This document shows, in pieces, positions 1 through 64,000 of a stretch of DNA of 64,000 bases. The DNA lies in contig OY762956.1 of NCBI GenBank assembly GCA_963667055.2, forward strand, positions 1,459,490 through 1,523,489. The letters run 5' to 3'. The DNA comes from Dehalococcoidia bacterium. GTDB lineage: Bacteria; Chloroflexota; Dehalococcoidia; Lucifugimonadales; QGNO01. Positions within the stretch are counted from its first letter, which is position 1, and every line of letters starts with the position of its first letter. The position numbers were made by a program, and so were the translations under genes. Under the pieces are notes generated by a model. That model saw nothing but the letters and a program-made list of their open reading frames with translations, was not told where the DNA came from and did not search any database.

Positions 1-2
1 AC

Positions 3-3000
3 GCAATCACGGGCTACGAGTATCGGTACAGGGCGTTGGCGGGGACGACTGACTGGCGGCCCTGGGTGACGATAAGCGCGTCGGCGACAAGCGTGGACGT
101 GGGGAGTTTGATCAACGCGCAGGAGCATGAAGTGCAGGTGCGGGCGGTGAATTCCGATGGGAAGGGCGCGTCGGCGTCGATTAAAGGGACGCCGGTGGCA
201 GTCCCGTCCACACCCGCCGGGCTGACGGCCAAGATGGGCGGGACTCAGGCCTTCCTCTCGTGGACGAACCCAAACGATTCGTCGATTACGTCCTACCAGA
301 TGAGGACGAGGACGGGAAGCGCGGCGGACATCGTAGTGGGCACGTATGCGAGCAAGAAGCTGACGCTGGAGTGGACCGCCCTCAACGACTCCAGCATCAC
401 CAAGTACCAGTACAGCCTCAATGCGAGCACCTGGCTTGACATCACGTGCGCGGGGTCGGGCTGCCCGCAAGGGACCCCGATGTCCCACACGTTCAACCAG
501 TCTCTGACATTCGGGCGGGAGTACACCTACCAGGTGAGGGGATTCACTTCGAACAACACTACGGTGGCTGTGACCGGGTTGAAGGTGTGGGAGGAAACCA
601 GCACGAGCGCGACGGCCACATCGCACACTATTGCGGGGCTGACCAGCGGGACGACGTACAAGTTCCACCTGAGGGCGGTCAACTCAACCGGGAACGGCCT
701 CGACGCAACGGTGACGCCGTCGGCGTTGGCGGTCCCGTCCAAGCCGGCGGGATTCACGGCCACGGCGAAGAACGCGTCCGTTGACCTGGCGTGGACGGAC
801 CCGAATAACAGCAGCATCTCCGGGTGGCAGTTCCGGCAGTGGACCGGGAGCAACGCGGACTTCGTGGTCAGCGTCGGCGGAGGACAGACGTTTACCCTGT
901 CGTGGACCGCGTCCAGCACGTCCAACATCACCAAATGGGAGTACAGCGCGGACGGGAGTAATTGGACAGGCATCTGCTGGACTGCGGCGAATTCGGGCTG
1001 TCCGTCGGTTACTTCGCACACCTTCTCCCCCGGCGGTTTGTCGGGGCTGCCCAGCGGAACGTATACGTTCCAGGTGCGGGCGGCGGTGTCGACCGGCACA
1101 GCGCCGACGGTGACGAACCTGGAGGCGTGGGAGACTGTCAGCACGAGCGCGACGGCCACTTCGCACACGGCGACGGGGCTGGCCAACGGCACGGAGTACA
1201 AGTTCAAGGTGCGAGCGGTCAACGCGGCGGGGAACGGGGCGGACTCGGACGAGGTAAAGTCGACGCCGGACTCGCCGCCGTCGGCGCCGACGGTCACCGC
1301 GACGGTGGGCCACGGAACGGCGACGCTTTCGTGGACGCTGTCGCCCGCGGATTCGTCGATCACCTCGTGGGAAGCGCGGCACAAGCTGACCACCGCCAGC
1401 TGGCCGACCACGGGCGCGCTGGGCTGGGCCGGCGTGACGGGGACCAAGCAGGCGTTGAAGGGCAGCTACCGGGCGGGCACCGGCGCCCCCTATCTGCTGC
1501 TCACCTGGACCAACCTCAACGACTCCTCCATCACCAAGTACGAGTGGCGGAGCCGCCGCACCGGGACCCAGACCTGGGGCGCCTGGACCGAAATCTGCAA
1601 CACCGCTTCCAACAGCGGCTGCCCCGCCACGACCAGCCTCTACGTCAACAGCGGCGTGGTCCCCAATGTGAACAACGACATCGAGGTGCGGGCAACCACC
1701 CGCGACGCAAGATCCCATACCGTGGAGGGCCTGACCAACGGCTCCAACTACGATTTCCAGGTGCGCGCCGTCAACCCGTCCGGCAACGGCGCGCCCGGCG
1801 CGGCGCAGGCTACGCCCCTGGCAAAGCCGTCCGCGCCCACGGTGACCGCGACGCCCAGGAACGGCAGCGTCATCCTGGCGTGGACGGACCCGAGCAACGA
1901 CACCATTACCAAGTGGCAGTACCGCTACAAGGGCGCGGGCGGCTACGGCGCCTGGACGAACATTCCGGGGAGCGACGATTCAACCACTACGTTCACCAGG
2001 ACCGGGCTGACCAACAACACGGCCTACACCTTCCAGGTGCGCGCCGTGAACTCGTCAGGCGACGGTACGGCGTCGGCGGGAGTCTCGGTCACGCCCGTCG
2101 CAGTGCCCACGGCGGCAACGCTGGCGTCGGCCGCGCCGTCGGGCAGCGCATCGGTCGTCCTCACGTGGACGTACTCCGGCAGCGCATCGGCCACAAGCTG
2201 GGATTACAGCAAGGACGACGGCGCAAACTGGACGGCCGTGCCTTCCAGCGGCGCGTCCACCCGCACCTATACCGTGCCCAGCCTGACCAGCGGCACGACG
2301 TACACCTTCCGGGTGCGCGGCGTCAACAGCCTGGGCAACGGCGCCGAGTCCAACGCCCTACTCGCCACGGCCGGCGTACCCGCCGCGCCCGCGGGCCTGG
2401 CCGCGGCCGCGGTCAACGGCCAGACGGCGCTCACCTGGGACGACCCGTCCAACTCCACCATCGCGTCCTACGAGCTGCGGGGCCGCGCGGGGACCGGGGC
2501 GGACTTCGTGGTGGGCACGGGCGCAAGCGGGCAGACCAGGCTGGAGTGGGCCAACCCCAACAACTCCAGCATCACCAAGTACCAGTACAGCGCGGACGGC
2601 TCCAACTGGACGGACATCCCCTGCACGTCGCCTTGCGCGGTGGGGACGCAGACCGATTACACGGTGACTGCGACGCTCACCAGCGGGGCGCACGTGACCT
2701 ACCGGGTGCGCGGCTACATCGCGGCGAACAACACCGTTACGGTGACGGGGCTGAAGGCGTGGGCGCAGATCAGCACGAGCGCGACCTACTCGTCCCACAC
2801 CGTTACGGGGCTGACCAACGGCACGGCGTACACCTTCAGCCTGCGGGCCAAGAACTCCACGGGCTACGGCGACAGCTCATCGGTCACGGCTACGCCCGGG
2901 TACAAGCCTCTTGGCCTGACGGCGGCCATAAACACGTCCACCGACACCTCCGTTGACCTGTCCTGGACCGCCGCCAGCGACTCCACCATCACCGGCTGGC

Positions 3001-6000
3001 AGTACAGCAAGGATGACGGCTCTACATGGGCGAATGTGCCTAGCAGCGGCGCGTCCACCACGTCGTACACGGTGACGGGGCTGTCCTACGGCAAGACCTA
3101 CCAATTCAAGGTGCGGGCCGCCTACTCCGTCGGCAGCAGCCTGGGGTCGGACGCCGCCACCGCCTCCACCAAACCCGCCAAGCCGACCGGGTTCTCCGCC
3201 ACGCCGAAGCACCAGGGCGCGGTCCTGGAGTGGACGGATCCCGGCAACGGCACGATAACCGGCTGGGAGTACCGGCAGAAGGACGCGGGCAGCTACGGCT
3301 CCTGGACAGCCATTTCAAGCAGCAGCGCCACAACCACCACGTTCACCAGGACCGGGCTGACCAACAACACGGCCTACACCTTCCAGGTGCGGGCGGTGAA
3401 CGCTTCCGGCGATGGCGTGGCGTCCGATGAGGCGTCGGCGACGCCCAAGCCGGTCCCGGCGGCCCCCACGGGCCTCTCGGCGACGGCGCGGGACAAGGCC
3501 GTGGACCTGACCTGGACGAAGACGACGGATACGACGGTCACCGGCTACGAGTACCAGCGGAAGTCCGGCGGCGCCTGGGGCGCAACGTGGACGGCCATCA
3601 CGGACAGCGACAAGGACACCGTCTCTCACAGGGTGATTAGCCTGGCCAACAACACGGCATACCAGTTCAGGATTCGCGCCGTGAACTCCTACGGCAACGG
3701 AACGGCGTCGGCGGAGGTCTCGGCCACGCCTGTGCCCCCGCCTGCCGCGCCCACGGGGCTGACCGCGACTGCGGAGAGCGCCGGCGCGCTCCTGGACTGG
3801 GACAACGCCAACGACACCACCATCACCAAGTGGCAGTTCAGGTACAAGACTACCGGCGGCTACACCAGTTGGTTCAACATACCGAGCAGCGGCGCCAACA
3901 CCGTTTCCTACACCAAGACCGGGTTGACCAACAACACGGCCTACACCTTCCAGGTGCGCGCGGTCAACCCGTCCGGCAACGGCGCGCCGTCCTCCGAGGC
4001 TTCGGTCACGCCGCGCCCAGCGCCCACCGCTCCGTCGCTGACTTCGGCCGCGCCCGGCGATTCCCAGGTCGCCCTCTCCTGGACGTACTCCGGCAGCCTC
4101 GCGGCCACCGGGTGGCAGTACAGCCAGGACGACGGCGCAAACTGGACGACAGTGCCTTCCAGTGGCGCGTCCACCCGCTCCTACACCGTGACCGGCCTGA
4201 CCAACGACACCGAGTACACTTTCAAGGTGCGCGGCGTGAACAGCTACGGGAACGGGGCGGAGTCCGTAGGCGTGAAGGCTACGCCCATCGGCAAGCCGGC
4301 CAAGCCGACGGGATTGACGGCGACGCCGAAACACCAGTCGGTCGATCTTACGTGGAGCAACCCCGGCAACTCCACCATCACCGGCTGGGAGTACCAGTAC
4401 AAGACCGGCGGCGCTTACGGCTCCTGGACGGACGTGCCCAACAGCACGGCGTCCACCACGTCCTACACCGTAACCGGCCTGACCAACGACACGGCCCACA
4501 CCTTCAAGGTGCGGGCGGTGAACGCATCGGGCGACGGGACGGCGTCGGATGGGGCGACAGCCACGCCGAAGAGTTCGCCGGCTAAGCCGACGGGGTTGAC
4601 GGCGACGGCCAAGGCCGCATCCGTTGACCTGGCCTGGACGGATCCGAATGACAGTACCATCAACAAGTGGGAGTATCGGAAGAAGAGCGCCGGGAGCTAC
4701 GGGTCGTGGACGCAGATGTCCACCTTGGCCACTGCCGCCAGTTACACCGTCGGCAGCTTGACCAACGACACGGAGTACACCTTCCAGATACGGGCGTCGA
4801 ACCAGTACGGGACGAGCGTTGAGTCGGACGAGGCGACGGCGACGCCGATGAAAGTTGTGCCTGCGAAGCCAACGGGGTTCACGGTGACGGCGAAGAACAA
4901 CAGCGTCATACTGGCGTGGGGCAACCCCAGCGACACCACAATCACCGGCTGGGAGTACCGCTACAAGACTACCGGCGGCTACACCAGTTGGACCAGCATA
5001 CCGAGCAGCGGCGCCAACACCATCTCCTACACCAAGACCGGCCTGTCAAACAACACGGAGCACACGTTCCAGGTTCGCGCCGTAAGCTCCACCGGCGACG
5101 GCGCGCCGTCCGACGAAAAGAAGGCCACGCCGCGCCCCGTGCCCACGGCCCCGGACCTGAAGTCCGCCACGCCGGGCCACGCCCAGGTCACCCTCAGGTG
5201 GGTCTCCCCCAGCATCGCGGCCACCTCATACCAGTACAGCAAGGATGGCGGCTCCACCTGGACGACGGCCACCTTTTCCGGGACGGTGGGCACGATCACC
5301 TCCACCGTGACCGGCTTGACCAACGGCACGGAGTACACTTTCAAGGTGCGCGGCGTGAACGCATACGGAAACGGGGCGGAGTCCATAGGCGTGAAAGCCA
5401 CGCCCCTCGCCAAGCCGTCCAAGCCCGCAGGCTTCACCGCCACGGCCAAGCATCAGTCGGCAGACCTGGCGTGGACGGATCCCAACAACAGCACCATCAC
5501 CGGCTGGGAGTACCAGTACAAGACCGACGGCTCTTACGGCTCGTGGACGGACGTGCCTGGCAGCACGGCGACGACCATTTCCTACACGGTAACGGGGCTG
5601 ACCAACGACACAGCCCACACCTTCAAGGTGCGCGCGGTCAACGCTTCCGGCGGCGGCGCGGCGTCCGATGAGAAGTCGGCCACGCCGAAGAGCTCGCCGG
5701 CGAAACCGACGGGGTTGACGGCGACGGCCAAGCACCAGTCGGTCAAGCTCACGTGGACCGACCCCGGCGATTCCACAATCAACAAGTGGGAGTACCGGAA
5801 GAAGTCGGGCGCGGGTAACTACGGCTCGTGGACGCAGATGTCCACCTCGGCCACGGCTACATCCTACACCGTGACGGGGCTGACCAACGATACGGAGTAC
5901 ACCTTCCGAATCCGGGCATCGAACTCCTACGGCATCGGCGCGCCGTCGGACGAGGCGAAGGCCACGCCCGTGCCTGTGCCCGCCAAGCCCACGGGCCTCA

Positions 6001-9000
6001 CCGCCGCGGCCAAGCACCAGTCGGTCGATCTTACGTGGAGCAACCCCGGCAACTCCACCATCACCGGCTGGGAGTACCAGTACAGGACCACCAGCGGGTA
6101 CGGTTCCTGGACGGACGTGCCCAACAGCACGGCGACGACCACTTCCTACACGGTAACTGGGCTGACCAACAACACGTCCCACACCTTCAGGGTTCGCGCG
6201 GTGAACTCCGCCGGCGACGGCGCGGCCTCTGACGGGGCGTCGGCCACGCCCGTCCCCGTCCCCGCCAAGCCCACGGGCCTTTCGGCGTCCCCCAACAACG
6301 GCCAGGTCGTCCTGTCCTGGACCAACCCCAACAACGCCAGCATCCAGAAGTGGCAATACCAGTTCAAGAAGACCGGCGGGTACTTCAAGTGGCGCGACAT
6401 GACCAACAGCGACGCGTCCACCGCGTCCTACGCCGTGAGCAGCCTGAGCAACAACGTCACCCACACCTTCAAGATACGCGCCGTCAACAACAGCGGCGAC
6501 GGCGCGGCCTCTAACGAGGCATCAGCCACGCCCGTGGCCGGCGCTCCGGAAGCGCCCTCCCTGAGCGCCGCCGGCGGCGACGCCCAGGCCGCGTTGAGCT
6601 GGAGCAAGGGCGGCTCCACCCACGTCGTTAGCTGGGAGTACCGGCGGAAGAAGGGATCCGGCAACTACGGCAGTTGGACGGCGGTGCCAAGCTCCGACAA
6701 CTCCACAACGAGCTACACGGTTACGGGCCTGGACAACGGCGCAACCTACACCTTCCAGGTGCGGGGCGTGAACACCTCCGGCGACGGCTCTGTGTCCGAT
6801 GAGGTGTCGGCTCCCACGCTGCCGTCAAAGCCGTCGAACCCGACCGCCGCCGCCAAGACCGGCAAGGCGGCCATCCTGTACACGGAGGGCCAGGTTGACC
6901 TGACCTGGACTGACCCCGATAACGACAGCATCACCGCGTGGCAGTACCAGTACAAGTCCAAGCCCGACGGCGGCAGCTACGGCAGCTACGGCGCCTGGAC
7001 GGACATGACGCCCACCGCGTCCGGCAACAACCTGACGTTCACGATAACGGGCCTGACCCACGGCACGACGTACCGGTTCAAGGTGCGCGCCGCCAACGCC
7101 GCCGGAAACAGCCCGGCCTCCAACGAGTCCGCCGAGGCCAAGCCCGCGCTGCCCACGCCGGCCAAGCCCGCGGGCCTGACGGCCACGCCGAAGGTCCAGA
7201 AGGTCACGCTGAGCTGGACGAACCCCAACAACTCCACCATCACCGGCTGGAAGTACCGGCAGAAGGAGGGCAGCAACAACTGGGGCGGCTGGACGGCCAT
7301 CTCCAACAGCGACAAGGACACCACGTCCGTCGAACTGACCGGGCTGACCAACGACACGACGTACAGCTTCAAGATTCGCGCCGTGAACGCCTCGGGCGAC
7401 GGCGATGAGTCGGATGAGGCGACGGCCATCCCACGCGCCCTGCCCGGCAAGCCTACGGGCTTCAACGCGAGCGGTCGCTTGGGCAGGGCCATGTTGGCGT
7501 GGACCGCGCCCAGCGGCTCCACCGTCACCCACTGGCAGTACCGCTACACCTCCAGCGGCGCAAACGCCATCACGTCGGCGGCGTGGGCCGATGTGCCAGG
7601 CAGCGCGGACAACACCACTAGCTTCAGCACGCCGCCGCTGTCGTACAACACGAAGTACCACTTCCAGGTGCGCGCGGTGAACGGCAGCGGCCCGGGCGCG
7701 GCCTCCGACACGGACTGGGCAGTCCCCGTCGCCGCCAAGCCTTTCAAGCCCAGCAGCTTCACCGCCACCAGCGGCGACGGCCAGGCCGCGCTGCGCTGGT
7801 ACAACACCACGAATCTGTACGTCAGCCCCTACTTCCACTCCTGGCAGCACCGGGTGAAGGAGGGCAACAACGCTTGGGGCGACTGGGTGACCGTGAACGA
7901 GGAGAGTACGTCCAGCAGCGACAGATGGCACACCAGGACCCTCACGGGCCTGGACAACAACAAGACCTACACCTACCAGGTGCGCTCCGCCAACGGCCTG
8001 GGCCACAGCCCAGTCTCGGCGGAGGCGTCGGTCATACCTCTGGCCCGCCCGACCAAGCCCGCGGGCCTGAGCGGAACCGGCGGCGACGGCAGGGCTACGC
8101 TGTCCTGGACGGCGGCCACCGACGTCAGTACGACGGGCTGGGGCTACCAGTACCTGGCGTGGCGCGTCGCCAACGACGGCACAGAGGCCATACCCGGCAA
8201 CGCCCAGGTAACGCTGAATTGGACGCATACGGACAACACCAACATCTCCAAGTGGCAGTACACCAACTACAACCACACCCCATGGACGGACGTCTCCGGC
8301 GGCGCGTCGGCCCGGCAGGTGACCGTGAGCAGCCTCACCAACGGCACGGCCTACACCTTCGGGGTGAGGGCCTTGGACTCCGGCGGCAATCTCGTCGCCG
8401 GGACCGCCAAGTCCGCGGTGAGCGCGATGCCCACGGCGGCCGGCGGCTGGCGGCACGTCTCCAACAGCGACCACACCACCACCAAGGCGACGCTGTACCT
8501 GGCCAACGGCGCGAGCTACAAGGCCCGGATACGCGCCAGCAACAACGCCAAGCCCAACGGCATCGGCCCCGCCTCCGACGCCGTGAGCTTCTACCTCATC
8601 CCCGCCAAGCCGTCGGGCTTCGCGGCGGCGGGCGGCAACACCCAGACGACCTTGTCGTGGACCGGCGCGGACAACTCCACCATCACCAAGTGGCAGGCCA
8701 GGATGCGCACGGGTAACCTCCCGGACTTCGTCGTGGGCCGGGGCAGCAATACCGAGGTCGCGCTGGAATGGACGGGGCCCGAGAACGGCAGCGTCACCAA
8801 GTGGCAGTACAGCGCCGACGGCAGCAACTGGACGGACATCTCGTCCAGCAGCGCGGCCACCAGGTCCCACACCGTCACCGCGAACCTGACCAGCGGCACT
8901 CCCTACGTCTACCGGGTGCGGGGCTACGTCTCTTCGAACAACACCGTTGCCGCCACGGGCCTCAAGGCTTGGACGACGGTCAGCACGAGCGCGACTGCCG

Positions 9001-12000
9001 CTTCGCACATCGTCACCGGCCTGGTGAACGGCATCTCGTACAAGTTCCAGCTGCGGGCGGTCAACGCCGTCGGCGCAAGCGCGCCGTCGGACGAGAAGGC
9101 CGCCACCATGTACCCGGCGCCTCCCACCAACCTGGCGGCGGAACCGGGCGACTCTCAGGTGGTGCTGGTCTGGGACGACCCCAACGACTCCTCCATCACC
9201 GAGTACGAGTACCAGCAGAAGGAAGGGGCTAGCGGCAGCTACGGCTCCTGGACGGACATGACCGGTTCCGGCGCAAACACCATGTCCTACACCGTGACCG
9301 GCTTGACCAACGCCACGCAGTACTCCTTCAAGATACGGGCGGTCAACGCCATCGGCACCGGGGCCGCGTCCGGCGAGGCGTCCGCCACGCCCCAGCCCGC
9401 CCCGTCGCAGCCCACGGGCCTGACGGCCAGCGCCGCAGGCACGACCGTAACGCTCAATTGGGACACGACCACGGACACGGCAATCGACAAGTGGCAGTAC
9501 CGCCAGAAGGAGGGCATCCGCAATTGGGGCGCCTGGGCCAATGTCTCCAACAGCAGTTCGTCCACCAATTCCATGACCCTGCCCAACCTGGACGCGGGCA
9601 CGGTCTACTACTTCCGCGTCCGCGCCGTGAACACCAACAACGTGGCGGGGCCCGGCTCGGCGGTGGCCTCCACCGCAACGACGCCCCTCAAGCCCACGGG
9701 GCTTGTGGCTGTCATCGGCTTCCAGCAGGCCACTCTGTCCTGGAACGACCCTCAGTACCCGTCCATCACCGTGTGGCAGTACCGCTACAAGTCCAAGCCC
9801 AAGGACGGACAGTTCGGCAGCTACGGCGACTGGACGGATATGTCGCCCAGCAAGGCCGACACCAGGACGTTCACGGTGACTGGCCTGACCAGCGGGACGA
9901 CCTACGCCTTCCAGATTCGCGCCAAGAACCCCGCGGGCGACAGCCCCGCGTCGGACGATTCCAACCAGGCCACGCTCCCGGTCCTTCCCGGCGAGCCCCA
10001 GAGCCTCGTCGCCGACAAGTCGTACAGGCAGGCCACCGACGACTTCCAGATAACGCTCAGCTGGACGCTGTCGGCGGACCCCACCATCATCCGGTGGCAG
10101 TACCGGAGCGCCTTGGCGGGCGCCGACCTGAACGCCGCCGGCTGGACGGACATTCCCGCAAGCGACAAGGACACCAGGAGCTACGTCCTGCCCCATAGCA
10201 TCACCGGGGCCGGATACCAGTTCCAGGTGCGGGCGGTCAACCTCGGCGGCGGCGGCGTGGCCTCCAGCGTCGCCAGGGTAACGCTGACCCCGGCGGCCGC
10301 CACCCTCTCCACGATAACGACCGTATCCTACGACACGTCGGATTTGGACTTCGACGTAACGCTGACGTGGGCCGCGCTGAACCCGGCCGACCCGTCCATA
10401 AAGAGATGGGAGTACCGCGCCGCCACCGGAGACGCGGACACCACCGACGCGGGGTGGACGACGCTGCTGGGCGCGGCGCCCTGGAAAACGGCATCGGGCA
10501 CAACCCACTCGTCCACTTCCCACGAGGTGGAGGGCGTGAGCGGCGAGGTGATGCGCTTCCAGGTGCGCGCCGTCAACCGCGCGGGCGACGGCCCCGCGTC
10601 CAACGCGGAGCAGGTGACGTTGCTGCCGGACGAGCCGGTGAACTTCAAGGGCAATGTCACGCAGACGGGGGCCAATCAGGCCACCCTGACCTGGGACGAC
10701 CCCCAGGACGAATCCATCAGCAAGTACCAGTACCGCACAATGGAGGGCAGCCTGGCGGCGGTGGCCGCCGACGGGCAGGCAACCCTCTACTGGCAAAACC
10801 CCAACGACTCGGCCATCACCAAGTGGCAGTACCGCTACAAGTCCAGGCCGGCCTCCGATGAGGAGTTCGGCAGCTACGGCTCATGGACGGACATACCCTG
10901 CGCTTCCCCGTGCCTCGTCAGGACTCTGAATTCCTACGTCATCACCAACCTGACCAACGACACGACCTACACCTTCCAGGTCCGCGCCGTGACCCAAACC
11001 ACCTTGAAGGAGCTCCCCGCAGTGGTCAGCGAGAGCATCGCCAGCGTGGGCAGCGCGGGCGAGATCACCCTCTCCTGGGCAGACCCCAGCGACAGCGACA
11101 TCGTCAAGTGGCGCTACCGGGTCAGAGTTCTCCCCGACACCGGCGAGCCGGACAATCTTGCCGTCGTCACCGCCGGCGGCCAGGCAACCCTCTACTGGGT
11201 GAACCCCAACGACTCCGCCGTAACCCGGTGGCAGTACCGCCGGAAAGAGGGAACGGGCAGCTTTGGCAACTGGACGAACATACCCTGCTCCTGGCCGTGC
11301 GCGGCCAAGACCCAGAGGTCATACACCGTCACCGGCCTCACCGACGGCACGGCCTACACCTTCCAGGTGCGGGCGGTCAAGCCCAACGTGGAGAGACCCC
11401 TTGCGGCGGTGGGCAGCTGGAGCATCGGCAACATCGGCTCCAACGCGCGGGTCACGCTGTACTGGGCCAGACCGAACAACAGCAGCTTTATCGACAAGTA
11501 CCAGTACAGTACCGACGGCAGCACGTGGACCGACATACCCAACACCGGCTCCACCACCACCTCATACACGGCGACGGGCCTGGCCGACGGCACGGAGTAC
11601 ACCTTTGAGATACGCGGCGTGTCGCAGAACGGCTCGATCGTGACCACCGCGGGGCCGTGGAACTTCACCGCCTACACCGCCAGCAACAACAGGGCGACGC
11701 TCACCTGGGCCGACCCCAACAACAGCAGCATTGTGAAGTACCAGTACCGGAGCAGGACGGGAATGGGCAGCTTTGGCAGCTACTGGACGAACATATCCTC
11801 CAGCGACGAAGGGACCACCTCCTACAACGCTTACTGCGCCACCGGGCGGGTCTGCACTGTGGAGGTGCGGCCCGTCGTCCATCCCGCCTCCGACCAGGCC
11901 ACGGCAACGCCTCCCAACGGCACGACGTCCAACTTCGTAGCGGGAACCGTGGAGGGCGGCTGGACGGACGTCTTGACCAGCCCCAACTTCAGCCCGTCCA

Positions 12001-14471
12001 CGCTGACCTTCACCAGCGCAAACTGGAACCAGAACCAGACCGTGGCCGTCAAGCTGGCCTCCAGGCCCGCCGCCACCGTAAGGGTCAGGCTCTCCATGGA
12101 CGGCGTGGTGTTCAGCCGCTCCACCCTCACATTCACCACCTCCAACTGGAACACGGCGCAGAACGTGAATGTGAGGCTCTCCGCCCAGCCTCAAGCCGAC
12201 GCTACGGTGGACTTGAGCGGCTGCTGCGGCTACCTCGACGGCGCCATCAGGTCCTACAAGGTCACCGGGCTGGCCGCGGACAAGGAGTACCTCTTCCAGG
12301 TCGCCCCCGTGAAGCAAATCAAGAACGTCGAGTTCCCGCTGAAAGTCCATGCATCTTGGACGTTCACGGCCTTCAACGCCGGCAATAATCAGACTGCGCT
12401 CACCTGGGACGACCCGCAGGACGCCACCATCCAGAAGTACCAGTACCGCCAGAAGACGGGAACGGGCAGCTTCGGCAGCTGGACGGACATACCGGGCAGC
12501 GGCGCAGCCACCACCTCCTACACCGCCGCGTGCGCGCCCGTGGGCCAGCCGCCCGTGAGCCGGGTCTGCACCGTGGAAGTGCGCCCCGTGGTGCGGCCCG
12601 TGACGTACCCGCCGACTAACGAGGCCACCGTGACCCCGCCCACCAACGCGGGGTGGAATGACCTCTCCGCTATGGTTGAGCAGCCTGCCTCGTCCACTGC
12701 GGCCACCGAAGGCGCGTCTCCGGCCAACGCCAACATGGTGCCCAGGACCGAATACACCGTGACCAACCTGGACCGGGGCCAGACCTACAGCTTCCAGCTT
12801 CGCGCCGTGAACACGGCGGGAACGGGCCCGGCCACCATCAACCAGCTGACCACGGCCAACGTCGCGGTCACGCCTCCTGCCCCGCCGCTGAACTTCACCG
12901 CCGACAACGGCGAGAAGCTGGGGACCGTCAAGCTCACGTGGGACGACCCCAGCCCCGCCGACTCCACCATCACCGGGTGGGAATACCGCCAGCCCTATGG
13001 CGCCACCACGGCCTCCAAGTCGTGGACGAGTGTGCCCGGCGGGGCGGAAGCGCGCGAGTTCATCGTCAGCGGCCTGCAGCCGCTGTCCTCCTACGGGTTC
13101 CAGGTACGGGCAGTCAACCCCGTGGTGAATACCGTCACAGGCGGCAACCCTTCCGGGGTTGCCCATATCGTTACCCGTGGCGTGCGGCCTTCCACGACCA
13201 AGATAGATGGTTTGCAGGCAGGTTCCTCCGTCGCCTACACCATCGTCCTCGCCAACGAGCGGCCCACCAGCGACGTGGTGGTGAATGTAGCCGTCACCGG
13301 CGACCCCGACGTGCAAGTCAGCCCCTCGCTGCTCTTCTTCACCCCGGACAACTGGAACAAGGCCCAGACCGTCAGAATCATCGCCAGCGGCTCCAGCGCC
13401 GGGGTCACTATCGAGCACACCGCCTACGCCCACGACCCCGGCTACCACGGGATAACCATCCAGGATGTCACGGTGGGCCAGGTCAGAGCCGCGCCTCCTC
13501 CTGGCAGAAGGGTCCTCCCGGCGGCGCCCGTATTGCTCTCGGTTGAGGGCGGCGACAGGCAGGCCGTGCTGACGTGGGCCCCCGGCGACGCGAATGCCCC
13601 GGTCACCCGCTACCAGTACCGCTATCACACCGGCGGCGGAGACTACGGCGACTGGACCGACACGGGCGGCTTGACCCTCACCCACGTCGTGACCGGCCTC
13701 CCGAACGGCCGCTGGTACACCTTCCAGATGCGCACGATGGGGAGCGGCAACCTGCCGAGCGCCCCCTCCAACGAGGTCCGCGACAACACGATCCCGGCGG
13801 CGCCCGCCGGCTTCCGGGCCCAGGGCGGCGATGCGCTGGTCACCCTCTCCTGGGACGCCGCCGCCAACGACGCTGTCACCGGCTATCAGTACCTCCGGAG
13901 GTCCGGAACCGGCCCCTACGGCGAGTGGACGGACATGACAGGCGCCGACGGCGGGACCGTTAAGTACGAGGTGGGCGGCCTCGAAGCCGATACGGAGTAC
14001 ACCTTCCGGATTCGGGCGATTGCGGGCGCCAAGGCCGGTGAACCTTCCGCCGAGGTCGCCGCCGCTACCCTGAAAGAGAAAACGACGCCTGAGCCTGCAC
14101 CGGAGCCGACGCCCGAACCGGCAGCTACGCCGGAGCCGACACCCGAACCGGCAGCTACGCCTGCGCCCGAACCGGCAGCTACGCCCACGGCCACACCAAC
14201 GGTCATGCCTACGCCTGAGCCGACACCCGAGCCCACGCCGGAGCCGGCGCCTGAGCCGACGCCCACCCCTGTGCCGGCAGATACTCCCGTCGCTGAGGCT
14301 ACCGTGGAGCCGGCGGCGCCCACGCCGCCGGCTGACCAGGACGAGGGCATATCGCCTGTCCTGGTAATCGTTCTGGCGGTTGGCGGGGCGCTGCTCTTTG
14401 GCGCGTTCTGGTTCCTTGCGGCCAGACGCCGAAGGCGCGGCAAATATCATCACCGGTGGAGCCGGATGTAA
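3..14471 (+). CDS. Giant surface protein, 5'-truncated by the window edge: about 45-50 tandem fibronectin type III (FN3) repeats, Ig-like 'NWN..QTV' modules, Pro/Thr/Glu-rich stalk, C-terminal TM anchor
   Basis: The reading frame is open from nt 3 (AITGYEYRYRALAGTTDW.. is already mid-FN3), so the TTG at 36 is not the real start. A ~90-100 aa unit recurs throughout: 'L(S/T)W..P.(N/D)(S/D)(S/T)IT.W(E/Q)Y(R/Q).K....YG.WT.(I/V)..S...T.SYTVTGLTN.T.YTF.VRAVN..G.G..S'. The C-terminus has PEPTPEPAAT repeats, a hydrophobic helix ISPVLVIVLAVGGALLFGAFWFLAA and RRRRRGK. Stop at 14469-14471. Confidence 0.9.
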   Translation, partial: AITGYEYRYRALAGTTDWRPWVTISASATSVDVGSLINAQEHEVQVRAVNSDGKGASASIKGTPVAVPSTPAGLTAKMGGTQAFLSWTNPNDSSITSYQMRTRTGSAADIVVGTYASKKLTLEWTALNDSSITKYQYSLNASTWLDITCAGSGCPQGTPMSHTFNQSLTFGREYTYQVRGFTSNNTTVAVTGLKVWEETSTSATATSHTIAGLTSGTTYKFHLRAVNSTGNGLDATVTPSALAVPSKPAGFTATAKNASVDLAWTDPNNSSISGWQFRQWTGSNADFVVSVGGGQTFTLSWTASSTSNITKWEYSADGSNWTGICWTAANSGCPSVTSHTFSPGGLSGLPSGTYTFQVRAAVSTGTAPTVTNLEAWETVSTSATATSHTATGLANGTEYKFKVRAVNAAGNGADSDEVKSTPDSPPSAPTVTATVGHGTATLSWTLSPADSSITSWEARHKLTTASWPTTGALGWAGVTGTKQALKGSYRAGTGAPYLLLTWTNLNDSSITKYEWRSRRTGTQTWGAWTEICNTASNSGCPATTSLYVNSGVVPNVNNDIEVRATTRDARSHTVEGLTNGSNYDFQVRAVNPSGNGAPGAAQATPLAKPSAPTVTATPRNGSVILAWTDPSNDTITKWQYRYKGAGGYGAWTNIPGSDDSTTTFTRTGLTNNTAYTFQVRAVNSSGDGTASAGVSVTPVAVPTAATLASAAPSGSASVVLTWTYSGSASATSWDYSKDDGANWTAVPSSGASTRTYTVPSLTSGTTYTFRVRGVNSLGNGAESNALLATAGVPAAPAGLAAAAVNGQTALTWDDPSNSTIASYELRGRAGTGADFVVGTGASGQTRLEWANPNNSSITKYQYSADGSNWTDIPCTSPCAVGTQTDYTVTATLTSGAHVTYRVRGYIAANNTVTVTGLKAWAQISTSATYSSHTVTGLTNGTAYTFSLRAKNSTGYGDSSSVTATPGYKPLGLTAAINTSTDTSVDLSWTAASDSTITGWQYSKDDGSTWANVPSSGASTTSYTVTGLSYGKTYQFKVRAAYSVGSSLGSDAATASTKPAKPTGFSATPKHQGAVLEWTDPGNGTITGWEYRQKDAGSYGSWTAISSSSATTTTFTRTGLTNNTAYTFQVRAVNASGDGVASDEASATPKPVPAAPTGLSATARDKAVDLTWTKTTDTTVTGYEYQRKSGGAWGATWTAITDSDKDTVSHRVISLANNTAYQFRIRAVNSYGNGTASAEVSATPVPPPAAPTGLTATAESAGALLDWDNANDTTITKWQFRYKTTGGYTSWFNIPSSGANTVSYTKTGLTNNTAYTFQVRAVNPSGNGAPSSEASVTPRPAPTAPSLTSAAPGDSQVALSWTYSGSLAATGWQYSQDDGANWTTVPSSGASTRSYTVTGLTNDTEYTFKVRGVNSYGNGAESVGVKATPIGKPAKPTGLTATPKHQSVDLTWSNPGNSTITGWEYQYKTGGAYGSWTDVPNSTASTTSYTVTGLTNDTAHTFKVRAVNASGDGTASDGATATPKSSPAKPTGLTATAKAASVDLAWTDPNDSTINKWEYRKKSAGSYGSWTQMSTLATAASYTVGSLTNDTEYTFQIRASNQYGTSVESDEATATPMKVVPAKPTGFTVTAKNNSVILAWGNPSDTTITGWEYRYKTTGGYTSWTSIPSSGANTISYTKTGLSNNTEHTFQVRAVSSTGDGAPSDEKKATPRPVPTAPDLKSATPGHAQVTLRWVSPSIAATSYQYSKDGGSTWTTATFSGTVGTITSTVTGLTNGTEYTFKVRGVNAYGNGAESIGVKATPLAKPSKPAGFTATAKHQSADLAWTDPNNSTITGWEYQYKTDGSYGSWTDVPGSTATTISYTVTGLTNDTAHTFKVRAVNASGGGAASDEKSATPKSSPAKPTGLTATAKHQSVKLTWTDPGDSTINKWEYRKKSGAGNYGSWTQMSTSATATSYTVTGLTNDTEYTFRIRASNSYGIGAPSDEAKATPVPVPAKPTGLTAAAKHQSVDLTWSNPGNSTITGWEYQYRTTSGYGSWTDVPNSTATTTSYTVTGLTNNTSHTFRVRAVNSAGDGAASDGASATPVPVPAKPTGLSASPNNGQVVLSWTNPNNASIQKWQYQFKKTGGYFKWRDMTNSDASTASYAVSSLSNNVTHTFKIRAVNNSGDGAASNEASATPVAGAPEAPSLSAAGGDAQAALSWSKGGSTHVVSWEYRRKKGSGNYGSWTAVPSSDNSTTSYTVTGLDNGATYTFQVRGVNTSGDGSVSDEVSAPTLPSKPSNPTAAAKTGKAAILYTEGQVDLTWTDPDNDSITAWQYQYKSKPDGGSYGSYGAWTDMTPTASGNNLTFTITGLTHGTTYRFKVRAANAAGNSPASNESAEAKPALPTPAKPAGLTATPKVQKVTLSWTNPNNSTITGWKYRQKEGSNNWGGWTAISNSDKDTTSVELTGLTNDTTYSFKIRAVNASGDGDESDEATAIPRALPGKPTGFNASGRLGRAMLAWTAPSGSTVTHWQYRYTSSGANAITSAAWADVPGSADNTTSFSTPPLSYNTKYHFQVRAVNGSGPGAASDTDWAVPVAAKPFKPSSFTATSGDGQAALRWYNTTNLYVSPYFHSWQHRVKEGNNAWGDWVTVNEESTSSSDRWHTRTLTGLDNNKTYTYQVRSANGLGHSPVSAEASVIPLARPTKPAGLSGTGGDGRATLSWTAATDVSTTGWGYQYLAWRVANDGTEAIPGNAQVTLNWTHTDNTNISKWQYTNYNHTPWTDVSGGASARQVTVSSLTNGTAYTFGVRALDSGGNLVAGTAKSAVSAMPTAAGGWRHVSNSDHTTTKATLYLANGASYKARIRASNNAKPNGIGPASDAVSFYLIPAKPSGFAAAGGNTQTTLSWTGADNSTITKWQARMRTGNLPDFVVGRGSNTEVALEWTGPENGSVTKWQYSADGSNWTDISSSSAATRSHTVTANLTSGTPYVYRVRGYVSSNNTVAATGLKAWTTVSTSATAASHIVTGLVNGISYKFQLRAVNAVGASAPSDEKAATMYPAPPTNLAAEPGDSQVVLVWDDPNDSSITEYEYQQKEGASGSYGSWTDMTGSGANTMSYTVTGLTNATQYSFKIRAVNAIGTGAASGEASATPQPAPSQPTGLTASAAGTTVTLNWDTTTDTAIDKWQYRQKEGIRNWGAWANVSNSSSSTNSMTLPNLDAGTVYYFRVRAVNTNNVAGPGSAVASTATTPLKPTGLVAVIGFQQATLSWNDPQYPSITVWQYRYKSKPKDGQFGSYGDWTDMSPSKADTRTFTVTGLTSGTTYAFQIRAKNPAGDSPASDDSNQATLPVLPGEPQSLVADKSYRQATDDFQITLSWTLSADPTIIRWQYRSALAGADLNAAGWTDIPASDKDTRSYVLPHSITGAGYQFQVRAVNLGGGGVASSVARVTLTPAAATLSTITTVSYDTSDLDFDVTLTWAALNPADPSIKRWEYRAATGDADTTDAGWTTLLGAAPWKTASGTTHSSTSHEVEGVSGEVMRFQVRAVNRAGDGPASNAEQVTLLPDEPVNFKGNVTQTGANQATLTWDDPQDESISKYQYRTMEGSLAAVAADGQATLYWQNPNDSAITKWQYRYKSRPASDEEFGSYGSWTDIPCASPCLVRTLNSYVITNLTNDTTYTFQVRAVTQTTLKELPAVVSESIASVGSAGEITLSWADPSDSDIVKWRYRVRVLPDTGEPDNLAVVTAGGQATLYWVNPNDSAVTRWQYRRKEGTGSFGNWTNIPCSWPCAAKTQRSYTVTGLTDGTAYTFQVRAVKPNVERPLAAVGSWSIGNIGSNARVTLYWARPNNSSFIDKYQYSTDGSTWTDIPNTGSTTTSYTATGLADGTEYTFEIRGVSQNGSIVTTAGPWNFTAYTASNNRATLTWADPNNSSIVKYQYRSRTGMGSFGSYWTNISSSDEGTTSYNAYCATGRVCTVEVRPVVHPASDQATATPPNGTTSNFVAGTVEGGWTDVLTSPNFSPSTLTFTSANWNQNQTVAVKLASRPAATVRVRLSMDGVVFSRSTLTFTTSNWNTAQNVNVRLSAQPQADATVDLSGCCGYLDGAIRSYKVTGLAADKEYLFQVAPVKQIKNVEFPLKVHASWTFTAFNAGNNQTALTWDDPQDATIQKYQYRQKTGTGSFGSWTDIPGSGAATTSYTAACAPVGQPPVSRVCTVEVRPVVRPVTYPPTNEATVTPPTNAGWNDLSAMVEQPASSTAATEGASPANANMVPRTEYTVTNLDRGQTYSFQLRAVNTAGTGPATINQLTTANVAVTPPAPPLNFTADNGEKLGTVKLTWDDPSPADSTITGWEYRQPYGATTASKSWTSVPGGAEAREFIVSGLQPLSSYGFQVRAVNPVVNTVTGGNPSGVAHIVTRGVRPSTTKIDGLQAGSSVAYTIVLANERPTSDVVVNVAVTGDPDVQVSPSLLFFTPDNWNKAQTVRIIASGSSAGVTIEHTAYAHDPGYHGITIQDVTVGQVRAAPPPGRRVLPAAPVLLSVEGGDRQAVLTWAPGDANAPVTRYQYRYHTGGGDYGDWTDTGGLTLTHVVTGLPNGRWYTFQMRTMGSGNLPSAPSNEVRDNTIPAAPAGFRAQGGDALVTLSWDAAANDAVTGYQYLRRSGTGPYGEWTDMTGADGGTVKYEVGGLEADTEYTFRIRAIAGAKAGEPSAEVAAATLKEKTTPEPAPEPTPEPAATPEPTPEPAATPAPEPAATPTATPTVMPTPEPTPEPTPEPAPEPTPTPVPADTPVAEATVEPAAPTPPADQDEGISPVLVIVLAVGGALLFGAFWFLAARRRRRGKYHHRWSRM
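3831..6060 (+). repeat. Intragenic higher-order tandem duplication: two copies of a four-FN3 super-repeat, period 1,119 nt
   Basis: The domain order A(W..RYKTTGGYTSW) - B(YQYS.D(D/G)G..W) - C(GWEYQYKT.G.YGSW) - D(NKWEYRKKS..YGSWTQMST) occurs twice. The anchor 'tgg..(g/c)..tacaagactaccggcggctacaccagttgg' is at 3831 and again at 4950. Confidence 0.75.
14101..14184 (+). repeat. 30-nt tandem repeat (2.8 copies) encoding the PEPTPEPAAT stalk
   Basis: cggagccgac(g/a)cccgaaccggcagctacgc at 14101-14130 and 14131-14160, with a partial third copy to 14184. Confidence 0.8.
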
Positions 14472-14611
14472 GACGCTGCGGAAGATTGTCTCGCGATTGA
14501 TCGTGATCTCCGTTGCGGGGCTGTCCTGAGCGTGGCCGGTGTCGCCCTGCAATGACTTTGGATTACGTTTTGGGTAATCTGTTTACGTTACAATTACTAT
14601 CCTTAAAATCA

Positions 14612-14620
14612 TGGTATAAT
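14612..14620 (+). promoter_or_regulatory. Candidate extended -10 promoter element (TGgTATAAT) for the downstream sensor kinase
   Basis: tggtataat lies in an AT-rich spacer 26 nt upstream of the TTG start at 14646. A GGAGAGAGAAG Shine-Dalgarno-like run sits in between. No good -35 was seen. Confidence 0.35.
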
Positions 14621-14645
14621 CCACTCCTGCGGGCGGAGAGAGAAG

Positions 14646-17021
14646 TTGACGCAACCGGACGAAAGAGACCGTCAGATAGCGGCGCTGCGAGACAGGCTGT
14701 CCCGGCTCAGCCGTGCCAGCCTGCGCATCAATGAGAGCCTCGATGTCGAGGCGGCGCTGCAGGGCGTCCTGGACGGCGCCCGCTCAGTGACGGGCGCTGC
14801 CTACGCCCTCATCACCACCCTGGACGACTCAGGCGGGGTGGAAGACCACCTTGTCGCGGGCATAAGCGCCGAGGATGCGGAGCGGCTGTGGCAGGACCCC
14901 GACGGACCGGAGTTCTTCAAGTACGTGAACGCCCTCTCAGGCTCGCTGAGAGTCAGTGATCTGGAGGAGTTGACCAGGGCCATAGGCATCCTGGATTTCC
15001 GTCCCCCCGTCAGGATCACCGCCTTCATGGCAGCCCCGATACTCCACCAGGGCGCGCGCGTGGGCAACATCTACGTGGCGACCGATGCTCCCGGCAGGGA
15101 GTTCACCAGCGAGGACGAAGAGACGTTGGTGATGTTCGCTTCTCAGGCGGCGCAGGTCATTGCCAACGCCCGCCGCCACCGTGACGAAAAGCGCGCCAGG
15201 GACGGCCTGGAGACCCTGATCGACACCTCGCCCGTGGGCGTCGCCGTCTTCGATGTGGGGAAGGGCGCCCCGGCGACGTTCAACCGGGAGGCAAGGAGGA
15301 TAATCGACAACCTGCGGGAACCGCAACAGCCGCCGGAGGACCTCCTTGGGTTGCTGAGCATCCGGCGCGCCGACGGGCGGGAATTCTCCCTGATGGAGTT
15401 CCCCCTGGCCGAAGTCCTGAGCACAAGCGAAAAGGTGCGGGCCGAGGAGATAGTGATGGAGACGCCCGACGGTCGGAGCGCCACGGTGCTGCTCAATGCC
15501 ACGCCCATCCGCTCCGAGGGGGGCGAGGTGGAGTCGGTGGTCGTCACCATGCAGGATATGACGCCCCTGGAGGAGGTGGAGCGGCTGCGGGCCGAGTTTC
15601 TGGGCATGGTGAGCCACGAACTGCGTATGCCGCTGACCTCCATCTGGGGCTCGGCAACGGCCATGCTGGACGGCGCGGAGGACCTGGACCCTGCTGAAAT
15701 GCGCCAGTTCCTCCGCATCATCCTGGATCAGGCCGGCAGCATGCGGGACCTGATCGGCAACCTGCTGGACGTGGCCCGCATCGAGATGGGAGAGCTGCCT
15801 GTAGACCCGGAGCCGGCGGAGGTGGCCGCGCTGGTGGACCGGGCCCGGAACGCCTTCCTGAGCGCCGGGGGCAGGAACAACCTGGCCATCGACCTGGCGT
15901 CGGACCTGCCCCTCGTGATGGCGGATCGCAGGCGCATCGCCCAGGTCATCGGCAACCTCCTGACAAACGCCGCCCGGCATTCGCCGGAGCCGTCCGTCAT
16001 CACGATCTCCGCCGTTCGTGACGGCGTCCATGTCCGGGTCTCAGTGGCGGACGAAGGCAGGGGAATACCCACCGAGCGTCTGCCCAACCTGTTCCGCAAG
16101 TTCTCCCGCCGGGATGACGACGACCCGGGGGGCGATACCGGCCTTGGACTGGCCATCTGCAAGGGAATCGTGGAGGCACACGGAGGCCGCATCTGGGCCG
16201 AGAGCGAAGGACCGGGACTGGGCGCGCGGTTCACCTTCACTATCCCGGTGATAGAACAGGCCGCGGCCCAACGCCGCATATCCCCAGGAGGCCGGCGGCG
16301 GGGGGCGGTAGATGTGGAGCCCATCCTCGTGGTAGACGACGACCCCCGAACGCTCCTGCTTCTCAGGAGAGTGCTCTCCGACGCCGGATATCACCCGATT
16401 GTTACCGCCGACCCGGAGGAGGCGATCCCCCTTGTGGAGGAGCATCTACCCCACCTGGTGCTGCTCGACATGATGCTGCCCGGCTCTGACGGTATTGAGT
16501 TGATGAGGGACATCATCGCAATATCCAACGTGCCGGTGATCTTCCTCTCGGCTTATGGGCGCGACCAGGTGGTTGCTCGGGCCTTTGAAGGCGGAGCGGC
16601 CGACTACATCATCAAGCCCTTCTCGCCAACCGAACTGGTCGCCAGGGTCGGCGCGGCTCTCCGGAGATTTACGGAGCCCTACCGGCCTGAGCCGTCGGAG
16701 AGCTACGCTCTGGGCGACCTGGCCATCGACTACGCCCAACGGCTGGTTACCCTGGCCGGGCGGCCGGTGCAGTTGACGGCCACCGAATACCGGCTGCTCT
16801 TCGAACTGTCGGTCAACGCCGGAAGGGTGTTGACCCACAACCAGCTGTTGCGAAAGGTCTGGGGTCCCAAGAATCCCGGTAATCTGGGTTCGCTCCGCAC
16901 CCACCTGAGAAGGCTCCGCAGCAAGCTCGGCGAGGGCGCAAGCAAACCCACCTACTTCTTCGCCGAACCCCGTGTCGGCTACCGGATGGCAAAGGGGGAA
17001 ACGCAGGAGGAGGAGCCGTAG
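14646..17021 (+). CDS. Hybrid sensor histidine kinase fused to a receiver domain and an OmpR-type winged-helix DNA-binding domain (GAF-PAS-HisKA-HATPase-REC-wHTH)
   Basis: Kinase motifs: H-box SHELRMPLTSI, N-box NLLTNAARHS, G1 DEGRGI, G2 GLGLAICKGIVEAHGGRIWAES. Receiver: ILVVDDD...LVLLDMMLPGSDG...IIKPF. Winged helix: LTATEYRLLFEL...LRTHLRRLRSKLGE...RVGYRMA. Confidence 0.85.
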   Translation: MTQPDERDRQIAALRDRLSRLSRASLRINESLDVEAALQGVLDGARSVTGAAYALITTLDDSGGVEDHLVAGISAEDAERLWQDPDGPEFFKYVNALSGSLRVSDLEELTRAIGILDFRPPVRITAFMAAPILHQGARVGNIYVATDAPGREFTSEDEETLVMFASQAAQVIANARRHRDEKRARDGLETLIDTSPVGVAVFDVGKGAPATFNREARRIIDNLREPQQPPEDLLGLLSIRRADGREFSLMEFPLAEVLSTSEKVRAEEIVMETPDGRSATVLLNATPIRSEGGEVESVVVTMQDMTPLEEVERLRAEFLGMVSHELRMPLTSIWGSATAMLDGAEDLDPAEMRQFLRIILDQAGSMRDLIGNLLDVARIEMGELPVDPEPAEVAALVDRARNAFLSAGGRNNLAIDLASDLPLVMADRRRIAQVIGNLLTNAARHSPEPSVITISAVRDGVHVRVSVADEGRGIPTERLPNLFRKFSRRDDDDPGGDTGLGLAICKGIVEAHGGRIWAESEGPGLGARFTFTIPVIEQAAAQRRISPGGRRRGAVDVEPILVVDDDPRTLLLLRRVLSDAGYHPIVTADPEEAIPLVEEHLPHLVLLDMMLPGSDGIELMRDIIAISNVPVIFLSAYGRDQVVARAFEGGAADYIIKPFSPTELVARVGAALRRFTEPYRPEPSESYALGDLAIDYAQRLVTLAGRPVQLTATEYRLLFELSVNAGRVLTHNQLLRKVWGPKNPGNLGSLRTHLRRLRSKLGEGASKPTYFFAEPRVGYRMAKGETQEEEP

Positions 17022-17105
17022 TAGACTGCGAATGGCAGACCGTCCTCGGCTGCGGAGGTCCCTCCATCGCCCGCCATTGCCCGCTTGTGCTATCCTGTTA
17101 AGCAC

Positions 17106-17831
17106 ATGATGAACGGGGAAGCGCCATTGCTCTCCGGAAGGAGCCGTCCAGTGAAGCGACTCATCGCCGTGCTGCTGTTGACCTGCCTGGCGGCTGCCGC
17201 GTAGGGCTGCGGCGGCTCCGAATCCACTCCCGCAGACCGGGAGACCCCTCAGGCCGCATCGTCTCCCTCCTCCGGCAACGGCGGCGCATCGTCTTCCTCA
17301 TCCTCCTCCCAAGACGGAGACTCGGACGGCCGCGCCAACGGAGACTCCGACAGTGAGGACGGCAAGGATGACGATGTCGTGAGCCGCGAGAACCCCGGAC
17401 TCGCGGGCACAATCTTCGACCCCAGCCGCAGCCTTGCCCTGTTCGACGCTCAGCCCCTGGACGCCGTGACGTGGGACACGCCGCCCACCATCGGCGGCGG
17501 AGCGCTGGAGGCGTCGGGCGTCCTCGATGAGGGCGTCAATCTGTTCAACCCCATGGTGGACGGCGAGGGCGCGGGCTTCATCGTCTACTACAAGGGAATG
17601 GACGAGCCGTTGGCGCTGCTGCTCCCCGACCTCGGCCCCATGGATATATGGGAGAGCAATTACACCATCGCCCCCATGGAGCACGAGTTCGAGGCATCTA
17701 CCTTTTCCATCATGGCCTACTCCCCGCTTTTCATGGACGTCGGCCCCGGCGACCTGGAAGTCCGGCTCTTTGGCATGGACGCCAACGGTGCGGACGCCCT
17801 GCTCGCAATCGAACCGGTACTGGCGCGGTAG
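17106..17831 (+). pseudogene. Secreted lipoprotein gene interrupted by an in-frame TAG inside the lipobox (pseudogene, sequencing error or read-through)
   Basis: ATG 17106 / GTG 17151 gives ..VKRLIAVLLLTCLAAAA-[TAG 17202-17204]-GCGGSESTPADRETPQAASSPSSGNGG..SSSSS..DSDSEDGKDDDVV, running in the same frame into the 150-aa ORF 17379-17831. There is no ATG/GTG/TTG between 17205 and 17379. Confidence 0.5.
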
Positions 17832-17841
17832 CCGCGCATCC

Positions 17842-17869
17842 GTAATGGCGGTCCGCGAACCGCCCTTAC
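17842..17869. repeat. REP-like palindrome, degenerate copy
   Basis: gtaatggcggtccgcgaaccgcccttac versus the consensus GTAGGGGCGGTTCGCGAACCGCCCCTAC. It lies just 3' of the lipoprotein ORF. Confidence 0.6.
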
Positions 17870-18017
17870 TTCCACCCGTACTTGATACGGGGTGAGCTTG
17901 TCGAACAATGCCCGTTTGCCCGTCCCCCGCTGCGTGCAAAGCCCTATCCACAGGTGCTATACTGAAACCTCAAGCGAAGGATTAGGGTGGCTAACCCAAA
18001 AAGGGCAAGTGACAACA

Positions 18018-18842
18018 ATGACTAACCACGACGAATCATCGACACCCGATTACACAATGGGCTTCAGCGAAGAGTTCCTTCAGGCTCTCAGGCGGTACAC
18101 CGCGGAGACCCACGCTGCGCACCTGCTTCCGCATCTCAAGCCCGGCCTTCGCCTTCTGGACTTCGGATGCGGGCTGGGAAACATATCCCTCGGCCTGGCC
18201 AGGGCGGTTGCGCCCGGTGAGATGCACGGCATAGACATGGAGGAGTCGCAGATTGAAATGGCCAGGTTAAATGCCCGGAACCAGGGATGCGACAACGCGG
18301 TGTTCCAGGTCGCCGACGTGCTGGAGATGCCATTCGAAGACGGCTTCTTCGACGTGGCCCACTGCCACAACGTCCTCATGCACGTTCCAGACACCGCCGC
18401 CGTGCTCGCCGAGGTGAAGCGCGTCCTCAAGCCCGGCGGCATCCTGTCCTGCCGTGAAATGATCGGCGCGTCCTGCTTCACTCAACCCGACTACGGGGTC
18501 ATCAGAAAGGCGTGGGATATGTTTGAAGACATGCTGGCCGCCGATGACGGGCATCCCCAGATGGGCAAGGAGATGAAGCAGCACGTGTTGAATGCCGGGT
18601 TCACGGACATCGGCATGGGAGGCTCTTTCGACTGCTACAGCACGCCTGAGGAGACTGCCTTCATCCATAACCTTGCTCAGATGTGGTTCCTCTCGCCGGA
18701 AATGGTGGAAGCGGCTATAAAATACGGCGCGACGACCCAGAAGCTGGTCGACGACATAGGCGCGGCCTACGAAAGGTGGAGGGACGACCCCGGAGCCTTA
18801 TGCTACGTGGCGCACGGGGAAGTCATAGCCTTCAAGCCGTAG
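18018..18842 (+). CDS. Class I SAM-dependent methyltransferase
   Basis: Motif I LLDFGCGLGNISLGLA, acidic loop GIDMEE, post-I DVAHCHNVLMHV, LKPGGILS. ATG at 18018 (MTNHDESS) is preferred over the upstream alternative start at 17892. Confidence 0.8.
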   Translation: MTNHDESSTPDYTMGFSEEFLQALRRYTAETHAAHLLPHLKPGLRLLDFGCGLGNISLGLARAVAPGEMHGIDMEESQIEMARLNARNQGCDNAVFQVADVLEMPFEDGFFDVAHCHNVLMHVPDTAAVLAEVKRVLKPGGILSCREMIGASCFTQPDYGVIRKAWDMFEDMLAADDGHPQMGKEMKQHVLNAGFTDIGMGGSFDCYSTPEETAFIHNLAQMWFLSPEMVEAAIKYGATTQKLVDDIGAAYERWRDDPGALCYVAHGEVIAFKP

Positions 18843-18878
18843 GCCTTGACGTTTCGGTGGTTCTAACGCAATGATTTT

Positions 18879-18904
18879 GTAGGGGCGGTTCGCGAACCCC
18901 CTAC
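18879..18904. repeat. REP-like palindrome (2-nt deletion in the right arm), left flank of the RAYT gene
   Basis: gtaggggcggttcgcgaaccccctac followed by gggtgtaatgcaATGa. The RAYT start codon sits in this extension. Confidence 0.8.
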
Positions 18905-18916
18905 GGGTGTAATGCA

Positions 18917-19495
18917 ATGAATCGCCAATATAATCCGTACATTCACCATCGCAGGTCCATCCGGCTGAAAGGGTACGATTATGCTCAATACGGGGCATAT
19001 TTCGTAACCGTCGTCACACAGCGTCGCACACTTCTATTCGGTGAGGTTACAGACGGCAAAATGCTGCTCAACGAAACCGGACAGTCGGTTGCAGACGCGT
19101 GGGAATGGCTGGCAACGCAGTACCCTTACGTGAAGTTGGATGAATACGTCGTCATGCCCAATCACATACACGGGATCATCTTTATAGATGGGGAGGGCGG
19201 TTCACGAACCGCCCCTACACAGCGCAAACCGTTAGGCCGTTTGGTGGCGGTGTTCAAGACCGTCAGCGCCAAGCGAATCAACCTTGTCCAGGGTACGCCC
19301 GGCCGGTTGCTGTGGCAGCGCAATTTCTATGAGCGCGTTATTCGCAATGATGAAGAGATGAATCGTGTTCGCGAGTACATATCCTTGAATCCGATGCAGT
19401 GGGAATTGGATGCGGAGAACCCAAACGCCTTCCCAACGATTGTAGGGTGGTGGTTGCATGTTACCCCCGCACCGTCGTTCATAAAACAATTGTAG
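18917..19495 (+). CDS. REP-associated tyrosine transposase (RAYT), IS200/IS605 Y1 HUH family
   Basis: HUH motif VMPNHIHGII and catalytic Tyr region LWQRNFYERVIRN. N-terminus YNPYIHHRRSIRLKGYDYAQYGAYFVTV is typical of RAYT-like proteins. The gene is flanked on both sides by the REP palindrome, and its stop TAG (19493-19495) lies inside the right REP. Confidence 0.8.
   Translation: MNRQYNPYIHHRRSIRLKGYDYAQYGAYFVTVVTQRRTLLFGEVTDGKMLLNETGQSVADAWEWLATQYPYVKLDEYVVMPNHIHGIIFIDGEGGSRTAPTQRKPLGRLVAVFKTVSAKRINLVQGTPGRLLWQRNFYERVIRNDEEMNRVREYISLNPMQWELDAENPNAFPTIVGWWLHVTPAPSFIKQL
19191..19218. repeat. REP-like palindrome embedded inside the RAYT coding sequence
   Basis: gggagggcggttcacgaaccgcccctac (4 mismatches to consensus) encodes ..GEGGSRTAPT.. 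between the HUH and Tyr motifs. Confidence 0.7.
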
Positions 19496-19519
19496 GGGCG
19501 GTTCGCGAACCGCCCCTAC
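19492..19519. repeat. REP palindrome, perfect copy, right flank of the RAYT gene
   Basis: gtaggggcggttcgcgaaccgcccctac followed by ggctgtaatgcaataa. This is the same 16-nt extension as at the left flank, in direct orientation. Confidence 0.9.
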
Positions 19520-19539
19520 GGCTGTAATGCAATAAACGG

Positions 19540-20022
19540 CTACGCGCTCTCAATCGCTTCGTAGTTGGCCATCAGCCGCTGCGCGATAGAGGCGAAGGAG
19601 CGCAGTTCCCGCTTGTTGAGGCCCTTGGTCAGCTTGTCGTAGAAGCTTTGCAGCTTGGCATTGATCTCGGTGAGCTTCTTCTGCCCCTGCGGAGTCAGCC
19701 GAAGCATCACTATGCGGCGGTCGTTGCGCAAGCGGCGCCGGCGCAGCACACCCATGTCGGCCAGGCCGGTCACCAACCGGCTGACCCGTGAGGCGTCCAC
19801 CGGCAGCAGCTGCGCTATCTGGTAGGCGGGGCACTCGCCCCTCTCCTCGCAGATCATCATCAACTGCACTTCCAACGGCGTCAGGTCGAAAGGCGCGGTC
19901 TCCTCCATGATGCCCTTGTAGACCATGTTGGACAGCGCGGAGACGTACCGCCCCATGTCGGGCTGGTCGTTATCCGCGCCCCGGCGCTCTCCATTTCCTT
20001 GCTGGTTCGCACCCGTTGTCAT
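19540..20022 (-). CDS. MarR family transcriptional regulator
   Basis: Winged-helix core LTPLEVQLMMICEERGECPAYQIAQLLPVDASRVSRLVTGLADMGVLRRRRLRNDRRIVMLRLTPQGQKK. Confidence 0.85.
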   Translation of the reverse strand: MTTGANQQGNGERRGADNDQPDMGRYVSALSNMVYKGIMEETAPFDLTPLEVQLMMICEERGECPAYQIAQLLPVDASRVSRLVTGLADMGVLRRRRLRNDRRIVMLRLTPQGQKKLTEINAKLQSFYDKLTKGLNKRELRSFASIAQRLMANYEAIESA

Positions 20023-20075
20023 TGAGCCTCACCGCTGGCAAGTTGCCGGAAATTTCCCATGAATCCTCTTTTTTG

Positions 20076-20092
20076 CCCCCCCCCCCCCCCCC
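20076..20092. repeat. Homopolymeric C17 (G17 on the marR strand) tract
   Basis: 17 consecutive C counted directly, 54 nt upstream of the marR start codon (20022). Confidence 0.95.
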
Positions 20093-20324
20093 GCGCTTTT
20101 TCCTGCTTCCTCTAATGGGGGAGTCATACATTGTTCGGCAAAACCGTTGCTGCTGGCAATCACTACCTTACTATGCATACGCATTATAAACTGTTTCCTC
20201 TGGAAAGCCGTCGGGAGCCGCCCCGGCACTCTCAATATCCGTGGCGTTGGCGGCATTATATACTGCTGTGCTTAATTCCACAAGCGTTTCCCTGCGCTGA
20301 ATTGCGGCGTTCCTCCGCCGTTTT

Positions 20325-20350
20325 GTAGGCGGTTCGCGAACCGCCCCTAC
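20325..20350. repeat. REP-like palindrome (2-nt deletion in the left arm)
   Basis: gtaggcggttcgcgaaccgcccctac. Confidence 0.8.
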
Positions 20351-20366
20351 GGACGCCTCGTGATAA

Positions 20367-20525
20367 GGAGCGCCGTCCGCCTTTAACTTGGCAAGAGCCC
20401 ATGACCTTTCCTTCTACGACGCCCTCTATCTGGAACCGGCCAAGAGGGAGAGCGCAGAGCTCGCAACGTTGGACGGGGCGCTCGGTCAAGCTGCCGTCGC
20501 CGAAGGTGTGCCGGCAGGCGACTAG
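20367..20525 (+). pseudogene. C-terminal remnant (~50 aa) of a PIN-domain VapC toxin
   Basis: The frame reads GAPSAFNLARAHDLSFYDALYLEPAKRESAELATLDGALGQAAVAEGVPAGD*. The ..FYDA.YLE.A...(a)(p)LATLD..L..AA motif is the conserved PIN C-terminal half. The frame is closed by TGA TAA at 20361-20366, directly after the REP copy, and there is no N-terminal half. Confidence 0.5.
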
Positions 20526-20700
20526 CCGGCGTCGAACTGCTCCGGCGCCCTGGCAAACTCGGCCGATGCAAGCAGGCGCAGGTTGCGGATTTCTACGGAA
20601 ACATTGCGCACAGTCCACTTGCGCCCGTATTTCGTGATACTATACGTAGTCCAAAACCATAGACCCCAGGCGCTTCAAGCGTCGCGGGCAGGTACGCATC

Positions 20701-21708
20701 GTGCAAAAAGTAACCGGGGGCAGCATGACAGACGTTAGGCAAGAGGAAGCTCAGACTGGCTTAGTCGCCGAGCGCATCATCGAGAACATCAACAGGGTGA
20801 TCATCGGCAAGGACGATGCCATCAGGCTGGGCGTCATTGCGCTGATGAGCAGAGGGCACGTGCTCATAGAGGACGTGCCCGGCGTGGGCAAGACGATGCT
20901 TGCCAAGAGCCTGTCCCGTTCCACAGGCTGCTCCTTCAGCAGGGTGCAGTTCACCCCCGACCTGCTGCCCAGCGACATCACGGGCGTGTCCGTCTACAAC
21001 CAGAAGACGGGCGGCTTCGAGTTTCGGCCAGGGCCAATCATTGCCCAGGTTGTGCTGGCCGACGAGATAAACCGGGCCACTCCCAAGACCCAGTCCGCGT
21101 TGCTGGAGGCAATGGAGGAGAACCAGATCACCGTGGAGGGCGTCACTCATCCGCTGCCGCAGCCCTTCATGATAATGGCCACGCAGAACCCCATTGAGTA
21201 CGAAGGCACCTTCCCCCTGCCGGAAGCCCAGCTCGACCGTTTCCTGATGCGCATTCACCTTGGCTATCCGAGCTTCGATGACGAAGTGTCCATAATGGAC
21301 GGACAGCAGCTTACCCACCCATTCGATGAGCTTGAGTCCGTGGCGAGCCCGGAAGAGGTGCTCGCTCTGCAAGGGAAGGCTCGCGAAGTATATGTCGATC
21401 CTCTGGTCAAGCAGTACATAGTGACGCTGGCGGATACCACCAGAGGTCACCGCGACGTGGCGCTCGGCGCTTCACCCAGGGCTTCGCTGGCATTGCAGAG
21501 GACGTCTCAGGCCCTGGCTTTGCTCCGCAACCGCGACTACGTCCTCCCCGACGACGTGAAAGAGCTGGCCGAGTCGGTCTTTGCCCACAGGCTGGTGCTC
21601 ACCGCCTCTTCAAGAATGCAGGGCGTGGATGGCCGGCGTCTCATACAACAGATTCTGGACAGCACGGAAGTGCCGGGCACGCGGATCAGCGGACGGGCCG
21701 CGGAGTAA
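20701..21708 (+). CDS. MoxR-like AAA+ ATPase
   Basis: Walker [27 protein letters not shown], Walker [48 protein letters not shown]. The start could instead be ATG 20725. Confidence 0.88.
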
Positions 21709-22211
21709 TGGCCGGCCCCTGCCGCTTCGACGTATTCCCCACTTCGCTGGGCTGGATGGCGGCGCTCGCCTCTGATAGGGGCATACGAAGGCTTGTCCTG
21801 CCCAGGCCCTCCGGAGACCAGGCCATGCGAGAGCTAAGCCTCCCGACTTCCCACGCCGAGCCCACGCCAGCCCGGTTCGAAAGCCTGCGTCGCCGCTTGG
21901 AAGCCTACTTCTCAGGGGCCAACGTGGATTTTGAAGATGACCTCGACCTGGAAGGAGCCTCCGATTTCATGGTCAAGGCCTGGGAAGCGTGCCGCTCCAT
22001 CCCCAAAGGCGAAGTGAGGACCTACAACTGGCTGGCGGAGCAGGCGGGCAATCGCAGGGCGGCGCGAGCCGCCGGCCTCGCCATGTCCCGCAATCGAGTG
22101 CCCATAATCATCCCCTGCCACCGCGTCATTGGCAGCGACGGCTCATTGCACGGCTACGCCGGAGGCCTGCCGCTGAAGCAGCGGTTGCTGGAGATAGAGG
22201 GCGCGCTGTGA
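21708..22211 (+). CDS. ogt: Methylated-DNA--protein-cysteine methyltransferase
   Basis: Active site IIIPCHRVIGSDGSLHGYAGGL. The start overlaps the moxR stop (TAATG). Confidence 0.88.
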   Translation: MAGPCRFDVFPTSLGWMAALASDRGIRRLVLPRPSGDQAMRELSLPTSHAEPTPARFESLRRRLEAYFSGANVDFEDDLDLEGASDFMVKAWEACRSIPKGEVRTYNWLAEQAGNRRAARAAGLAMSRNRVPIIIPCHRVIGSDGSLHGYAGGLPLKQRLLEIEGAL

Positions 22212-22234
22212 GGCGATTCGCGAACCGCCACTAC
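22208..22234. repeat. REP-like palindrome, degenerate copy overlapping the ogt stop codon
   Basis: gtgaggcgattcgcgaaccgccactac. Confidence 0.6.
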
Positions 22235-22249
22235 ATCGTTTGGTAAAAA

Positions 22250-22290
22250 CCTCTTCCCCCTTGATGGGGGAAGATTGAGATGGGGGTGAG
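22250..22290 (+). repeat. Dispersed hairpin repeat, family 2 (CTTCCCCCTTGATGGGGGAAG + ATTGAGATGGGGGTGA)
   Basis: cctcttcccccttgatgggggaagattgagatgggggtgag. Related copies at 45279, 45339 (inverted) and 47436. Confidence 0.8.
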
Positions 22291-22358
22291 CCGGATGGAA
22301 GACTCCCCGCCGCCGGATTGCTTCGCTGCGCTCGCAAGGGCGAAAGGCGGAAGGCCGC

Positions 22359-22592
22359 CTACTTGAGCGCTTCAGGCCCTAGCTGCTCCTCCAGAAACCT
22401 GGCTGCTTCTTCAAGAGCCGCCGCGTCTACCAGTATCCTGGTCGGTCCCGCGAAGACCCCCAGGTAGGAGGCCGTATCTCCGGCGCGCACCATGGCGGGT
22501 ATTCCCTCGTTGTTCAGCAGACCCCTCCACATCTCAGCCGTTAGCTGATCGGGAGCCGTGGTCAGATAGACCCATTTGATCTTATCGGGCAT
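22359..22592 (-). CDS. Small DUF2007-like protein (putative signal-transducing fold)
   Basis: 77 aa, WVYLTTAPDQLTAEMWRGLLNNEGIPAMV...ILVDAAALEEAARFLEE. It lies immediately downstream of dnaE on the same strand. Assignment is by remembered family pattern only. Confidence 0.5.
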   Translation of the reverse strand: MPDKIKWVYLTTAPDQLTAEMWRGLLNNEGIPAMVRAGDTASYLGVFAGPTRILVDAAALEEAARFLEEQLGPEALK

Positions 22593-22597
22593 GGCTA

Positions 22598-25500
22598 TCA
22601 GATGAGACGCGTGCGCCCCGGCCCCAGCAGAGCATTCAGCTTCCCTTCCAGGTCTGGACAGAACTTGGTGGTTATCATTGGCATTTCAAGGCGCACGCGA
22701 TTGCTGTTTGAGGTTATGTCCAGGTAGACAAGGTCTGTTCCCTTGTATTCCAGCAGCAGTTCCATGGCCGACTTCAGCAGATACGCATCATCCGAGGCAT
22801 TCCCCGTATCGGTCAGATTGAGCAGGACGGCTTTCCTCTTTGCATCGCCGTTCGCAGCGCTGCCGTTGCTGTTTTCGCTGAGACCGTTGGAGCCGTTTCG
22901 ACCGTTGCTTCCCGGCACAACCTTGTCCAGCGGAGTGGTCTCTTCATAGCCGTCGGTTTCTACTGGGGAGACTTCCTGCTCTACGACGGGCTCGATGGCT
23001 TCCGCCGTTGCAGCCGGTTCAGGCTCCGCAGCAGGTTCGGGTTCTGCTTCGTGTTGAGAGAAATCCTCGCCCTGCGGATTGAACACCCCGGCCTTGGCGA
23101 CCCGCACGGAAAGCTTGCCGTCGCTATTGCGAAGTTTGCCCTCCACGGTTACCAACGTTCCCTCTACCCAAAGGTCCGAGGTCTCTTGGTAGACGTTGTC
23201 CCAGACAAAAAGCTCAACATTGCCTCCCAGCAACTCAAGGGTTGCTATCCAAAACGGCTTGCCGTTTTTGCCCGTGCGGCTGGTTGCGTAGGCCACCTGG
23301 CCGACAAGTCCCACGGTGGAGCCGTCGGGCTTCTCTTCCAATTCGTTACGGAAGGCTATGGCGGCGGTCTTGGGCCCGAAGGCCACGCTGTGCAGAGGGT
23401 TGTTGGAGATTCTCTTGCCCAGAAGCTCCCTCTCCCATTCCGAGCGCTCCCTGACAGTGGTCTCGTCGCCCTGGACAAGCTCCACCGCGCTGGTCGGCGC
23501 TTCCACGGACTGCCCGAACAGGTCGAACATATTGGTCTGCCCCGATTCCCTGCGCCGCCTCTCCTGCTGCGCCACGTTGAGGATCCGCTCCACGCTGGCC
23601 AGCAGCGACCCCCTTGGCCCGAAGTCGTCCAGCGCGCCCACTTTGATCAGGCTTTCCAGCGCGCGGCGATTCGTGGAGTCCAGGTCGGCGTTGCGGCAGA
23701 ACTCCTCCAGGGTCTGGAACGAACCGTGCTCCTCCCTGGAACTGACCAAGGCCTCCATGGCTCCCGAACCCACGTGCTTCACCGCTCCCAGCCCAAACCT
23801 GATTGCCCTCTTGCCGGATGAGTCCGTGTCCACGGTGAACCGCACCCCGCTGCGGTTTATGTCCGGCCTGAGCGCCGGTATGCGAAGCCTGGTGCACTCG
23901 TCCACGTCTATGGCTATGCGTTCGTGCTGTCCGGCGTGGGAGTTGAGCAACGCCGCCATGTACTCCACTGGATAGTTCGCCTTGAAATACGCCGTCCAGT
24001 AGGCAATGACGGCGTAGCTGACGCTGTGAGCCTTGTTGAAGGCGTACCCGGCGAACGGTTCGATCAGTGCAAACACCTGTTCCGCCAGTTCCTTCTCGTA
24101 GCCCTGGTTCAAAGCCCCTTCGATGAACTTGTCGCGTTCCTGCTGCATAATCTCAGGTATCTTCTTCCCCATCGCCTTGCGGACTATATCCGCCTCGCCC
24201 AGGCTGTATCCGGCCATGGCCTGGGCAATGAGGAGCACCTGGTCCTGGTAGACAATGATCCCGTAGGTCTCCTCCAGGATTTCTTTCAGCATTGGATGCA
24301 GGTATTCGGCCTCTCGCTGACCGTGCTTCGACTGGATGAACGAGTCTATGTGGTCCATGGGGCCCGGGCGGTAGAGCGCTATCATGGCGGCGACGTCAAG
24401 CAGGGAGGAGGGTTTCAGGTCTTTGATGTAGCGGCGCATACCGGCGCCTTCAAGCTGGAACAGCCCCGTGGTCTCGCCGGAAGAGAGGAGGGCAAAGGTC
24501 TTTGCGTCGTCGAAGGGCACTTTGCCCAGGTCCACCTGCTCGCCGGTATGCTCCTTGATGATGCCTATGGCCCTGTCCAGTATGGAAAGGTTGGTCAGGC
24601 CCAGGAAGTCCATTTTGAGCAGGCCCAGTTGGGCAATGGGATCCATGGAGAACTGGGTCATTGCCACGTCGTCGTCGGTGCCTTTGATGGGCCTCTGCAA
24701 CGGCACGTATTCGGCCAGCGGCTCCTTGGATATGACCACCCCGGCGGCGTGCGTGCTCGAGTGCCTCACCACGCCCTCCAGCCTTGCCGCGTTCTCTATA
24801 AGGTTGTGCAGCGTATCATCGTTGTCGTAGGCATCCTTAAGGTTCGGCTCCATCTCCATGGCCTCGCTGAGGGAACGCGCCCTGTACGGCACCAGCCGGG
24901 CTACCTGGTCGACGTCCGCGTAGGCCATGCCGAGGGCGCGGCCCGTGTCGCGAAGAGCCGCCTTGGGGCCCAACGTGCCGAAGGTGATGATCTGGGCAAC
25001 GTGGTCGTGGCCGTACTTGTCCTTGACGTATTGCAGCACCTCGTCGCGCCGGTCGTCCTGGAAGTCCATGTCTATGTCCGGCATCTCCTTGCGTTCCAGG
25101 TTGAGGAACCGCTCGAATACCAGGTGGTAGGCCAGCGGGTCTATGTCGGTGACCCCCGTTACGTAGAGGACAAGGCTGGCCGCCGCGCTGCCGCGCACGC
25201 CAAGGAGGATGCCGTTTTCATGGGCGAATCTGGCAATGTCCCAAACCACAAGGAAGTAGTTGGGAAACTGCGTCTTCTTGATAACGTCCAACTCATAGTT
25301 CAGCCGTTGCTCATATTCCTGGTCGGCTTGGGGAACGCGCTTTTCCAACCCTTCCCGGCACAGCTTCACCAGGTACTCCTCCGCCGTCAGCCCGTCGGGA
25401 GGCGTATACTCCGGCAGGTGGAGCGACGAAAAGTCCATTTCAACGTTGCACTGCTCCGCGACGACCCTTGTGTTGCTGTATGCCTCGGGATGGTCGAGGA

Positions 25501-26257
25501 ACAACGACGCCATCTCCTCCGAAGAGCGCAGGTAGAAAGAGTCGTCATCCATTTTCAGGCGCTTTTCATCGTTGATGTTGGTGTTGGTGTGTATGCAGAT
25601 GAGCAGGTCCTGGATGGGCGCGTCTTCCCGGAGGGTGTAGTGGCTGTCGTTGGTCAGTATCAGGGGTATCCCGGTCTCCTCCGACAGAGAAATCAGCGCC
25701 CGGTTCGCCTCGTCCAGATGGGGGATGTGCTCGTGAGACTGTAGCTCCAGGTAATACCCGTCGAAGGTCCTGTTGTGCCAGGCGGCCGCTTCTTTTGCCT
25801 CGTCGATGCGGCCCTGGATCAGCAGTTGGGGCACCTCCGCGGAGGGACAGCCGGAAAGAGCTATGATGCCCTGGCCGTATTCCTCCAGCAGCTCTTTATC
25901 CACTCTCGGTTTGTAGTAGAACCCTTCCAGGTGCGCTTTGCTCACCAGTTGAATCAGGTTGCGGTACCCGGTGTTGTTCTTGGCGAGCAGGGTCAGATGA
26001 TACGGGCTTTTGTCTCCGGGCCCCTTGGAGCGGCGGCTGCCGGCGGCCACGTACACCTCGCAGCCGATTATTGGCTTGATCCCCGCGTTGATGCACTCCG
26101 AATAGAACTCCACCGCGCCGTATAGCCCGCCGTGGTCGGTTATCGCCAGGCTGTCCATGCCCAGTTCCTTGGCGTGCTGCACAAGGCTCGGTATCCGGCT
26201 CAGGCCGTCCAGCATGCTGTATTCGGTATGGACGTGAAGATGAACGAACGGTTCCAT
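22598..26257 (-). CDS. dnaE: DNA polymerase III alpha subunit
   Basis: PHP domain FVHLHVHTEYSMLDGL...AITDHGGLYG, a polymerase core, HhH, and an OB fold (VGLVGQVAYATSRTGKNGKPFWIATLEL). An acidic/Pro-rich linker and a ~90-aa terminal domain follow. 1,219 aa. Confidence 0.95.
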   Translation of the reverse strand: MEPFVHLHVHTEYSMLDGLSRIPSLVQHAKELGMDSLAITDHGGLYGAVEFYSECINAGIKPIIGCEVYVAAGSRRSKGPGDKSPYHLTLLAKNNTGYRNLIQLVSKAHLEGFYYKPRVDKELLEEYGQGIIALSGCPSAEVPQLLIQGRIDEAKEAAAWHNRTFDGYYLELQSHEHIPHLDEANRALISLSEETGIPLILTNDSHYTLREDAPIQDLLICIHTNTNINDEKRLKMDDDSFYLRSSEEMASLFLDHPEAYSNTRVVAEQCNVEMDFSSLHLPEYTPPDGLTAEEYLVKLCREGLEKRVPQADQEYEQRLNYELDVIKKTQFPNYFLVVWDIARFAHENGILLGVRGSAAASLVLYVTGVTDIDPLAYHLVFERFLNLERKEMPDIDMDFQDDRRDEVLQYVKDKYGHDHVAQIITFGTLGPKAALRDTGRALGMAYADVDQVARLVPYRARSLSEAMEMEPNLKDAYDNDDTLHNLIENAARLEGVVRHSSTHAAGVVISKEPLAEYVPLQRPIKGTDDDVAMTQFSMDPIAQLGLLKMDFLGLTNLSILDRAIGIIKEHTGEQVDLGKVPFDDAKTFALLSSGETTGLFQLEGAGMRRYIKDLKPSSLLDVAAMIALYRPGPMDHIDSFIQSKHGQREAEYLHPMLKEILEETYGIIVYQDQVLLIAQAMAGYSLGEADIVRKAMGKKIPEIMQQERDKFIEGALNQGYEKELAEQVFALIEPFAGYAFNKAHSVSYAVIAYWTAYFKANYPVEYMAALLNSHAGQHERIAIDVDECTRLRIPALRPDINRSGVRFTVDTDSSGKRAIRFGLGAVKHVGSGAMEALVSSREEHGSFQTLEEFCRNADLDSTNRRALESLIKVGALDDFGPRGSLLASVERILNVAQQERRRRESGQTNMFDLFGQSVEAPTSAVELVQGDETTVRERSEWERELLGKRISNNPLHSVAFGPKTAAIAFRNELEEKPDGSTVGLVGQVAYATSRTGKNGKPFWIATLELLGGNVELFVWDNVYQETSDLWVEGTLVTVEGKLRNSDGKLSVRVAKAGVFNPQGEDFSQHEAEPEPAAEPEPAATAEAIEPVVEQEVSPVETDGYEETTPLDKVVPGSNGRNGSNGLSENSNGSAANGDAKRKAVLLNLTDTGNASDDAYLLKSAMELLLEYKGTDLVYLDITSNSNRVRLEMPMITTKFCPDLEGKLNALLGPGRTRLI

Positions 26258-26504
26258 GGCTTCTCTATTTTGCCCGCTCTACTGGGCTCCTAACAAGAAG
26301 CAAAAAGGACAGATTTCGGATGCCTTCAAGAGCGGTCTGACAATGAGTCTTTTTCAAAAATGGCGCCAGATATTGAGCTAGGAGGAAAGTATAACACTTC
26401 ATGTTGAGGTTTTTATCCAAATAAACCGAATATTGTTAGTTAATCTGTAGAATGCTAGGCTTTAACCATCACTCATAGGACGCAATCTGAGTCAGGAAAC
26501 GGCT

Positions 26505-27455
26505 ATGCAGCGAATCTTTGTTACCGGGGCCACCGGTTTTGTGGGACGTCACGTTGTCCCGAGTCTGATGGAGAGCGGCCACGCGGTGCGCATCCTGGCT
26601 CGCGGGCCGGTGCGTCCGCATCTCCTCCCCGAAGGCGTGGAGGTGAGCCGCGGCAGCCTGACCGACCAGGAGGGCTTGGAGGCCTCCCTGTCCGGCGTCG
26701 ACGCCGTGGTCCATCTGGTGGCAATCATAAGGGAGCGCGGCGAAGCGACTTTCGATAGCGTCAACCACCTGGGCACGGCGCGACTGGCCAAAGCGGCGCG
26801 GAACGCGGGTGTGTCGCGCTTCGTATTGATGGGCGCCATCGGAGCCGTGGACGATCCGAGGTTCCCATATCTGCAATCCAAGTGGCGCGGCGAACAGGCG
26901 CTGATCCAAAGCGGCCTGCCGTACACTATACTGCGCGGCTCCATAATCTTTGGTGAAGGAGACGAGTTCGTCAACGCGCTGGCCGGACTGGTCAGGGTGT
27001 TCCCGCTGGTGCCGGTGATAGGCGGGGGGAAAGTCCGCTTTCAGGCCATACACGTTGAGGACGTGGCGCGCTCCATAGCCAGGACGCTGGAGATGGACGA
27101 AACCAGGAACCGCATCATCGAAATAGGCGGCCCCCAACACATCACCTACGATGGAATCCTGGACGCCATCGCGGAGACGTACGGCAGCAAGCGCTGGAAG
27201 ATGCACGCGCCCATCGGCCTGATGCGGCCAATTGTGAAGCTGATGGAAAAGCTGCTGCCCCACCCGCCGGCCACAAGCCAGCAGCTGAACATGCTCGAAT
27301 TCGACAACATCGCCGAGACCGACGCCGTAAGCAAAGAGTTCGGCTTCTCTCCCAGACCGTTAATGGGGAACATCGACTACATTCGCAAAGTGTCCTTCCT
27401 GGACGGCGTCAAGATGGTTCTGGGCAGGATGCCAAGCCACATTCGCGACCATTGA
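26505..27455 (+). CDS. NAD(P)-binding atypical SDR (NmrA/NDUFA9-like epimerase-dehydratase family)
   Basis: N-terminal Rossmann motif IFVTGATGFVGRHVV. 316 aa. Confidence 0.75.
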   Translation: MQRIFVTGATGFVGRHVVPSLMESGHAVRILARGPVRPHLLPEGVEVSRGSLTDQEGLEASLSGVDAVVHLVAIIRERGEATFDSVNHLGTARLAKAARNAGVSRFVLMGAIGAVDDPRFPYLQSKWRGEQALIQSGLPYTILRGSIIFGEGDEFVNALAGLVRVFPLVPVIGGGKVRFQAIHVEDVARSIARTLEMDETRNRIIEIGGPQHITYDGILDAIAETYGSKRWKMHAPIGLMRPIVKLMEKLLPHPPATSQQLNMLEFDNIAETDAVSKEFGFSPRPLMGNIDYIRKVSFLDGVKMVLGRMPSHIRDH

Positions 27456-27464
27456 GAGACAGAC

Positions 27465-28838
27465 GTGGAGTATAGGCAAGCCCTGGACAAACTGCTCAGC
27501 CTCACCGACTTGGAGCGCGTTTCCGGCCGCACCCAGAGCACTGGCCGCTATAACCTGGACAGAATAGGCCTGCTCCTGGAGCGGCTGGACAACCCCCACC
27601 TGAAGACGCCGACCATCCACGTCACCGGCACAAAGGGAAAGGGCAGCACCGCCGCCATGATTGCCTCCGTCCTTGCCGCCCAGGGGTACAGGCCGGGCAT
27701 GTTCACGTCGCCGCATCTGCACACCTTCAGGGAACGCATCCGGTTCAACGGCGCACCCGTTTCCGAGAACGATTTCGCCGCGCTCCTGGAAGCGGTCTGG
27801 CCCGAAGTCGAGGCGGTCAACTCCAATAGCTCCCTGGGGGAAGTCACCACGTTCGAGCTTCTGACCGCCATGGCGTTCCTTCACTTTCACAGGCAGCGCG
27901 CCGGCTTTCAGGTGATAGAGGTAGGACTTGGGGGAAGGCTGGACTCAACGAACTTGGTGCAGCCGCGGCTAAGCGTCATCACCTCCATCAGCCTTGACCA
28001 CACCCGCGTTCTCGGCGACACGTTGGATAAGATCGCCTTTGAAAAGGCGGGCATCATCAAGCGGGAGACGCCCGTGGTGACAAGCCCTCAGAGGGAGGAG
28101 GCCATGCGCGTCTTGCGGGATGTTGCCCGTAGTAGAGGCGCGCGCCTCATTTCCGCCGGAGAGGAGTGCCGGGCAACGCTCGTCTCCCACCGGCTTGAGG
28201 GTCAGACCCTTGATATGGCCACCCCCCGGGGCAAATTCCGGCTGCACATTCCCTTGCTGGGAAAGCACCAGGTAGAGAACGCCGTTACCGCCCTGGTCAG
28301 CCTGCAACTCCTCGCTGAAATGGGCTTCGCCATATCCGGCGATTCCATCAGCCGGGGCTTCGATTCCGTAGCCTGGCCCTGCCGCATGGAGGCGCTGAGC
28401 CGGGAGCCGTTGCTCATAGCCGACGGAGCGCACAACCCGTACTCGGCGGGTATACTGCGGCGGGCCCTGGAGGACTATCTGGACTACGGCAGGCTCATCT
28501 ACGTCGTCGGCCTTTCCAACGACAAGAACGTAGAGGGGATAGTAGCTGAGCTGGCCCAAAACGCCGGCCTTGTCATCGCGGCAAAGTCGCGGCATCCCAG
28601 GGCGGCGCCTCCCGAAGAGGTAGCGCGGCTCTTTGCGCAGCGCGGCGTGGAAGCCGTGGCCGGCGGCGACGTTGCCGGTGCGGTCAAACTGGCCTTGTCT
28701 CAAGCCGGGGAAGGAGATTTGATAGTGGCGGCAGGCTCGCTCTTCGTTGCCGCCGAGGCCCGTGAAGCGGTTCTGGGCATACCCCCGGAGATTTACCCTG
28801 CGCTGCGGCCGGACATGTCGAGCGCCCACGCGCCGTGA
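27465..28838 (+). CDS. folC: Folylpolyglutamate synthase / dihydrofolate synthase
   Basis: Mur-ligase P-loop HVTGTKGKGSTAAMIASVL, EVGLGGRLDSTN, ITSISLDHTRVLGDTLDKIAFEKAGIIK. Confidence 0.88.
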   Translation: MEYRQALDKLLSLTDLERVSGRTQSTGRYNLDRIGLLLERLDNPHLKTPTIHVTGTKGKGSTAAMIASVLAAQGYRPGMFTSPHLHTFRERIRFNGAPVSENDFAALLEAVWPEVEAVNSNSSLGEVTTFELLTAMAFLHFHRQRAGFQVIEVGLGGRLDSTNLVQPRLSVITSISLDHTRVLGDTLDKIAFEKAGIIKRETPVVTSPQREEAMRVLRDVARSRGARLISAGEECRATLVSHRLEGQTLDMATPRGKFRLHIPLLGKHQVENAVTALVSLQLLAEMGFAISGDSISRGFDSVAWPCRMEALSREPLLIADGAHNPYSAGILRRALEDYLDYGRLIYVVGLSNDKNVEGIVAELAQNAGLVIAAKSRHPRAAPPEEVARLFAQRGVEAVAGGDVAGAVKLALSQAGEGDLIVAAGSLFVAAEAREAVLGIPPEIYPALRPDMSSAHAP

Positions 28839-28902
28839 TAGGCGGGCAGGGGGCTGTTGGTGCTTTCCGCAAGCCCGTCGTCTTTCTTTCCAATGGAGTG
28901 TT

Positions 28903-29151
28903 CTACCCGGAGACAGGCGTGCCTTGGCGCAACATCCCTTCCATCATCTTCTCGACGGCCATGATGTGGCTGCAAAGCCTATCTTCTGCAAAGCCCTTGC
29001 ACGAGCAATGCCAGACGCCTTCATCGTATCTAATCTCGTAACAGTCGTGTTCTCCTTGGAAAGTGGCCTTGAAACTGGAGATGATTACCCGCTCTTTTTC
29101 CTGGGCGTATAGCTGCGCTTTCTGTACCTTCCCAATGAGACTAGAATACAT
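28903..29151 (-). CDS. Small SWIM-type zinc-finger protein
   Basis: CxC-x(n)-CxH signature: VWHCSCKGFAEDRLCSHIMAVEKMM. 82 aa. Confidence 0.6.
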   Translation of the reverse strand: MYSSLIGKVQKAQLYAQEKERVIISSFKATFQGEHDCYEIRYDEGVWHCSCKGFAEDRLCSHIMAVEKMMEGMLRQGTPVSG

Positions 29152-29318
29152 AAACCCTCCTTACTAGCCGGCTTGTGTATCTAAGGGCTTCAGATGAATC
29201 GTAACCTCATGTGTTTCAGCCGTCAATCTTCGACGGAGTCCTCTTTTGGCAAGAATCAAGTTTGACCGTGATATTTCCCGGTGCTAGACTGGCCGCGTAC
29301 CAGCGCAAAGGTGTCTCC

Positions 29319-29546
29319 ATGCCCCTGTACGAATACCAGTGTCCTTCTTGCGATGGCCGCTTCGAGCGGCTGGCCCGGTTCAGCGATGCCCCGGAAGCCG
29401 CCTGCCCCGACTGCGGCTCTGTGTCACCGCGTGTTCTCTCTACATTTGCCGCGTTTGTCTCCGGCTCAGACGGCTCCATGTCCTCCGTGGGTGGAGGCTG
29501 TGCCTGCGCCTCCGGCGGCTCCTGCGCCTGCGCCATGACCGTTTGA
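29319..29546 (+). CDS. FmdB-family zinc-ribbon protein
   Basis: MPLYEYQCPSCDGRFERL....CPDCGS, plus a Cys/Gly-rich tail (GGGCACASGGSCACA). ATG 29319 was chosen over the upstream ORF-track start. Confidence 0.8.
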   Translation: MPLYEYQCPSCDGRFERLARFSDAPEAACPDCGSVSPRVLSTFAAFVSGSDGSMSSVGGGCACASGGSCACAMTV

Positions 29547-29559
29547 GGTAGCGCCTCCC

Positions 29560-30282
29560 TTAGAGGAACTGGGGTTCCTTGCTTGCCGCAATTCTTTCCC
29601 GCCGTCTCTGCCACCATTCAATCAGAACAATCAGCGCCACTACCCCTCCCGACTCCACCAGCGTGGCCATGCCTATCAGTAGAGTGGATTCAAGCCAGAA
29701 GCCCTGGGGAAACAGCCGGACAAGGAAGGACGTCTGGGGATCCAGCAGCCAGAAGTCGTTGTTGAAGCTGATCTCATGGAACCATCTGAACAGGAGGTTG
29801 AAACCAACCAGAGAGGCCAGGCCTATGACTCCCATGGCGCAGTAGATGAAAACCGTTCCTCCAAAGAAGAGCCTGCGAATTCTCCCCGCAAACTCGCTGC
29901 CCAGTATGAGGAAGCCCACCATGGAAAACGTGAAGAGGAAGAGGAAAGTTCCCTCCTGCACGCGGTACACGGCGTGAAGCAGTTCCTTCACGTCCTTCAT
30001 GTGGATGATCTCCCGCTCATTGAAAAGCGGCCTCGCCTCCCCATCCAGCGCTACCCAGACGTTCAGCAATTCCTCATCGGAGTTGAAGTAGTCCTTGATC
30101 TGAGTCGCCACTTCCGAAAGCTGCGATTCCGTGAGGCCCGTTGTGCGCGTCACGTTATGCCTGTCGAAGCCGAACTCGTAGAGGGCAATGGAGTTGAACG
30201 CCAGGCGCACGTTGCTCGTGACCAGGAAGACCAGGAAGGCCAGCACAAAGGTTGCGTTCAAGAGTACGTTCAGGTATCGCAA
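29560..30282 (-). CDS. Integral membrane protein, TIGR01906/DUF1461-like
   Basis: N-terminal TM then SNVRLAFNSIALYEFGFDRHNV, with several C-terminal TM helices. Family assignment is from pattern memory. Confidence 0.55.
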   Translation of the reverse strand: MRYLNVLLNATFVLAFLVFLVTSNVRLAFNSIALYEFGFDRHNVTRTTGLTESQLSEVATQIKDYFNSDEELLNVWVALDGEARPLFNEREIIHMKDVKELLHAVYRVQEGTFLFLFTFSMVGFLILGSEFAGRIRRLFFGGTVFIYCAMGVIGLASLVGFNLLFRWFHEISFNNDFWLLDPQTSFLVRLFPQGFWLESTLLIGMATLVESGGVVALIVLIEWWQRRRERIAASKEPQFL

Positions 30283-30370
30283 ATCTCCATCCTTGTCAGG
30301 GATGGTAGGAGCATCTTGGAGCGGTTGTCAATGACGTTGCCCCTCCATATAATCGCCCCGAGGATGCTCG

Positions 30371-31156
30371 ATGACGGATAACAGGGGCGTTGCCTTCAAC
30401 CGGCTGGTCGATTTGCTGGCCGCGCTGCGCGGTCCGCATGGATGCCCCTGGGACAAGGAGCAGACGCACGACTCCTTGAAGCGGTACCTTCTGGAAGAGT
30501 CGCACGAGGTCTTCGAGGCCATCGACCATAACCCTGAGAAGCTCCCCGAGGAATTGGGCGACGTCCTGCTCCAGGCGCTGTTCCACGCCCAGATTGCCGC
30601 CGAGGAGGGTCGCTTCACCATAGACGACGTGCTGGAATCGCTGCGCGACAAGCTGGTCAGACGCCACCCTCACGTATTCGGCGAGCGGAAGGTGAAGGAC
30701 GCGCGGGAAGTCGAGGCCAACTGGGAGGAGTTGAAGCGCGGAGAGCGCAGCGGCCAGCCGGGCGCATCGCTGCTGGGCAGCGTGCCGCAGGCCATGCCCG
30801 CGCTTGCTCACAACCAGCTTGTCCAGGAACGCGCCGCCCGCTCCGGCTTCGACTGGGAGCGGATCGACGGCGTGCTGGACAAAGTCGCCGAGGAGGTCCG
30901 GGAGATCCGGGAAGCGCGGTCGCAAGAAGAGAGGACAAGGGAGCTTGGCGACCTGCTCTTCTCGATGGTCAACGCGGCGCGATGGATGGGCATCCAGTCG
31001 GAGGACGCCCTGCGGCAAGCCGCCGCCCGCTTTCGCAGTCGCTTCCTGGAGATGGAACGCCTCGCCAATGAACGGGGTCTCGCCTTCACCGGCCTCTCGC
31101 TTGAAGAAAAGGACTCGCTATGGAATGAGGCCAAGGCGCGTGAGGGGGAAGGGTAG
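30371..31156 (+). CDS. mazG: Nucleoside triphosphate pyrophosphohydrolase MazG
   Basis: LRGPHGCPWDKEQTHDSLKRYLLEESHEVFEAI...ELGDVLLQ, and a second MazG repeat EEVREI....ELGDLLFSMVNAARW. Confidence 0.88.
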   Translation: MTDNRGVAFNRLVDLLAALRGPHGCPWDKEQTHDSLKRYLLEESHEVFEAIDHNPEKLPEELGDVLLQALFHAQIAAEEGRFTIDDVLESLRDKLVRRHPHVFGERKVKDAREVEANWEELKRGERSGQPGASLLGSVPQAMPALAHNQLVQERAARSGFDWERIDGVLDKVAEEVREIREARSQEERTRELGDLLFSMVNAARWMGIQSEDALRQAAARFRSRFLEMERLANERGLAFTGLSLEEKDSLWNEAKAREGEG

Positions 31157-31174
31157 GGGGCAGTCTCCCCAACC

Positions 31175-32041
31175 CTACAAAACCCGCGCGCTTACCGCCA
31201 GCCAGTTCCGCTCGATGCCAAGGACGCCGTCCTCGTCCGGCTGGCCGTGCCGCTCCATGGCCGGTGCCACCGCCAGGCGCATCGCTTCCGTAGCGGCTTG
31301 CGGATTGTATCCGTGAAGGGCTCCCGCCGCGTACTGCTGGAAGCCGCTGATATGCTCCATGGCCAGCCGCCGTATGTGCACCGCGCTCTCCTTCACCTCT
31401 TCCACCTTGAAGCCGACCTTTTGCAGCAGTGCCTCGTAGTGGTCCCTGGATAGGAAGTTGCTCGCCGACGGTCTGCCGTCCATCTGCTCTCTGCGTATCC
31501 CCTTGGACTTCAGGTACTCCACGGCGCGCCTCACCTGCGCCCTGTAGAACGGTATGGTCTCAGGCGGACGGGACTCGGCGTAGAACGCCGTGTTGAAGAA
31601 GAGCCATCCGCCCTTTCTCAACGCCCGTTTCATGGAGGCCAGCGCCCTTTCCTGGCTTTCGGCCTCCAGGTAATGGATGCCGTTGCCCCACAGAACCGCG
31701 TCCACGCTCTCATCGGGCAGCGTCATCTCTTCCGCCGGGCAGTGGATGAGCTCCAGACCCCGAACTTTCGATTCCAGGTTCAGCTTGGCCTGCTGCAAAG
31801 CGTCGCCGCTCTGGTCCAGGCAAACCACGGTCGGAGTGTGCCAGTGCTTCGGCAGGTTCTCCACAAAGATGTGCACCATGGTGCCTATGCCGGTTGCTAT
31901 GTCCAGCAGTCGGTCAATCTCCTTGCTGCCCTTTTGCACCATGGAGTCTATCCAACCGCGCACTATGTCCGTGTTGACGTCGCGGTACTCCTCGGTATCC
32001 GCAAACGGCTCATACACAAATTCAGTCTGATGAATCGTCAT
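31175..32041 (-). CDS. Class I SAM-dependent methyltransferase
   Basis: Motif I LLDIATGIGTMV, CLDQSGDAL, LRKGGWLFFNT. Confidence 0.75.
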   Translation of the reverse strand: MTIHQTEFVYEPFADTEEYRDVNTDIVRGWIDSMVQKGSKEIDRLLDIATGIGTMVHIFVENLPKHWHTPTVVCLDQSGDALQQAKLNLESKVRGLELIHCPAEEMTLPDESVDAVLWGNGIHYLEAESQERALASMKRALRKGGWLFFNTAFYAESRPPETIPFYRAQVRRAVEYLKSKGIRREQMDGRPSASNFLSRDHYEALLQKVGFKVEEVKESAVHIRRLAMEHISGFQQYAAGALHGYNPQAATEAMRLAVAPAMERHGQPDEDGVLGIERNWLAVSARVL

Positions 32042-32101
32042 AATCGGTGTCCGCTTCTGAATTGACCATATAGTATGATGTAAACGCCCTCTGACCGCAA
32101 G

Positions 32102-33358
32102 CTATCCTTCATACGGTCTGAAGGCTAAACAGGAGCTATGCCCTCCGAAACCGAACGAATTGGATAGAATGACCCCTTTCCCAATCTCCCTGGGCTCCCA
32201 GGGAATGCAGTCCACGTCGCATTCCGGGTCGGGGGTCTCGTAGTTGATGGTGGGCGGCGCCCAGCCGGTCTCGACCGTCTTGGCGCAGAACACCGCTTCC
32301 AGCGCGCCCGCCGCTCCCGCCAGGTGTCCCGTCATCGACTTCGTGGAACTGATCGGTATCCTGGCTCCGTTGAACACCTGGCGCACCGCCTGCGCCTCCA
32401 CCTTGTCGTTTAGCTGCGTCGACGTGCCGTGGGCGTTGATGTAGACGACCTCATCCTTGGCGGCGCGGGCGTCTTGCAGCGCGTCCTCCATGGCCTTGAC
32501 CGCGCCGCGTCCTCCCGGTTCTGGGGCTGTGATGTGGTAGCCGTCGGAACCGGCTCCGTAGCCCGCCAGTTCGGCGAGAATTGTCGCGCCGCGCGCTCTG
32601 GCGAAATCTTCGTCTTCCAGCACCAGCACCGCTGCTCCCTCCGACAGCACGAACCCGTCGCGGTGCAGGTCGAAGGGGCGCGACGCCTTCTCCGGCTCGT
32701 CGTTGCTGTTGAAGTTGAGGGCGTGCGCCTGCTCGAACGACGCCACGCACACGGGGATGATGGTGGCCTCGCTGCCCCCCGCCACTATCGCCTTGGCCCG
32801 GCCATTGCGTATCATGTCCAGCGCTACGCCAAGCGAGTCCGCCGACGATGCGCAGGCGGACGCCGTGGCGTAGCTGGGGCCCCAGCAGCCCAGATGTATG
32901 GACACTATGCCGGAGCCGGCGTTGGGCATGAGCATGGGCACGGTGAACGGGCTGACCCGCCTTGCGCCCCTCTCTTTCAGGACGTGGGACTGCTCGACGA
33001 TGGTGGCCAGCCCGCCGATGCCGCTGCCAATCAGCGCACCGACTTCGTAGCGGGTGTCGCCCTCCAGCTTGAGGCCGGAGTGGGCTATCGCCTCCTTCGC
33101 CGAAGCAAGCGCAAACTGGCTGAACCTGTCCATGCGCCTGGCCTCTTTGCGGTCCATCCAGTTCTCAGGGTCGAACTGCTTCACCTCGCCCGCTATCCGC
33201 GTGCGCATGCCGGACTCATCGGGGTCGAAGGCTTCTATCTTTCCGATGCCGCTCTTTCCGTTCAGCAGGGCGTCCCAGGTCTCCCGGACGTTCAGCCCCA
33301 GGGGATTGACCGCGCCGATCCCCGTAATCACCACTCGTTTTGCGTTGCCGTTCTTCAT
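32102..33358 (-). CDS. fabF: Beta-ketoacyl-ACP synthase II
   Basis: The real start is MKNGNAKRVVITGIGAVNPLG (ATG at 33358, overlapping the fabG stop as ATGA). Active-site region ATASACASSADS, then HGTSTQLND and SNSFGFGGHSS. The longer ORF-track N-terminus overlaps fabG and is rejected. Confidence 0.9.
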   Translation of the reverse strand: MKNGNAKRVVITGIGAVNPLGLNVRETWDALLNGKSGIGKIEAFDPDESGMRTRIAGEVKQFDPENWMDRKEARRMDRFSQFALASAKEAIAHSGLKLEGDTRYEVGALIGSGIGGLATIVEQSHVLKERGARRVSPFTVPMLMPNAGSGIVSIHLGCWGPSYATASACASSADSLGVALDMIRNGRAKAIVAGGSEATIIPVCVASFEQAHALNFNSNDEPEKASRPFDLHRDGFVLSEGAAVLVLEDEDFARARGATILAELAGYGAGSDGYHITAPEPGGRGAVKAMEDALQDARAAKDEVVYINAHGTSTQLNDKVEAQAVRQVFNGARIPISSTKSMTGHLAGAAGALEAVFCAKTVETGWAPPTINYETPDPECDVDCIPWEPREIGKGVILSNSFGFGGHSSCLAFRPYEG

Positions 33359-34104
33359 AGTTTCACCAGCCCGCAGTCGACGTTTATGGTCTGACCGGTT
33401 ATAGCCCAGGCCTCCTCCGACGCCAGGAACACCACCGCGCCGGCCACCGCCTCCGGCGACAACGTGCGCGGTATGGCCGCCCTGGCCAGCAGAGCCTCTC
33501 TCAGCTGGCTGCTGGCGTCCTCCGTGAGGTCGGTTTCGATGAAACCGGGGTTCAGTGTGTTCACCGTGACGCCGCGCTTGCCGTACTCCTGGGCCAGCGA
33601 GCGGGTCAGCCCTTCCAGTCCCGCCTTTGCCGCCGTGTAGTTCGCCTGTCCGCCAAGCCCAATGCGGGAGGCGATGCTCCCTATGTTGATTATTCTGCCC
33701 CAAGACCGCCGTATCATCAACCTCAGCACGAGTTGGGACAGCCTGAAGGGGGCGTTCAGGTCGAGGTCCACCACGTGGTCCCAGGCGTCGCCCATCCTGA
33801 GCGCCACGCCATCCTCCCTGGTGCCCGCGTTGTTGACCAGGATGTCGATTCCGCCCAACTGCTCGACGGTGTGCTCCACCAGCCGCTGCCTGTCCGCGTC
33901 TACGGTGATGTCCGCTTGGATGGCGAGAGGTCTGCGTCCGGTGCAGCGTTCCACTTCCTCGGCGACCGTTTCCGCGCTCGCCGATTCCCTGTGGTAGCAG
34001 AACGCGACCCGCGCCCCGGCAGCCGCCAAATCCTTGACGATCGCCCGGCCCAGGCCCCTGCTGCCGCCCGTTACAAGCGCACTCTTTCCGCTGAGGTCAA
34101 ACAC
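33355..34104 (-). CDS. fabG: 3-oxoacyl-ACP reductase
   Basis: TGGSRGLGRAI, NNAG, and the S..Y...K triad context YTAAKAGLEGLTRSLAQE. Confidence 0.85.
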   Translation of the reverse strand: MFDLSGKSALVTGGSRGLGRAIVKDLAAAGARVAFCYHRESASAETVAEEVERCTGRRPLAIQADITVDADRQRLVEHTVEQLGGIDILVNNAGTREDGVALRMGDAWDHVVDLDLNAPFRLSQLVLRLMIRRSWGRIINIGSIASRIGLGGQANYTAAKAGLEGLTRSLAQEYGKRGVTVNTLNPGFIETDLTEDASSQLREALLARAAIPRTLSPEAVAGAVVFLASEEAWAITGQTINVDCGLVKL

Positions 34105-34194
34105 GCAAGCCTCTCATACGACCGATTGCCCTTATGGTACAACACATTGGGCATAGAGGTTAAGAGCGTAGGCCTGCTGCTTAATTTCACTCTG

Positions 34195-34617
34195 TTAACT
34201 GCTCACCAACTCTATGTGGTCACCATAGCGCTGAAAGTCTGCCGTGTTGAACGTGAGTAACCTGCGTTCTCCATGTGTCAGCATGGTAGCCACGATGTTG
34301 GCGTCGTGAATCTGCCTTCCTCCAACGGGAACCTCTCGACATAGCACTAACAGCAACTCAGTCACGGCTGGGCCATCCTCAAGTATCTCGAGACTGCCGA
34401 TCAGCCTGCTCACATCATCAAAGGCTTCCGCGCGAGTTATGCCCACCGGCCAGGTCTGCGGACGTGTAACTACGGATAGGTACTCGCGTATTACCTGACG
34501 GCTAATCCTCAGCGGTTCAGGGTTTAGAAAAGCGCGCTCCAGGCTCGCCCTGGCCGCGTCGTGGCCCGGCGCGCTGGGAATGCGGGAAGCTACCAGTACA
34601 TTGGTGTCTATGAACAT
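34195..34617 (-). CDS. vapC: PIN-domain toxin (VapC family), no cognate antitoxin gene visible
   Basis: MFIDTNVLV.....QIHDANIVATMLTHGERRLLTFNTADFQRY. Only 62 nt lie between its ATG and the stop of the next gene, and the longest in-phase upstream peptide is about 14 aa. Confidence 0.8.
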   Translation of the reverse strand: MFIDTNVLVASRIPSAPGHDAARASLERAFLNPEPLRISRQVIREYLSVVTRPQTWPVGITRAEAFDDVSRLIGSLEILEDGPAVTELLLVLCREVPVGGRQIHDANIVATMLTHGERRLLTFNTADFQRYGDHIELVSS

Positions 34618-34679
34618 GGCAGGCTAACTTACCTCATCCTTCATACTGGTGACTCGTTTAGAGATCACGAATCTAGCTT

Positions 34680-35600
34680 CTACTTATTCCAGGGAGGCTT
34701 GATGGCGAATACCAATTCGCTCTCTACGTGTCGCCGGACACGCTCATCGCCATCTACCGGATGGAACCACAACTCAAATTCCGCACCGGACCTCATTTCC
34801 CTGTAGATAAGGTTGTTGATTCTGCAATTCGTCTCTTGGCCGCCCTTGTAGCAATTCCGAGGCGATATGCCGCCATATCCCCTTGGCCCCCAGCGGTCTT
34901 CTAGGTTCTGGCATTCTCCGATATAAAGCGGATTCTCGCCAGCCATAAGGGCATAGACACCGCTGCGCTGCCAACCCAACGCAGTCCGAAATCGGCAGAA
35001 TGGTCCCTCGCCGTATCGGTTCAGTGGCAGGTTCCTCTCATTACGATACTTGGACTGAGGCAAATCTCCGATAACTTCGCCACGTTCGTCGCGCTCTGGT
35101 AGAATCGATCCGACGAGACTGAATGAGTGTCCTGCAACAGTGCGATATTTGTCCTTACTCTCAGCTTCTAAAGGATGACGATGCAGATCGTCAACCCTAT
35201 CCTCGTAGAGGTCTTCTCGCCTGAGACTCAGTCCCTTGGGCCACACCGCAGTAGGGTGGACAGGCCAAACCTCATCGAGCGGAGGCCTGCGTACCGGCTT
35301 GGGGTGGGTTCGACGGAACAGCAGCGTCTCGGTGTCCATGTCCACCTCCGCCGTTTCCCACCCGGCGACGCTCCAAGCAAGAGCGTGACTGTGACCGTTG
35401 CCACCCCGCTGATTTCCCCACCAGGGCCGGTGTAATCGCGCGGATAGAGGCAACTCGAATCCTACGACCGCCTCTATTTCGCCAAAGGAGGTTCTCCACT
35501 CTTGTACCTGAAGGCTGTTCAGGTGCGTGTACAGTCTCCGGTACTTGCCCCGCATTACCATCCGTAGGTACTCGTCTTTTCTATCTATGACCATTGTCAC
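34680..35600 (-). CDS. Uncharacterised protein with a C-terminal GIY-YIG nuclease domain and an N-terminal 'LP.SAR.HR.WW.N' module
   Basis: GIY-YIG core SGVYALMAGENPLYIGECQNLEDRW....N....VESELVFAIKPPWN (nt ~34683-34990). The N-terminus carries SFGEIEAVVGFELPLSARLHRPWWGNQ...HALAWSVAGWE. GC content is lower than the surroundings. Confidence 0.6.
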   Translation of the reverse strand: MTMVIDRKDEYLRMVMRGKYRRLYTHLNSLQVQEWRTSFGEIEAVVGFELPLSARLHRPWWGNQRGGNGHSHALAWSVAGWETAEVDMDTETLLFRRTHPKPVRRPPLDEVWPVHPTAVWPKGLSLRREDLYEDRVDDLHRHPLEAESKDKYRTVAGHSFSLVGSILPERDERGEVIGDLPQSKYRNERNLPLNRYGEGPFCRFRTALGWQRSGVYALMAGENPLYIGECQNLEDRWGPRGYGGISPRNCYKGGQETNCRINNLIYREMRSGAEFELWFHPVDGDERVRRHVESELVFAIKPPWNK

Positions 35601-35698
35601 TTTCCTTTGTACTAGATTGCCTGATCAAAAGTCAGACGCTCAAGTACATTGTAGTTAGTTAGTGACTAAGGCGCAAGTGCTCCACAGAGCAAGCAAGG

Positions 35699-36751
35699 CT
35701 ATTCTTGAGCTTGCTGACTGCTCCTGAGTCCGTTGAGGAACTTTTCCACCTCATCTACGCTTTGAAAGGAACCTTCCAACCCTAGTGCTTCCTGTCTTTC
35801 ATCATCGGAGCTTCCACTCCAGGATCTTACGCTATATGTTTGTTTACTGTTCTGGGGAAGCCAGTCCTTCAACTGCTCCAAATCCACTTTCAGGTAGCAC
35901 TTGAACCTGGTAGCGTGAGCGGTAAATACTAGCCCGCTCCCTTGCTCGTTTGGAACAGCCTCAACGATCAACACAGTCCGCTGCATACCGTTATCAAGAC
36001 GCCGAGCGTACCAGATTCTCTTATTGTATGGTCTAGCTAGGAGAATACCCTGAACACCATCTCTAACCTTACGAAACATCTCACCGATACCATTTTCGTG
36101 AGCCATAGTTTCAAGTTCCTCTAGCGTATTTCTGGAAGTCCTCTTCGATTTGGACTGCGCCTTTGCCTCAGCCTCCGTAGGTTCTATTAGGTACACTTGG
36201 GCAAGAAACTGCTTACCATCGCTATCGGTGAAATGCTGTACCGTGGCAACGTTGATAGGCACTTTAAAGTCGGACAGATAGCGTATGATCCGCTTCGTAC
36301 TGTCGTCCATAGCCTCGGCAACTATTAGAGAACGGTGGTTGTCGTTCAGAACGTCGGGTAAGGGCGTCTCAAACCTCTCCGAAAATGCCTTCTCCAATGA
36401 AGGCAAGCTCTTCTTTTTGAGGTACGGGTCGGCTATTGCCAGAAGTTCATCTTTCGAAAGGTCCTTAACCCAAGAGGCGTAATCTAGGGCTTGGGCGGTA
36501 ACCTCACGCGGAGTTTTACCTCTTTTCAACTCTAAAACCACCGTATCTCCCCATCTATCCATACATAACAGGTCTATAGTCCCATCGAAAGGTGTCCTAA
36601 CTTGCCGACCAATCACCAGCAAGTCGGGCTCCAGAACAGCAATGTCGCTTTCCAGCCAGCGTTCCAACCGCTCTTCCAAAGAGATTTCGTTGCTTGGTAT
36701 TTCCTTGGGTTCTTCGTTTGTCGTTATTTCCCATAGTTTTATCTTTTGCAC
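35699..36751 (-). CDS. NucS/DUF91-like PD-(D/E)xK nuclease-domain protein with an unassigned ~250-aa C-terminal region
   Basis: LEERLERWLESDIAVLEPDLLVIGRQVRTPFDGTID60LLCMDRWGDTVVLE74LK76RGKTPREVTAQALDYASWV. Markedly AT-richer than its neighbours (about 47% GC in sampled lines). Confidence 0.6.
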   Translation of the reverse strand: MQKIKLWEITTNEEPKEIPSNEISLEERLERWLESDIAVLEPDLLVIGRQVRTPFDGTIDLLCMDRWGDTVVLELKRGKTPREVTAQALDYASWVKDLSKDELLAIADPYLKKKSLPSLEKAFSERFETPLPDVLNDNHRSLIVAEAMDDSTKRIIRYLSDFKVPINVATVQHFTDSDGKQFLAQVYLIEPTEAEAKAQSKSKRTSRNTLEELETMAHENGIGEMFRKVRDGVQGILLARPYNKRIWYARRLDNGMQRTVLIVEAVPNEQGSGLVFTAHATRFKCYLKVDLEQLKDWLPQNSKQTYSVRSWSGSSDDERQEALGLEGSFQSVDEVEKFLNGLRSSQQAQE

Positions 36752-36825
36752 AAAGACCTCCTTTGCGCGTTTCTAGGTGGCTCTTCAAGTACGCATTGAG
36801 CTTTCAGACCTGCCCGCCCCCTCCA

Positions 36826-39759
36826 TCACCCCGCCAGCGCGCTACGCAGTATCTCGGCGACGTGCTCCGGCTCACGGCCCGTGCCGTCCATCACCTGGTG
36901 GCGGCAGGAGAACCCCGTAATGGCGATGCGCGCTTCCGGATTGGAGCGCACCGCCGGGAAAAGCCGCCTTTCTCCAATTGCCATCGACATATCGTAGTGC
37001 TCCTTCTCGTAGCCGAACGACCCCGCCATGCCGCAGCACCCTGAATCGACCACCTCCACTTCCAGGCCGGGCACGAGTTTCAGCGCCGCCACCGACGCCG
37101 CAGTGCCCACCGCCGCTTTCTGGTGGCAGTGGCCGTGGAACAGCGCCTTCTGAGGCGTGCTGCTGAACTCCAGGTCAAGCTCTCCGTCTCTCTGCAGTTT
37201 GACCAGCAACTCCTCCAGCAGGTACGAATTCTGCGCTACCGTTCTCGATTCCTCGCTGCGCAGTAGGTCCGGATACTCGTCGCGCAGGGTGAGCAGGCAG
37301 CTCGGCTCGGTGCCCACTATAGGCACGCCCTGGCTGGCAAAGGAGTATAGCCGCTCCACGTTGACGCGGGCGTTCTCCCTGGCGCGTTCCAGCATCCCCT
37401 TGGAGATCATGGGCCGTCCGCAGCAGACCTTATCCGCAAGCACGACTTCATATCCCGCCGCTTCCAGCAACTCTACGGCGGCCATGCCCACCTGCGGCTC
37501 GTTGTAATCGGTGAAGGTGTCGTGGAACAGCACAACCCGCCCTCTGACCGCGCTTCTTCCGTTCGACGCCCTCTTCTTGAACCGGCTTGGGAAGGTCGAT
37601 CTGGTCAGCGCAGGGGTCTTGCGGTCTTTGTGCAAACCCAGGAACCGGTGCATCAGCCTCCGGCTCAGCGGATTCCTGGTAGCAAAGTTGGCCAGCGGCG
37701 CAAGGGGCGCGCTCAGGGCGTTGATACCGGCGATACCGGCCATGAGCCGCGCCCGCAGGGGCATGCGGTGCTTCTTGTAGTAGGCGTTGAGGAACTCGTA
37801 CTTCAGCTTGGCCATGTCCACGTTGGATGGACATTCCCCCTTGCAGCCCTTGCACTCCAGGCACAGGTCCAGTACCTGGTGCAGACGCTTGCCGGTGAAT
37901 TCGGACGAAGGCAGCGCGCCTGATAGCACCGAACGCAGGGCGTTGCTCCGACCCCGCGTCGAGTGCTCCTCCTCGCGTGTCACCATGTACGACGGGCACA
38001 TGGTGCCGCCCAGCATCTTGCGGCACGCGCCCACTCCGTTGCACAACTCCACCGAGCGGGCGAACCCGCCGTCCGCCGAGAAGTCCAGGACGGTGTCCGG
38101 CTCCATGGCCCTGTAGGCGGGGCTGAGCCTCAGGTTCTCCGTCAATCCCGGCGTGTCCACTATCTTGCCGGGGTTCATAATGCCTTTGGGGTCGAAGGTG
38201 CGCTTCACCTCGCGGAAGGCGTCGTACAGGACGCTGCCGAACATCTTCTCCGTCCACACGCCCCGCACGATGCCGTCGCCGTGCTCTCCGCTCAGCGAGC
38301 CGCCGTACTCCAGCACCAGGTCGCTCACCGCCGTGGCTATCGAGACCAGCTTGTCCAACCCCTCGTCCGTCTTGATGTTGACCATGGGCCTGATGTGCAG
38401 GCATCCCACGCTGGCGTGGCCGTAGTACCCCGCGACCGTATCGTGGTCGCGCACCATCTCATCGAAGCGCCGCACGTACTCCGGCAGCTTTTCCGGCGGC
38501 ACGGCGGTGTCCTCCACGAACGGCAGCGGCTTGGAGTCGCCCTTGACGCTCATCAGCAGACCGAGGCCGGCCCTCCGTATCTCCCAGACGTTGGCCTGCT
38601 CCTCCGGACTCACGGCGGGCACGCAGGCATAGCCCAGCCTGCGGCGCTCCATGTCGCGCTTCAGGCCGCTTATCTTGGCCTGTAACTCCCTCTCCGACTC
38701 CCCGTAGAACTCGACCAGCAGCAGAGCGTCGGGGTCGCCCTCCACGAAGGTCATGCGACGGGAGAAGCTGGACGACTCCCTGGTGCGCTGCAGGAGCATG
38801 CGATCGACCAGTTCCACGGCGGACGGGCCGTGTTCCAGCGTGGCCAGGGTGCCTTCCATGGCCTCTATGAGGCTGCGGAAGTGCAACACGGCCACAGCCT
38901 TCATGCTGGGCAGTGGCTCCAGGTTGAGCTTGGCCTCGGTGACCGCGGCCAGCGTTCCCTCGGAGCCGACGATCATCCCGGCCATGTTCACTTCGTCCGC
39001 CGCCAGCATCGCGTCCAGGTTGTAGCCCGATACGCGGCGCATGATCTTGGGAAAGCGGCGCTCTATTTCGCCGCGCTGCTCCCCGGCGATGCGCCTGATG
39101 TCGGCGTATATCCGGCCTTCCAGTCCATCCCCGTTCAGCTTGGCTTCCAGCGCCCCGCCATTCAGCGGGCCAAACGAGGCGGGCGTCCCGTCCGACAGCG
39201 CCACGCTGACCTCTTTCACGTGGTCTGAGGTCTTGCCGTAGAGCACCGAGTGGCTGCCGCAGGAGTTGTTGCCGATGGCTCCGCCCACGGTGGCGCGGTT
39301 GCTGGTGGTGGGGTCGGGGGGGAAGTGCAGTCCGTGAGGCCGCAGGGCGTGATTGAGTTCGTCCAGGGTGATGCCGGGCTGCGCCCTGGCCCATCGCTCC
39401 TCCGCGTTGACCTCCACCACACCGTGCATGTACTTGGAGAAGTCCATGACCACGGCGTGGTTCACCGTCTGTCCGGCAAGCCCGGTGCCGCCGCCCCTGG
39501 GAAGCGCCGCCGTGCCCGACTCGTGGCATATCTCGATGACTGCCGCTACATCATCGGCGTTGCGGGGAATGACCACGCCCACGGGGTCCATCCGGTAGAT
39601 GGAAGCGTCCGTGCTGTACATGGCCTTGGAGAAAGCGTCGAACCGCACCTCGCCTTGTACGCGGCGGCGCAGTTCGGCTTCCAGAGCGCCTGTAGCAGTG
39701 GTCATGGTCTCATTCACGCCGATACTGTAGCGCACGGAATGGGGCGGGGCAACAGCCAT
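36826..39759 (-). CDS. FAD-linked oxidase fused to a 4Fe-4S/CCG-domain subunit (GlcD-GlcF-like; D-lactate/glycolate dehydrogenase family)
   Basis: N-terminal FAD-binding PCMH domain (PRGGGTGLAGQ), Cys clusters (CNGVGACRKMLGGTMCPS, CLECKGCKGECPSNV), and C-terminal CCG repeats (CCGRP.., CCGMAGSFG). The start may be ATG 39705 (MTTATGALE..). Confidence 0.8.
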   Translation of the reverse strand: MAVAPPHSVRYSIGVNETMTTATGALEAELRRRVQGEVRFDAFSKAMYSTDASIYRMDPVGVVIPRNADDVAAVIEICHESGTAALPRGGGTGLAGQTVNHAVVMDFSKYMHGVVEVNAEERWARAQPGITLDELNHALRPHGLHFPPDPTTSNRATVGGAIGNNSCGSHSVLYGKTSDHVKEVSVALSDGTPASFGPLNGGALEAKLNGDGLEGRIYADIRRIAGEQRGEIERRFPKIMRRVSGYNLDAMLAADEVNMAGMIVGSEGTLAAVTEAKLNLEPLPSMKAVAVLHFRSLIEAMEGTLATLEHGPSAVELVDRMLLQRTRESSSFSRRMTFVEGDPDALLLVEFYGESERELQAKISGLKRDMERRRLGYACVPAVSPEEQANVWEIRRAGLGLLMSVKGDSKPLPFVEDTAVPPEKLPEYVRRFDEMVRDHDTVAGYYGHASVGCLHIRPMVNIKTDEGLDKLVSIATAVSDLVLEYGGSLSGEHGDGIVRGVWTEKMFGSVLYDAFREVKRTFDPKGIMNPGKIVDTPGLTENLRLSPAYRAMEPDTVLDFSADGGFARSVELCNGVGACRKMLGGTMCPSYMVTREEEHSTRGRSNALRSVLSGALPSSEFTGKRLHQVLDLCLECKGCKGECPSNVDMAKLKYEFLNAYYKKHRMPLRARLMAGIAGINALSAPLAPLANFATRNPLSRRLMHRFLGLHKDRKTPALTRSTFPSRFKKRASNGRSAVRGRVVLFHDTFTDYNEPQVGMAAVELLEAAGYEVVLADKVCCGRPMISKGMLERARENARVNVERLYSFASQGVPIVGTEPSCLLTLRDEYPDLLRSEESRTVAQNSYLLEELLVKLQRDGELDLEFSSTPQKALFHGHCHQKAAVGTAASVAALKLVPGLEVEVVDSGCCGMAGSFGYEKEHYDMSMAIGERRLFPAVRSNPEARIAITGFSCRHQVMDGTGREPEHVAEILRSALAG

Positions 39760-39783
39760 TGTTCAACTACGTTGCCACTAACA

Positions 39784-39813
39784 TTGACAACATCTCCAAG
39801 CGGGGACTACAAT
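39784..39813 (+). promoter_or_regulatory. Candidate sigma-70-type promoter for rpsP (TTGACA-18-TACAAT)
   Basis: ttgaca at 39784-39789 and tacaat at 39808-39813, 35 nt upstream of the rpsP ATG. Confidence 0.45.
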
Positions 39814-39848
39814 CTAGTATGTCTAAAAGTACGCCTATTTAGGAAAAG

Positions 39849-40097
39849 ATGTTACGCATACGCCTACGGCGAGTCGGCGCCAAGAAGCGCCCCTCATACA
39901 GAATCGTGGTAGCCGATTCCAGGTCTCCCAGGGACGGGTCTTTCGTGGACCAGGTGGGTCACTACGACCCCATGACCGATCCTCCCACCATCGTGCTCAA
40001 CGATGAGAAGGTCCGGGAATGGATGCGCAAAGGCGCGCAGCCTTCCGATCCGGTAGTCCAGATTCTTCGCGGCAGAGAGACCGCCGCGGAGGAGTAA
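39849..40097 (+). CDS. rpsP: 30S ribosomal protein S16
   Basis: [41 protein letters not shown]. Confidence 0.95.
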
Positions 40098-40103
40098 TCA
40101 CAC

Positions 40104-40331
40104 ATGCGGGAACTGGTCGAATACATCGCCAAGTCCATAGCCAGCAAGCCCGAGGAAGTCAAGGTCACCGAGACCGAGGAAGACGGGCGCATCATCTTCC
40201 ACCTGGAAGTAGCGGCGGAGGATAAGGGCAAGGTCATTGGCCGCGAGGGCCGGGTGGCCCAGGCCATAAGAGTCCTGCTCAGGGTGGCCGCGGTCAAAGA
40301 AGGCGTCCGCGCCAGCTTGGAAATCGTCTAG
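40104..40331 (+). CDS. KH-domain RNA-binding protein (UPF0109 family)
   Basis: MRELVEYIAKSIASKPEEVKVTE....DKGKVIGREGRVAQAIRVLL. It occupies the canonical position between rpsP and rimM. Confidence 0.88.
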   Translation: MRELVEYIAKSIASKPEEVKVTETEEDGRIIFHLEVAAEDKGKVIGREGRVAQAIRVLLRVAAVKEGVRASLEIV

Positions 40332-40336
40332 CAGGC

Positions 40337-40855
40337 ATGGACTCACCTTCCCGCCGCGACGGCGGAGAAGACTCCCTCATTCTGATAGGCCGCATCAGGT
40401 CGCCTGCCGGATTGCGCGGTGAACTGCACGTAGAACTCCTCTCCGACGTGCCGGGAAGGTTCGACGCGGGGAAAGAGGTGCTGATTGGAGGAGCGCCGCA
40501 CTCCATACAGCGCGCCCGCAGTACCAACAAAGGACTGCTGGTCAAGTTCAGAGGCATCGACTCCCGGCAGGCCGCGGAAGGGCTTCGAGATGAGCCTGTC
40601 TTCATCGGCGAGGAGCACGCCCACCCGCCTCCGCCCGGCTCGTACTACCACTACCAGCTTCTGGACATGCGCGTCGTCACCGCCGGCGGCGACGAGCTTG
40701 GCATGATAACGGACATCCTGCAAACCGGCGCCAACGACGTCTACGTAGTGAAGGGCGCCGACAAGGAGACCCTGGTGCCGGCGCTGGCCGACGTGGTCAA
40801 ATCGGTGGACACGGAGCAAGGGGTGATGGTCGTAGACCTGCCCGACGGTTTGTAG
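40337..40855 (+). CDS. rimM: 16S rRNA processing protein RimM
   Basis: LIGRIRSPAGLRGELHVELLSDVPGRF, and a C-terminal PRC barrel (YYHYQLLDMRVVT..GDELGMITDILQTGANDVYVV). Confidence 0.88.
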   Translation: MDSPSRRDGGEDSLILIGRIRSPAGLRGELHVELLSDVPGRFDAGKEVLIGGAPHSIQRARSTNKGLLVKFRGIDSRQAAEGLRDEPVFIGEEHAHPPPPGSYYHYQLLDMRVVTAGGDELGMITDILQTGANDVYVVKGADKETLVPALADVVKSVDTEQGVMVVDLPDGL

Positions 40856-40946
40856 GCGGCTGACCGACTCTGCTCTGTGGCGGCGAGGACAGCCAAAGGC
40901 GCGACGTCGAGCGGGCCAAGAGAATGGCGACGGAATGGAGGGGCTA

Positions 40947-41279
40947 ATGTCGGAGGAATATCGAAAGTTTGATCCGGCGGACTACGTTAAGAGCGAAGAG
41001 GATGTCCGAGGGCTCCTCAGGGCGGCTGTGGATGAGGACCACGGAGACGGAGCCGTGCTTCGAGCCGTATTGAAGCACGTCGCCCGGATGCAGAACATGA
41101 GCGCCCTCGCCAGAGACACTGGGCTAAACCGAGGCAACCTATACGAAGCGTTGTCTGAAGACGGCAACCCCACCCTGGAAACGCTGCTGAAGGTCACCAG
41201 CGCCTTGGGGCTGAGGCTGCGCCTTGAGTCGGTGGAGGACGGCGCAAGGGATCCGCTGCCGGCAGGCCGCAACCCTTAG
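40947..41279 (+). CDS. HTH 'addiction module antidote' protein (HigA-related, TIGR02684-like), no adjacent toxin
   Basis: FDPADYVKSEEDVRGLLRAAVDE.D......VLKHVARMQNMSALARDTGLNRGNLYEALSEDGNPTLETLLKVTSALGLRL. Confidence 0.65.
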   Translation: MSEEYRKFDPADYVKSEEDVRGLLRAAVDEDHGDGAVLRAVLKHVARMQNMSALARDTGLNRGNLYEALSEDGNPTLETLLKVTSALGLRLRLESVEDGARDPLPAGRNP

Positions 41280-41659
41280 CCCTGGGCCAGCCGCTCAGCG
41301 TCCAGTATGAAGTCCGAGGTCTCGTGGATGAGGCGTTCAGTCACCACCGGCTGGCAGTAGTCGTGGTAAAAGCACTCGCCGTGCAGCACGTCCTGACGCT
41401 CCAGGTAGCTGCGCCGCAGTTCCCGCAGCGATGGGTCGCTCTCGGATATGGCTTTCAGCCTGCGACTGGCGGCGGGGGACGTTGCGGGCTCCTCGCTGGT
41501 GCGGATAAGCACAAGGGCCTCCGTGGCGCGGACGGTGGCGCACCACGCCTTCTCCGCCGCGTCTCGGATGTCGCCGGCGGCCATCTGCGACAAGGCGGCG
41601 TCCCGCATAATGCGGGCGTCAGCAAAGATGCGTTCGGCGTTGGCTTCAACAGTGGTCAT
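41276..41659 (-). CDS. Small all-helical protein, PaREP1/HEPN-like
   Basis: The real start is ATG 41659 (MTTVEANAERIF..), preceded by GGAGAA. Sequence AAEKAWCATVRATEALV......LHGECFYHD. The stop codon overlaps the stop of the convergent antidote gene (cTTAGc). Family call is tentative. Confidence 0.4.
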   Translation of the reverse strand: MTTVEANAERIFADARIMRDAALSQMAAGDIRDAAEKAWCATVRATEALVLIRTSEEPATSPAASRRLKAISESDPSLRELRRSYLERQDVLHGECFYHDYCQPVVTERLIHETSDFILDAERLAQG

Positions 41660-41691
41660 TAGATTCTCCTGGGGATATTCTACCACACCCC

Positions 41692-42696
41692 CTACACCTC
41701 GACCGTGTCGAACAGCCAGGGATGCAGCAGCTTGAGCAGACCGGCGGCGGCAATCTTGACCGTCTGTCCGGAAGAGTCCCAATCGGGAGACACCTCGCTG
41801 AGGTCGATTGCCCCCATAGCCTTGTAGCTGCTCAACATCTCCATGGCCTCGAAGAACTCCGGCACGGTGATGCCGCCGAACTCAGGCGCGCCCGTCCCCG
41901 GCGATTCGTGCGCGTCTATCACGTCGATGTCGATGCTCACGTACACCGCGTCGACACCGTCCGCCGCCACGTCCATCGCTTCCTGCATAACCTCGACTAT
42001 TCCTCGTTCGCGGACGTTCTTAGCCGTGAGCATGGTCAGGGAATGCGCCCTCTTTAGTTGCTCCTGGTCTATGGTTATCCCGGAATTGATGCCGACCCAG
42101 CTCAGGTTCTTGTACGAGATTATGGGGTTCTCGCTTACGCGACGCACCATCGTCCCGTGGTGGTACTTGCCTCCCAGCGAGTTGCTGTCCTGAAAATCGG
42201 AGTGCGCGTCGATATGGACGTAGCCAAGGCGCGCTCCTTCCTTTCTCTCGGCGATGCCTTTGGCGAATCCCTCGAAGGATGGATAAGCGACATAGTGGTC
42301 GCCTCCCATCACCACCGAAAAGCCGCCGCGCTTCACGACCTCGTACACCCCCTCCTTGACCGACTCCGTCGTCTTCATCAGGTCGTTGGGGTAGATGTTG
42401 AAGTCGCCGATGTCCGCTATCTTGGGCGCGTTCTTGAGGCGCGTCCCAACCCCGCTGTCCACGTCCACGCGCGTGTTTTCCGGGTAAACGTCGTAGCCCG
42501 CTCTGTTGTGCAGCGATGCCTCTCGAATGGCCCTGGGGCCGAACCGCGCTCCGGGCCTTCCCGAGTAGATCCCGTTGTCTATGGGCACCCCCGATACCAC
42601 GGCAGCGCCCTCGACGATTTCGTCGAACTCGATTTGGGACGCTCGAAAGAAGGAGACGGGCCCCCCGTAATATGGCATGGCTTCTCTCTTGTACAT
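41692..42696 (-). CDS. Agmatinase/ureohydrolase (arginase) family protein
   Basis: Mn-binding motifs GGDHYVAYP, HIDAHSDF, SIDIDVID, PGTGAPEFGG. Confidence 0.85.
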   Translation of the reverse strand: MYKREAMPYYGGPVSFFRASQIEFDEIVEGAAVVSGVPIDNGIYSGRPGARFGPRAIREASLHNRAGYDVYPENTRVDVDSGVGTRLKNAPKIADIGDFNIYPNDLMKTTESVKEGVYEVVKRGGFSVVMGGDHYVAYPSFEGFAKGIAERKEGARLGYVHIDAHSDFQDSNSLGGKYHHGTMVRRVSENPIISYKNLSWVGINSGITIDQEQLKRAHSLTMLTAKNVRERGIVEVMQEAMDVAADGVDAVYVSIDIDVIDAHESPGTGAPEFGGITVPEFFEAMEMLSSYKAMGAIDLSEVSPDWDSSGQTVKIAAAGLLKLLHPWLFDTVEV

Positions 42697-42788
42697 AAGG
42701 TCGTCTCCTTCCTAACCTCTATAGCTTCGAATCCGACATTAGCGCCGTGAACCTGCAGGGTCAACGGCCTGAAACCGCCGGCGCTTCC

Positions 42789-43589
42789 CTATGCGGAATT
42801 ACCCTTGAAAATAGCCACCACCTCGTCGTGCACTAGGCCGTTACTGGATATGCCGCTGCCCCCGTGAATCGTGGCGTTCCCGTCCAGGTCGGTGAAGCGT
42901 CCGCCTGCCTCTTCCATTATCGGTTTGAGGGGAGCGTTGTCCCAGGGACTCACCACAGGGTCTATCATGATCTCGATGCGGCCCGTGGCGACCAGGTAGT
43001 GGCCGTAGCAGTCGGGGTAGCCGCGAGTGAGTCCCGCCGCTGCCGACAGCTTCCGATAGGCGGCTTCCTTCCCAATCCTCTCGAACCCGATGGCCGAGTT
43101 TGAGCAGAGATACGCCTCCGATAGCCGCGACACCTTCGATACGCGCGCCTTCCTCGGCTGGCTCGGCGGCAGGTCGTCGCTCCACCACGCGCCGAGGCCC
43201 TTGCCGGCGAAGACCATCTCCTTCATGGCGGGAAAGACGATCACGCCGGCCACGGCTTCGCCCCCGGCTTCCAGGCCAACCATGGTCCCGAACAGCGGAA
43301 TCCCGCGAATGAACGACTGCGTGCCGTCGATGGGGTCCAGGTACCATCTGTATTCGCTGGAACCGTCCTGCGCCCCGAACTCCTCGCCAAGGATCCCGTC
43401 ATCCGGGAACTCCCCGGCGATGCGCTCGCGCAGCATCTCTTCCGCCTCTTTGTCTGCCCTGGTCACCGGCGACTCATCCTGCTTGGCTTCTACGGCCAGG
43501 CTTGGAGAGCGGAAGTAGCGCATAGTCACCCCGGCGGCCTCTATGGCCGCCCTCACCGCAAAGTCCAACCTCTCGCTCAGTTCAGACAT
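42789..43589 (-). CDS. Inositol monophosphatase family protein (possibly histidinol-phosphatase HisN-type)
   Basis: ILGEE, WYLDPIDGTQSFIRGIPLFG, and PWDNAPLKPIMEEAGG. Confidence 0.8.
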   Translation of the reverse strand: MSELSERLDFAVRAAIEAAGVTMRYFRSPSLAVEAKQDESPVTRADKEAEEMLRERIAGEFPDDGILGEEFGAQDGSSEYRWYLDPIDGTQSFIRGIPLFGTMVGLEAGGEAVAGVIVFPAMKEMVFAGKGLGAWWSDDLPPSQPRKARVSKVSRLSEAYLCSNSAIGFERIGKEAAYRKLSAAAGLTRGYPDCYGHYLVATGRIEIMIDPVVSPWDNAPLKPIMEEAGGRFTDLDGNATIHGGSGISSNGLVHDEVVAIFKGNSA

Positions 43590-43597
43590 GGCCGACG

Positions 43598-45073
43598 CTA
43601 CCCCAAAAACCGGCGAAGATGGGCAGCCTCCTCAACGAAGTGCGACACGCGCATGCTGGTCCTGCTATCGGCGATGCTGGCCGTGATGGCGGTGGTCATC
43701 CCCTGGTGGACGCGGTCTATCTCGTCGGTGAACTGCCCAACAAGGCGCAGGTACGATTCGCCCAGCAGCTCCTTCACGAGTCGCTCGTTTGCAAAGCGCA
43801 GCGAGGCGCGCAGGTCGCTGTCCAGACTGGGGTAGACTTCGCGAACAAAGGCCAGGTCGGCCTCATCAAGGGCCGCCAGTCCCAGCAGCTCCGGCGGCAC
43901 TCCTAGGGAGTAGAGCGAAGCCGTGAACCTGATGGCGCGGGGAAGCGTCACGCCCTCGACGCCCTCCATGGAGCGGCCGTAGCCAAAGAGGCCGACGTGC
44001 ATCCTGCGGTCGCGCCGCCTGGGAATGTGGTTCGAAACCGTGCTTATGGGGCGGAGCAGCTTCTGCACCTGTTCCTGATACCCGGCGGTGGCCTTCTCTA
44101 TCACCTTGATGGCGCGCTCCTCGTCGATCGGCGCCGGCTCGCTCCTCTCGTGGACGCTGATCTGCCGGATGCCCTCGCGGACGGTGTCCTCATCGTAGTC
44201 GTACTTGAAAGCGGACTGCGCGGTGAAGGTATGAGCGCTGGGATATTCGGCAAGAGCGCGAGGTATGTTCACGGGGGTCAGGTGTCCCCGGAACGGCACG
44301 GAGCCCGCGCCTATGATGGGATACAGCGGCACTCCCAGCCTGGCTTCCAACTCGTGGAGGCGGCGCAGTCCCACCTTCAGCGCCAGTTCGGCGGCCACCA
44401 CGCCGTAGTTGAGCGCCGGGTCGCTCCGCGCCAGGAACACCCGCTGGTACGGCAGGTCTCTACCCTCCAGGTACTCCTCCACTATCTGGTCGCAGTAGAG
44501 CAGGTGCTCCTTGTCCTCTATCAATGGGATCATCCGGATCTGCTTCGGGAAGAACTCGCCCACCCAGTCCTTGACGACCTGCCCGTTGAGCAGCATCTCG
44601 TCTTCCTGGCCCACTATCGCCTTCCGATAGTACGCCTCCACCAGGGCGATCTCTTCTGCGGAGGTGGTGAAGGGGAGTATCACCTCCTGGATGGGAGCGG
44701 CGGCGTCTTCACCGTAGAAGCTGGCGGCCATGTCCCAGGCCGCGGGCACGCTCTGCAGAGCCTCCACCATCGACTTGCGCAAGTCCCGTTCGATGCTCGG
44801 GTTGGGCACTCGCAGCGTCAGCGCCACGTTGCGACCAAGCTGTAGGCCGCCCCGGAACAGGTCGGAGTAATTGGTAAGGAGCTTCCGCACCACCTGGTTG
44901 TCGGTCTCCTTTCCTTCGGAGTCCCACATCTGCTCGTCGCAGCCCAGGCCGAACGCGGCGACGGCCTCCTCGACCTCGCCGTCTCCCTTCAGCACTCCGG
45001 CTTCGTCGGCAAAGGGGGCCGGCGTCGCATTATCCGGATGCTGGGTGCTCATCACCTTTGGTATCAATGACAC
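43598..45073 (-). CDS. ppcA: Archaeal-type phosphoenolpyruvate carboxylase
   Basis: The N-terminal signature IPKVMSTQHPDNA is diagnostic of the PpcA family. The GTG at 45073 (MSLIPKVMSTQ..) has GGAGG 6 nt upstream. The ORF-track start at 45115 would overlap tRNA-Thr and is rejected. Confidence 0.8.
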   Translation of the reverse strand: MSLIPKVMSTQHPDNATPAPFADEAGVLKGDGEVEEAVAAFGLGCDEQMWDSEGKETDNQVVRKLLTNYSDLFRGGLQLGRNVALTLRVPNPSIERDLRKSMVEALQSVPAAWDMAASFYGEDAAAPIQEVILPFTTSAEEIALVEAYYRKAIVGQEDEMLLNGQVVKDWVGEFFPKQIRMIPLIEDKEHLLYCDQIVEEYLEGRDLPYQRVFLARSDPALNYGVVAAELALKVGLRRLHELEARLGVPLYPIIGAGSVPFRGHLTPVNIPRALAEYPSAHTFTAQSAFKYDYDEDTVREGIRQISVHERSEPAPIDEERAIKVIEKATAGYQEQVQKLLRPISTVSNHIPRRRDRRMHVGLFGYGRSMEGVEGVTLPRAIRFTASLYSLGVPPELLGLAALDEADLAFVREVYPSLDSDLRASLRFANERLVKELLGESYLRLVGQFTDEIDRVHQGMTTAITASIADSRTSMRVSHFVEEAAHLRRFLG

Positions 45074-45106
45074 GGCGCGCCTCCAATAAGGGTTTCCCGC
45101 ATGATA

Positions 45107-45181
45107 TGGAGCCACCGGTCGGATTCGAACCGACGGCCTGCTGTTTACGAAACAGCTGCTCTACCCCTGAGCTACGGTGGC
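45107..45181 (-). tRNA. tRNA-Thr (anticodon CGU), CCA encoded
   Basis: GCCACCG-TA-GCTC-AGGGGTA-GAGC-A-GCTGT-TTCGTAA-ACAGC-AGGCC-GTCGG-TTCGAAT-CCGAC-CGGTGGC-T-CCA. All four stems are fully paired. Confidence 0.9.
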
Positions 45182-45278
45182 CGAAGATAGCACAAGCTAT
45201 TCTAGCACCGCCGCGCCGCTTTTCCAAAACCGCCTGCTGGCATTATCGCGGGCGGAGACTCTTGCGAGACCTAAAAGT

Positions 45279-45320
45279 CCCTTCCCCCCTCCGTGGGGGA
45301 AGGTTAGGATGGGGGGCGAT
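45279..45320 (+). repeat. Family 2 hairpin repeat
   Basis: cccttcccccctccgtgggggaaggttaggatggggggcgat. Confidence 0.7.
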
Positions 45321-45338
45321 CCGCTGGCTCTCCAAACT

Positions 45339-45380
45339 TCACCCCCATCTCAATCTTCCCCCATCAATGGGGAAGAGGTT
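45339..45380 (-). repeat. Family 2 hairpin repeat, inverted orientation
   Basis: tcacccccatctcaatcttcccccatcaatggggaagaggtt is the reverse complement of the 22250 copy. Confidence 0.8.
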
Positions 45381-45404
45381 TGCAAAGCTCTCGCGGGTGC
45401 CTCA

Positions 45405-45977
45405 CTACTCCCCCGGCCTGACCCCCACCACCCTGTACTGATTATCGCAAACCGAGTACGAACCGTCGCACCGCAGACCTGCCGACGTAAGCAAATCGAC
45501 CGTCTCCTCATAGGTAACGCCATTGTTCCAGCGCTCGTTCCACTGGAGTACTGCCGCGCTGCCCCCGGGCTTCACAAGCCGCGCCAAATCGTCGGCCAGC
45601 GCCTGCCTCTCGGCGCGCGACTCCATGTAGTGGAAGACAAGGAAGCACGTCACAATGTCCGCCGTGCCGCAGGGCAGGGGAGCGGCAGGCCCGTCCTTAA
45701 GCAGCGCCGACACGTTGGCCAGCCCCGCCTCGGCGGCCCTCTCCTTGACCAGCGACACCATGCCCTCGTGAACGTCGATGCCGTACACCTTGCCGGATGG
45801 GCCCACCATCGCCGCGGCCTGCAACGCCACAAGGCCGGGGCCGCAGCCGTACTCGACCACCGTCATCCCAGCCTCCAGCCCCAACTCCTCCAAAAGCTCG
45901 CCGATTCCCAGGCCGTGAAACCGGCGCTCCGGGTCCAGGAGTTCGGCTGTCCATTCATCGCTGTACCGGGCACACAT
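45405..45977 (-). CDS. Class I SAM-dependent methyltransferase (short, 190 aa)
   Basis: ATG 45977 (MCARYSDEW..). Motif I VVEYGCGPGLVALQAA, then GIDVHE and LVKPGGSAAV. The 368-aa ORF-track version extends through repeat DNA and is rejected. Confidence 0.75.
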   Translation of the reverse strand: MCARYSDEWTAELLDPERRFHGLGIGELLEELGLEAGMTVVEYGCGPGLVALQAAAMVGPSGKVYGIDVHEGMVSLVKERAAEAGLANVSALLKDGPAAPLPCGTADIVTCFLVFHYMESRAERQALADDLARLVKPGGSAAVLQWNERWNNGVTYEETVDLLTSAGLRCDGSYSVCDNQYRVVGVRPGE

Positions 45978-46038
45978 ATTGCTCTCTCCCTGTGAGCGCC
46001 CAATATAGCACAGTAGACATGCGGACATACGCCCCTCC

Positions 46039-46068
46039 GTCTTTCCCGACCCGATCGGGAATCCAGGG
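46039..46068 (+). repeat. Family 3 hairpin repeat (TTCCCG-loop-CGGGAATCCAGGG)
   Basis: gtctttcccgacccgatcgggaatccaggg. Confidence 0.75.
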
Positions 46069-46087
46069 CGCGGGCGGACACCTCCAC

Positions 46088-46180
46088 CCGTTCGCCCTGA
46101 GCCTAGCCGAAGGGAAGGGCGTGAGCGAGCAAGTCGCGTCCCGCCACCGTCATTCCCGACCCCGATCGGGAATCCAGGGG
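46088..46180 (+). repeat. Composite repeat (CACCCTGAGC..CGAAGGG module + family 3 hairpin), left flank of the collagen-like gene
   Basis: ccgttcgccctgagcctagccgaagggaagggcgtgagcgagcaagtcgcgtcccgccaccgtcattcccgaccccgatcgggaatccagggg. A direct repeat of this is at 46851-46941. Confidence 0.75.
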
Positions 46181-46226
46181 CGGCGGGGAGTTTACCCCGA
46201 GCGTAGCCCAAGAGAACCAATGCATA

Positions 46227-46805
46227 TTGCTTTTGCTTGTCGTCTTGCTGACTGTCGCTGCCTGCGGACCTTCCGACGAGGAGCTGTCGCGGCTCATCGA
46301 GGCGGAGGTGGCGGAAGAGGTCGCGAGACAGGTGGCGTTGATTCCCCCGGCTCCGCAAGGACCGCCCGGACCACAAGGGCCGCAAGGACTCATTGGCCCC
46401 CAAGGGACGGCGGGCTTGACAGGGTCGCGTGGTGAGCAAGGACTCACTGGCCCCCAAGGGCCGACGGGCTTGACAGGGCCGCGCGGTGAGCAAGGACTCA
46501 CTGGCCCCCAAGGGCCAGCGGGCTTAAGAGGGCCAGCGGGGCCCATGGGAGCGCCCGGCCCTACCGCCGAAATCCCGGACGAGCTTGTGTTGGAGTCCCT
46601 GATTGTGCGCAGCGATGACGGCTGGGAAATAGAGATTTCCCCCGGCGACGAGTCGACCGCTCCTCATATTACATGGAGTGAGCCGTATGGTCCGCTTGCT
46701 AGGATTGGCGGTGGGACTGTCAATGGTTTGTTGTTTCAGGTCTTGAACGATAACGGCACATGGACGCAAATGTGCATAAACAACAACCGGATCGCCGTCT
46801 GCTGA
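46227..46805 (+). CDS. Collagen-like (Gly-X-Y) lipoprotein
   Basis: TTG start. Signal/lipobox [12 protein letters not shown], then about 27 uninterrupted GXY triplets ([67 protein letters not shown]), then an ~85-aa globular tail ending ..NNNRIAVC. Confidence 0.75.
46415..46522 (+). repeat. 54-nt tandem duplication inside the collagen-like region
   Basis: cttgacaggg(t/c)cgcg(t/c)ggtgagcaaggactcactggcccccaagggcc(g/a)(a/g)cggg occurs twice (18 aa: LTG(S/P)[12 protein letters not shown](T/A)G). Confidence 0.85.
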
Positions 46806-46813
46806 GGGTAACC

Positions 46814-46841
46814 CGTAGGGGCGGTTCGCGAACCGCCCCTA
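46814..46841. repeat. REP palindrome, perfect copy
   Basis: gtaggggcggttcgcgaaccgcccctac, 9 nt after the collagen-like gene stop. Confidence 0.9.
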
Positions 46842-46850
46842 CAATGGTCC

Positions 46851-46941
46851 CCCGTTCACCCTGAGCAAGGTCGAAGGGTGAGCACGGCGGCAAGTCGCGT
46901 CCGGCCACTGTCTTTCCCGCCTCCGAGCGGGAATCCAGGGG
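46851..46941 (+). repeat. Composite repeat, right flank of the collagen-like gene
   Basis: ccgttcaccctgagcaaggtcgaagggtgagcacggcggcaagtcgcgtccggccactgtctttcccgcctccgagcgggaatccagggg. About 80% identical to 46088-46180, and the differences keep the hairpin stems intact. Confidence 0.75.
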
Positions 46942-47053
46942 CGGTTGGGGTGTGGGCTCCCGCCTTAACCTGAGCGGGTATCATGTCTCCTTTCCCAGCC
47001 CCGCGCAATCGGCTAGAATGTAAGAACCGAAAGCTGCACTAAAGGATGGCATA

Positions 47054-47410
47054 ATGGGCACATTCACTTGGCCGTTGCGCATCTCCAGCATGGACGGCCA
47101 GCACAGCCTGGACATAGAGGCCACAGTCGACACCGGCGCTTTCTACACCACCATCCCCGCTCGCCTGCTGCGTGAGATCGGGGTCGAACCAATGGGAAGC
47201 CGCCGCTTCCTGGTGGCAGACGGCCGGCGAGTCGAGATGGAGTACGGACGCGCCTGGGCCACCATAGACGGCGAAAGCGAGGTTACAATCGTGGCCTTCG
47301 CAGCGGACAACGCTCCGCCGCTGCTGGGAGCCTACACCCTGGAAGGACTCGCGCTGGCCGTAGACCCATCCTCGCAACGGCTCGTCCCCGCCAACCTCGT
47401 CATGTACTAA
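47054..47410 (+). CDS. Stand-alone retropepsin-like aspartic protease domain protein
   Basis: 118 aa with the catalytic triad context LDIEATVDTGAFYTTIP and a C-terminal LLGAYTLEGLALAVDP. Confidence 0.7.
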   Translation: MGTFTWPLRISSMDGQHSLDIEATVDTGAFYTTIPARLLREIGVEPMGSRRFLVADGRRVEMEYGRAWATIDGESEVTIVAFAADNAPPLLGAYTLEGLALAVDPSSQRLVPANLVMY

Positions 47411-47435
47411 CGGCCCCCGTCCTGCCCGCCCCAAA

Positions 47436-47500
47436 CCTCTTCCCTCTTGATGGGGGAAGATTGAAGCCTGCCCCGCACTTGATGCGGGGATGGGGGTGAA
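47436..47500 (+). repeat. Family 2 hairpin repeat with an extra inserted hairpin
   Basis: cctcttccctcttgatgggggaagattgaag-cctgccccgcacttgatgcgggga-tgggggtgaatcc. Confidence 0.7.
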
Positions 47501-47521
47501 TCCTACGGCGTCCCCGTCACC

Positions 47522-47550
47522 GTCATTCCCGACGCCGATCGGGAATCCAT
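47522..47550 (+). repeat. Family 3 hairpin repeat
   Basis: gtcattcccgacgccgatcgggaatccat, followed by two tcaccctgagcg modules (47561-47592). Confidence 0.7.
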
Positions 47551-48022
47551 CCCCTCGCTGTCACCCTGAGCGCCCACCTGTCACCCTGAGCGCAGCGAAG
47601 AATCTGTTCCCGCAACAAACAAGGCCCCCCACTCGCAACTCCGTTTGCCCGCCTGCCCACTTTGCCCGTTTGCCCGTATGTCCGCCATCTCCCCCTTCCC
47701 CGCACCCGCCTCCGTCCCCTATCCTATCCACATGGCCACACAACAAACCCATATCCATCCATACCGGCCCGGAACCGCCCAACACCCTCGGCGGAGCGCG
47801 CCCCTTGGCAGCCAAAAAGCCCGCCTCCATATCCTCAACTTTGCCCCCGAATATGATTCGTTTCTCACCTCCGCCAAAATTTGGGTCGATTTTAGCCTTG
47901 TACTTGACATAACGTTGGAAACGAATCCCCTTCTCAGGCACGACACCACTCCGCCTCTAACCGGCATCTCACGCCTGACAACCCTTTTCACGACACCCCA
48001 AAATCGACTTATGTCAAGTAGT

Positions 48023-48052
48023 TTGACACCCCGCACAACCGACCCTTATAAT
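48023..48052 (+). promoter_or_regulatory. Near-consensus sigma-70 promoter for the rpmH operon (TTGACA-18-TATAAT)
   Basis: ttgaca at 48023-48028 and tataat at 48047-48052, 32 nt upstream of the rpmH ATG. Confidence 0.55.
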
Positions 48053-48083
48053 CCAACGTTGCAACCGACTCTATTTTACGATT

Positions 48084-48221
48084 ATGCCCAAAAGGACCTA
48101 CCAGCCCAAGAGACGACGGCGTCAGCGCAGGCATGGCTTCATGGCTCGTATGAGCACCAGAGGAGGCCGCGATGTTCTGCGTAGACGCCGATTCAAGGGC
48201 CGGCACGAGCTCACGGTCTAG
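48084..48221 (+). CDS. rpmH: 50S ribosomal protein L34 (missed by the ORF track, 45 aa)
   Basis: Own translation: [45 protein letters not shown]. Confidence 0.92.
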
Positions 48222-48267
48222 TACGCTGCCCCTCAAAGAAGGCCCTCCTCAGACTGTAAGACCTCCT

Positions 48268-48615
48268 TTGACTAAAGACCGTCGCCTCAGGAAGGCGTCC
48301 GACTTCAAAGCCGTGCGGCGAGAAGGGAGAAGTTGGAGCAACCGGCTGGTGGTAATGAGAGTAAGAGCCAACGGGACTGGGAAGACCCGGATAGGGTTTT
48401 CCGTAAGTCGCCGGTTGGGAAAAGCGGTAGTCAGGAACTTGGTTAAACGGAGACTTCGCGAAGCAGCGCGGTCAGCGACGCTTCCGGCGGGCTGGGATGT
48501 AGTTCTCATAGCCCGCATCGGCGCGGCACGCGCATCGTATGCAGAGCTGCTGAAAGCCGTCATGGACCTTTCAGGCAGGGCTCGCGCCAGGATGCCGGCC
48601 GAGGATGCCGTATGA
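48268..48615 (+). CDS. rnpA: Ribonuclease P protein component
   Basis: ..[32 protein letters not shown]........[25 protein letters not shown]. The TTG at 48268 is the first plausible start after the rpmH stop. The exact start is uncertain. Confidence 0.8.
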
Positions 48616-48863
48616 AATCACCGCTGCTTGCACTGCTCAGGTTGTACAGGGCCACTCTCTCCCCGTACTGGCCCACCCATTGCCGGTACACTCCGTCGTG
48701 CTCTTCCTATGCCTATGAATCGGTTGAACTCTTCGGCGCACTGAGAGGAGGCTGGATGGCCCTTAAGCGGCTGGGCCGCTGCCAGCCCTGGGGCGAATAC
48801 GGCTACGACCCCGTCCCACTGCCGCAAAGTCAATCCAGGGAAGCGGAGCAGGCCGCGATATGA
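48612..48863 (+). CDS. yidD: Membrane protein insertion efficiency factor YidD
   Basis: [57 protein letters not shown] overlap with rnpA. Confidence 0.9.
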
Positions 48864-49954
48864 CGGGAAAGAGGCTGCTTGTTCTGCTGCTTCCCCTGCT
48901 GTTCCTGGCGACCGGCTGCGTTACCGACCAGTTCCGCTTCTCCGGAGGCTGGTCCGGCCCCGTGGCTTCGCAGGACCTGGTCTACGTAGGTTCCAGGGAC
49001 GGCAAGGTGCTCGCGCTAAGCGCTAGTACCGGCGATATCCGGTGGAGCTATCCACTCCCCGGCCAGGACCCGCTCGGCGGAATCTACGGCACGCCCGCCT
49101 ACGACGGCGATCGTGTGTACGTGGCAGCCTTTGAAGGAAAGCTGCACGCTCTCAACGCATTTGATCTGACGCCGTTGTGGCAGTTCCCCTCGGACAGGAG
49201 CTTTGTGGGCCGGATAGTGGGGGGGCCGGCCGTTGACATTGACGGCGGCAAGGTCATCTTCGGCGATTCCGAAGGCATGGTGCGCGCCCTTGACACTTCC
49301 ACGGGCGCAGTGGAGTGGTCGTTCCAAGCGGAAGACCAGGTCTGGTCTACCCCCGCCATCGTGGACGGCGTGGTCTACTTCGGCTCGCTTGACCACAACT
49401 TCTACGCGCTCTCCCTCCTCGACGGCGAAGAGAAATGGTCGCTGCCGTTTGAAGCGGGCGGCGCAATCGTCACTTCGCCCCTCGTGTCCAACGGCAACGT
49501 CTTCTTCGGCACCTTCGACGGTACGTTCCACGCCCTGGACATAGACTACGGCGAACAGGAATGGCAGTTCCAAGGCGACGGCTGGTTCTGGGCGGACCCC
49601 GTTGTAGTGGACGACATGGTCTACGCCACCACGACCAACGGCATTCTCTATGCGCTGGACGCGAACACGGGTACAGTGCGCTGGGAGTTCGACCTGCAGC
49701 GGCCCATCATCGCCTCACCGGCCGTTGTGAACGGCCGGATTGTGGTCACTTCCGACGAGGGGATCGTTTATTCGCTCAACGCAATGTCCGGTCAGCAGGA
49801 GAACCCGGGGTTCGACGTGGGCGCAGAGGTGAGAGCGGACATAGGCGTGGTAGAAGATACGGTATACGTCAACGATATGGACAGGAAGGTCTGGGCGCTG
49901 AGGCTGGTCGGAGGCCAGCGGCAACTCTGGCAGACGGATACGTCTGACCGGTAG
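48860..49954 (+). CDS. PQQ-like / BamB-like beta-propeller repeat lipoprotein
   Basis: Signal/lipobox [15 protein letters not shown]. Repeated ..VY(V/F)G(S/T).DG.(L/F)(Y/H)AL(D/N)..TG...W.. blades (at least 7). ATGA overlap with yidD. Confidence 0.75.
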
Positions 49955-49963
49955 AAGACAACA

Positions 49964-50899
49964 ATGGAAGCAATAGCCTTAATCTGGAACACGTTGATTC
50001 TGGACCCGCTGCTGAACGGGCTGGTCCTGCTCTATGCCGTGCTTTGGCGCAACTTCGGAATCACAATCGTGGTCTTCACCATCATCGTCAGGCTGGCTAC
50101 TCTACCCCTTACCCTGCGCCAGATCCGTTCGACTCAGAAAATGACCGCTCTTCAGCCCCGGCTGAAGGTCATCCAGCAGAGATACGCCAAGGACAGGGCG
50201 CGGCTATCCCAGGAGACCATGAAGCTGTACCGCGAGTCCGGGGTTAATCCCATAGGATGCCTGGGGCCCCTTGTCATTCAGTTCCCCATCTGGATAGGGC
50301 TGTACATGGCGATTATCCAGGTGCTGCCCACCAGCCCCGAATCGCTGGCGGGACTTTCCGGGCACCTCTACTCCTGGCTGCCCCTGGTAAACCAGGTGGT
50401 GCCGCTGAACAGCAACTTCCTTGGCCTGGATCTGGCGGTGGCAGGCAACTCTCCAGTTACCTATGTCATGGCTGTACTTGTGGGCGGCTCCATGTGGGTC
50501 ATGCAGAAGATGAGCACTCCCCTGGCCGCGGACCCGCGCCAGGAATCCACCAACCGCATGCTGCTCTGGATGATGCCGATAATGTTCGGCTTCTTCACAC
50601 TGTCCCTTCCCGCCGGACTGCCGCTTTACTGGCTGGTATCCAACGCCATTGGAATAGTCATTCAATACTTTGTAACCGGATGGGGCGGCCTTCTGCGACG
50701 CACCGCGCCTGCTGCCGTTACAGCATCCGCGGTCGGCGAAGCGTCAGATACGGAAGACGGCCCTTCAGCTGACGAGGAGGTTGTTAGTGATGGACAACGA
50801 TTCGATAGAGATCAGCGCCAGAACCGTAGAGGAGGCGCTAGAGCTCGCCCTAAGGGAGCTAGACGCAGGTCGCGAGGAGGTCGCGGTAGAGGTCGTTAA
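49964..50899 (+). CDS. yidC: Membrane protein insertase YidC/Oxa1 family (short form)
   Basis: FGITIVVFTIIVRLATLPLTLRQIRSTQKMTALQPRLKVIQQRYAKD...LYRESGVNPIGCLGPLVIQFPIWIGLY, with a basic Arg-rich tail. Confidence 0.9.
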   Translation: MEAIALIWNTLILDPLLNGLVLLYAVLWRNFGITIVVFTIIVRLATLPLTLRQIRSTQKMTALQPRLKVIQQRYAKDRARLSQETMKLYRESGVNPIGCLGPLVIQFPIWIGLYMAIIQVLPTSPESLAGLSGHLYSWLPLVNQVVPLNSNFLGLDLAVAGNSPVTYVMAVLVGGSMWVMQKMSTPLAADPRQESTNRMLLWMMPIMFGFFTLSLPAGLPLYWLVSNAIGIVIQYFVTGWGGLLRRTAPAAVTASAVGEASDTEDGPSADEEVVSDGQRFDRDQRQNRRGGARARPKGARRRSRGGRGRGR

Positions 50900-51437
50900 C
50901 CACGGACGACCCGGTTTCTTCGGCATAGGTTCAGAGCAGGCGCGGGTCCGAGTGACTCGCCTCTCCGCATCTCAAGAACTGGCTTCTCTGGCCATAGGAG
51001 TGGTAAATTCCCTCATCTCCAGAATGGATATCTCCGTGCTTGCCACGATCAGGTCTTCCGGCGATGACGAAACGGGCCCGGTGATAGACGTACACGGCGA
51101 AGATTCCGGACTGCTCATTGGGAAGCGCGGCGAGACCCTTCAAGCGTTCCAGTTCCTGGTGAACATGGCCCTGAACAAATCGATGCAGAGCCACCCCGTA
51201 GTTGTAGTTGACGTGGAGAAATACAAGGAGCGGCGCAGCAAGTCTTTGGAGGCGCTTGCTTCACGGGTGGCGGAGCGTGTAGCAAGAAGCGGCAGGCCGA
51301 TAACCCTGGAGCCTATGCCGCCGTCCGAGCGACGGGTGATACACCTTGCCCTGGCAAACCACTCTTCCGTAACTACGGAGAGCGTGGGCGAGGGCCAGCA
51401 GCGCAAGGTAACGGTCATCATGCGTCGCAACGGATAG
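50790..51437 (+). CDS. khpB: RNA-binding protein Jag/KhpB (Jag_N-KH-R3H)
   Basis: MDNDSIEISARTVEEALELALRELDAGREEVAVEVV, a KH region IGKRGETLQAFQFLVN, and R3H EPMPPSERRVIHLAL. GGAGG lies 9 nt upstream of the ATG. The 5' end overlaps the yidC tail by 110 nt. Confidence 0.85.
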   Translation: MDNDSIEISARTVEEALELALRELDAGREEVAVEVVNHGRPGFFGIGSEQARVRVTRLSASQELASLAIGVVNSLISRMDISVLATIRSSGDDETGPVIDVHGEDSGLLIGKRGETLQAFQFLVNMALNKSMQSHPVVVVDVEKYKERRSKSLEALASRVAERVARSGRPITLEPMPPSERRVIHLALANHSSVTTESVGEGQQRKVTVIMRRNG

Positions 51438-51439
51438 CG

Positions 51440-52015
51440 TTAGGAGCGGGACAGAGTGGCCTTCACCGTATAGATGCCCTCTCGCATGGGCCTGCCCCTG
51501 GGACGCGTCGCCATAGGCCGCATTTCAGGCTCGGGCTCAACCTTGAGCGAAACAAAGGCGGGGCCTTCCGCATACATGGCTTCTTCCGCCTTTAGAGAAA
51601 ACTCCTCAAGGTCGTTGAACTCATAGGTACTGGCGTAGCCGGCCGCCTTGGCCAATCCGGCAAAGGATGTCTTGCCGGAGTTGGGCACGGGCTGTCCGCC
51701 GGTTCCCGCGTAGATGCCGTTTTCCACCACCATGTGGCAGAAGTTCTTGGGCGCCTTGTTTGCCACCGTGACCAGGGAGCCCAGGTTCATCAGCAAGCTG
51801 CCGTCGCCGTCCAGGACTATTACCCGGCGGTCCGGGCGGGCCAGCGCCACACCTAGCGCCAGGGATGATCCCTTACCCATCGAGCCGACAAAGGGAATAT
51901 AAAGGTCAAGGTTGGGCTCCAACGACTCCCAGGGGATGCGGCCTTCCTGGCAGACCACTATTACAGAGTCTCGCTGGAGGCTCTCTATTACTCGGAAAGC
52001 ATCTATAGCTTTCAT
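51440..52015 (-). CDS. TPP-dependent sulfopyruvate/phosphonopyruvate decarboxylase, beta (TPP-binding) subunit
   Basis: GSMGKGSSLALGVALARPDRRVIVLDGDGSLLMNLGSLVTVA....VVENGIYAGTGGQ (GDG-x24-N TPP motif). Confidence 0.75.
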   Translation of the reverse strand: MKAIDAFRVIESLQRDSVIVVCQEGRIPWESLEPNLDLYIPFVGSMGKGSSLALGVALARPDRRVIVLDGDGSLLMNLGSLVTVANKAPKNFCHMVVENGIYAGTGGQPVPNSGKTSFAGLAKAAGYASTYEFNDLEEFSLKAEEAMYAEGPAFVSLKVEPEPEMRPMATRPRGRPMREGIYTVKATLSRS

Positions 52016-52086
52016 ACGGTGCTCCTTTCAGTCCGTCTGCCTGATGCAGGTAGGTCTGCCTATCCTGGTTGCGCCATCTGGATCGG

Positions 52087-52626
52087 TCAGGGGAGATCGG
52101 TGCTCAGGACAGGCCGGTTGAAGCCGTGGAACTCGTCTCCCACCAGCACCGCCACGGGGCGTCCCGTGGACTCCGCCTCCTCAAAGGCGGTGGTAATGCG
52201 GTCGGCGTCCGCGTCGCTCTCCACCAGGTAGTAGTTGATGCCCCATGCAATCAGGATAGGCTCCGTGAACCTGGCTGCGGAGTCGGTGGTGACCCCGTGC
52301 CTTGTCCAGCCGCGGTAGCCCACCATGATGACCAGGGGAAATTTGACGTCCAGGACTATGCCGCGTATGGAATCACCGGATTCAAACATCCCGGTATTCT
52401 GGATGAGGCATACCGGCTTCTTGCCTCCTATGTAGAGGCCGGCCGCTATAGCCATGCTCTCTCCTTCCCGGGCAACGGGGATCAGGTCCATGCTTTCTTC
52501 TTCTTGCATGGCCAGATACATCCAGTTGGTTTCGCTGTCGGGAAGCCAGACCACGTGGGTGACGCCGTTCTTCTTGAACTGGTCTATCACGGTCTGGGGA
52601 CTCAAGAGCGCCTGCTGGGTGGTCAT
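52087..52626 (-). CDS. Sulfopyruvate/phosphonopyruvate decarboxylase, alpha (PYR-domain) subunit
   Basis: ATG 52626 (MTTQQALL..), preceded by AAGGAGGA. GVTHVVWLPDSETN....VAREGESMAIAAGLYIGGKKPVCLIQNTG. Confidence 0.7.
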   Translation of the reverse strand: MTTQQALLSPQTVIDQFKKNGVTHVVWLPDSETNWMYLAMQEEESMDLIPVAREGESMAIAAGLYIGGKKPVCLIQNTGMFESGDSIRGIVLDVKFPLVIMVGYRGWTRHGVTTDSAARFTEPILIAWGINYYLVESDADADRITTAFEEAESTGRPVAVLVGDEFHGFNRPVLSTDLP

Positions 52627-52804
52627 AGGTTCCTCCTTGGCCGACAAGTTCCGCCTTCCGGCGCGGCCATTATACCCGCACCGCCGCCGCACTGCCACCC
52701 AGGGACAAAACGGGCAACCCCGCCGCCACACCCAACCTCAGGCAAACGGGCAGGGGGTGCGATGTCTGTATGTCCGTTTGCTCGTATGTCCGCCTATTTT
52801 GCCC

Positions 52805-52833
52805 TTGACGGCGCAAAGCGCCCTTGCTATATT
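52805..52833 (+). promoter_or_regulatory. Near-consensus sigma-70 promoter upstream of the 23S rRNA (TTGACG-17-TATATT)
   Basis: ttgacg at 52805-52810, a 17-nt spacer, and tatatt at 52828-52833. About 170 nt upstream of the mature 23S 5' end. Confidence 0.55.
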
Positions 52834-52914
52834 AGGTGTACAGGTTGAAAAAGGGAGTAAGCTTTTTGGCAAAACTCAATACCTGATAGCGGAATTAAAG
52901 CCAGAGAAACCGAG

Positions 52915-52949
52915 GCGGCAGCCTAGGGCAACCTGGCTGCCGCGTTTTT
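52915..52949 (+). terminator. Terminator-like GC hairpin + T5 inside the 23S leader (possible boxB-like or attenuator element)
   Basis: gcggcagcc-(11-nt loop)-ggctgccgc forms 9 perfect bp, followed by gTTTTT. A boxA-like gctttttggcaaa lies at 52861-52873. Confidence 0.45.
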
Positions 52950-53005
52950 GTACCTTAAAAAAAGAATAGGGAATAGAAGAAAGGTTCTGTCCGGGTCTTT
53001 ATGTG

Positions 53006-56008
<3,003 letters not shown>

Positions 56009-56056
56009 CACATATAGCCTCTGACAGAACGTTTCTCTTTCCCTATTTTCGACCAT

Positions 56057-56131
56057 CGCGGGGTGGAGCAGTGGCAGCTCGTCGGGCTCATAACCCGAAG
56101 GTCGCAGGTTCGAGTCCTGCCCCCGCTACCA
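56057..56131 (+). tRNA. Initiator tRNA-fMet (anticodon CAU), CCA encoded
   Basis: CGCGGGG-TG-GAGC-AGTGGCA-GCTC-G-TCGGG-CTCATAA-CCCGA-AGGTC-GCAGG-TTCGAGT-CCTGC-CCCCGCT-A-CCA. It has a 1:72 mismatch (C:U) and three G:C pairs closing the anticodon stem, and is very similar to E. coli tRNA-fMet. Confidence 0.9.
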
Positions 56132-56144
56132 GGAACAACGAGAC

Positions 56145-56180
56145 AAGCTCTCCTCAAATTTGAGGAGAGCTTCACTTATT
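56145..56180 (+). terminator. Rho-independent terminator candidate after 23S-tRNA-fMet
   Basis: Perfect 14-bp inverted repeat aagctctcctcaaa/tttgaggagagctt, followed by cacttattt (a weak T-tract). Confidence 0.55.
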
Positions 56181-56197
56181 TAGAGGAGGTGCCGTAT

Positions 56198-56908
56198 ATG
56201 GATAGACTGTACTCAGACGATCCAGCTGTGAGAGAAAGAGATGCCGCAAAGTACCGCGTATTCCACAAGAAGGTCTCTATACCTTCAAGATGGAAGGGCG
56301 ATTGGAACTGTCTGCTGAATAGCAGAGATGCCAATGACGGATTGAAATGGCCCGAAAGCTTGTTGCGAATCCTGAGGACTCGTAAGTGGCCTGAGTATAC
56401 TTTTGGCACCGCAAACGCGTCGTGCCTTGTAGTATTAAATAGACCAGGTGACCCTAGTGCAAACAGTGTAGAGGAAACCTTCATTCCGCCCAATCTGCCG
56501 GTTTTGGGAGGGATACCACATCCTCATAATGCCTTCTGGTATCCCAGCTACAATAACAAGCCAACTTGGGGTTCATTGCATAGATACCTAGTGCCGGCCT
56601 TTGCTAGGCTCAAGCATCCTTGGAGTCAAGTAATGACGACAAACCTCACAACAACTCCCGCGCGGACTGGTACAACAGATAGCTGGGCGAATTTGCGAGC
56701 GGTGAACAGTGGATTACTTCAGTTCTTGGTGAATCTTTGCCAACCGCGGGTTGTCTTGCTGTGCGGCGACCCGGTGCAGAAGGCCGCAGTCAACTGGAGT
56801 CCACCCGCAAGTGTTGAAGTAGTGAGATGCCAACATCCATCATATCAGCATTGGAGTGGAGACGGACCGCGGGTGCAGGCAACTATTAAGAAGATTCTTT
56901 TTCGGTAG
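56198..56908 (+). CDS. Hypothetical protein with uracil-DNA-glycosylase-superfamily-like motifs
   Basis: ATG 56198 after GAGGAGG. CLVVLNRPGDPS (motif-A-like), MTTNLTTTP, VVLLCGDPV, and RCQHPSYQHW (HPS motif-B-like). The ORF-track start at 56063 lies inside the tRNA and is rejected. Lower GC than the bulk. Confidence 0.4.
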   Translation: MDRLYSDDPAVRERDAAKYRVFHKKVSIPSRWKGDWNCLLNSRDANDGLKWPESLLRILRTRKWPEYTFGTANASCLVVLNRPGDPSANSVEETFIPPNLPVLGGIPHPHNAFWYPSYNNKPTWGSLHRYLVPAFARLKHPWSQVMTTNLTTTPARTGTTDSWANLRAVNSGLLQFLVNLCQPRVVLLCGDPVQKAAVNWSPPASVEVVRCQHPSYQHWSGDGPRVQATIKKILFR

Positions 56909-56927
56909 TGGATCAGGTCTACCGACT

Positions 56928-57506
56928 CTAGCACCTGAGACCCATGCGGCCCGGCAGATTGCGGCGCTTCAGAATCTCCCGCGCTTTGGAGTGGGAGAAC
57001 CAGACCATCTTTCCGGTTATGGAGTCGTAGGCGTGTAGGTCCAGCTCGGTGAAGAACTTCATGTAGAACAGCCCGGCGGCCCGCAACGACATATCCGATT
57101 GCTGGGCCACGGCCAGCTTGGCGAAGCTGTCGCCGGCGCCCATGATGGCCTGCGCCGTTTCCGCATCGTGCTCTTCGTAGGTGCAGACGGCGAGCAGCAT
57201 TTCGGCAAGGCTGTCCTGCCCGGCCAGCCACTTCCAGTAGTCCTCCAGGGCGGCTGTTTGCCCGTCCTGCCTGTGAGCGTGGCAGAGGAGGAAGATGCAG
57301 TTGGCCTGCTGGCCGCGCAGTAGAGGCGCAAGCTCCTTCGGCCTGTCGATGCGCGCGGCGCCTCCGCCAACCAGGTCGACCTCCTTCCTTACCAGCACGT
57401 TGCTTATGCGGTCGCAGAACTCCGATTCCCAGCCCAGCACGTTCCGCGATCCGTCCACGACAAGGAGCCGAGGCTTGCCCGGTATGGTGATCTGACTCCA
57501 GAACAT
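56928..57506 (-). CDS. Hypothetical 192-aa protein, minimal CHAT/caspase-like fold suggested
   Basis: Strand-His CIFLLCH(A)H, strand-Cys LLAVCTYEE, then IMGAGDSFAKLAVAQQSDMSLRAAGLFYMKFFTEL. This resembles the CHAT C-terminal 'aGa..vva..w.v.d..a..f...FY..L' pattern. Assignment is by eye only. Confidence 0.3.
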   Translation of the reverse strand: MFWSQITIPGKPRLLVVDGSRNVLGWESEFCDRISNVLVRKEVDLVGGGAARIDRPKELAPLLRGQQANCIFLLCHAHRQDGQTAALEDYWKWLAGQDSLAEMLLAVCTYEEHDAETAQAIMGAGDSFAKLAVAQQSDMSLRAAGLFYMKFFTELDLHAYDSITGKMVWFSHSKAREILKRRNLPGRMGLRC

Positions 57507-57516
57507 CGCGCCGCCT

Positions 57517-57705
57517 CTAGCCAGTGGCCGAGGCCAGGGTTTTGGCTATTCCCATGGCGTCCTCTTCAGTGAGGAAGTAGTCCAGCTTGGTGGTGACGCC
57601 CAGTTTCTGAAGCGTGACCACCAGCCGGAAGGGGCGCTCCGCCCTGTCGGTGTCCTCTATCTCCAGGGTCTTGCTTTCATTGGACGTGGTGAATAGGTTG
57701 GTCAT
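57517..57705 (-). CDS. Hypothetical 62-aa protein, translationally adjacent upstream partner of the 192-aa gene
   Basis: MTNLFTTSNESKTLEIEDTDRAERPFRLVVTLQKLGVTTKLDYFLTEEDAMGIAKTLASATG. There is a 10-nt gap containing GAGGCGG before the next ATG. Confidence 0.4.
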   Translation of the reverse strand: MTNLFTTSNESKTLEIEDTDRAERPFRLVVTLQKLGVTTKLDYFLTEEDAMGIAKTLASATG

Positions 57706-57806
57706 GTATCGCTCCGTTGCCCTGATTTCCTGTAATGATTTGCAGTCTTGACCGATGGGTCTGGCTCATGCAACAATTGCGGTTGCGATAATGATACCAT
57801 AACTTG

Positions 57807-58046
57807 ATGGACAGGGCACTAGCTCAAATAAGGCGGAACCCCCGCAACGTCCGATTTGACGACCTGCGCAAGATTTGCGATCGGTACTTCGGGGTACCGC
57901 GGCAAAGCGGCAGCCATTTAGTGTATCAGACGCCCTGGCCGGACGAACCGGTTGTGAACATTCAGTCCAAGAGAGGCATGGCAAAGGCGTACCAGGTTCG
58001 CCAGGTGCTCAAGGCAATCGACAAGCTGGAGGAGATGCATGGCTAA
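57807..58046 (+). CDS. hicA: HicA-like mRNA interferase toxin
   Basis: ..RFDDLRKICDRYFGVPRQSGSHLVYQTPWPDEPVVNIQSKRGMAKAYQVRQVLKAI. It overlaps the downstream antitoxin gene by 8 nt. Confidence 0.6.
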   Translation: MDRALAQIRRNPRNVRFDDLRKICDRYFGVPRQSGSHLVYQTPWPDEPVVNIQSKRGMAKAYQVRQVLKAIDKLEEMHG

Positions 58047-58374
58047 CATTGCAGACCGCTATACGTATAGGGTCTTTTGGTCGGAGGAGGACGGGGAATA
58101 CGTTGGGCTGTGCGCCGAGTTCAGTTTGCTCAGCCACTTGGACGATACGCCGGAGAAGGCGTTCGCGGGCATCCGCGACCTGGCGGCCTTCTCCGTGCGG
58201 TTGCTGCGTGAGCAAGGCAAGCCAGCGCCGGAGCCTCTATCTACACGACGCTACAGCGGCACCCTCACCCTTCGCATCCCTCCGGATACCCATCGCGCCC
58301 TGGCCATGGATGCTGCCGAAGCGGGCGTGAGCATGAACCGCTTGGCCGCCGAGCGACTGTCGCTGCGGCGCTAG
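58039..58374 (+). CDS. hicB: HicB-family antitoxin
   Basis: YTYRVFWSEEDGEYVGLCAEFSLLSHLDDTPEKAFAGI......YSGTLTLRIPPDTHRALAMDAAEAGVSMNRLAAERL (RHH-type C-terminus). Confidence 0.75.
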   Translation: MANIADRYTYRVFWSEEDGEYVGLCAEFSLLSHLDDTPEKAFAGIRDLAAFSVRLLREQGKPAPEPLSTRRYSGTLTLRIPPDTHRALAMDAAEAGVSMNRLAAERLSLRR

Positions 58375-58383
58375 ACATCTCGC

Positions 58384-59784
58384 CTAATCTGTGGCGGGGT
58401 GCCGCGTATGCCAGTCCGTCAGCGATTGATACGCCCTCGCCGCGGCAAGTACGGAGTTCTCCTCATAAGCTCGCCCTAAGAACTGGATGCCGGTGGGCAG
58501 GCCCCGCGCGCCGAAGCCGTTGGGCACGGCTACGGAGGGCAAACCGGCCACGTTGCCCACTGAGCCCAGGATGTCGCGGGAGAGGCCGGATATGGCGACG
58601 CGTATGGGCTGGTCTACGGGGGTCGCCACGTGGTTGCGCGGCGTCCCCACAACGGCGTCGTACTTTGAGAGCAACTCATCGGCGGCGCGGCAGATCCGGG
58701 TGCGGATGCGCAGGGCGCGCAGATAGTCGGTGGCGGGCACGGCCAGCCTGGAGTAGGCCGAGAACTTGGTCTCGTCGCCCGAAAGCCGGGACGTCTCGCC
58801 GCTGTCAAAGAAGTCCTCGAAGATGCTGGCGGACTCGGCGTTGAGGATGGTGCGGGTCACCGCCTCGTAGGGCATGTCGGGGAACTCCACCTCCTCTATG
58901 TCGGCCATTTTCTCCAACACCTTGAGCGATTGCTGGAAGTTGGCCTTGACCTCCTCTTCCGCACTGTCGACCATGCCCTTGAGGACGCCCAGCTTGAACC
59001 TGCGCGTCGCGGCACCCTCCGCATCGTACGAATACGGCCTGTCGCTGGTAGTTGGGTCGTTGGGGTCATGGCCGGCGATGGCGTCCAGCACCAGGCCGCA
59101 GTCGTCGGCGGTGAGGCACATTGGGCCCAGCTTGTCCAGCGTCCAGGAGAGCGCCATGGCGCCGTACCGGCTCACCCTGCCATAGGTGGGACGCAGCCCG
59201 GCGATGCCGCAGTTGTGGGCGGGGAGCAGGATCGACCCCCAGGTCTCGGAGCCGATGGCGAACGGAACCAGCCCGGCGGCCACGGCTGCGCCGGAACCGC
59301 TGGACGAACCGCCCGTCCAGGAATCCTTGTCGCCCCAGGGGGTGATGGCCGCCCCGGTGGCCGACGCCGACGGGTATGTATATCCCATGCCGCCCGCCAG
59401 TTCCACCATGGCCAGCTTGGCGACGAGGACTGCGCCGGCGGCGTCCAGCTTCCGCACGATGGTGGCGTCGTAGTCGAAGGTCTGGTCCTGGAACGGCACC
59501 GCGCCCCAGGTGGTGGGGGCGCCCCCCGCCGTGGCGACGAGGTCCTTCAAGCCGTAGGGGATGCCGTGCAGCGGGCCTCTGTACTCGCCGGAAGCTATCT
59601 CCCTTTCGGCCTGCTTGGCCTGCTTAAGGGCGCGCTCCCGCGTCACGGCGACCAGCGCATTATACCGCGGGCCCTCGCTTCCCAGCTTGTCCAGGAAGAA
59701 CCCGGCCAACTCCACCGGGGACACCTGTTTGGAGCGGAGGAGGCCGCCAAGCTCGCGTACGGAGAGGAATTGCAGATCTGTCAT
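58384..59784 (-). CDS. Amidase-signature enzyme (GatA/AtzE-like)
   Basis: ATG 59784 (MTDLQFLSVRELGGLLRSKQVSP..) after GGAGGG. GIPYGLKDL, and the Gly/Ser-rich GGSSSGSGAAVAAGLVPFAIGSETWGSI. The longer ORF-track N-terminus is rejected. Confidence 0.85.
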   Translation of the reverse strand: MTDLQFLSVRELGGLLRSKQVSPVELAGFFLDKLGSEGPRYNALVAVTRERALKQAKQAEREIASGEYRGPLHGIPYGLKDLVATAGGAPTTWGAVPFQDQTFDYDATIVRKLDAAGAVLVAKLAMVELAGGMGYTYPSASATGAAITPWGDKDSWTGGSSSGSGAAVAAGLVPFAIGSETWGSILLPAHNCGIAGLRPTYGRVSRYGAMALSWTLDKLGPMCLTADDCGLVLDAIAGHDPNDPTTSDRPYSYDAEGAATRRFKLGVLKGMVDSAEEEVKANFQQSLKVLEKMADIEEVEFPDMPYEAVTRTILNAESASIFEDFFDSGETSRLSGDETKFSAYSRLAVPATDYLRALRIRTRICRAADELLSKYDAVVGTPRNHVATPVDQPIRVAISGLSRDILGSVGNVAGLPSVAVPNGFGARGLPTGIQFLGRAYEENSVLAAARAYQSLTDWHTRHPATD

Positions 59785-59786
59785 GG

Positions 59787-59999
59787 CTAGCCCTCCTTCC
59801 TGTAGGGCTGGAACAGGGACGGCGGCTCGTCGCTGTAGTCCAACCGGAACTTCTTTAGAGCCAGCGATAAGTCCACGCCTGCCTCCGCGCCCTTCGCCAC
59901 CTCGTCCATCTGCTCGGCGTTGAGCTGATTGCCGAAACGGCGCTTCAACATGGCGGAGCGCTCCTCTATCTGGGCGTTGCGTGCTTCGTCGTCGTTCAT
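59787..59999 (-). CDS. Small GatC/AtzG-like (DUF4089-like) partner of the amidase
   Basis: 70 aa, ending ..LALKKFRLDYSDEPPSLFQPYRKEG. Its stop lies 2 nt from the amidase ATG. Family call is tentative. Confidence 0.45.
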   Translation of the reverse strand: MNDDEARNAQIEERSAMLKRRFGNQLNAEQMDEVAKGAEAGVDLSLALKKFRLDYSDEPPSLFQPYRKEG

Positions 60000-60122
60000 A
60001 GCGCCTCCTGCTTGGAAATGGGGTTTCGCCCATTCTATTGTCGAATATGCTCCATGTCACGCTACAAGCTCCCCCGGATTGCGCTATAATCACGGATTGT
60101 GAGCGCCATAGGAGAGTTGCAG

Positions 60123-60926
60123 ATGGACATAGGCATAGTCGGAGCGGGAAGCATAGGGCGGAAGGTGGCGATGGACTTGGAAGCGGGCAAAGCGCCGGGC
60201 CTCAGGGTTACGGCGTTGAGCAGCCGCACCGAGGAGAAGGCGCGCGAGCTTGCCGCACTGCTCGATTCCCGTCCGCCGGTGGTACCGCTGCACGAGGCGC
60301 CGGCCCTTTGCGACGTGGTGTTGGAGGCGGCGGGCGCACATGTCGTAGAAGAGATTGTGACCACGTCTTTGGAGGCCGGGAAGTCCGTGGTGGTGGTGAG
60401 CTGCGGCGCTCTGCTGGGTCGTGACGACCTGTTCGAGCTGGCAAGGAGGAATGGCGCGCGCATCCATGTGCCCTCGGGGGCTATCATTGGACTGGACGGC
60501 CTGCTGGCCGCTTCGGAAGGGCGGATAGACAGCATCACAATGATCACGCGCAAGCCGCCGGAAGGACTGAAAGGCTCGCCGGGGGTGGAGATGGCGGGCA
60601 TAGACCTCGACGCGCTCACGGAGGCAATCGAGGTATTCGAGGGGCCTGTGAGCGAGGGATTCAAGCGCTTTCCGGCCAACGTGAACGTGGCGGCAGCGGT
60701 GAGCATGGCCGGTATCGGCCCTGACAAAACGCGCATCCGCGTAATTGCCGATCCGGCGGTAACGCGCAACACCCACGACGTTGTGGCGGAAGGCGAATTC
60801 GGCAAACTCCAGTTCCACATAGAGAACATCCCCTCCGACGACAACCCAAGGACGGGACGGCTCACCGCGCTGTCGGTGCTGGCCTACTTGAAGCAGATGG
60901 CGTCGCCTCTGAACATAGGGATATGA
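60123..60926 (+). CDS. nadX: L-aspartate dehydrogenase family protein
   Basis: MDIGIVGAGSIGRKV..; C-terminal domain PANVNVAAAVSMAGIGPDKTRIRVIADPAVTRNTHDVVAEGEFGKLQFHIENIPS..NPRT. Confidence 0.7.
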   Translation: MDIGIVGAGSIGRKVAMDLEAGKAPGLRVTALSSRTEEKARELAALLDSRPPVVPLHEAPALCDVVLEAAGAHVVEEIVTTSLEAGKSVVVVSCGALLGRDDLFELARRNGARIHVPSGAIIGLDGLLAASEGRIDSITMITRKPPEGLKGSPGVEMAGIDLDALTEAIEVFEGPVSEGFKRFPANVNVAAAVSMAGIGPDKTRIRVIADPAVTRNTHDVVAEGEFGKLQFHIENIPSDDNPRTGRLTALSVLAYLKQMASPLNIGI

Positions 60927-60953
60927 GCGGCGGTTTCGTAGAGGGAGGACGCT

Positions 60954-62288
60954 ATGTTTGACGCGCTTACCGACAAGCTAACCGCCGTATTAGGGCGGCT
61001 CACCAACCGGGGGCGTCTCACCGAAAAGGACGTGGACGAAGCCCTCCGCGAAGTCCGCGTTGCTCTGCTTGAAGCGGACGTCAACTTCCGAGTGGCCCGC
61101 GAGCTGGTGGGGCGCATTAGAGAACGCGCCTTGGATACCAACGTCCTGCAAAGCCTGAGCCCGGGGCAGCAGGTGGTCACCTTCGTGTATGAGGAGCTAG
61201 TCGCTATCCTGGGAGAGGGCCATCGCGGCCTTCAGGCCTCGCCGCAAGCGCCGTCGGTGACTCTCATGGTGGGACTGCAGGGCTCAGGGAAGACCACCAC
61301 CGCCGCGAAGCTGAGCATGTATCTGAGGCGGCAAGGACGCCGTTCCTTGCTGGTGGCCGCCGACCTGAGACGGCCCGCCGCCATTCAGCAACTGGCCGCG
61401 CTGGGCCGCCAGTTGGACGTGCCCGTGTACCATGAAGACCCGCTGACATCCACGGCTGAAGGCGTGGCGCGACGCGGCTTGGAACATGCCGGAAGCCTCG
61501 GCGTGGCCTGGGTGATAATCGACACCGGAGGGCGTCTCCATGTCGACGACGAGCTGATGGAGGAACTGGAACGGGTGAAGGCCGCCGTCAGTCCCAGCGA
61601 GTCGCTTCTGGTGGTGGACGCCATGACCGGACAGGACGCGGTGAACGCCGCCGTCGAGTTCCACCAGCGCATTGGCCTGACCGGACATGTCCTCTCCAAG
61701 CTGGATGGCGACGCCAGGGGCGGCGCGGCGCTTTCCATCGCCCACGTCACCGGGGTGCCCGTCAAGTTCATCGGCACCGGCGAGCGCAGCGACGCGCTGG
61801 AGCCGTTTCACCCGGACCGCATGGCGTCGCGCATCATAGGCATGGGCGACGTGGCGACCCTTGTGGAAAAGGCGCAGGCCGAAATCACGGAGGAACGGGC
61901 CAAAGAGTTGGAAAAGAAGATGCGCCGCGCCACCTTCGACTTGGAGGACTTCTTGGAGCAGCTACAGCAGTTGAGGCGGATGGGGCCGCTCTCAGGCATC
62001 ATGGAGATGATCCCCGGGTTTTCCAGCCTCTCCAAGCGGCTCCCCACGGACGCCATGGACGAAGGCAAGCTGAAAAAGGTGGAGGCCATCGTCTTTTCCA
62101 TGACGCCGCAGGAACGCCGCAGCCCCGACGTGCTGAACGGCAGCAGGAAGCGCCGTATCGCGAAGGGGAGCGGCACGGAGCCGAGGGACGTGAATCAACT
62201 GCTGAACCAGTTCAAGCAGACGCAGAAGCTGATGAAGCAGATGGCGTCGGGCCGCGTCCCGCGCGGCCTTTCGGGCCTGATGCGCTAG
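60954..62288 (+). CDS. ffh: Signal recognition particle protein Ffh
   Basis: MFDALTDKLTAVLGRL, then GLQGSGKTTTAAKL, DTGGRLH, KLDGDARGGAALS, and an M-domain GMGD...LRRMGPLSGIMEMIPG. Confidence 0.95.
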   Translation: MFDALTDKLTAVLGRLTNRGRLTEKDVDEALREVRVALLEADVNFRVARELVGRIRERALDTNVLQSLSPGQQVVTFVYEELVAILGEGHRGLQASPQAPSVTLMVGLQGSGKTTTAAKLSMYLRRQGRRSLLVAADLRRPAAIQQLAALGRQLDVPVYHEDPLTSTAEGVARRGLEHAGSLGVAWVIIDTGGRLHVDDELMEELERVKAAVSPSESLLVVDAMTGQDAVNAAVEFHQRIGLTGHVLSKLDGDARGGAALSIAHVTGVPVKFIGTGERSDALEPFHPDRMASRIIGMGDVATLVEKAQAEITEERAKELEKKMRRATFDLEDFLEQLQQLRRMGPLSGIMEMIPGFSSLSKRLPTDAMDEGKLKKVEAIVFSMTPQERRSPDVLNGSRKRRIAKGSGTEPRDVNQLLNQFKQTQKLMKQMASGRVPRGLSGLMR

Positions 62289-63207
62289 GGAGGGCCGTTC
62301 TCTGATGCCGCAGGTTTGCAAATAGGTAGATGGTGGCTAGTCCCGCGTATCCGGGCCACCGTTCTTGGGCAAAGGCCGCCGCCTCCTTCTCGCCTATCCG
62401 TCTGCCGTCCAGGTAGTTCTCCGAGATTGCCCTTTGCAGAGCCAGGTCTCCAGCGGGAAATGCGTCCATGCGACCCAGAGAGCCGATGAGTAGCCACTGC
62501 ACCGTCCAAGGTCCTATGCCGCGCAACTGCACCAACTCGTGGAGCACTTCTTCGTTGTCCAGGCGCTCAAGCCGTCGGATGTCGAGAAAGCCCTCCATCT
62601 CTCTGGCCGCGATTTCCAGCACGTACTCCGCCTTTCTGTTACTGAGGCCCAGGGAGCGCAACACTTCCTGCCCGCAGGCAAGGAACGACTCCGCTTTGGG
62701 GAAGAGATGGAACGCCGTTCCGTTGAAGCTGAGGGGAGTGCCCAGCGCTTCTATGATCCTACCGCGGATGGCTCTTGCCGCCGCCCCGGAGATTTGCTGC
62801 CCCATTATTGCCAGCACCAGCGATTGGAATAGGGAGCCGTTCTTAGGAGGATGCAGGCCGCGAAAGACGCGGACGGCCTGAGAGAGGACGGGGTCGTCCT
62901 TGACGGTGCGGTAGAAGGGGCGCAGGTCGAAATCCGTATTCAGGGCAAAAGCTATATCTCCGGCTATGGCCGCGCCATCGACACCGTGCGGTGCGTCGCC
63001 AGAGATCGATACGGAAAGTTGCGGTGCGCTCACGGAGCCGGTGGAGGTCACTTCCACCAGGACGAGAGTTCCCTCGCCGTCGTGCACGCTCAGGTATTTG
63101 CCGTCCAGGTACGCCTCGGCGCTGAACCGCTCATGGGGGGAGGTGCGGTGCTCCACGGTCAGGCGCAGGTCGAAGGGCGGAACGGGCTTTATGATTAGCT
63201 GAGTCAC
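62212..63207 (-). CDS. alkA: DNA-3-methyladenine glycosylase II / HhH-GPD family (AlkA-like)
   Basis: LFQSLVLAIMGQQISGAAARAI, and LRGIGPWTVQWLLIGSLGRMDAFPAGDLAL (HhH-GPD with catalytic Asp). GTG start after GGAGAA. The low-complexity tail overlaps the ffh 3' end by 77 nt. Confidence 0.8.
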   Translation of the reverse strand: MTQLIIKPVPPFDLRLTVEHRTSPHERFSAEAYLDGKYLSVHDGEGTLVLVEVTSTGSVSAPQLSVSISGDAPHGVDGAAIAGDIAFALNTDFDLRPFYRTVKDDPVLSQAVRVFRGLHPPKNGSLFQSLVLAIMGQQISGAAARAIRGRIIEALGTPLSFNGTAFHLFPKAESFLACGQEVLRSLGLSNRKAEYVLEIAAREMEGFLDIRRLERLDNEEVLHELVQLRGIGPWTVQWLLIGSLGRMDAFPAGDLALQRAISENYLDGRRIGEKEAAAFAQERWPGYAGLATIYLFANLRHQRTALPSASGPKGRAGRGPTPSASSASASA

Positions 63208-63214
63208 GGTTCTC

Positions 63215-64000
63215 CTACGATTTGATGAGCATGCCCGGCTGACAGCGCCTGCAGTAGCTGGTTATCTGCTGGTTTGCCGTAAGCTGGCTGATCTTATTCC
63301 CGCAGCGCGGGCACGGTTGTCCGCCCTTGTTGTGCACTTGGAGGAAGTCGCGGATCTTGTGATGGGTCTCCTCCATTCTCTCTCTGAGGACTGCCACCGC
63401 GTCCCGCGTTACCTGCTTGGCGCTACGGTGAAGCCTGTGCAACTCTTCATCCGAAAGGCTCTTGCGCTTGCGAAAGGGCGATATGCCGGCTGAGAATAGA
63501 ATCTCATCGCTGTAGGCATTCCCTATTCCGGATAAGAAACCGCCCCGGGTGAGCACCCCCTTGATCTCGCCGTAGTAGGGGCGCAGTCTGTTCTTGAACT
63601 CGTCGAAGCTGACGTCGTCGTCCAACACGTCCGGTCCCTGCTCGTTCAACCGCGGCACCTGGGCCATCTGAGCGGGTTCGACGTAGTAGACCAGCCCCAT
63701 CTGCCTGTCGTCTATGTATCGCAATTCCAACTTTTGGCCGATGCCAATGACCAGGCAGGTGCGCTTAAAAACTCTGGCTTGCGGAGGGCACAGTTGGAAT
63801 GCGCCGGTGAGCATCGGGTTGATTGCCAGCAACCTGCCGGGGGTGAGGTCGAGCAGGAGGAATTTGCCCCTGCGGGCTATCCGCTCGACCGTGCGGCCCG
63901 TGACGTCTTCAGGGAAGTTCGAGGCGGCCAGGGATCTGAGGACGGTTGGCTTGAGCACTTTGGCATAGCTAACCTTGCAACCGGCTACGCGGCGGGTCAG
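63215..64000 (-). CDS. mutM: Formamidopyrimidine-DNA glycosylase / Nei family, N-terminus beyond the window
   Basis: H2TH region LDQRFLSGIGNAYSDEILF-like (GGFLSGIGNAYSDEILFSAGISP), and a C-terminal zinc finger CPRCGNKISQLTANQQITSYCRRCQ. The frame stays open upstream of the GTG to nt 64000 (..LTRRVAGCKVSYAKV..). Confidence 0.85.
   Translation of the reverse strand: MTRRVAGCKVSYAKVLKPTVLRSLAASNFPEDVTGRTVERIARRGKFLLLDLTPGRLLAINPMLTGAFQLCPPQARVFKRTCLVIGIGQKLELRYIDDRQMGLVYYVEPAQMAQVPRLNEQGPDVLDDDVSFDEFKNRLRPYYGEIKGVLTRGGFLSGIGNAYSDEILFSAGISPFRKRKSLSDEELHRLHRSAKQVTRDAVAVLRERMEETHHKIRDFLQVHNKGGQPCPRCGNKISQLTANQQITSYCRRCQPGMLIKS

Follow-up and report, generated by a model that had tools for sequence, protein, structure and literature searches.

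Do two neighbouring nuclease genes in an AT-rich block among housekeeping genes form one undescribed defence system, or did they come together as separate acquisitions? The block lies in the window analysed here, a stretch of 64,000 nucleotides of a Dehalococcoidia bacterium. A preliminary description had paired two minus-strand open reading frames, A (35699-36751, 350 aa) and B (34680-35600, 306 aa), as a candidate system. An ORF check recovered both coordinates, their strand and the 98 nt between them, and the GC of 28/60 at 36001-36060 was reproduced. The AT-rich, foreign composition that had been claimed was also borne out, as GC3 is well below that of the host genes (0.80-0.85). It is 0.67 in the N-terminal DUF7662 part of B and 0.62 in the PIN gene downstream of it, 0.55 in the C-terminal GIY-YIG part of B and 0.52 in A, which contains the lowest-GC kilobase of the window. 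The composition is thus layered, with A at 0.52 set against 0.62-0.67 in DUF7662 and PIN. Generic promoter and terminator scans and a repeat finder run over 34000-37000 gave nothing useful. We conclude that the low-GC block at 34.2-36.75 kb is probably a stack of independently acquired units of selfish or defence type (a lone A, a DUF7662-PIN operon and a GIY-YIG insertion; Table 1) rather than one system. The immunity or abortive-infection context proposed earlier therefore survives in part: the block is foreign and all three genes are of a conflict or selfish-element type, but the proposal that A and B act as one system is not supported.

Table 1 Features of the low-GC block, listed in the direction of the minus strand.
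Feature	Position	Strand	Basis
Gene A, 350-aa stand-alone NucS-like PD-(D/E)xK nuclease, PADLOC PDC-S11 type	35699..36751	-	ORF, PADLOC, neighbour data
A nuclease core, aa 25-100, with D60, E74, K76, Q87 and Y91	36452..36679	-	Pfam, conservation, Foldseek
A C-terminal domain, aa 208-350, alpha/beta, variable part of the family	35702..36130	-	pLDDT about 85-95
Conserved promoter/operator of the DUF7662-PIN unit (predicted)	35648..35676	-	Within TCACTAACTAACTACAAT; alignments of 7 independent contexts
Gene B, antitoxin-like DUF7662 protein fused to a GIY-YIG module	34680..35594	-	ORF, AF2 model
B DUF7662 domain, aa 21-97, predicted winged-helix-like DNA-binding	35310..35540	-	Pfam PF24698
B conserved disordered tail, aa 98-136, LDEVWPVHPTAVWPKGLSLRREDLYEDRV	35193..35309	-	pLDDT <50; equals C-terminus of free 134-aa proteins
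Inserted GIY-YIG cassette, 566 nt	34627..35192	-	Absent from L003 and unfused loci; present in L001
Vestigial TAG, original stop of the 134-aa gene	34624..34626	-	Junction compared with six unfused loci
PIN/VapC-like gene, 140 aa, putative toxin	34195..34617	-	Pfam PIN; directly downstream of the DUF7662 gene
Intergenic repeat CTTAACCTCTATGCCCA	34148..34164	-	Downstream of PIN; 1 copy in window, 0.02 expected by chance

The nuclease folds and catalytic residues assigned to A and B from sequence hold up in Foldseek comparisons and alignments. The A signature GTID60LL / VVLE74LK76 / QALDY is present; across 27 homologues D60 and E74 never vary, and conservation of K76 is 90% or more. The modeled fold matches EndoMS (5gke) and NucS (2vld) with a Foldseek probability of 1.0, and the catalytic D and E-x-K on an alpha-beta-beta-beta-alpha-beta core place A in the PD-(D/E)xK superfamily. 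A PDB sequence search with A returned only a marginal NucS match (E=0.2), and a PHROGs search gave nothing significant. The pair had been said to map to no named system, but PADLOC places A in the named candidate PDC-S11. Profile PDLC04916 matches aa 3-207 (E=2.7e-66, 222 bits) and four more PDC-S11 profiles match at 3e-35 to 1e-13, five in all. The match spans profile positions 4-202 of 358, only 56% coverage and confined to the N-terminal half; A thus lacks the full-length PDC-S11 architecture, and aa 208-350 alone give no PADLOC match. The roughly 250 residues that had been left unassigned are thereby divided: those up to aa 207 belong to the conserved PDC-S11 N-terminal region (residues 1-207), while 208-350 stay unmatched, whether their sequence by itself was compared with Pfam and PADLOC or a profile of it with PDB sequences.

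The A family counts 3286 clusters at 50% identity. Homologues of A form 1938 clusters, the best 120 of which are full-length, and many relatives share only aa 1-205. Neighbour clustering of 80 A-family metagenome loci found no recurrent neighbour (largest family 4/80); many of these contigs are short, which limits what a missing neighbour can tell in such cases. In keeping with the single-gene nature of PDC-S11, no obligatory partner was seen in the 80 loci. Homologues of A are found on plasmids and adjoining type I restriction-modification (R-M) genes, and a scan of viral contigs found only the N-domain, in 9 contigs beside type I R-M genes. In the literature searched, PDC-S11 is listed or correlated only, and no experimental validation of the candidate was found. 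A would most likely act alone as a DNA endonuclease, with its variable C-domain determining the target or the trigger, as has been suggested for candidate defence nucleases encoded by single genes. Its assignment adds to an existing candidate family in which the nuclease half stays constant and the C-terminal half is exchangeable.

Two other explanations of A have to be weighed. Resemblance in sequence and fold to the NucS C-terminal nuclease domain could mark A as a housekeeping NucS/EndoMS mismatch-repair endonuclease. This reading is effectively refuted and its chance negligible: A scores 29 bits with the NucS equivalog NF003270 (cut-off 216), 18.5 bits with NF002876 (cut-off 252) and 21 bits with Pfam NucS_C (cut-off 24); its nuclease domain sits N-terminally and the NucS N-domain is absent. 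The low GC, the plasmid and R-M settings of its homologues, and a second, divergent A paralogue inserted elsewhere in the syntenic relative L003 and missing from the window also speak against a housekeeping role. The other explanation, the central claim of the preliminary description, joins A and B, possibly with the PIN gene, in one new multi-nuclease defence or abortive-infection system. The three genes are indeed co-directional and tightly spaced with no predicted terminator, all are low in GC, and the order A / DUF7662 / PIN is common to the window and L003. However, L003 is flanked by the same genes as the window (FAD-oxidase, fabG, fabF and methyltransferase) and is hence not independent, and it lacks the GIY-YIG domain; it is also the sole locus shared by the A and B searches. 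No A homologue was found near B in the 82 loci retrieved via B or its close homologues (fetched flank, up to 8 kb), and no DUF7662, B-type GIY-YIG or close PIN gene near A in 89 A-family loci. B and PIN exist without A (L001), A homologues exist without B (L200) and have no recurrent neighbour, and GC3 is unlike among the three parts. The co-occurrence data largely refute the one-system model, which we consider very improbable, and a false lead is removed: the locus holds no new two-nuclease defence system. In 1 of the 89 loci (L179) an A homologue is followed by a small generic GIY-YIG ORF (Pfam 31 bits, only 14.7 bits with the B-module profile), which was judged coincidental. The A stop codon lies only 22 nt from the -35 box of B with no terminator predicted between them, so the two could still be co-transcribed by read-through.

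Gene B belongs with the PIN gene. Its homologues begin MxxD..., so translation most likely starts at ATG 35594 (304 aa) and not at the upstream GTG 35600 (306 aa); the stop, strand and 306-aa ORF described before exist, and only the start is probably displaced. The AF2 model (mean pLDDT 84.5) contains two folded domains and a disordered linker. An earlier three-part division is kept for the C-terminal GIY-YIG module, whereas the N-terminal module is now Pfam DUF7662 (PF24698; E=2.8e-13, 49.9 bits, cut-off 26) and the 'unassigned centre' is a tail predicted to be disordered. The N-terminal part is folded over aa 7-97, and the DUF7662 domain, modelled with pLDDT >90, weakly resembles the CodY wHTH domain 2b0l (Foldseek probability 0.44). 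B has no match in NCBIfam or among PDB sequences. The N-part of B matches no known antitoxin or VapB family, hitting only DUF7662 in Pfam and nothing in NCBIfam, and no mention of DUF7662 was found in the literature searched. The domain occurs N-terminal to GIY-YIG, HNH, NTase and PIN proteins.

The first 134 residues of B, that is DUF7662 and the tail, are 91% identical to free-standing 134-aa proteins (P0241). Homologues of this part form 573 clusters at 90% identity, mostly from Chloroflexota-type MAGs, and nearly all of the best 120 of these are exactly 134 aa long; the 134-aa protein was not found in the viral contig scan. The PIN gene matches Pfam PIN (E=1.9e-11, 45 bits, cut-off 23.6) and scores 65.6 bits with the NCBIfam VapC subfamily TIGR00028, under its cut-off of 73.6. 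Its acidic residues D4, E45, D105 and D127 are kept in 8 orthologues. This gene had been taken for an antitoxin-less VapC, yet the N-terminal 134 aa of B are its conserved upstream partner. The order DUF7662 then PIN recurs in 7 independent contexts (window/L003, L001, L011, L084-093, L094-101, L197 and L198/199), with a gap of 7-8 nt and PIN always immediately 3' of a DUF7662 gene. Identities of the two partners to the window copies co-vary (85/87, 80/83, 81/78, 78/78, 72/72, 73/72 and 47/61%). One protein that looks like a PIN and DUF7662 fusion (P0207) reads as DUF7662, a scrambled tail and PIN; it is most likely a frameshifted bicistron and was therefore counted as adjacency evidence only.

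Upstream of the unit, a conserved promoter is predicted with a -35 box TTGCGC (35676-35671), a 17-nt spacer and a -10 box TACAAT (35653-35648); a simple sigma-70 scan did not call it. The putative operator is rich in repeats and carries TCACTAACTAACTA. As in type II VapBC modules, a PIN protein with its acidic residues is preceded by a small gene and the two are kept as a pair. From this we infer that B and PIN represent a VapBC-like toxin-antitoxin family with a winged-helix-like antitoxin, undescribed but widespread. Gene B and PIN would form one operon under the conserved promoter/operator, derived from an ancestral unit of a 134-aa DUF7662 protein followed 7-8 nt on by a 140-aa PIN RNase. 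Judging from the architecture, the DUF7662 domain may control its own operon by binding the operator, the disordered C-terminal tail may wrap around and inhibit the PIN toxin as a neutralising segment, and loss of a labile antitoxin would free the RNase. The LDEVWPVHPTAVWPKGLSLRREDLYEDRV region of the tail is kept in all PIN-linked 134-aa proteins, and P0241 ends ...LYEDRV at this point. Downstream, the repeat CTTAACCTCTATGCCCA has one copy flanking each side of the DUF7662-PIN unit in L003; it may be an insertion footprint or part of a fabG promoter region.

How, then, did B acquire its nuclease? The syntenic L003 reads FAD-oxidase / A / DUF7662-134aa / PIN / fabG and lacks exactly window positions 35192-34627. 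The window and L001 carry this segment, whereas L003 and six other loci with identical junctions do not. It comprises a linker, a GIY-YIG module of about 155 aa that ends at a TAG stop of its own (34680-34682), and a 3' tail of 53 nt containing the SD-like AAGGATGAGG. The insertion point lies exactly between codon 134 of the antitoxin-like gene and its retained TAG stop. Behind this vestigial TAG the canonical 'cctgcc' spacer still leads to the start codon of PIN, and the right-hand flank of the insert keeps the canonical junction 'TAG cc.... ATGTTCATAGACACC'. These comparisons show that a GIY-YIG nuclease cassette is inserted into the antitoxin-like gene between its last sense codon and its stop. 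One ancient fusion as the origin of B was rejected, since the N-part in the window is 91% identical to the unfused P0241 and only 52-68% identical to solo fused proteins. The locus is best read as a B-PIN operon that a mobile GIY-YIG nuclease cassette has invaded or recombined with. The resulting DUF7662-tail-GIY-YIG fusion would retain the antitoxin-like part in full alongside a DNA nuclease that appears active, and the PIN gene would be left intact behind a newly supplied SD-like sequence.

The module itself appears fit for catalysis. Y216, Y226, G228 and R236 do not vary across 20 full-length homologues, in which E293 and N305 are at least 90% conserved. Its fold matches the UvrC GIY-YIG domain (Foldseek probability 1.0, target TM-score 0.62-0.69) and R.Eco29kI (0.91). 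With Pfam GIY-YIG, B reaches 15 bits, below threshold, while its homologue P0136 reaches 25.1 bits, above the cut-off of 22.6. Family members also occur free, in tandem or with other N-terminal domains across many phyla and archaea, with only 6 contigs in the viral contig scan, and they lie near type I/II R-M genes and integrases.

The manner of insertion allows a more specific version, in which the cassette is a homing-type selfish element. The DNA-binding domain of the antitoxin would guide it to the operator of 'empty' DUF7662-PIN operons, where it would cut, and repair would copy it in via flanking homology with the DUF7662 gene on the left and the PIN gene on the right. Classic homing endonucleases are found among the GIY-YIG enzymes, and the module is free, tandem or otherwise fused in widely separated hosts. 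Close relatives differ in whether they carry the cassette at one and the same site, where the old stop codon survives; moreover, the N-part in the window nests among unfused genes (91%) and the nearest kin of the C-part are the other GIY-YIG modules, fused or free, a split in affinities that points to transfer between alleles. Nevertheless, only two fused-plus-PIN loci stand against hundreds of unfused clusters, so spread is not efficient, and ordinary homologous recombination between DUF7662 genes explains the pattern equally well; in L011 a DUF7662-GIY-YIG gene lies directly upstream of a DUF7662-PIN pair. Solo fused genes lie near R-M genes, suggesting a defence role instead. We therefore regard homing as unlikely. 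Less likely still is that DUF7662-PIN is no toxin-antitoxin pair at all, DUF7662 being a transcription factor or the specificity subunit of a two-component PIN nuclease and B a DNA-targeted restriction or defence GIY-YIG endonuclease. Such a role would suit the recurrence of DUF7662 as N-terminal domain of GIY-YIG, HNH and NTase fusions and the nearness of GIY-YIG family members to R-M genes and integrases. It would also suit the tail being kept in four solo DUF7662-GIY-YIG proteins without a PIN gene nearby, so that the tail may serve some purpose besides, or instead of, PIN binding. Against it stand hallmarks of type II toxin-antitoxin modules: the sizes (134 + 140 aa), the 7-8 nt gap and the gene order, a folded, putatively DNA-binding domain with a tail predicted to be disordered, a conserved promoter with a repeat-rich operator, and multi-copy spread with insertion between housekeeping genes.

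The analysis gives Pfam DUF7662, a domain missing from the literature searched, its first functional context: it is the partner conserved upstream of one particular PIN clade, and it recurs at the N-terminus of GIY-YIG nucleases, HNH nucleases and an NTase-domain fusion protein. If confirmed as toxin-antitoxin, the family would add a new antitoxin DNA-binding fold to VapBC, and the locus would also be a natural, sequence-resolved case of a nuclease cassette entering an antitoxin gene, usable for studying how selfish nucleases recombine with toxin-antitoxin modules. A bolder view, which we offer with little confidence, is that DUF7662-PIN is an undescribed, abundant toxin-antitoxin family whose antitoxin was captured, in the window, by a GIY-YIG cassette that homes into sister toxin-antitoxin operons by way of the operator-binding domain of the antitoxin, or that a single protein neutralises an RNase toxin and cuts DNA. 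If true, such an antitoxin-nuclease chimera would join toxin-antitoxin addiction to the mobility of homing endonucleases.

Compared with known systems, A is closest to PDC-S11, a single gene without a fixed partner that RefSeq annotates as 'DUF91 / endonuclease NucS domain-containing protein'. The first ~205 aa of A match its five profiles, but nothing in PADLOC, Pfam or the PDB corresponds to the C-domain (aa 208-350), and A is placed among housekeeping genes and not in a defence island. With NucS/EndoMS (2vld, 5gke), its top Foldseek matches, A shares the PD-(D/E)xK core, D...E-x-K and the QxxxY helix; it differs in domain order and partners, scores far under the family cut-offs and reaches a TM-score of only 0.26-0.36 over about 150 columns. 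Structural likeness of the A core to Shedu (SduA; 8ps5, probability 0.75) and to Card1/Can2 effector nucleases (6wxw, 0.82) is weaker, without a PADLOC sequence-profile match and with different accessory domains.

The GIY-YIG module of B has the same fold as the UvrC N-domain (1yd3), R.Eco29kI / Hpy188I and I-TevI-type enzymes, and the spacing of its catalytic residues (Y216-10-Y226-10-R236, E293-12-N305) is that of UvrC. Like these nucleases, it is combined as a module with a separate DNA-binding domain, and it is mobile and patchily distributed. Distinct from them are an insert about 20 aa longer and family-specific (GYGxISPRNCxxGGQxTNCRxN, with an invariant Cys) and an N-terminal beta-hairpin extension. 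The DNA-binding domain is C-terminal in I-TevI and N-terminal in B, and unlike homing endonucleases the B module is not in an intron or intein; it has no match in PADLOC. Finally, DUF7662-PIN resembles type II VapBC in its small upstream gene with a predicted DNA-binding N-domain and a C-tail predicted to be disordered, in the ~140-aa PIN gene with four acidic residues close behind, in a shared promoter with a repeat-containing operator, and in its multi-copy, horizontally spread occurrence between housekeeping genes. A literature search for GIY-YIG together with an antitoxin and a PIN domain found no described case. The differences from VapBC are that the upstream protein is DUF7662 (winged-helix-like, 134 aa) and not an AbrB, RHH, PHD or MerR-type VapB, and that in the window this antitoxin-like gene carries a C-terminal GIY-YIG nuclease.

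Between an FAD-oxidase/Fe-S gene (36826-39759) and fabG-fabF, both housekeeping neighbours, lie three co-directional minus-strand ORFs: a NucS-like nuclease gene (gene A), a gene fusing a DUF7662 domain, a tail and a GIY-YIG module (gene B), and a VapC-like PIN gene. Judging from its homologues, translation of gene B almost certainly begins at ATG 35594, which would give a protein of 304 aa. GC3 is 0.80-0.85 in the host genes, 0.62 in the PIN gene, 0.67 in codons 1-134 of B, 0.55 in the remainder of B and 0.52 in A, which also contains the kilobase with the lowest GC in the window. The compositional anomaly of the preliminary description, with its 28/60 GC for 36001-36060 matching exactly, is therefore real and layered, as GC3 differs between the PIN gene, the parts of B and A. 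A further low-GC patch is present at 55750-57000 (1-kb GC 0.51-0.52), where Pfam matches none of the ORFs (plus strand, 56063-56908; minus strand, 55241-55624, 55542-55859 and 56928-57506).

Features of the three-gene locus in window coordinates.
Feature	Position	Strand	Product
Gene A	35699-36751	minus	350 aa
Gene B	34680-35600	minus	306 aa counted from GTG
PIN gene	34195-34617	minus	140 aa
Conserved promoter element of the DUF7662-PIN pair, TCACTAACTAACTACAAT promoter	35676-35648

The preliminary description joined A and B into one two-nuclease system, which comparison with other loci does not support. Scanning with the B alignment, one genome per species, gave 80 loci and, with L001 and L002 added, 82 loci carrying the GIY-YIG module in 81 distinct places, L002 and L004 being one site. 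An A homologue was absent from the fetched flank (up to 8 kb) at all 82. Conversely, none of the 89 loci from the A-alignment scans (80 metagenome, many on short contigs, and 9 viral) carries DUF7662, a B-type GIY-YIG or a close PIN homologue. When all neighbours of A homologues were clustered, the most widespread family reached no more than 4 of the 80 metagenome loci. A small generic GIY-YIG ORF adjoining the A homologue at L179 was rejected as a partner, as it lies outside B's family. The closest homologue of B (80% identity, locus L001) has a PIN gene downstream and IS elements upstream, without A, and L200 has an A homologue (62% identity) without B. The sole other locus pairing A with an adjacent DUF7662 gene is L003, which shares the window's gene order (FAD-oxidase / A / ... 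/ fabG / fabF / methyltransferase) as a syntenic locus and so is not independent evidence for the pairing. Overall, A is not partnered with B.

The assignment of A to the PD-(D/E)xK nucleases was correct, as evidenced by its catalytic residues across 27 homologues (D60 and E74 invariant, K76 at least 90% conserved) and by its AlphaFold2 model (mean pLDDT 76), for which the best PDB matches are EndoMS/NucS (probability 1.0), followed more weakly by the nuclease domains of SduA, Card1 and Can2. Matches to the NucS profiles of Pfam (21 bits, cut-off 24) and NCBIfam (29 bits, cut-off 216) are sub-threshold. In PADLOC-DB, A strongly matches PDC-S11, a single-gene phage defence candidate (PDLC04916, E=2.7e-66), over residues 3-207, corresponding to profile positions 4-202 of 358. 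We rejected an identification of A as NucS and place it within PDC-S11. Residues 208-350 are confidently predicted to form an alpha/beta domain (pLDDT about 85-95) with zero matches among Pfam, PADLOC and PDB sequences; A is a new C-domain variant inside this already named candidate family. A BFVD search found that the whole A model resembles the uncharacterised Gp54 of Bacillus phage G (G3MBC4, 296 aa; Foldseek E=8e-11, 344 columns), so a full-length structural analogue, C-domain included, may be encoded by a phage.

The A family comprises 1938 clusters at 90% identity, the best 120 of which are full-length, and 3286 clusters at 50% identity (E <= 1e-3). Many relatives have only the N-terminal ~205 residues in common with A, among them plasmid-borne ones with the RefSeq name 'DUF91 / endonuclease NucS domain-containing protein' and those of the viral set, which have type I R-M genes and an integrase alongside. 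On such IMG/VR contigs (L184-L190; ~40% identity, aa 6-210) the relatives adjoin hsdM/hsdS and an integrase, and these contigs, classed as viral, are probably prophages or defence islands. Most likely, A would be a DNA endonuclease working alone, with its specificity set by the variable C-domain. L003 encodes a second, divergent PDC-S11-like protein (8455-9519, minus strand; 354 aa; PADLOC E=6e-35; Pfam NucS_C 42 bits) from a gene inserted between convergent methyltransferase and MazG genes; the matching site in the window (31156-31175) is just an 18-nt gap without a nuclease gene. Single PDC-S11-like nuclease genes seem to land in intergenic sites independently of one another.

Gene B begins with a Pfam DUF7662 domain above threshold (aa 21-97, E=2.8e-13), continues through a conserved stretch predicted to be disordered (aa ~98-148, pLDDT <50) and ends in the GIY-YIG module (aa ~150-306, pLDDT >90), which matches the fold of the UvrC GIY-YIG domain (probability 1.0) and R.Eco29kI (0.91). 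Conservation is complete for Y216, Y226, G228 and R236 and at least 90% for E293 and N305, and these residues are spaced as in UvrC. With residues 1-136 as query we obtained 573 clusters; among the best 120, nearly every protein has a length of exactly 134 aa, and identities are 71-91%. One of these proteins, P0241 (91%), terminates with '...LYEDRV', the very point where B runs on into the GIY-YIG part.

At every locus examined, a PIN gene (140-141 aa) follows 7-8 nt past a DUF7662 gene of 134-143 aa. This arrangement was found at L003, L084-093, L094-101, L197, L198/199 and L011 (a Pseudomonadales MAG), which, with the window and L003 taken as one and L001 added, represent seven independent genomic contexts. 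Gene order and spacing are conserved and the two genes are co-inherited, their identities to the window's proteins (DUF7662 part/PIN) co-varying as 85/87, 80/83, 81/78, 78/78, 72/72, 73/72 and 47/61%. The promoter is conserved as well, with a ~20-nt element, TCACTAACT(A/C)ACTACAAT, and TTGCGC 17 nt upstream of it, ahead of the pair in 7/7 contexts. Together, order and spacing, co-varying identities and the common promoter element demonstrate that the VapC described as antitoxin-less does have a conserved upstream partner, namely residues 1-134 of B. D4, E45, D105 and D127, the acidic residues of PIN, are conserved, and catalytic residues are intact in all three nucleases of the locus. In the otherwise identical luciferase/cupin contexts of L094 and L095 (4017-4337 in both) the gene after DUF7662 is truncated, called at 106 aa and without a PIN match, pointing to decay or a frameshift of the toxin gene in some strains.

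Other small modules and repeats were seen around these loci. In the Dak2/DeoC context a second, unrelated small-gene + PIN pair (L085-L093:1136-1851; 89-97 aa + 141 aa) sits ~1.6 kb upstream of the DUF7662-PIN pair, and at L200 HicB, PaREP1 and VapB-PIN genes are close to the A homologue; toxin-antitoxin modules abound in these genomes. In L003, a ~35-nt sequence, CTTAACCTC(C/T)ATGCCAA(A/G)GGT(G/A)GTGTACCA, occurs on both sides of the DUF7662-PIN unit (4140-4205 and 5150-5235), and the window has only the copy downstream of PIN (34148-34164). Two origins are possible for the repeat: target-site duplication by the toxin-antitoxin unit, or duplication of the fabG promoter.

The GIY-YIG part of B is an insertion whose footprint can be read from the sequence. 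Aligning the window, L003 and L001 revealed that exactly 566 nt of the window (35192-34627) are missing from L003. All unfused loci have the junction '...GAGGANAGGNNN TAG cc(4-6 nt) ATG/GTG TTCATAGACACC', which both the window and L001 have interrupted by the insert between the last sense codon of the DUF7662 gene and the original TAG. This TAG is kept as a vestige (34626-34624), with 'cctgcc' and then the PIN ATG (34617) after it. A stop codon came with the insert, as did a 53-nt tail with an SD-like AAGGATGAGG at its end. An old fusion shared with the other DUF7662-tail-GIY-YIG proteins would be the alternative origin. The C-part of B is 64-71% identical to these proteins; its N-part is only 52-68% identical to them vs 91% to unfused proteins, on which ground we rejected the old fusion. 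As judged from these identities, the fusion in the window and L001 arose recently, by insertion or recombination. In the Pseudomonadales MAG (OY282460; L011:7983-9651) genes for DUF7662-GIY-YIG (278 aa), DUF7662 only (~135 aa) and PIN stand consecutively, an arrangement from which recombination of the two DUF7662 copies could generate B-like fusions.

The GIY-YIG module is a mobile, modular unit, found by itself (~170 aa), as a tandem double (P0136), behind DUF7662, behind DUF7669 (P0186) and ahead of DUF7662 + HTH + nucleotidyltransferase (P0189). Its carriers range over many phyla of bacteria and also include archaea and a few viral contigs, and R-M genes or integrases are often nearby; PADLOC has no match for it. 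Speculatively, the cassette might be a homing-type selfish element that enters sister operons via the antitoxin's own DNA-binding domain. The reading we prefer is that the 134-aa DUF7662 protein and PIN would form a type II, VapBC-like toxin-antitoxin module. Its DUF7662 domain, predicted to be winged-helix-like and weakly similar to the CodY DNA-binding domain (probability 0.44), would bind the operator, with neutralisation of the PIN RNase falling to the disordered tail. Both functions would persist in B, which would gain a DNA-cutting domain as well. This toxin-antitoxin interpretation is tempered by four solo fused proteins (P0123, P0125, P0127 and P0132) that keep the tail with no PIN gene nearby, and by an HNH endonuclease with N-terminal DUF7662 on the Caballeronia plasmid pNK84 (L196:2510-3751), which indicates that DUF7662 may be a general nucleic-acid-targeting module.

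DUF7662 goes unmentioned in the literature searched, and a search on GIY-YIG, antitoxin and PIN domain returned no antitoxin-GIY-YIG fusion. The locus provides a genomic context for DUF7662 and a cleanly resolved cassette insertion. Overall, it consists of new variants of already known kinds of unit: the DUF7662-PIN pair shares the hallmarks of VapBC, but its antitoxin-like protein comes from another family, DUF7662.
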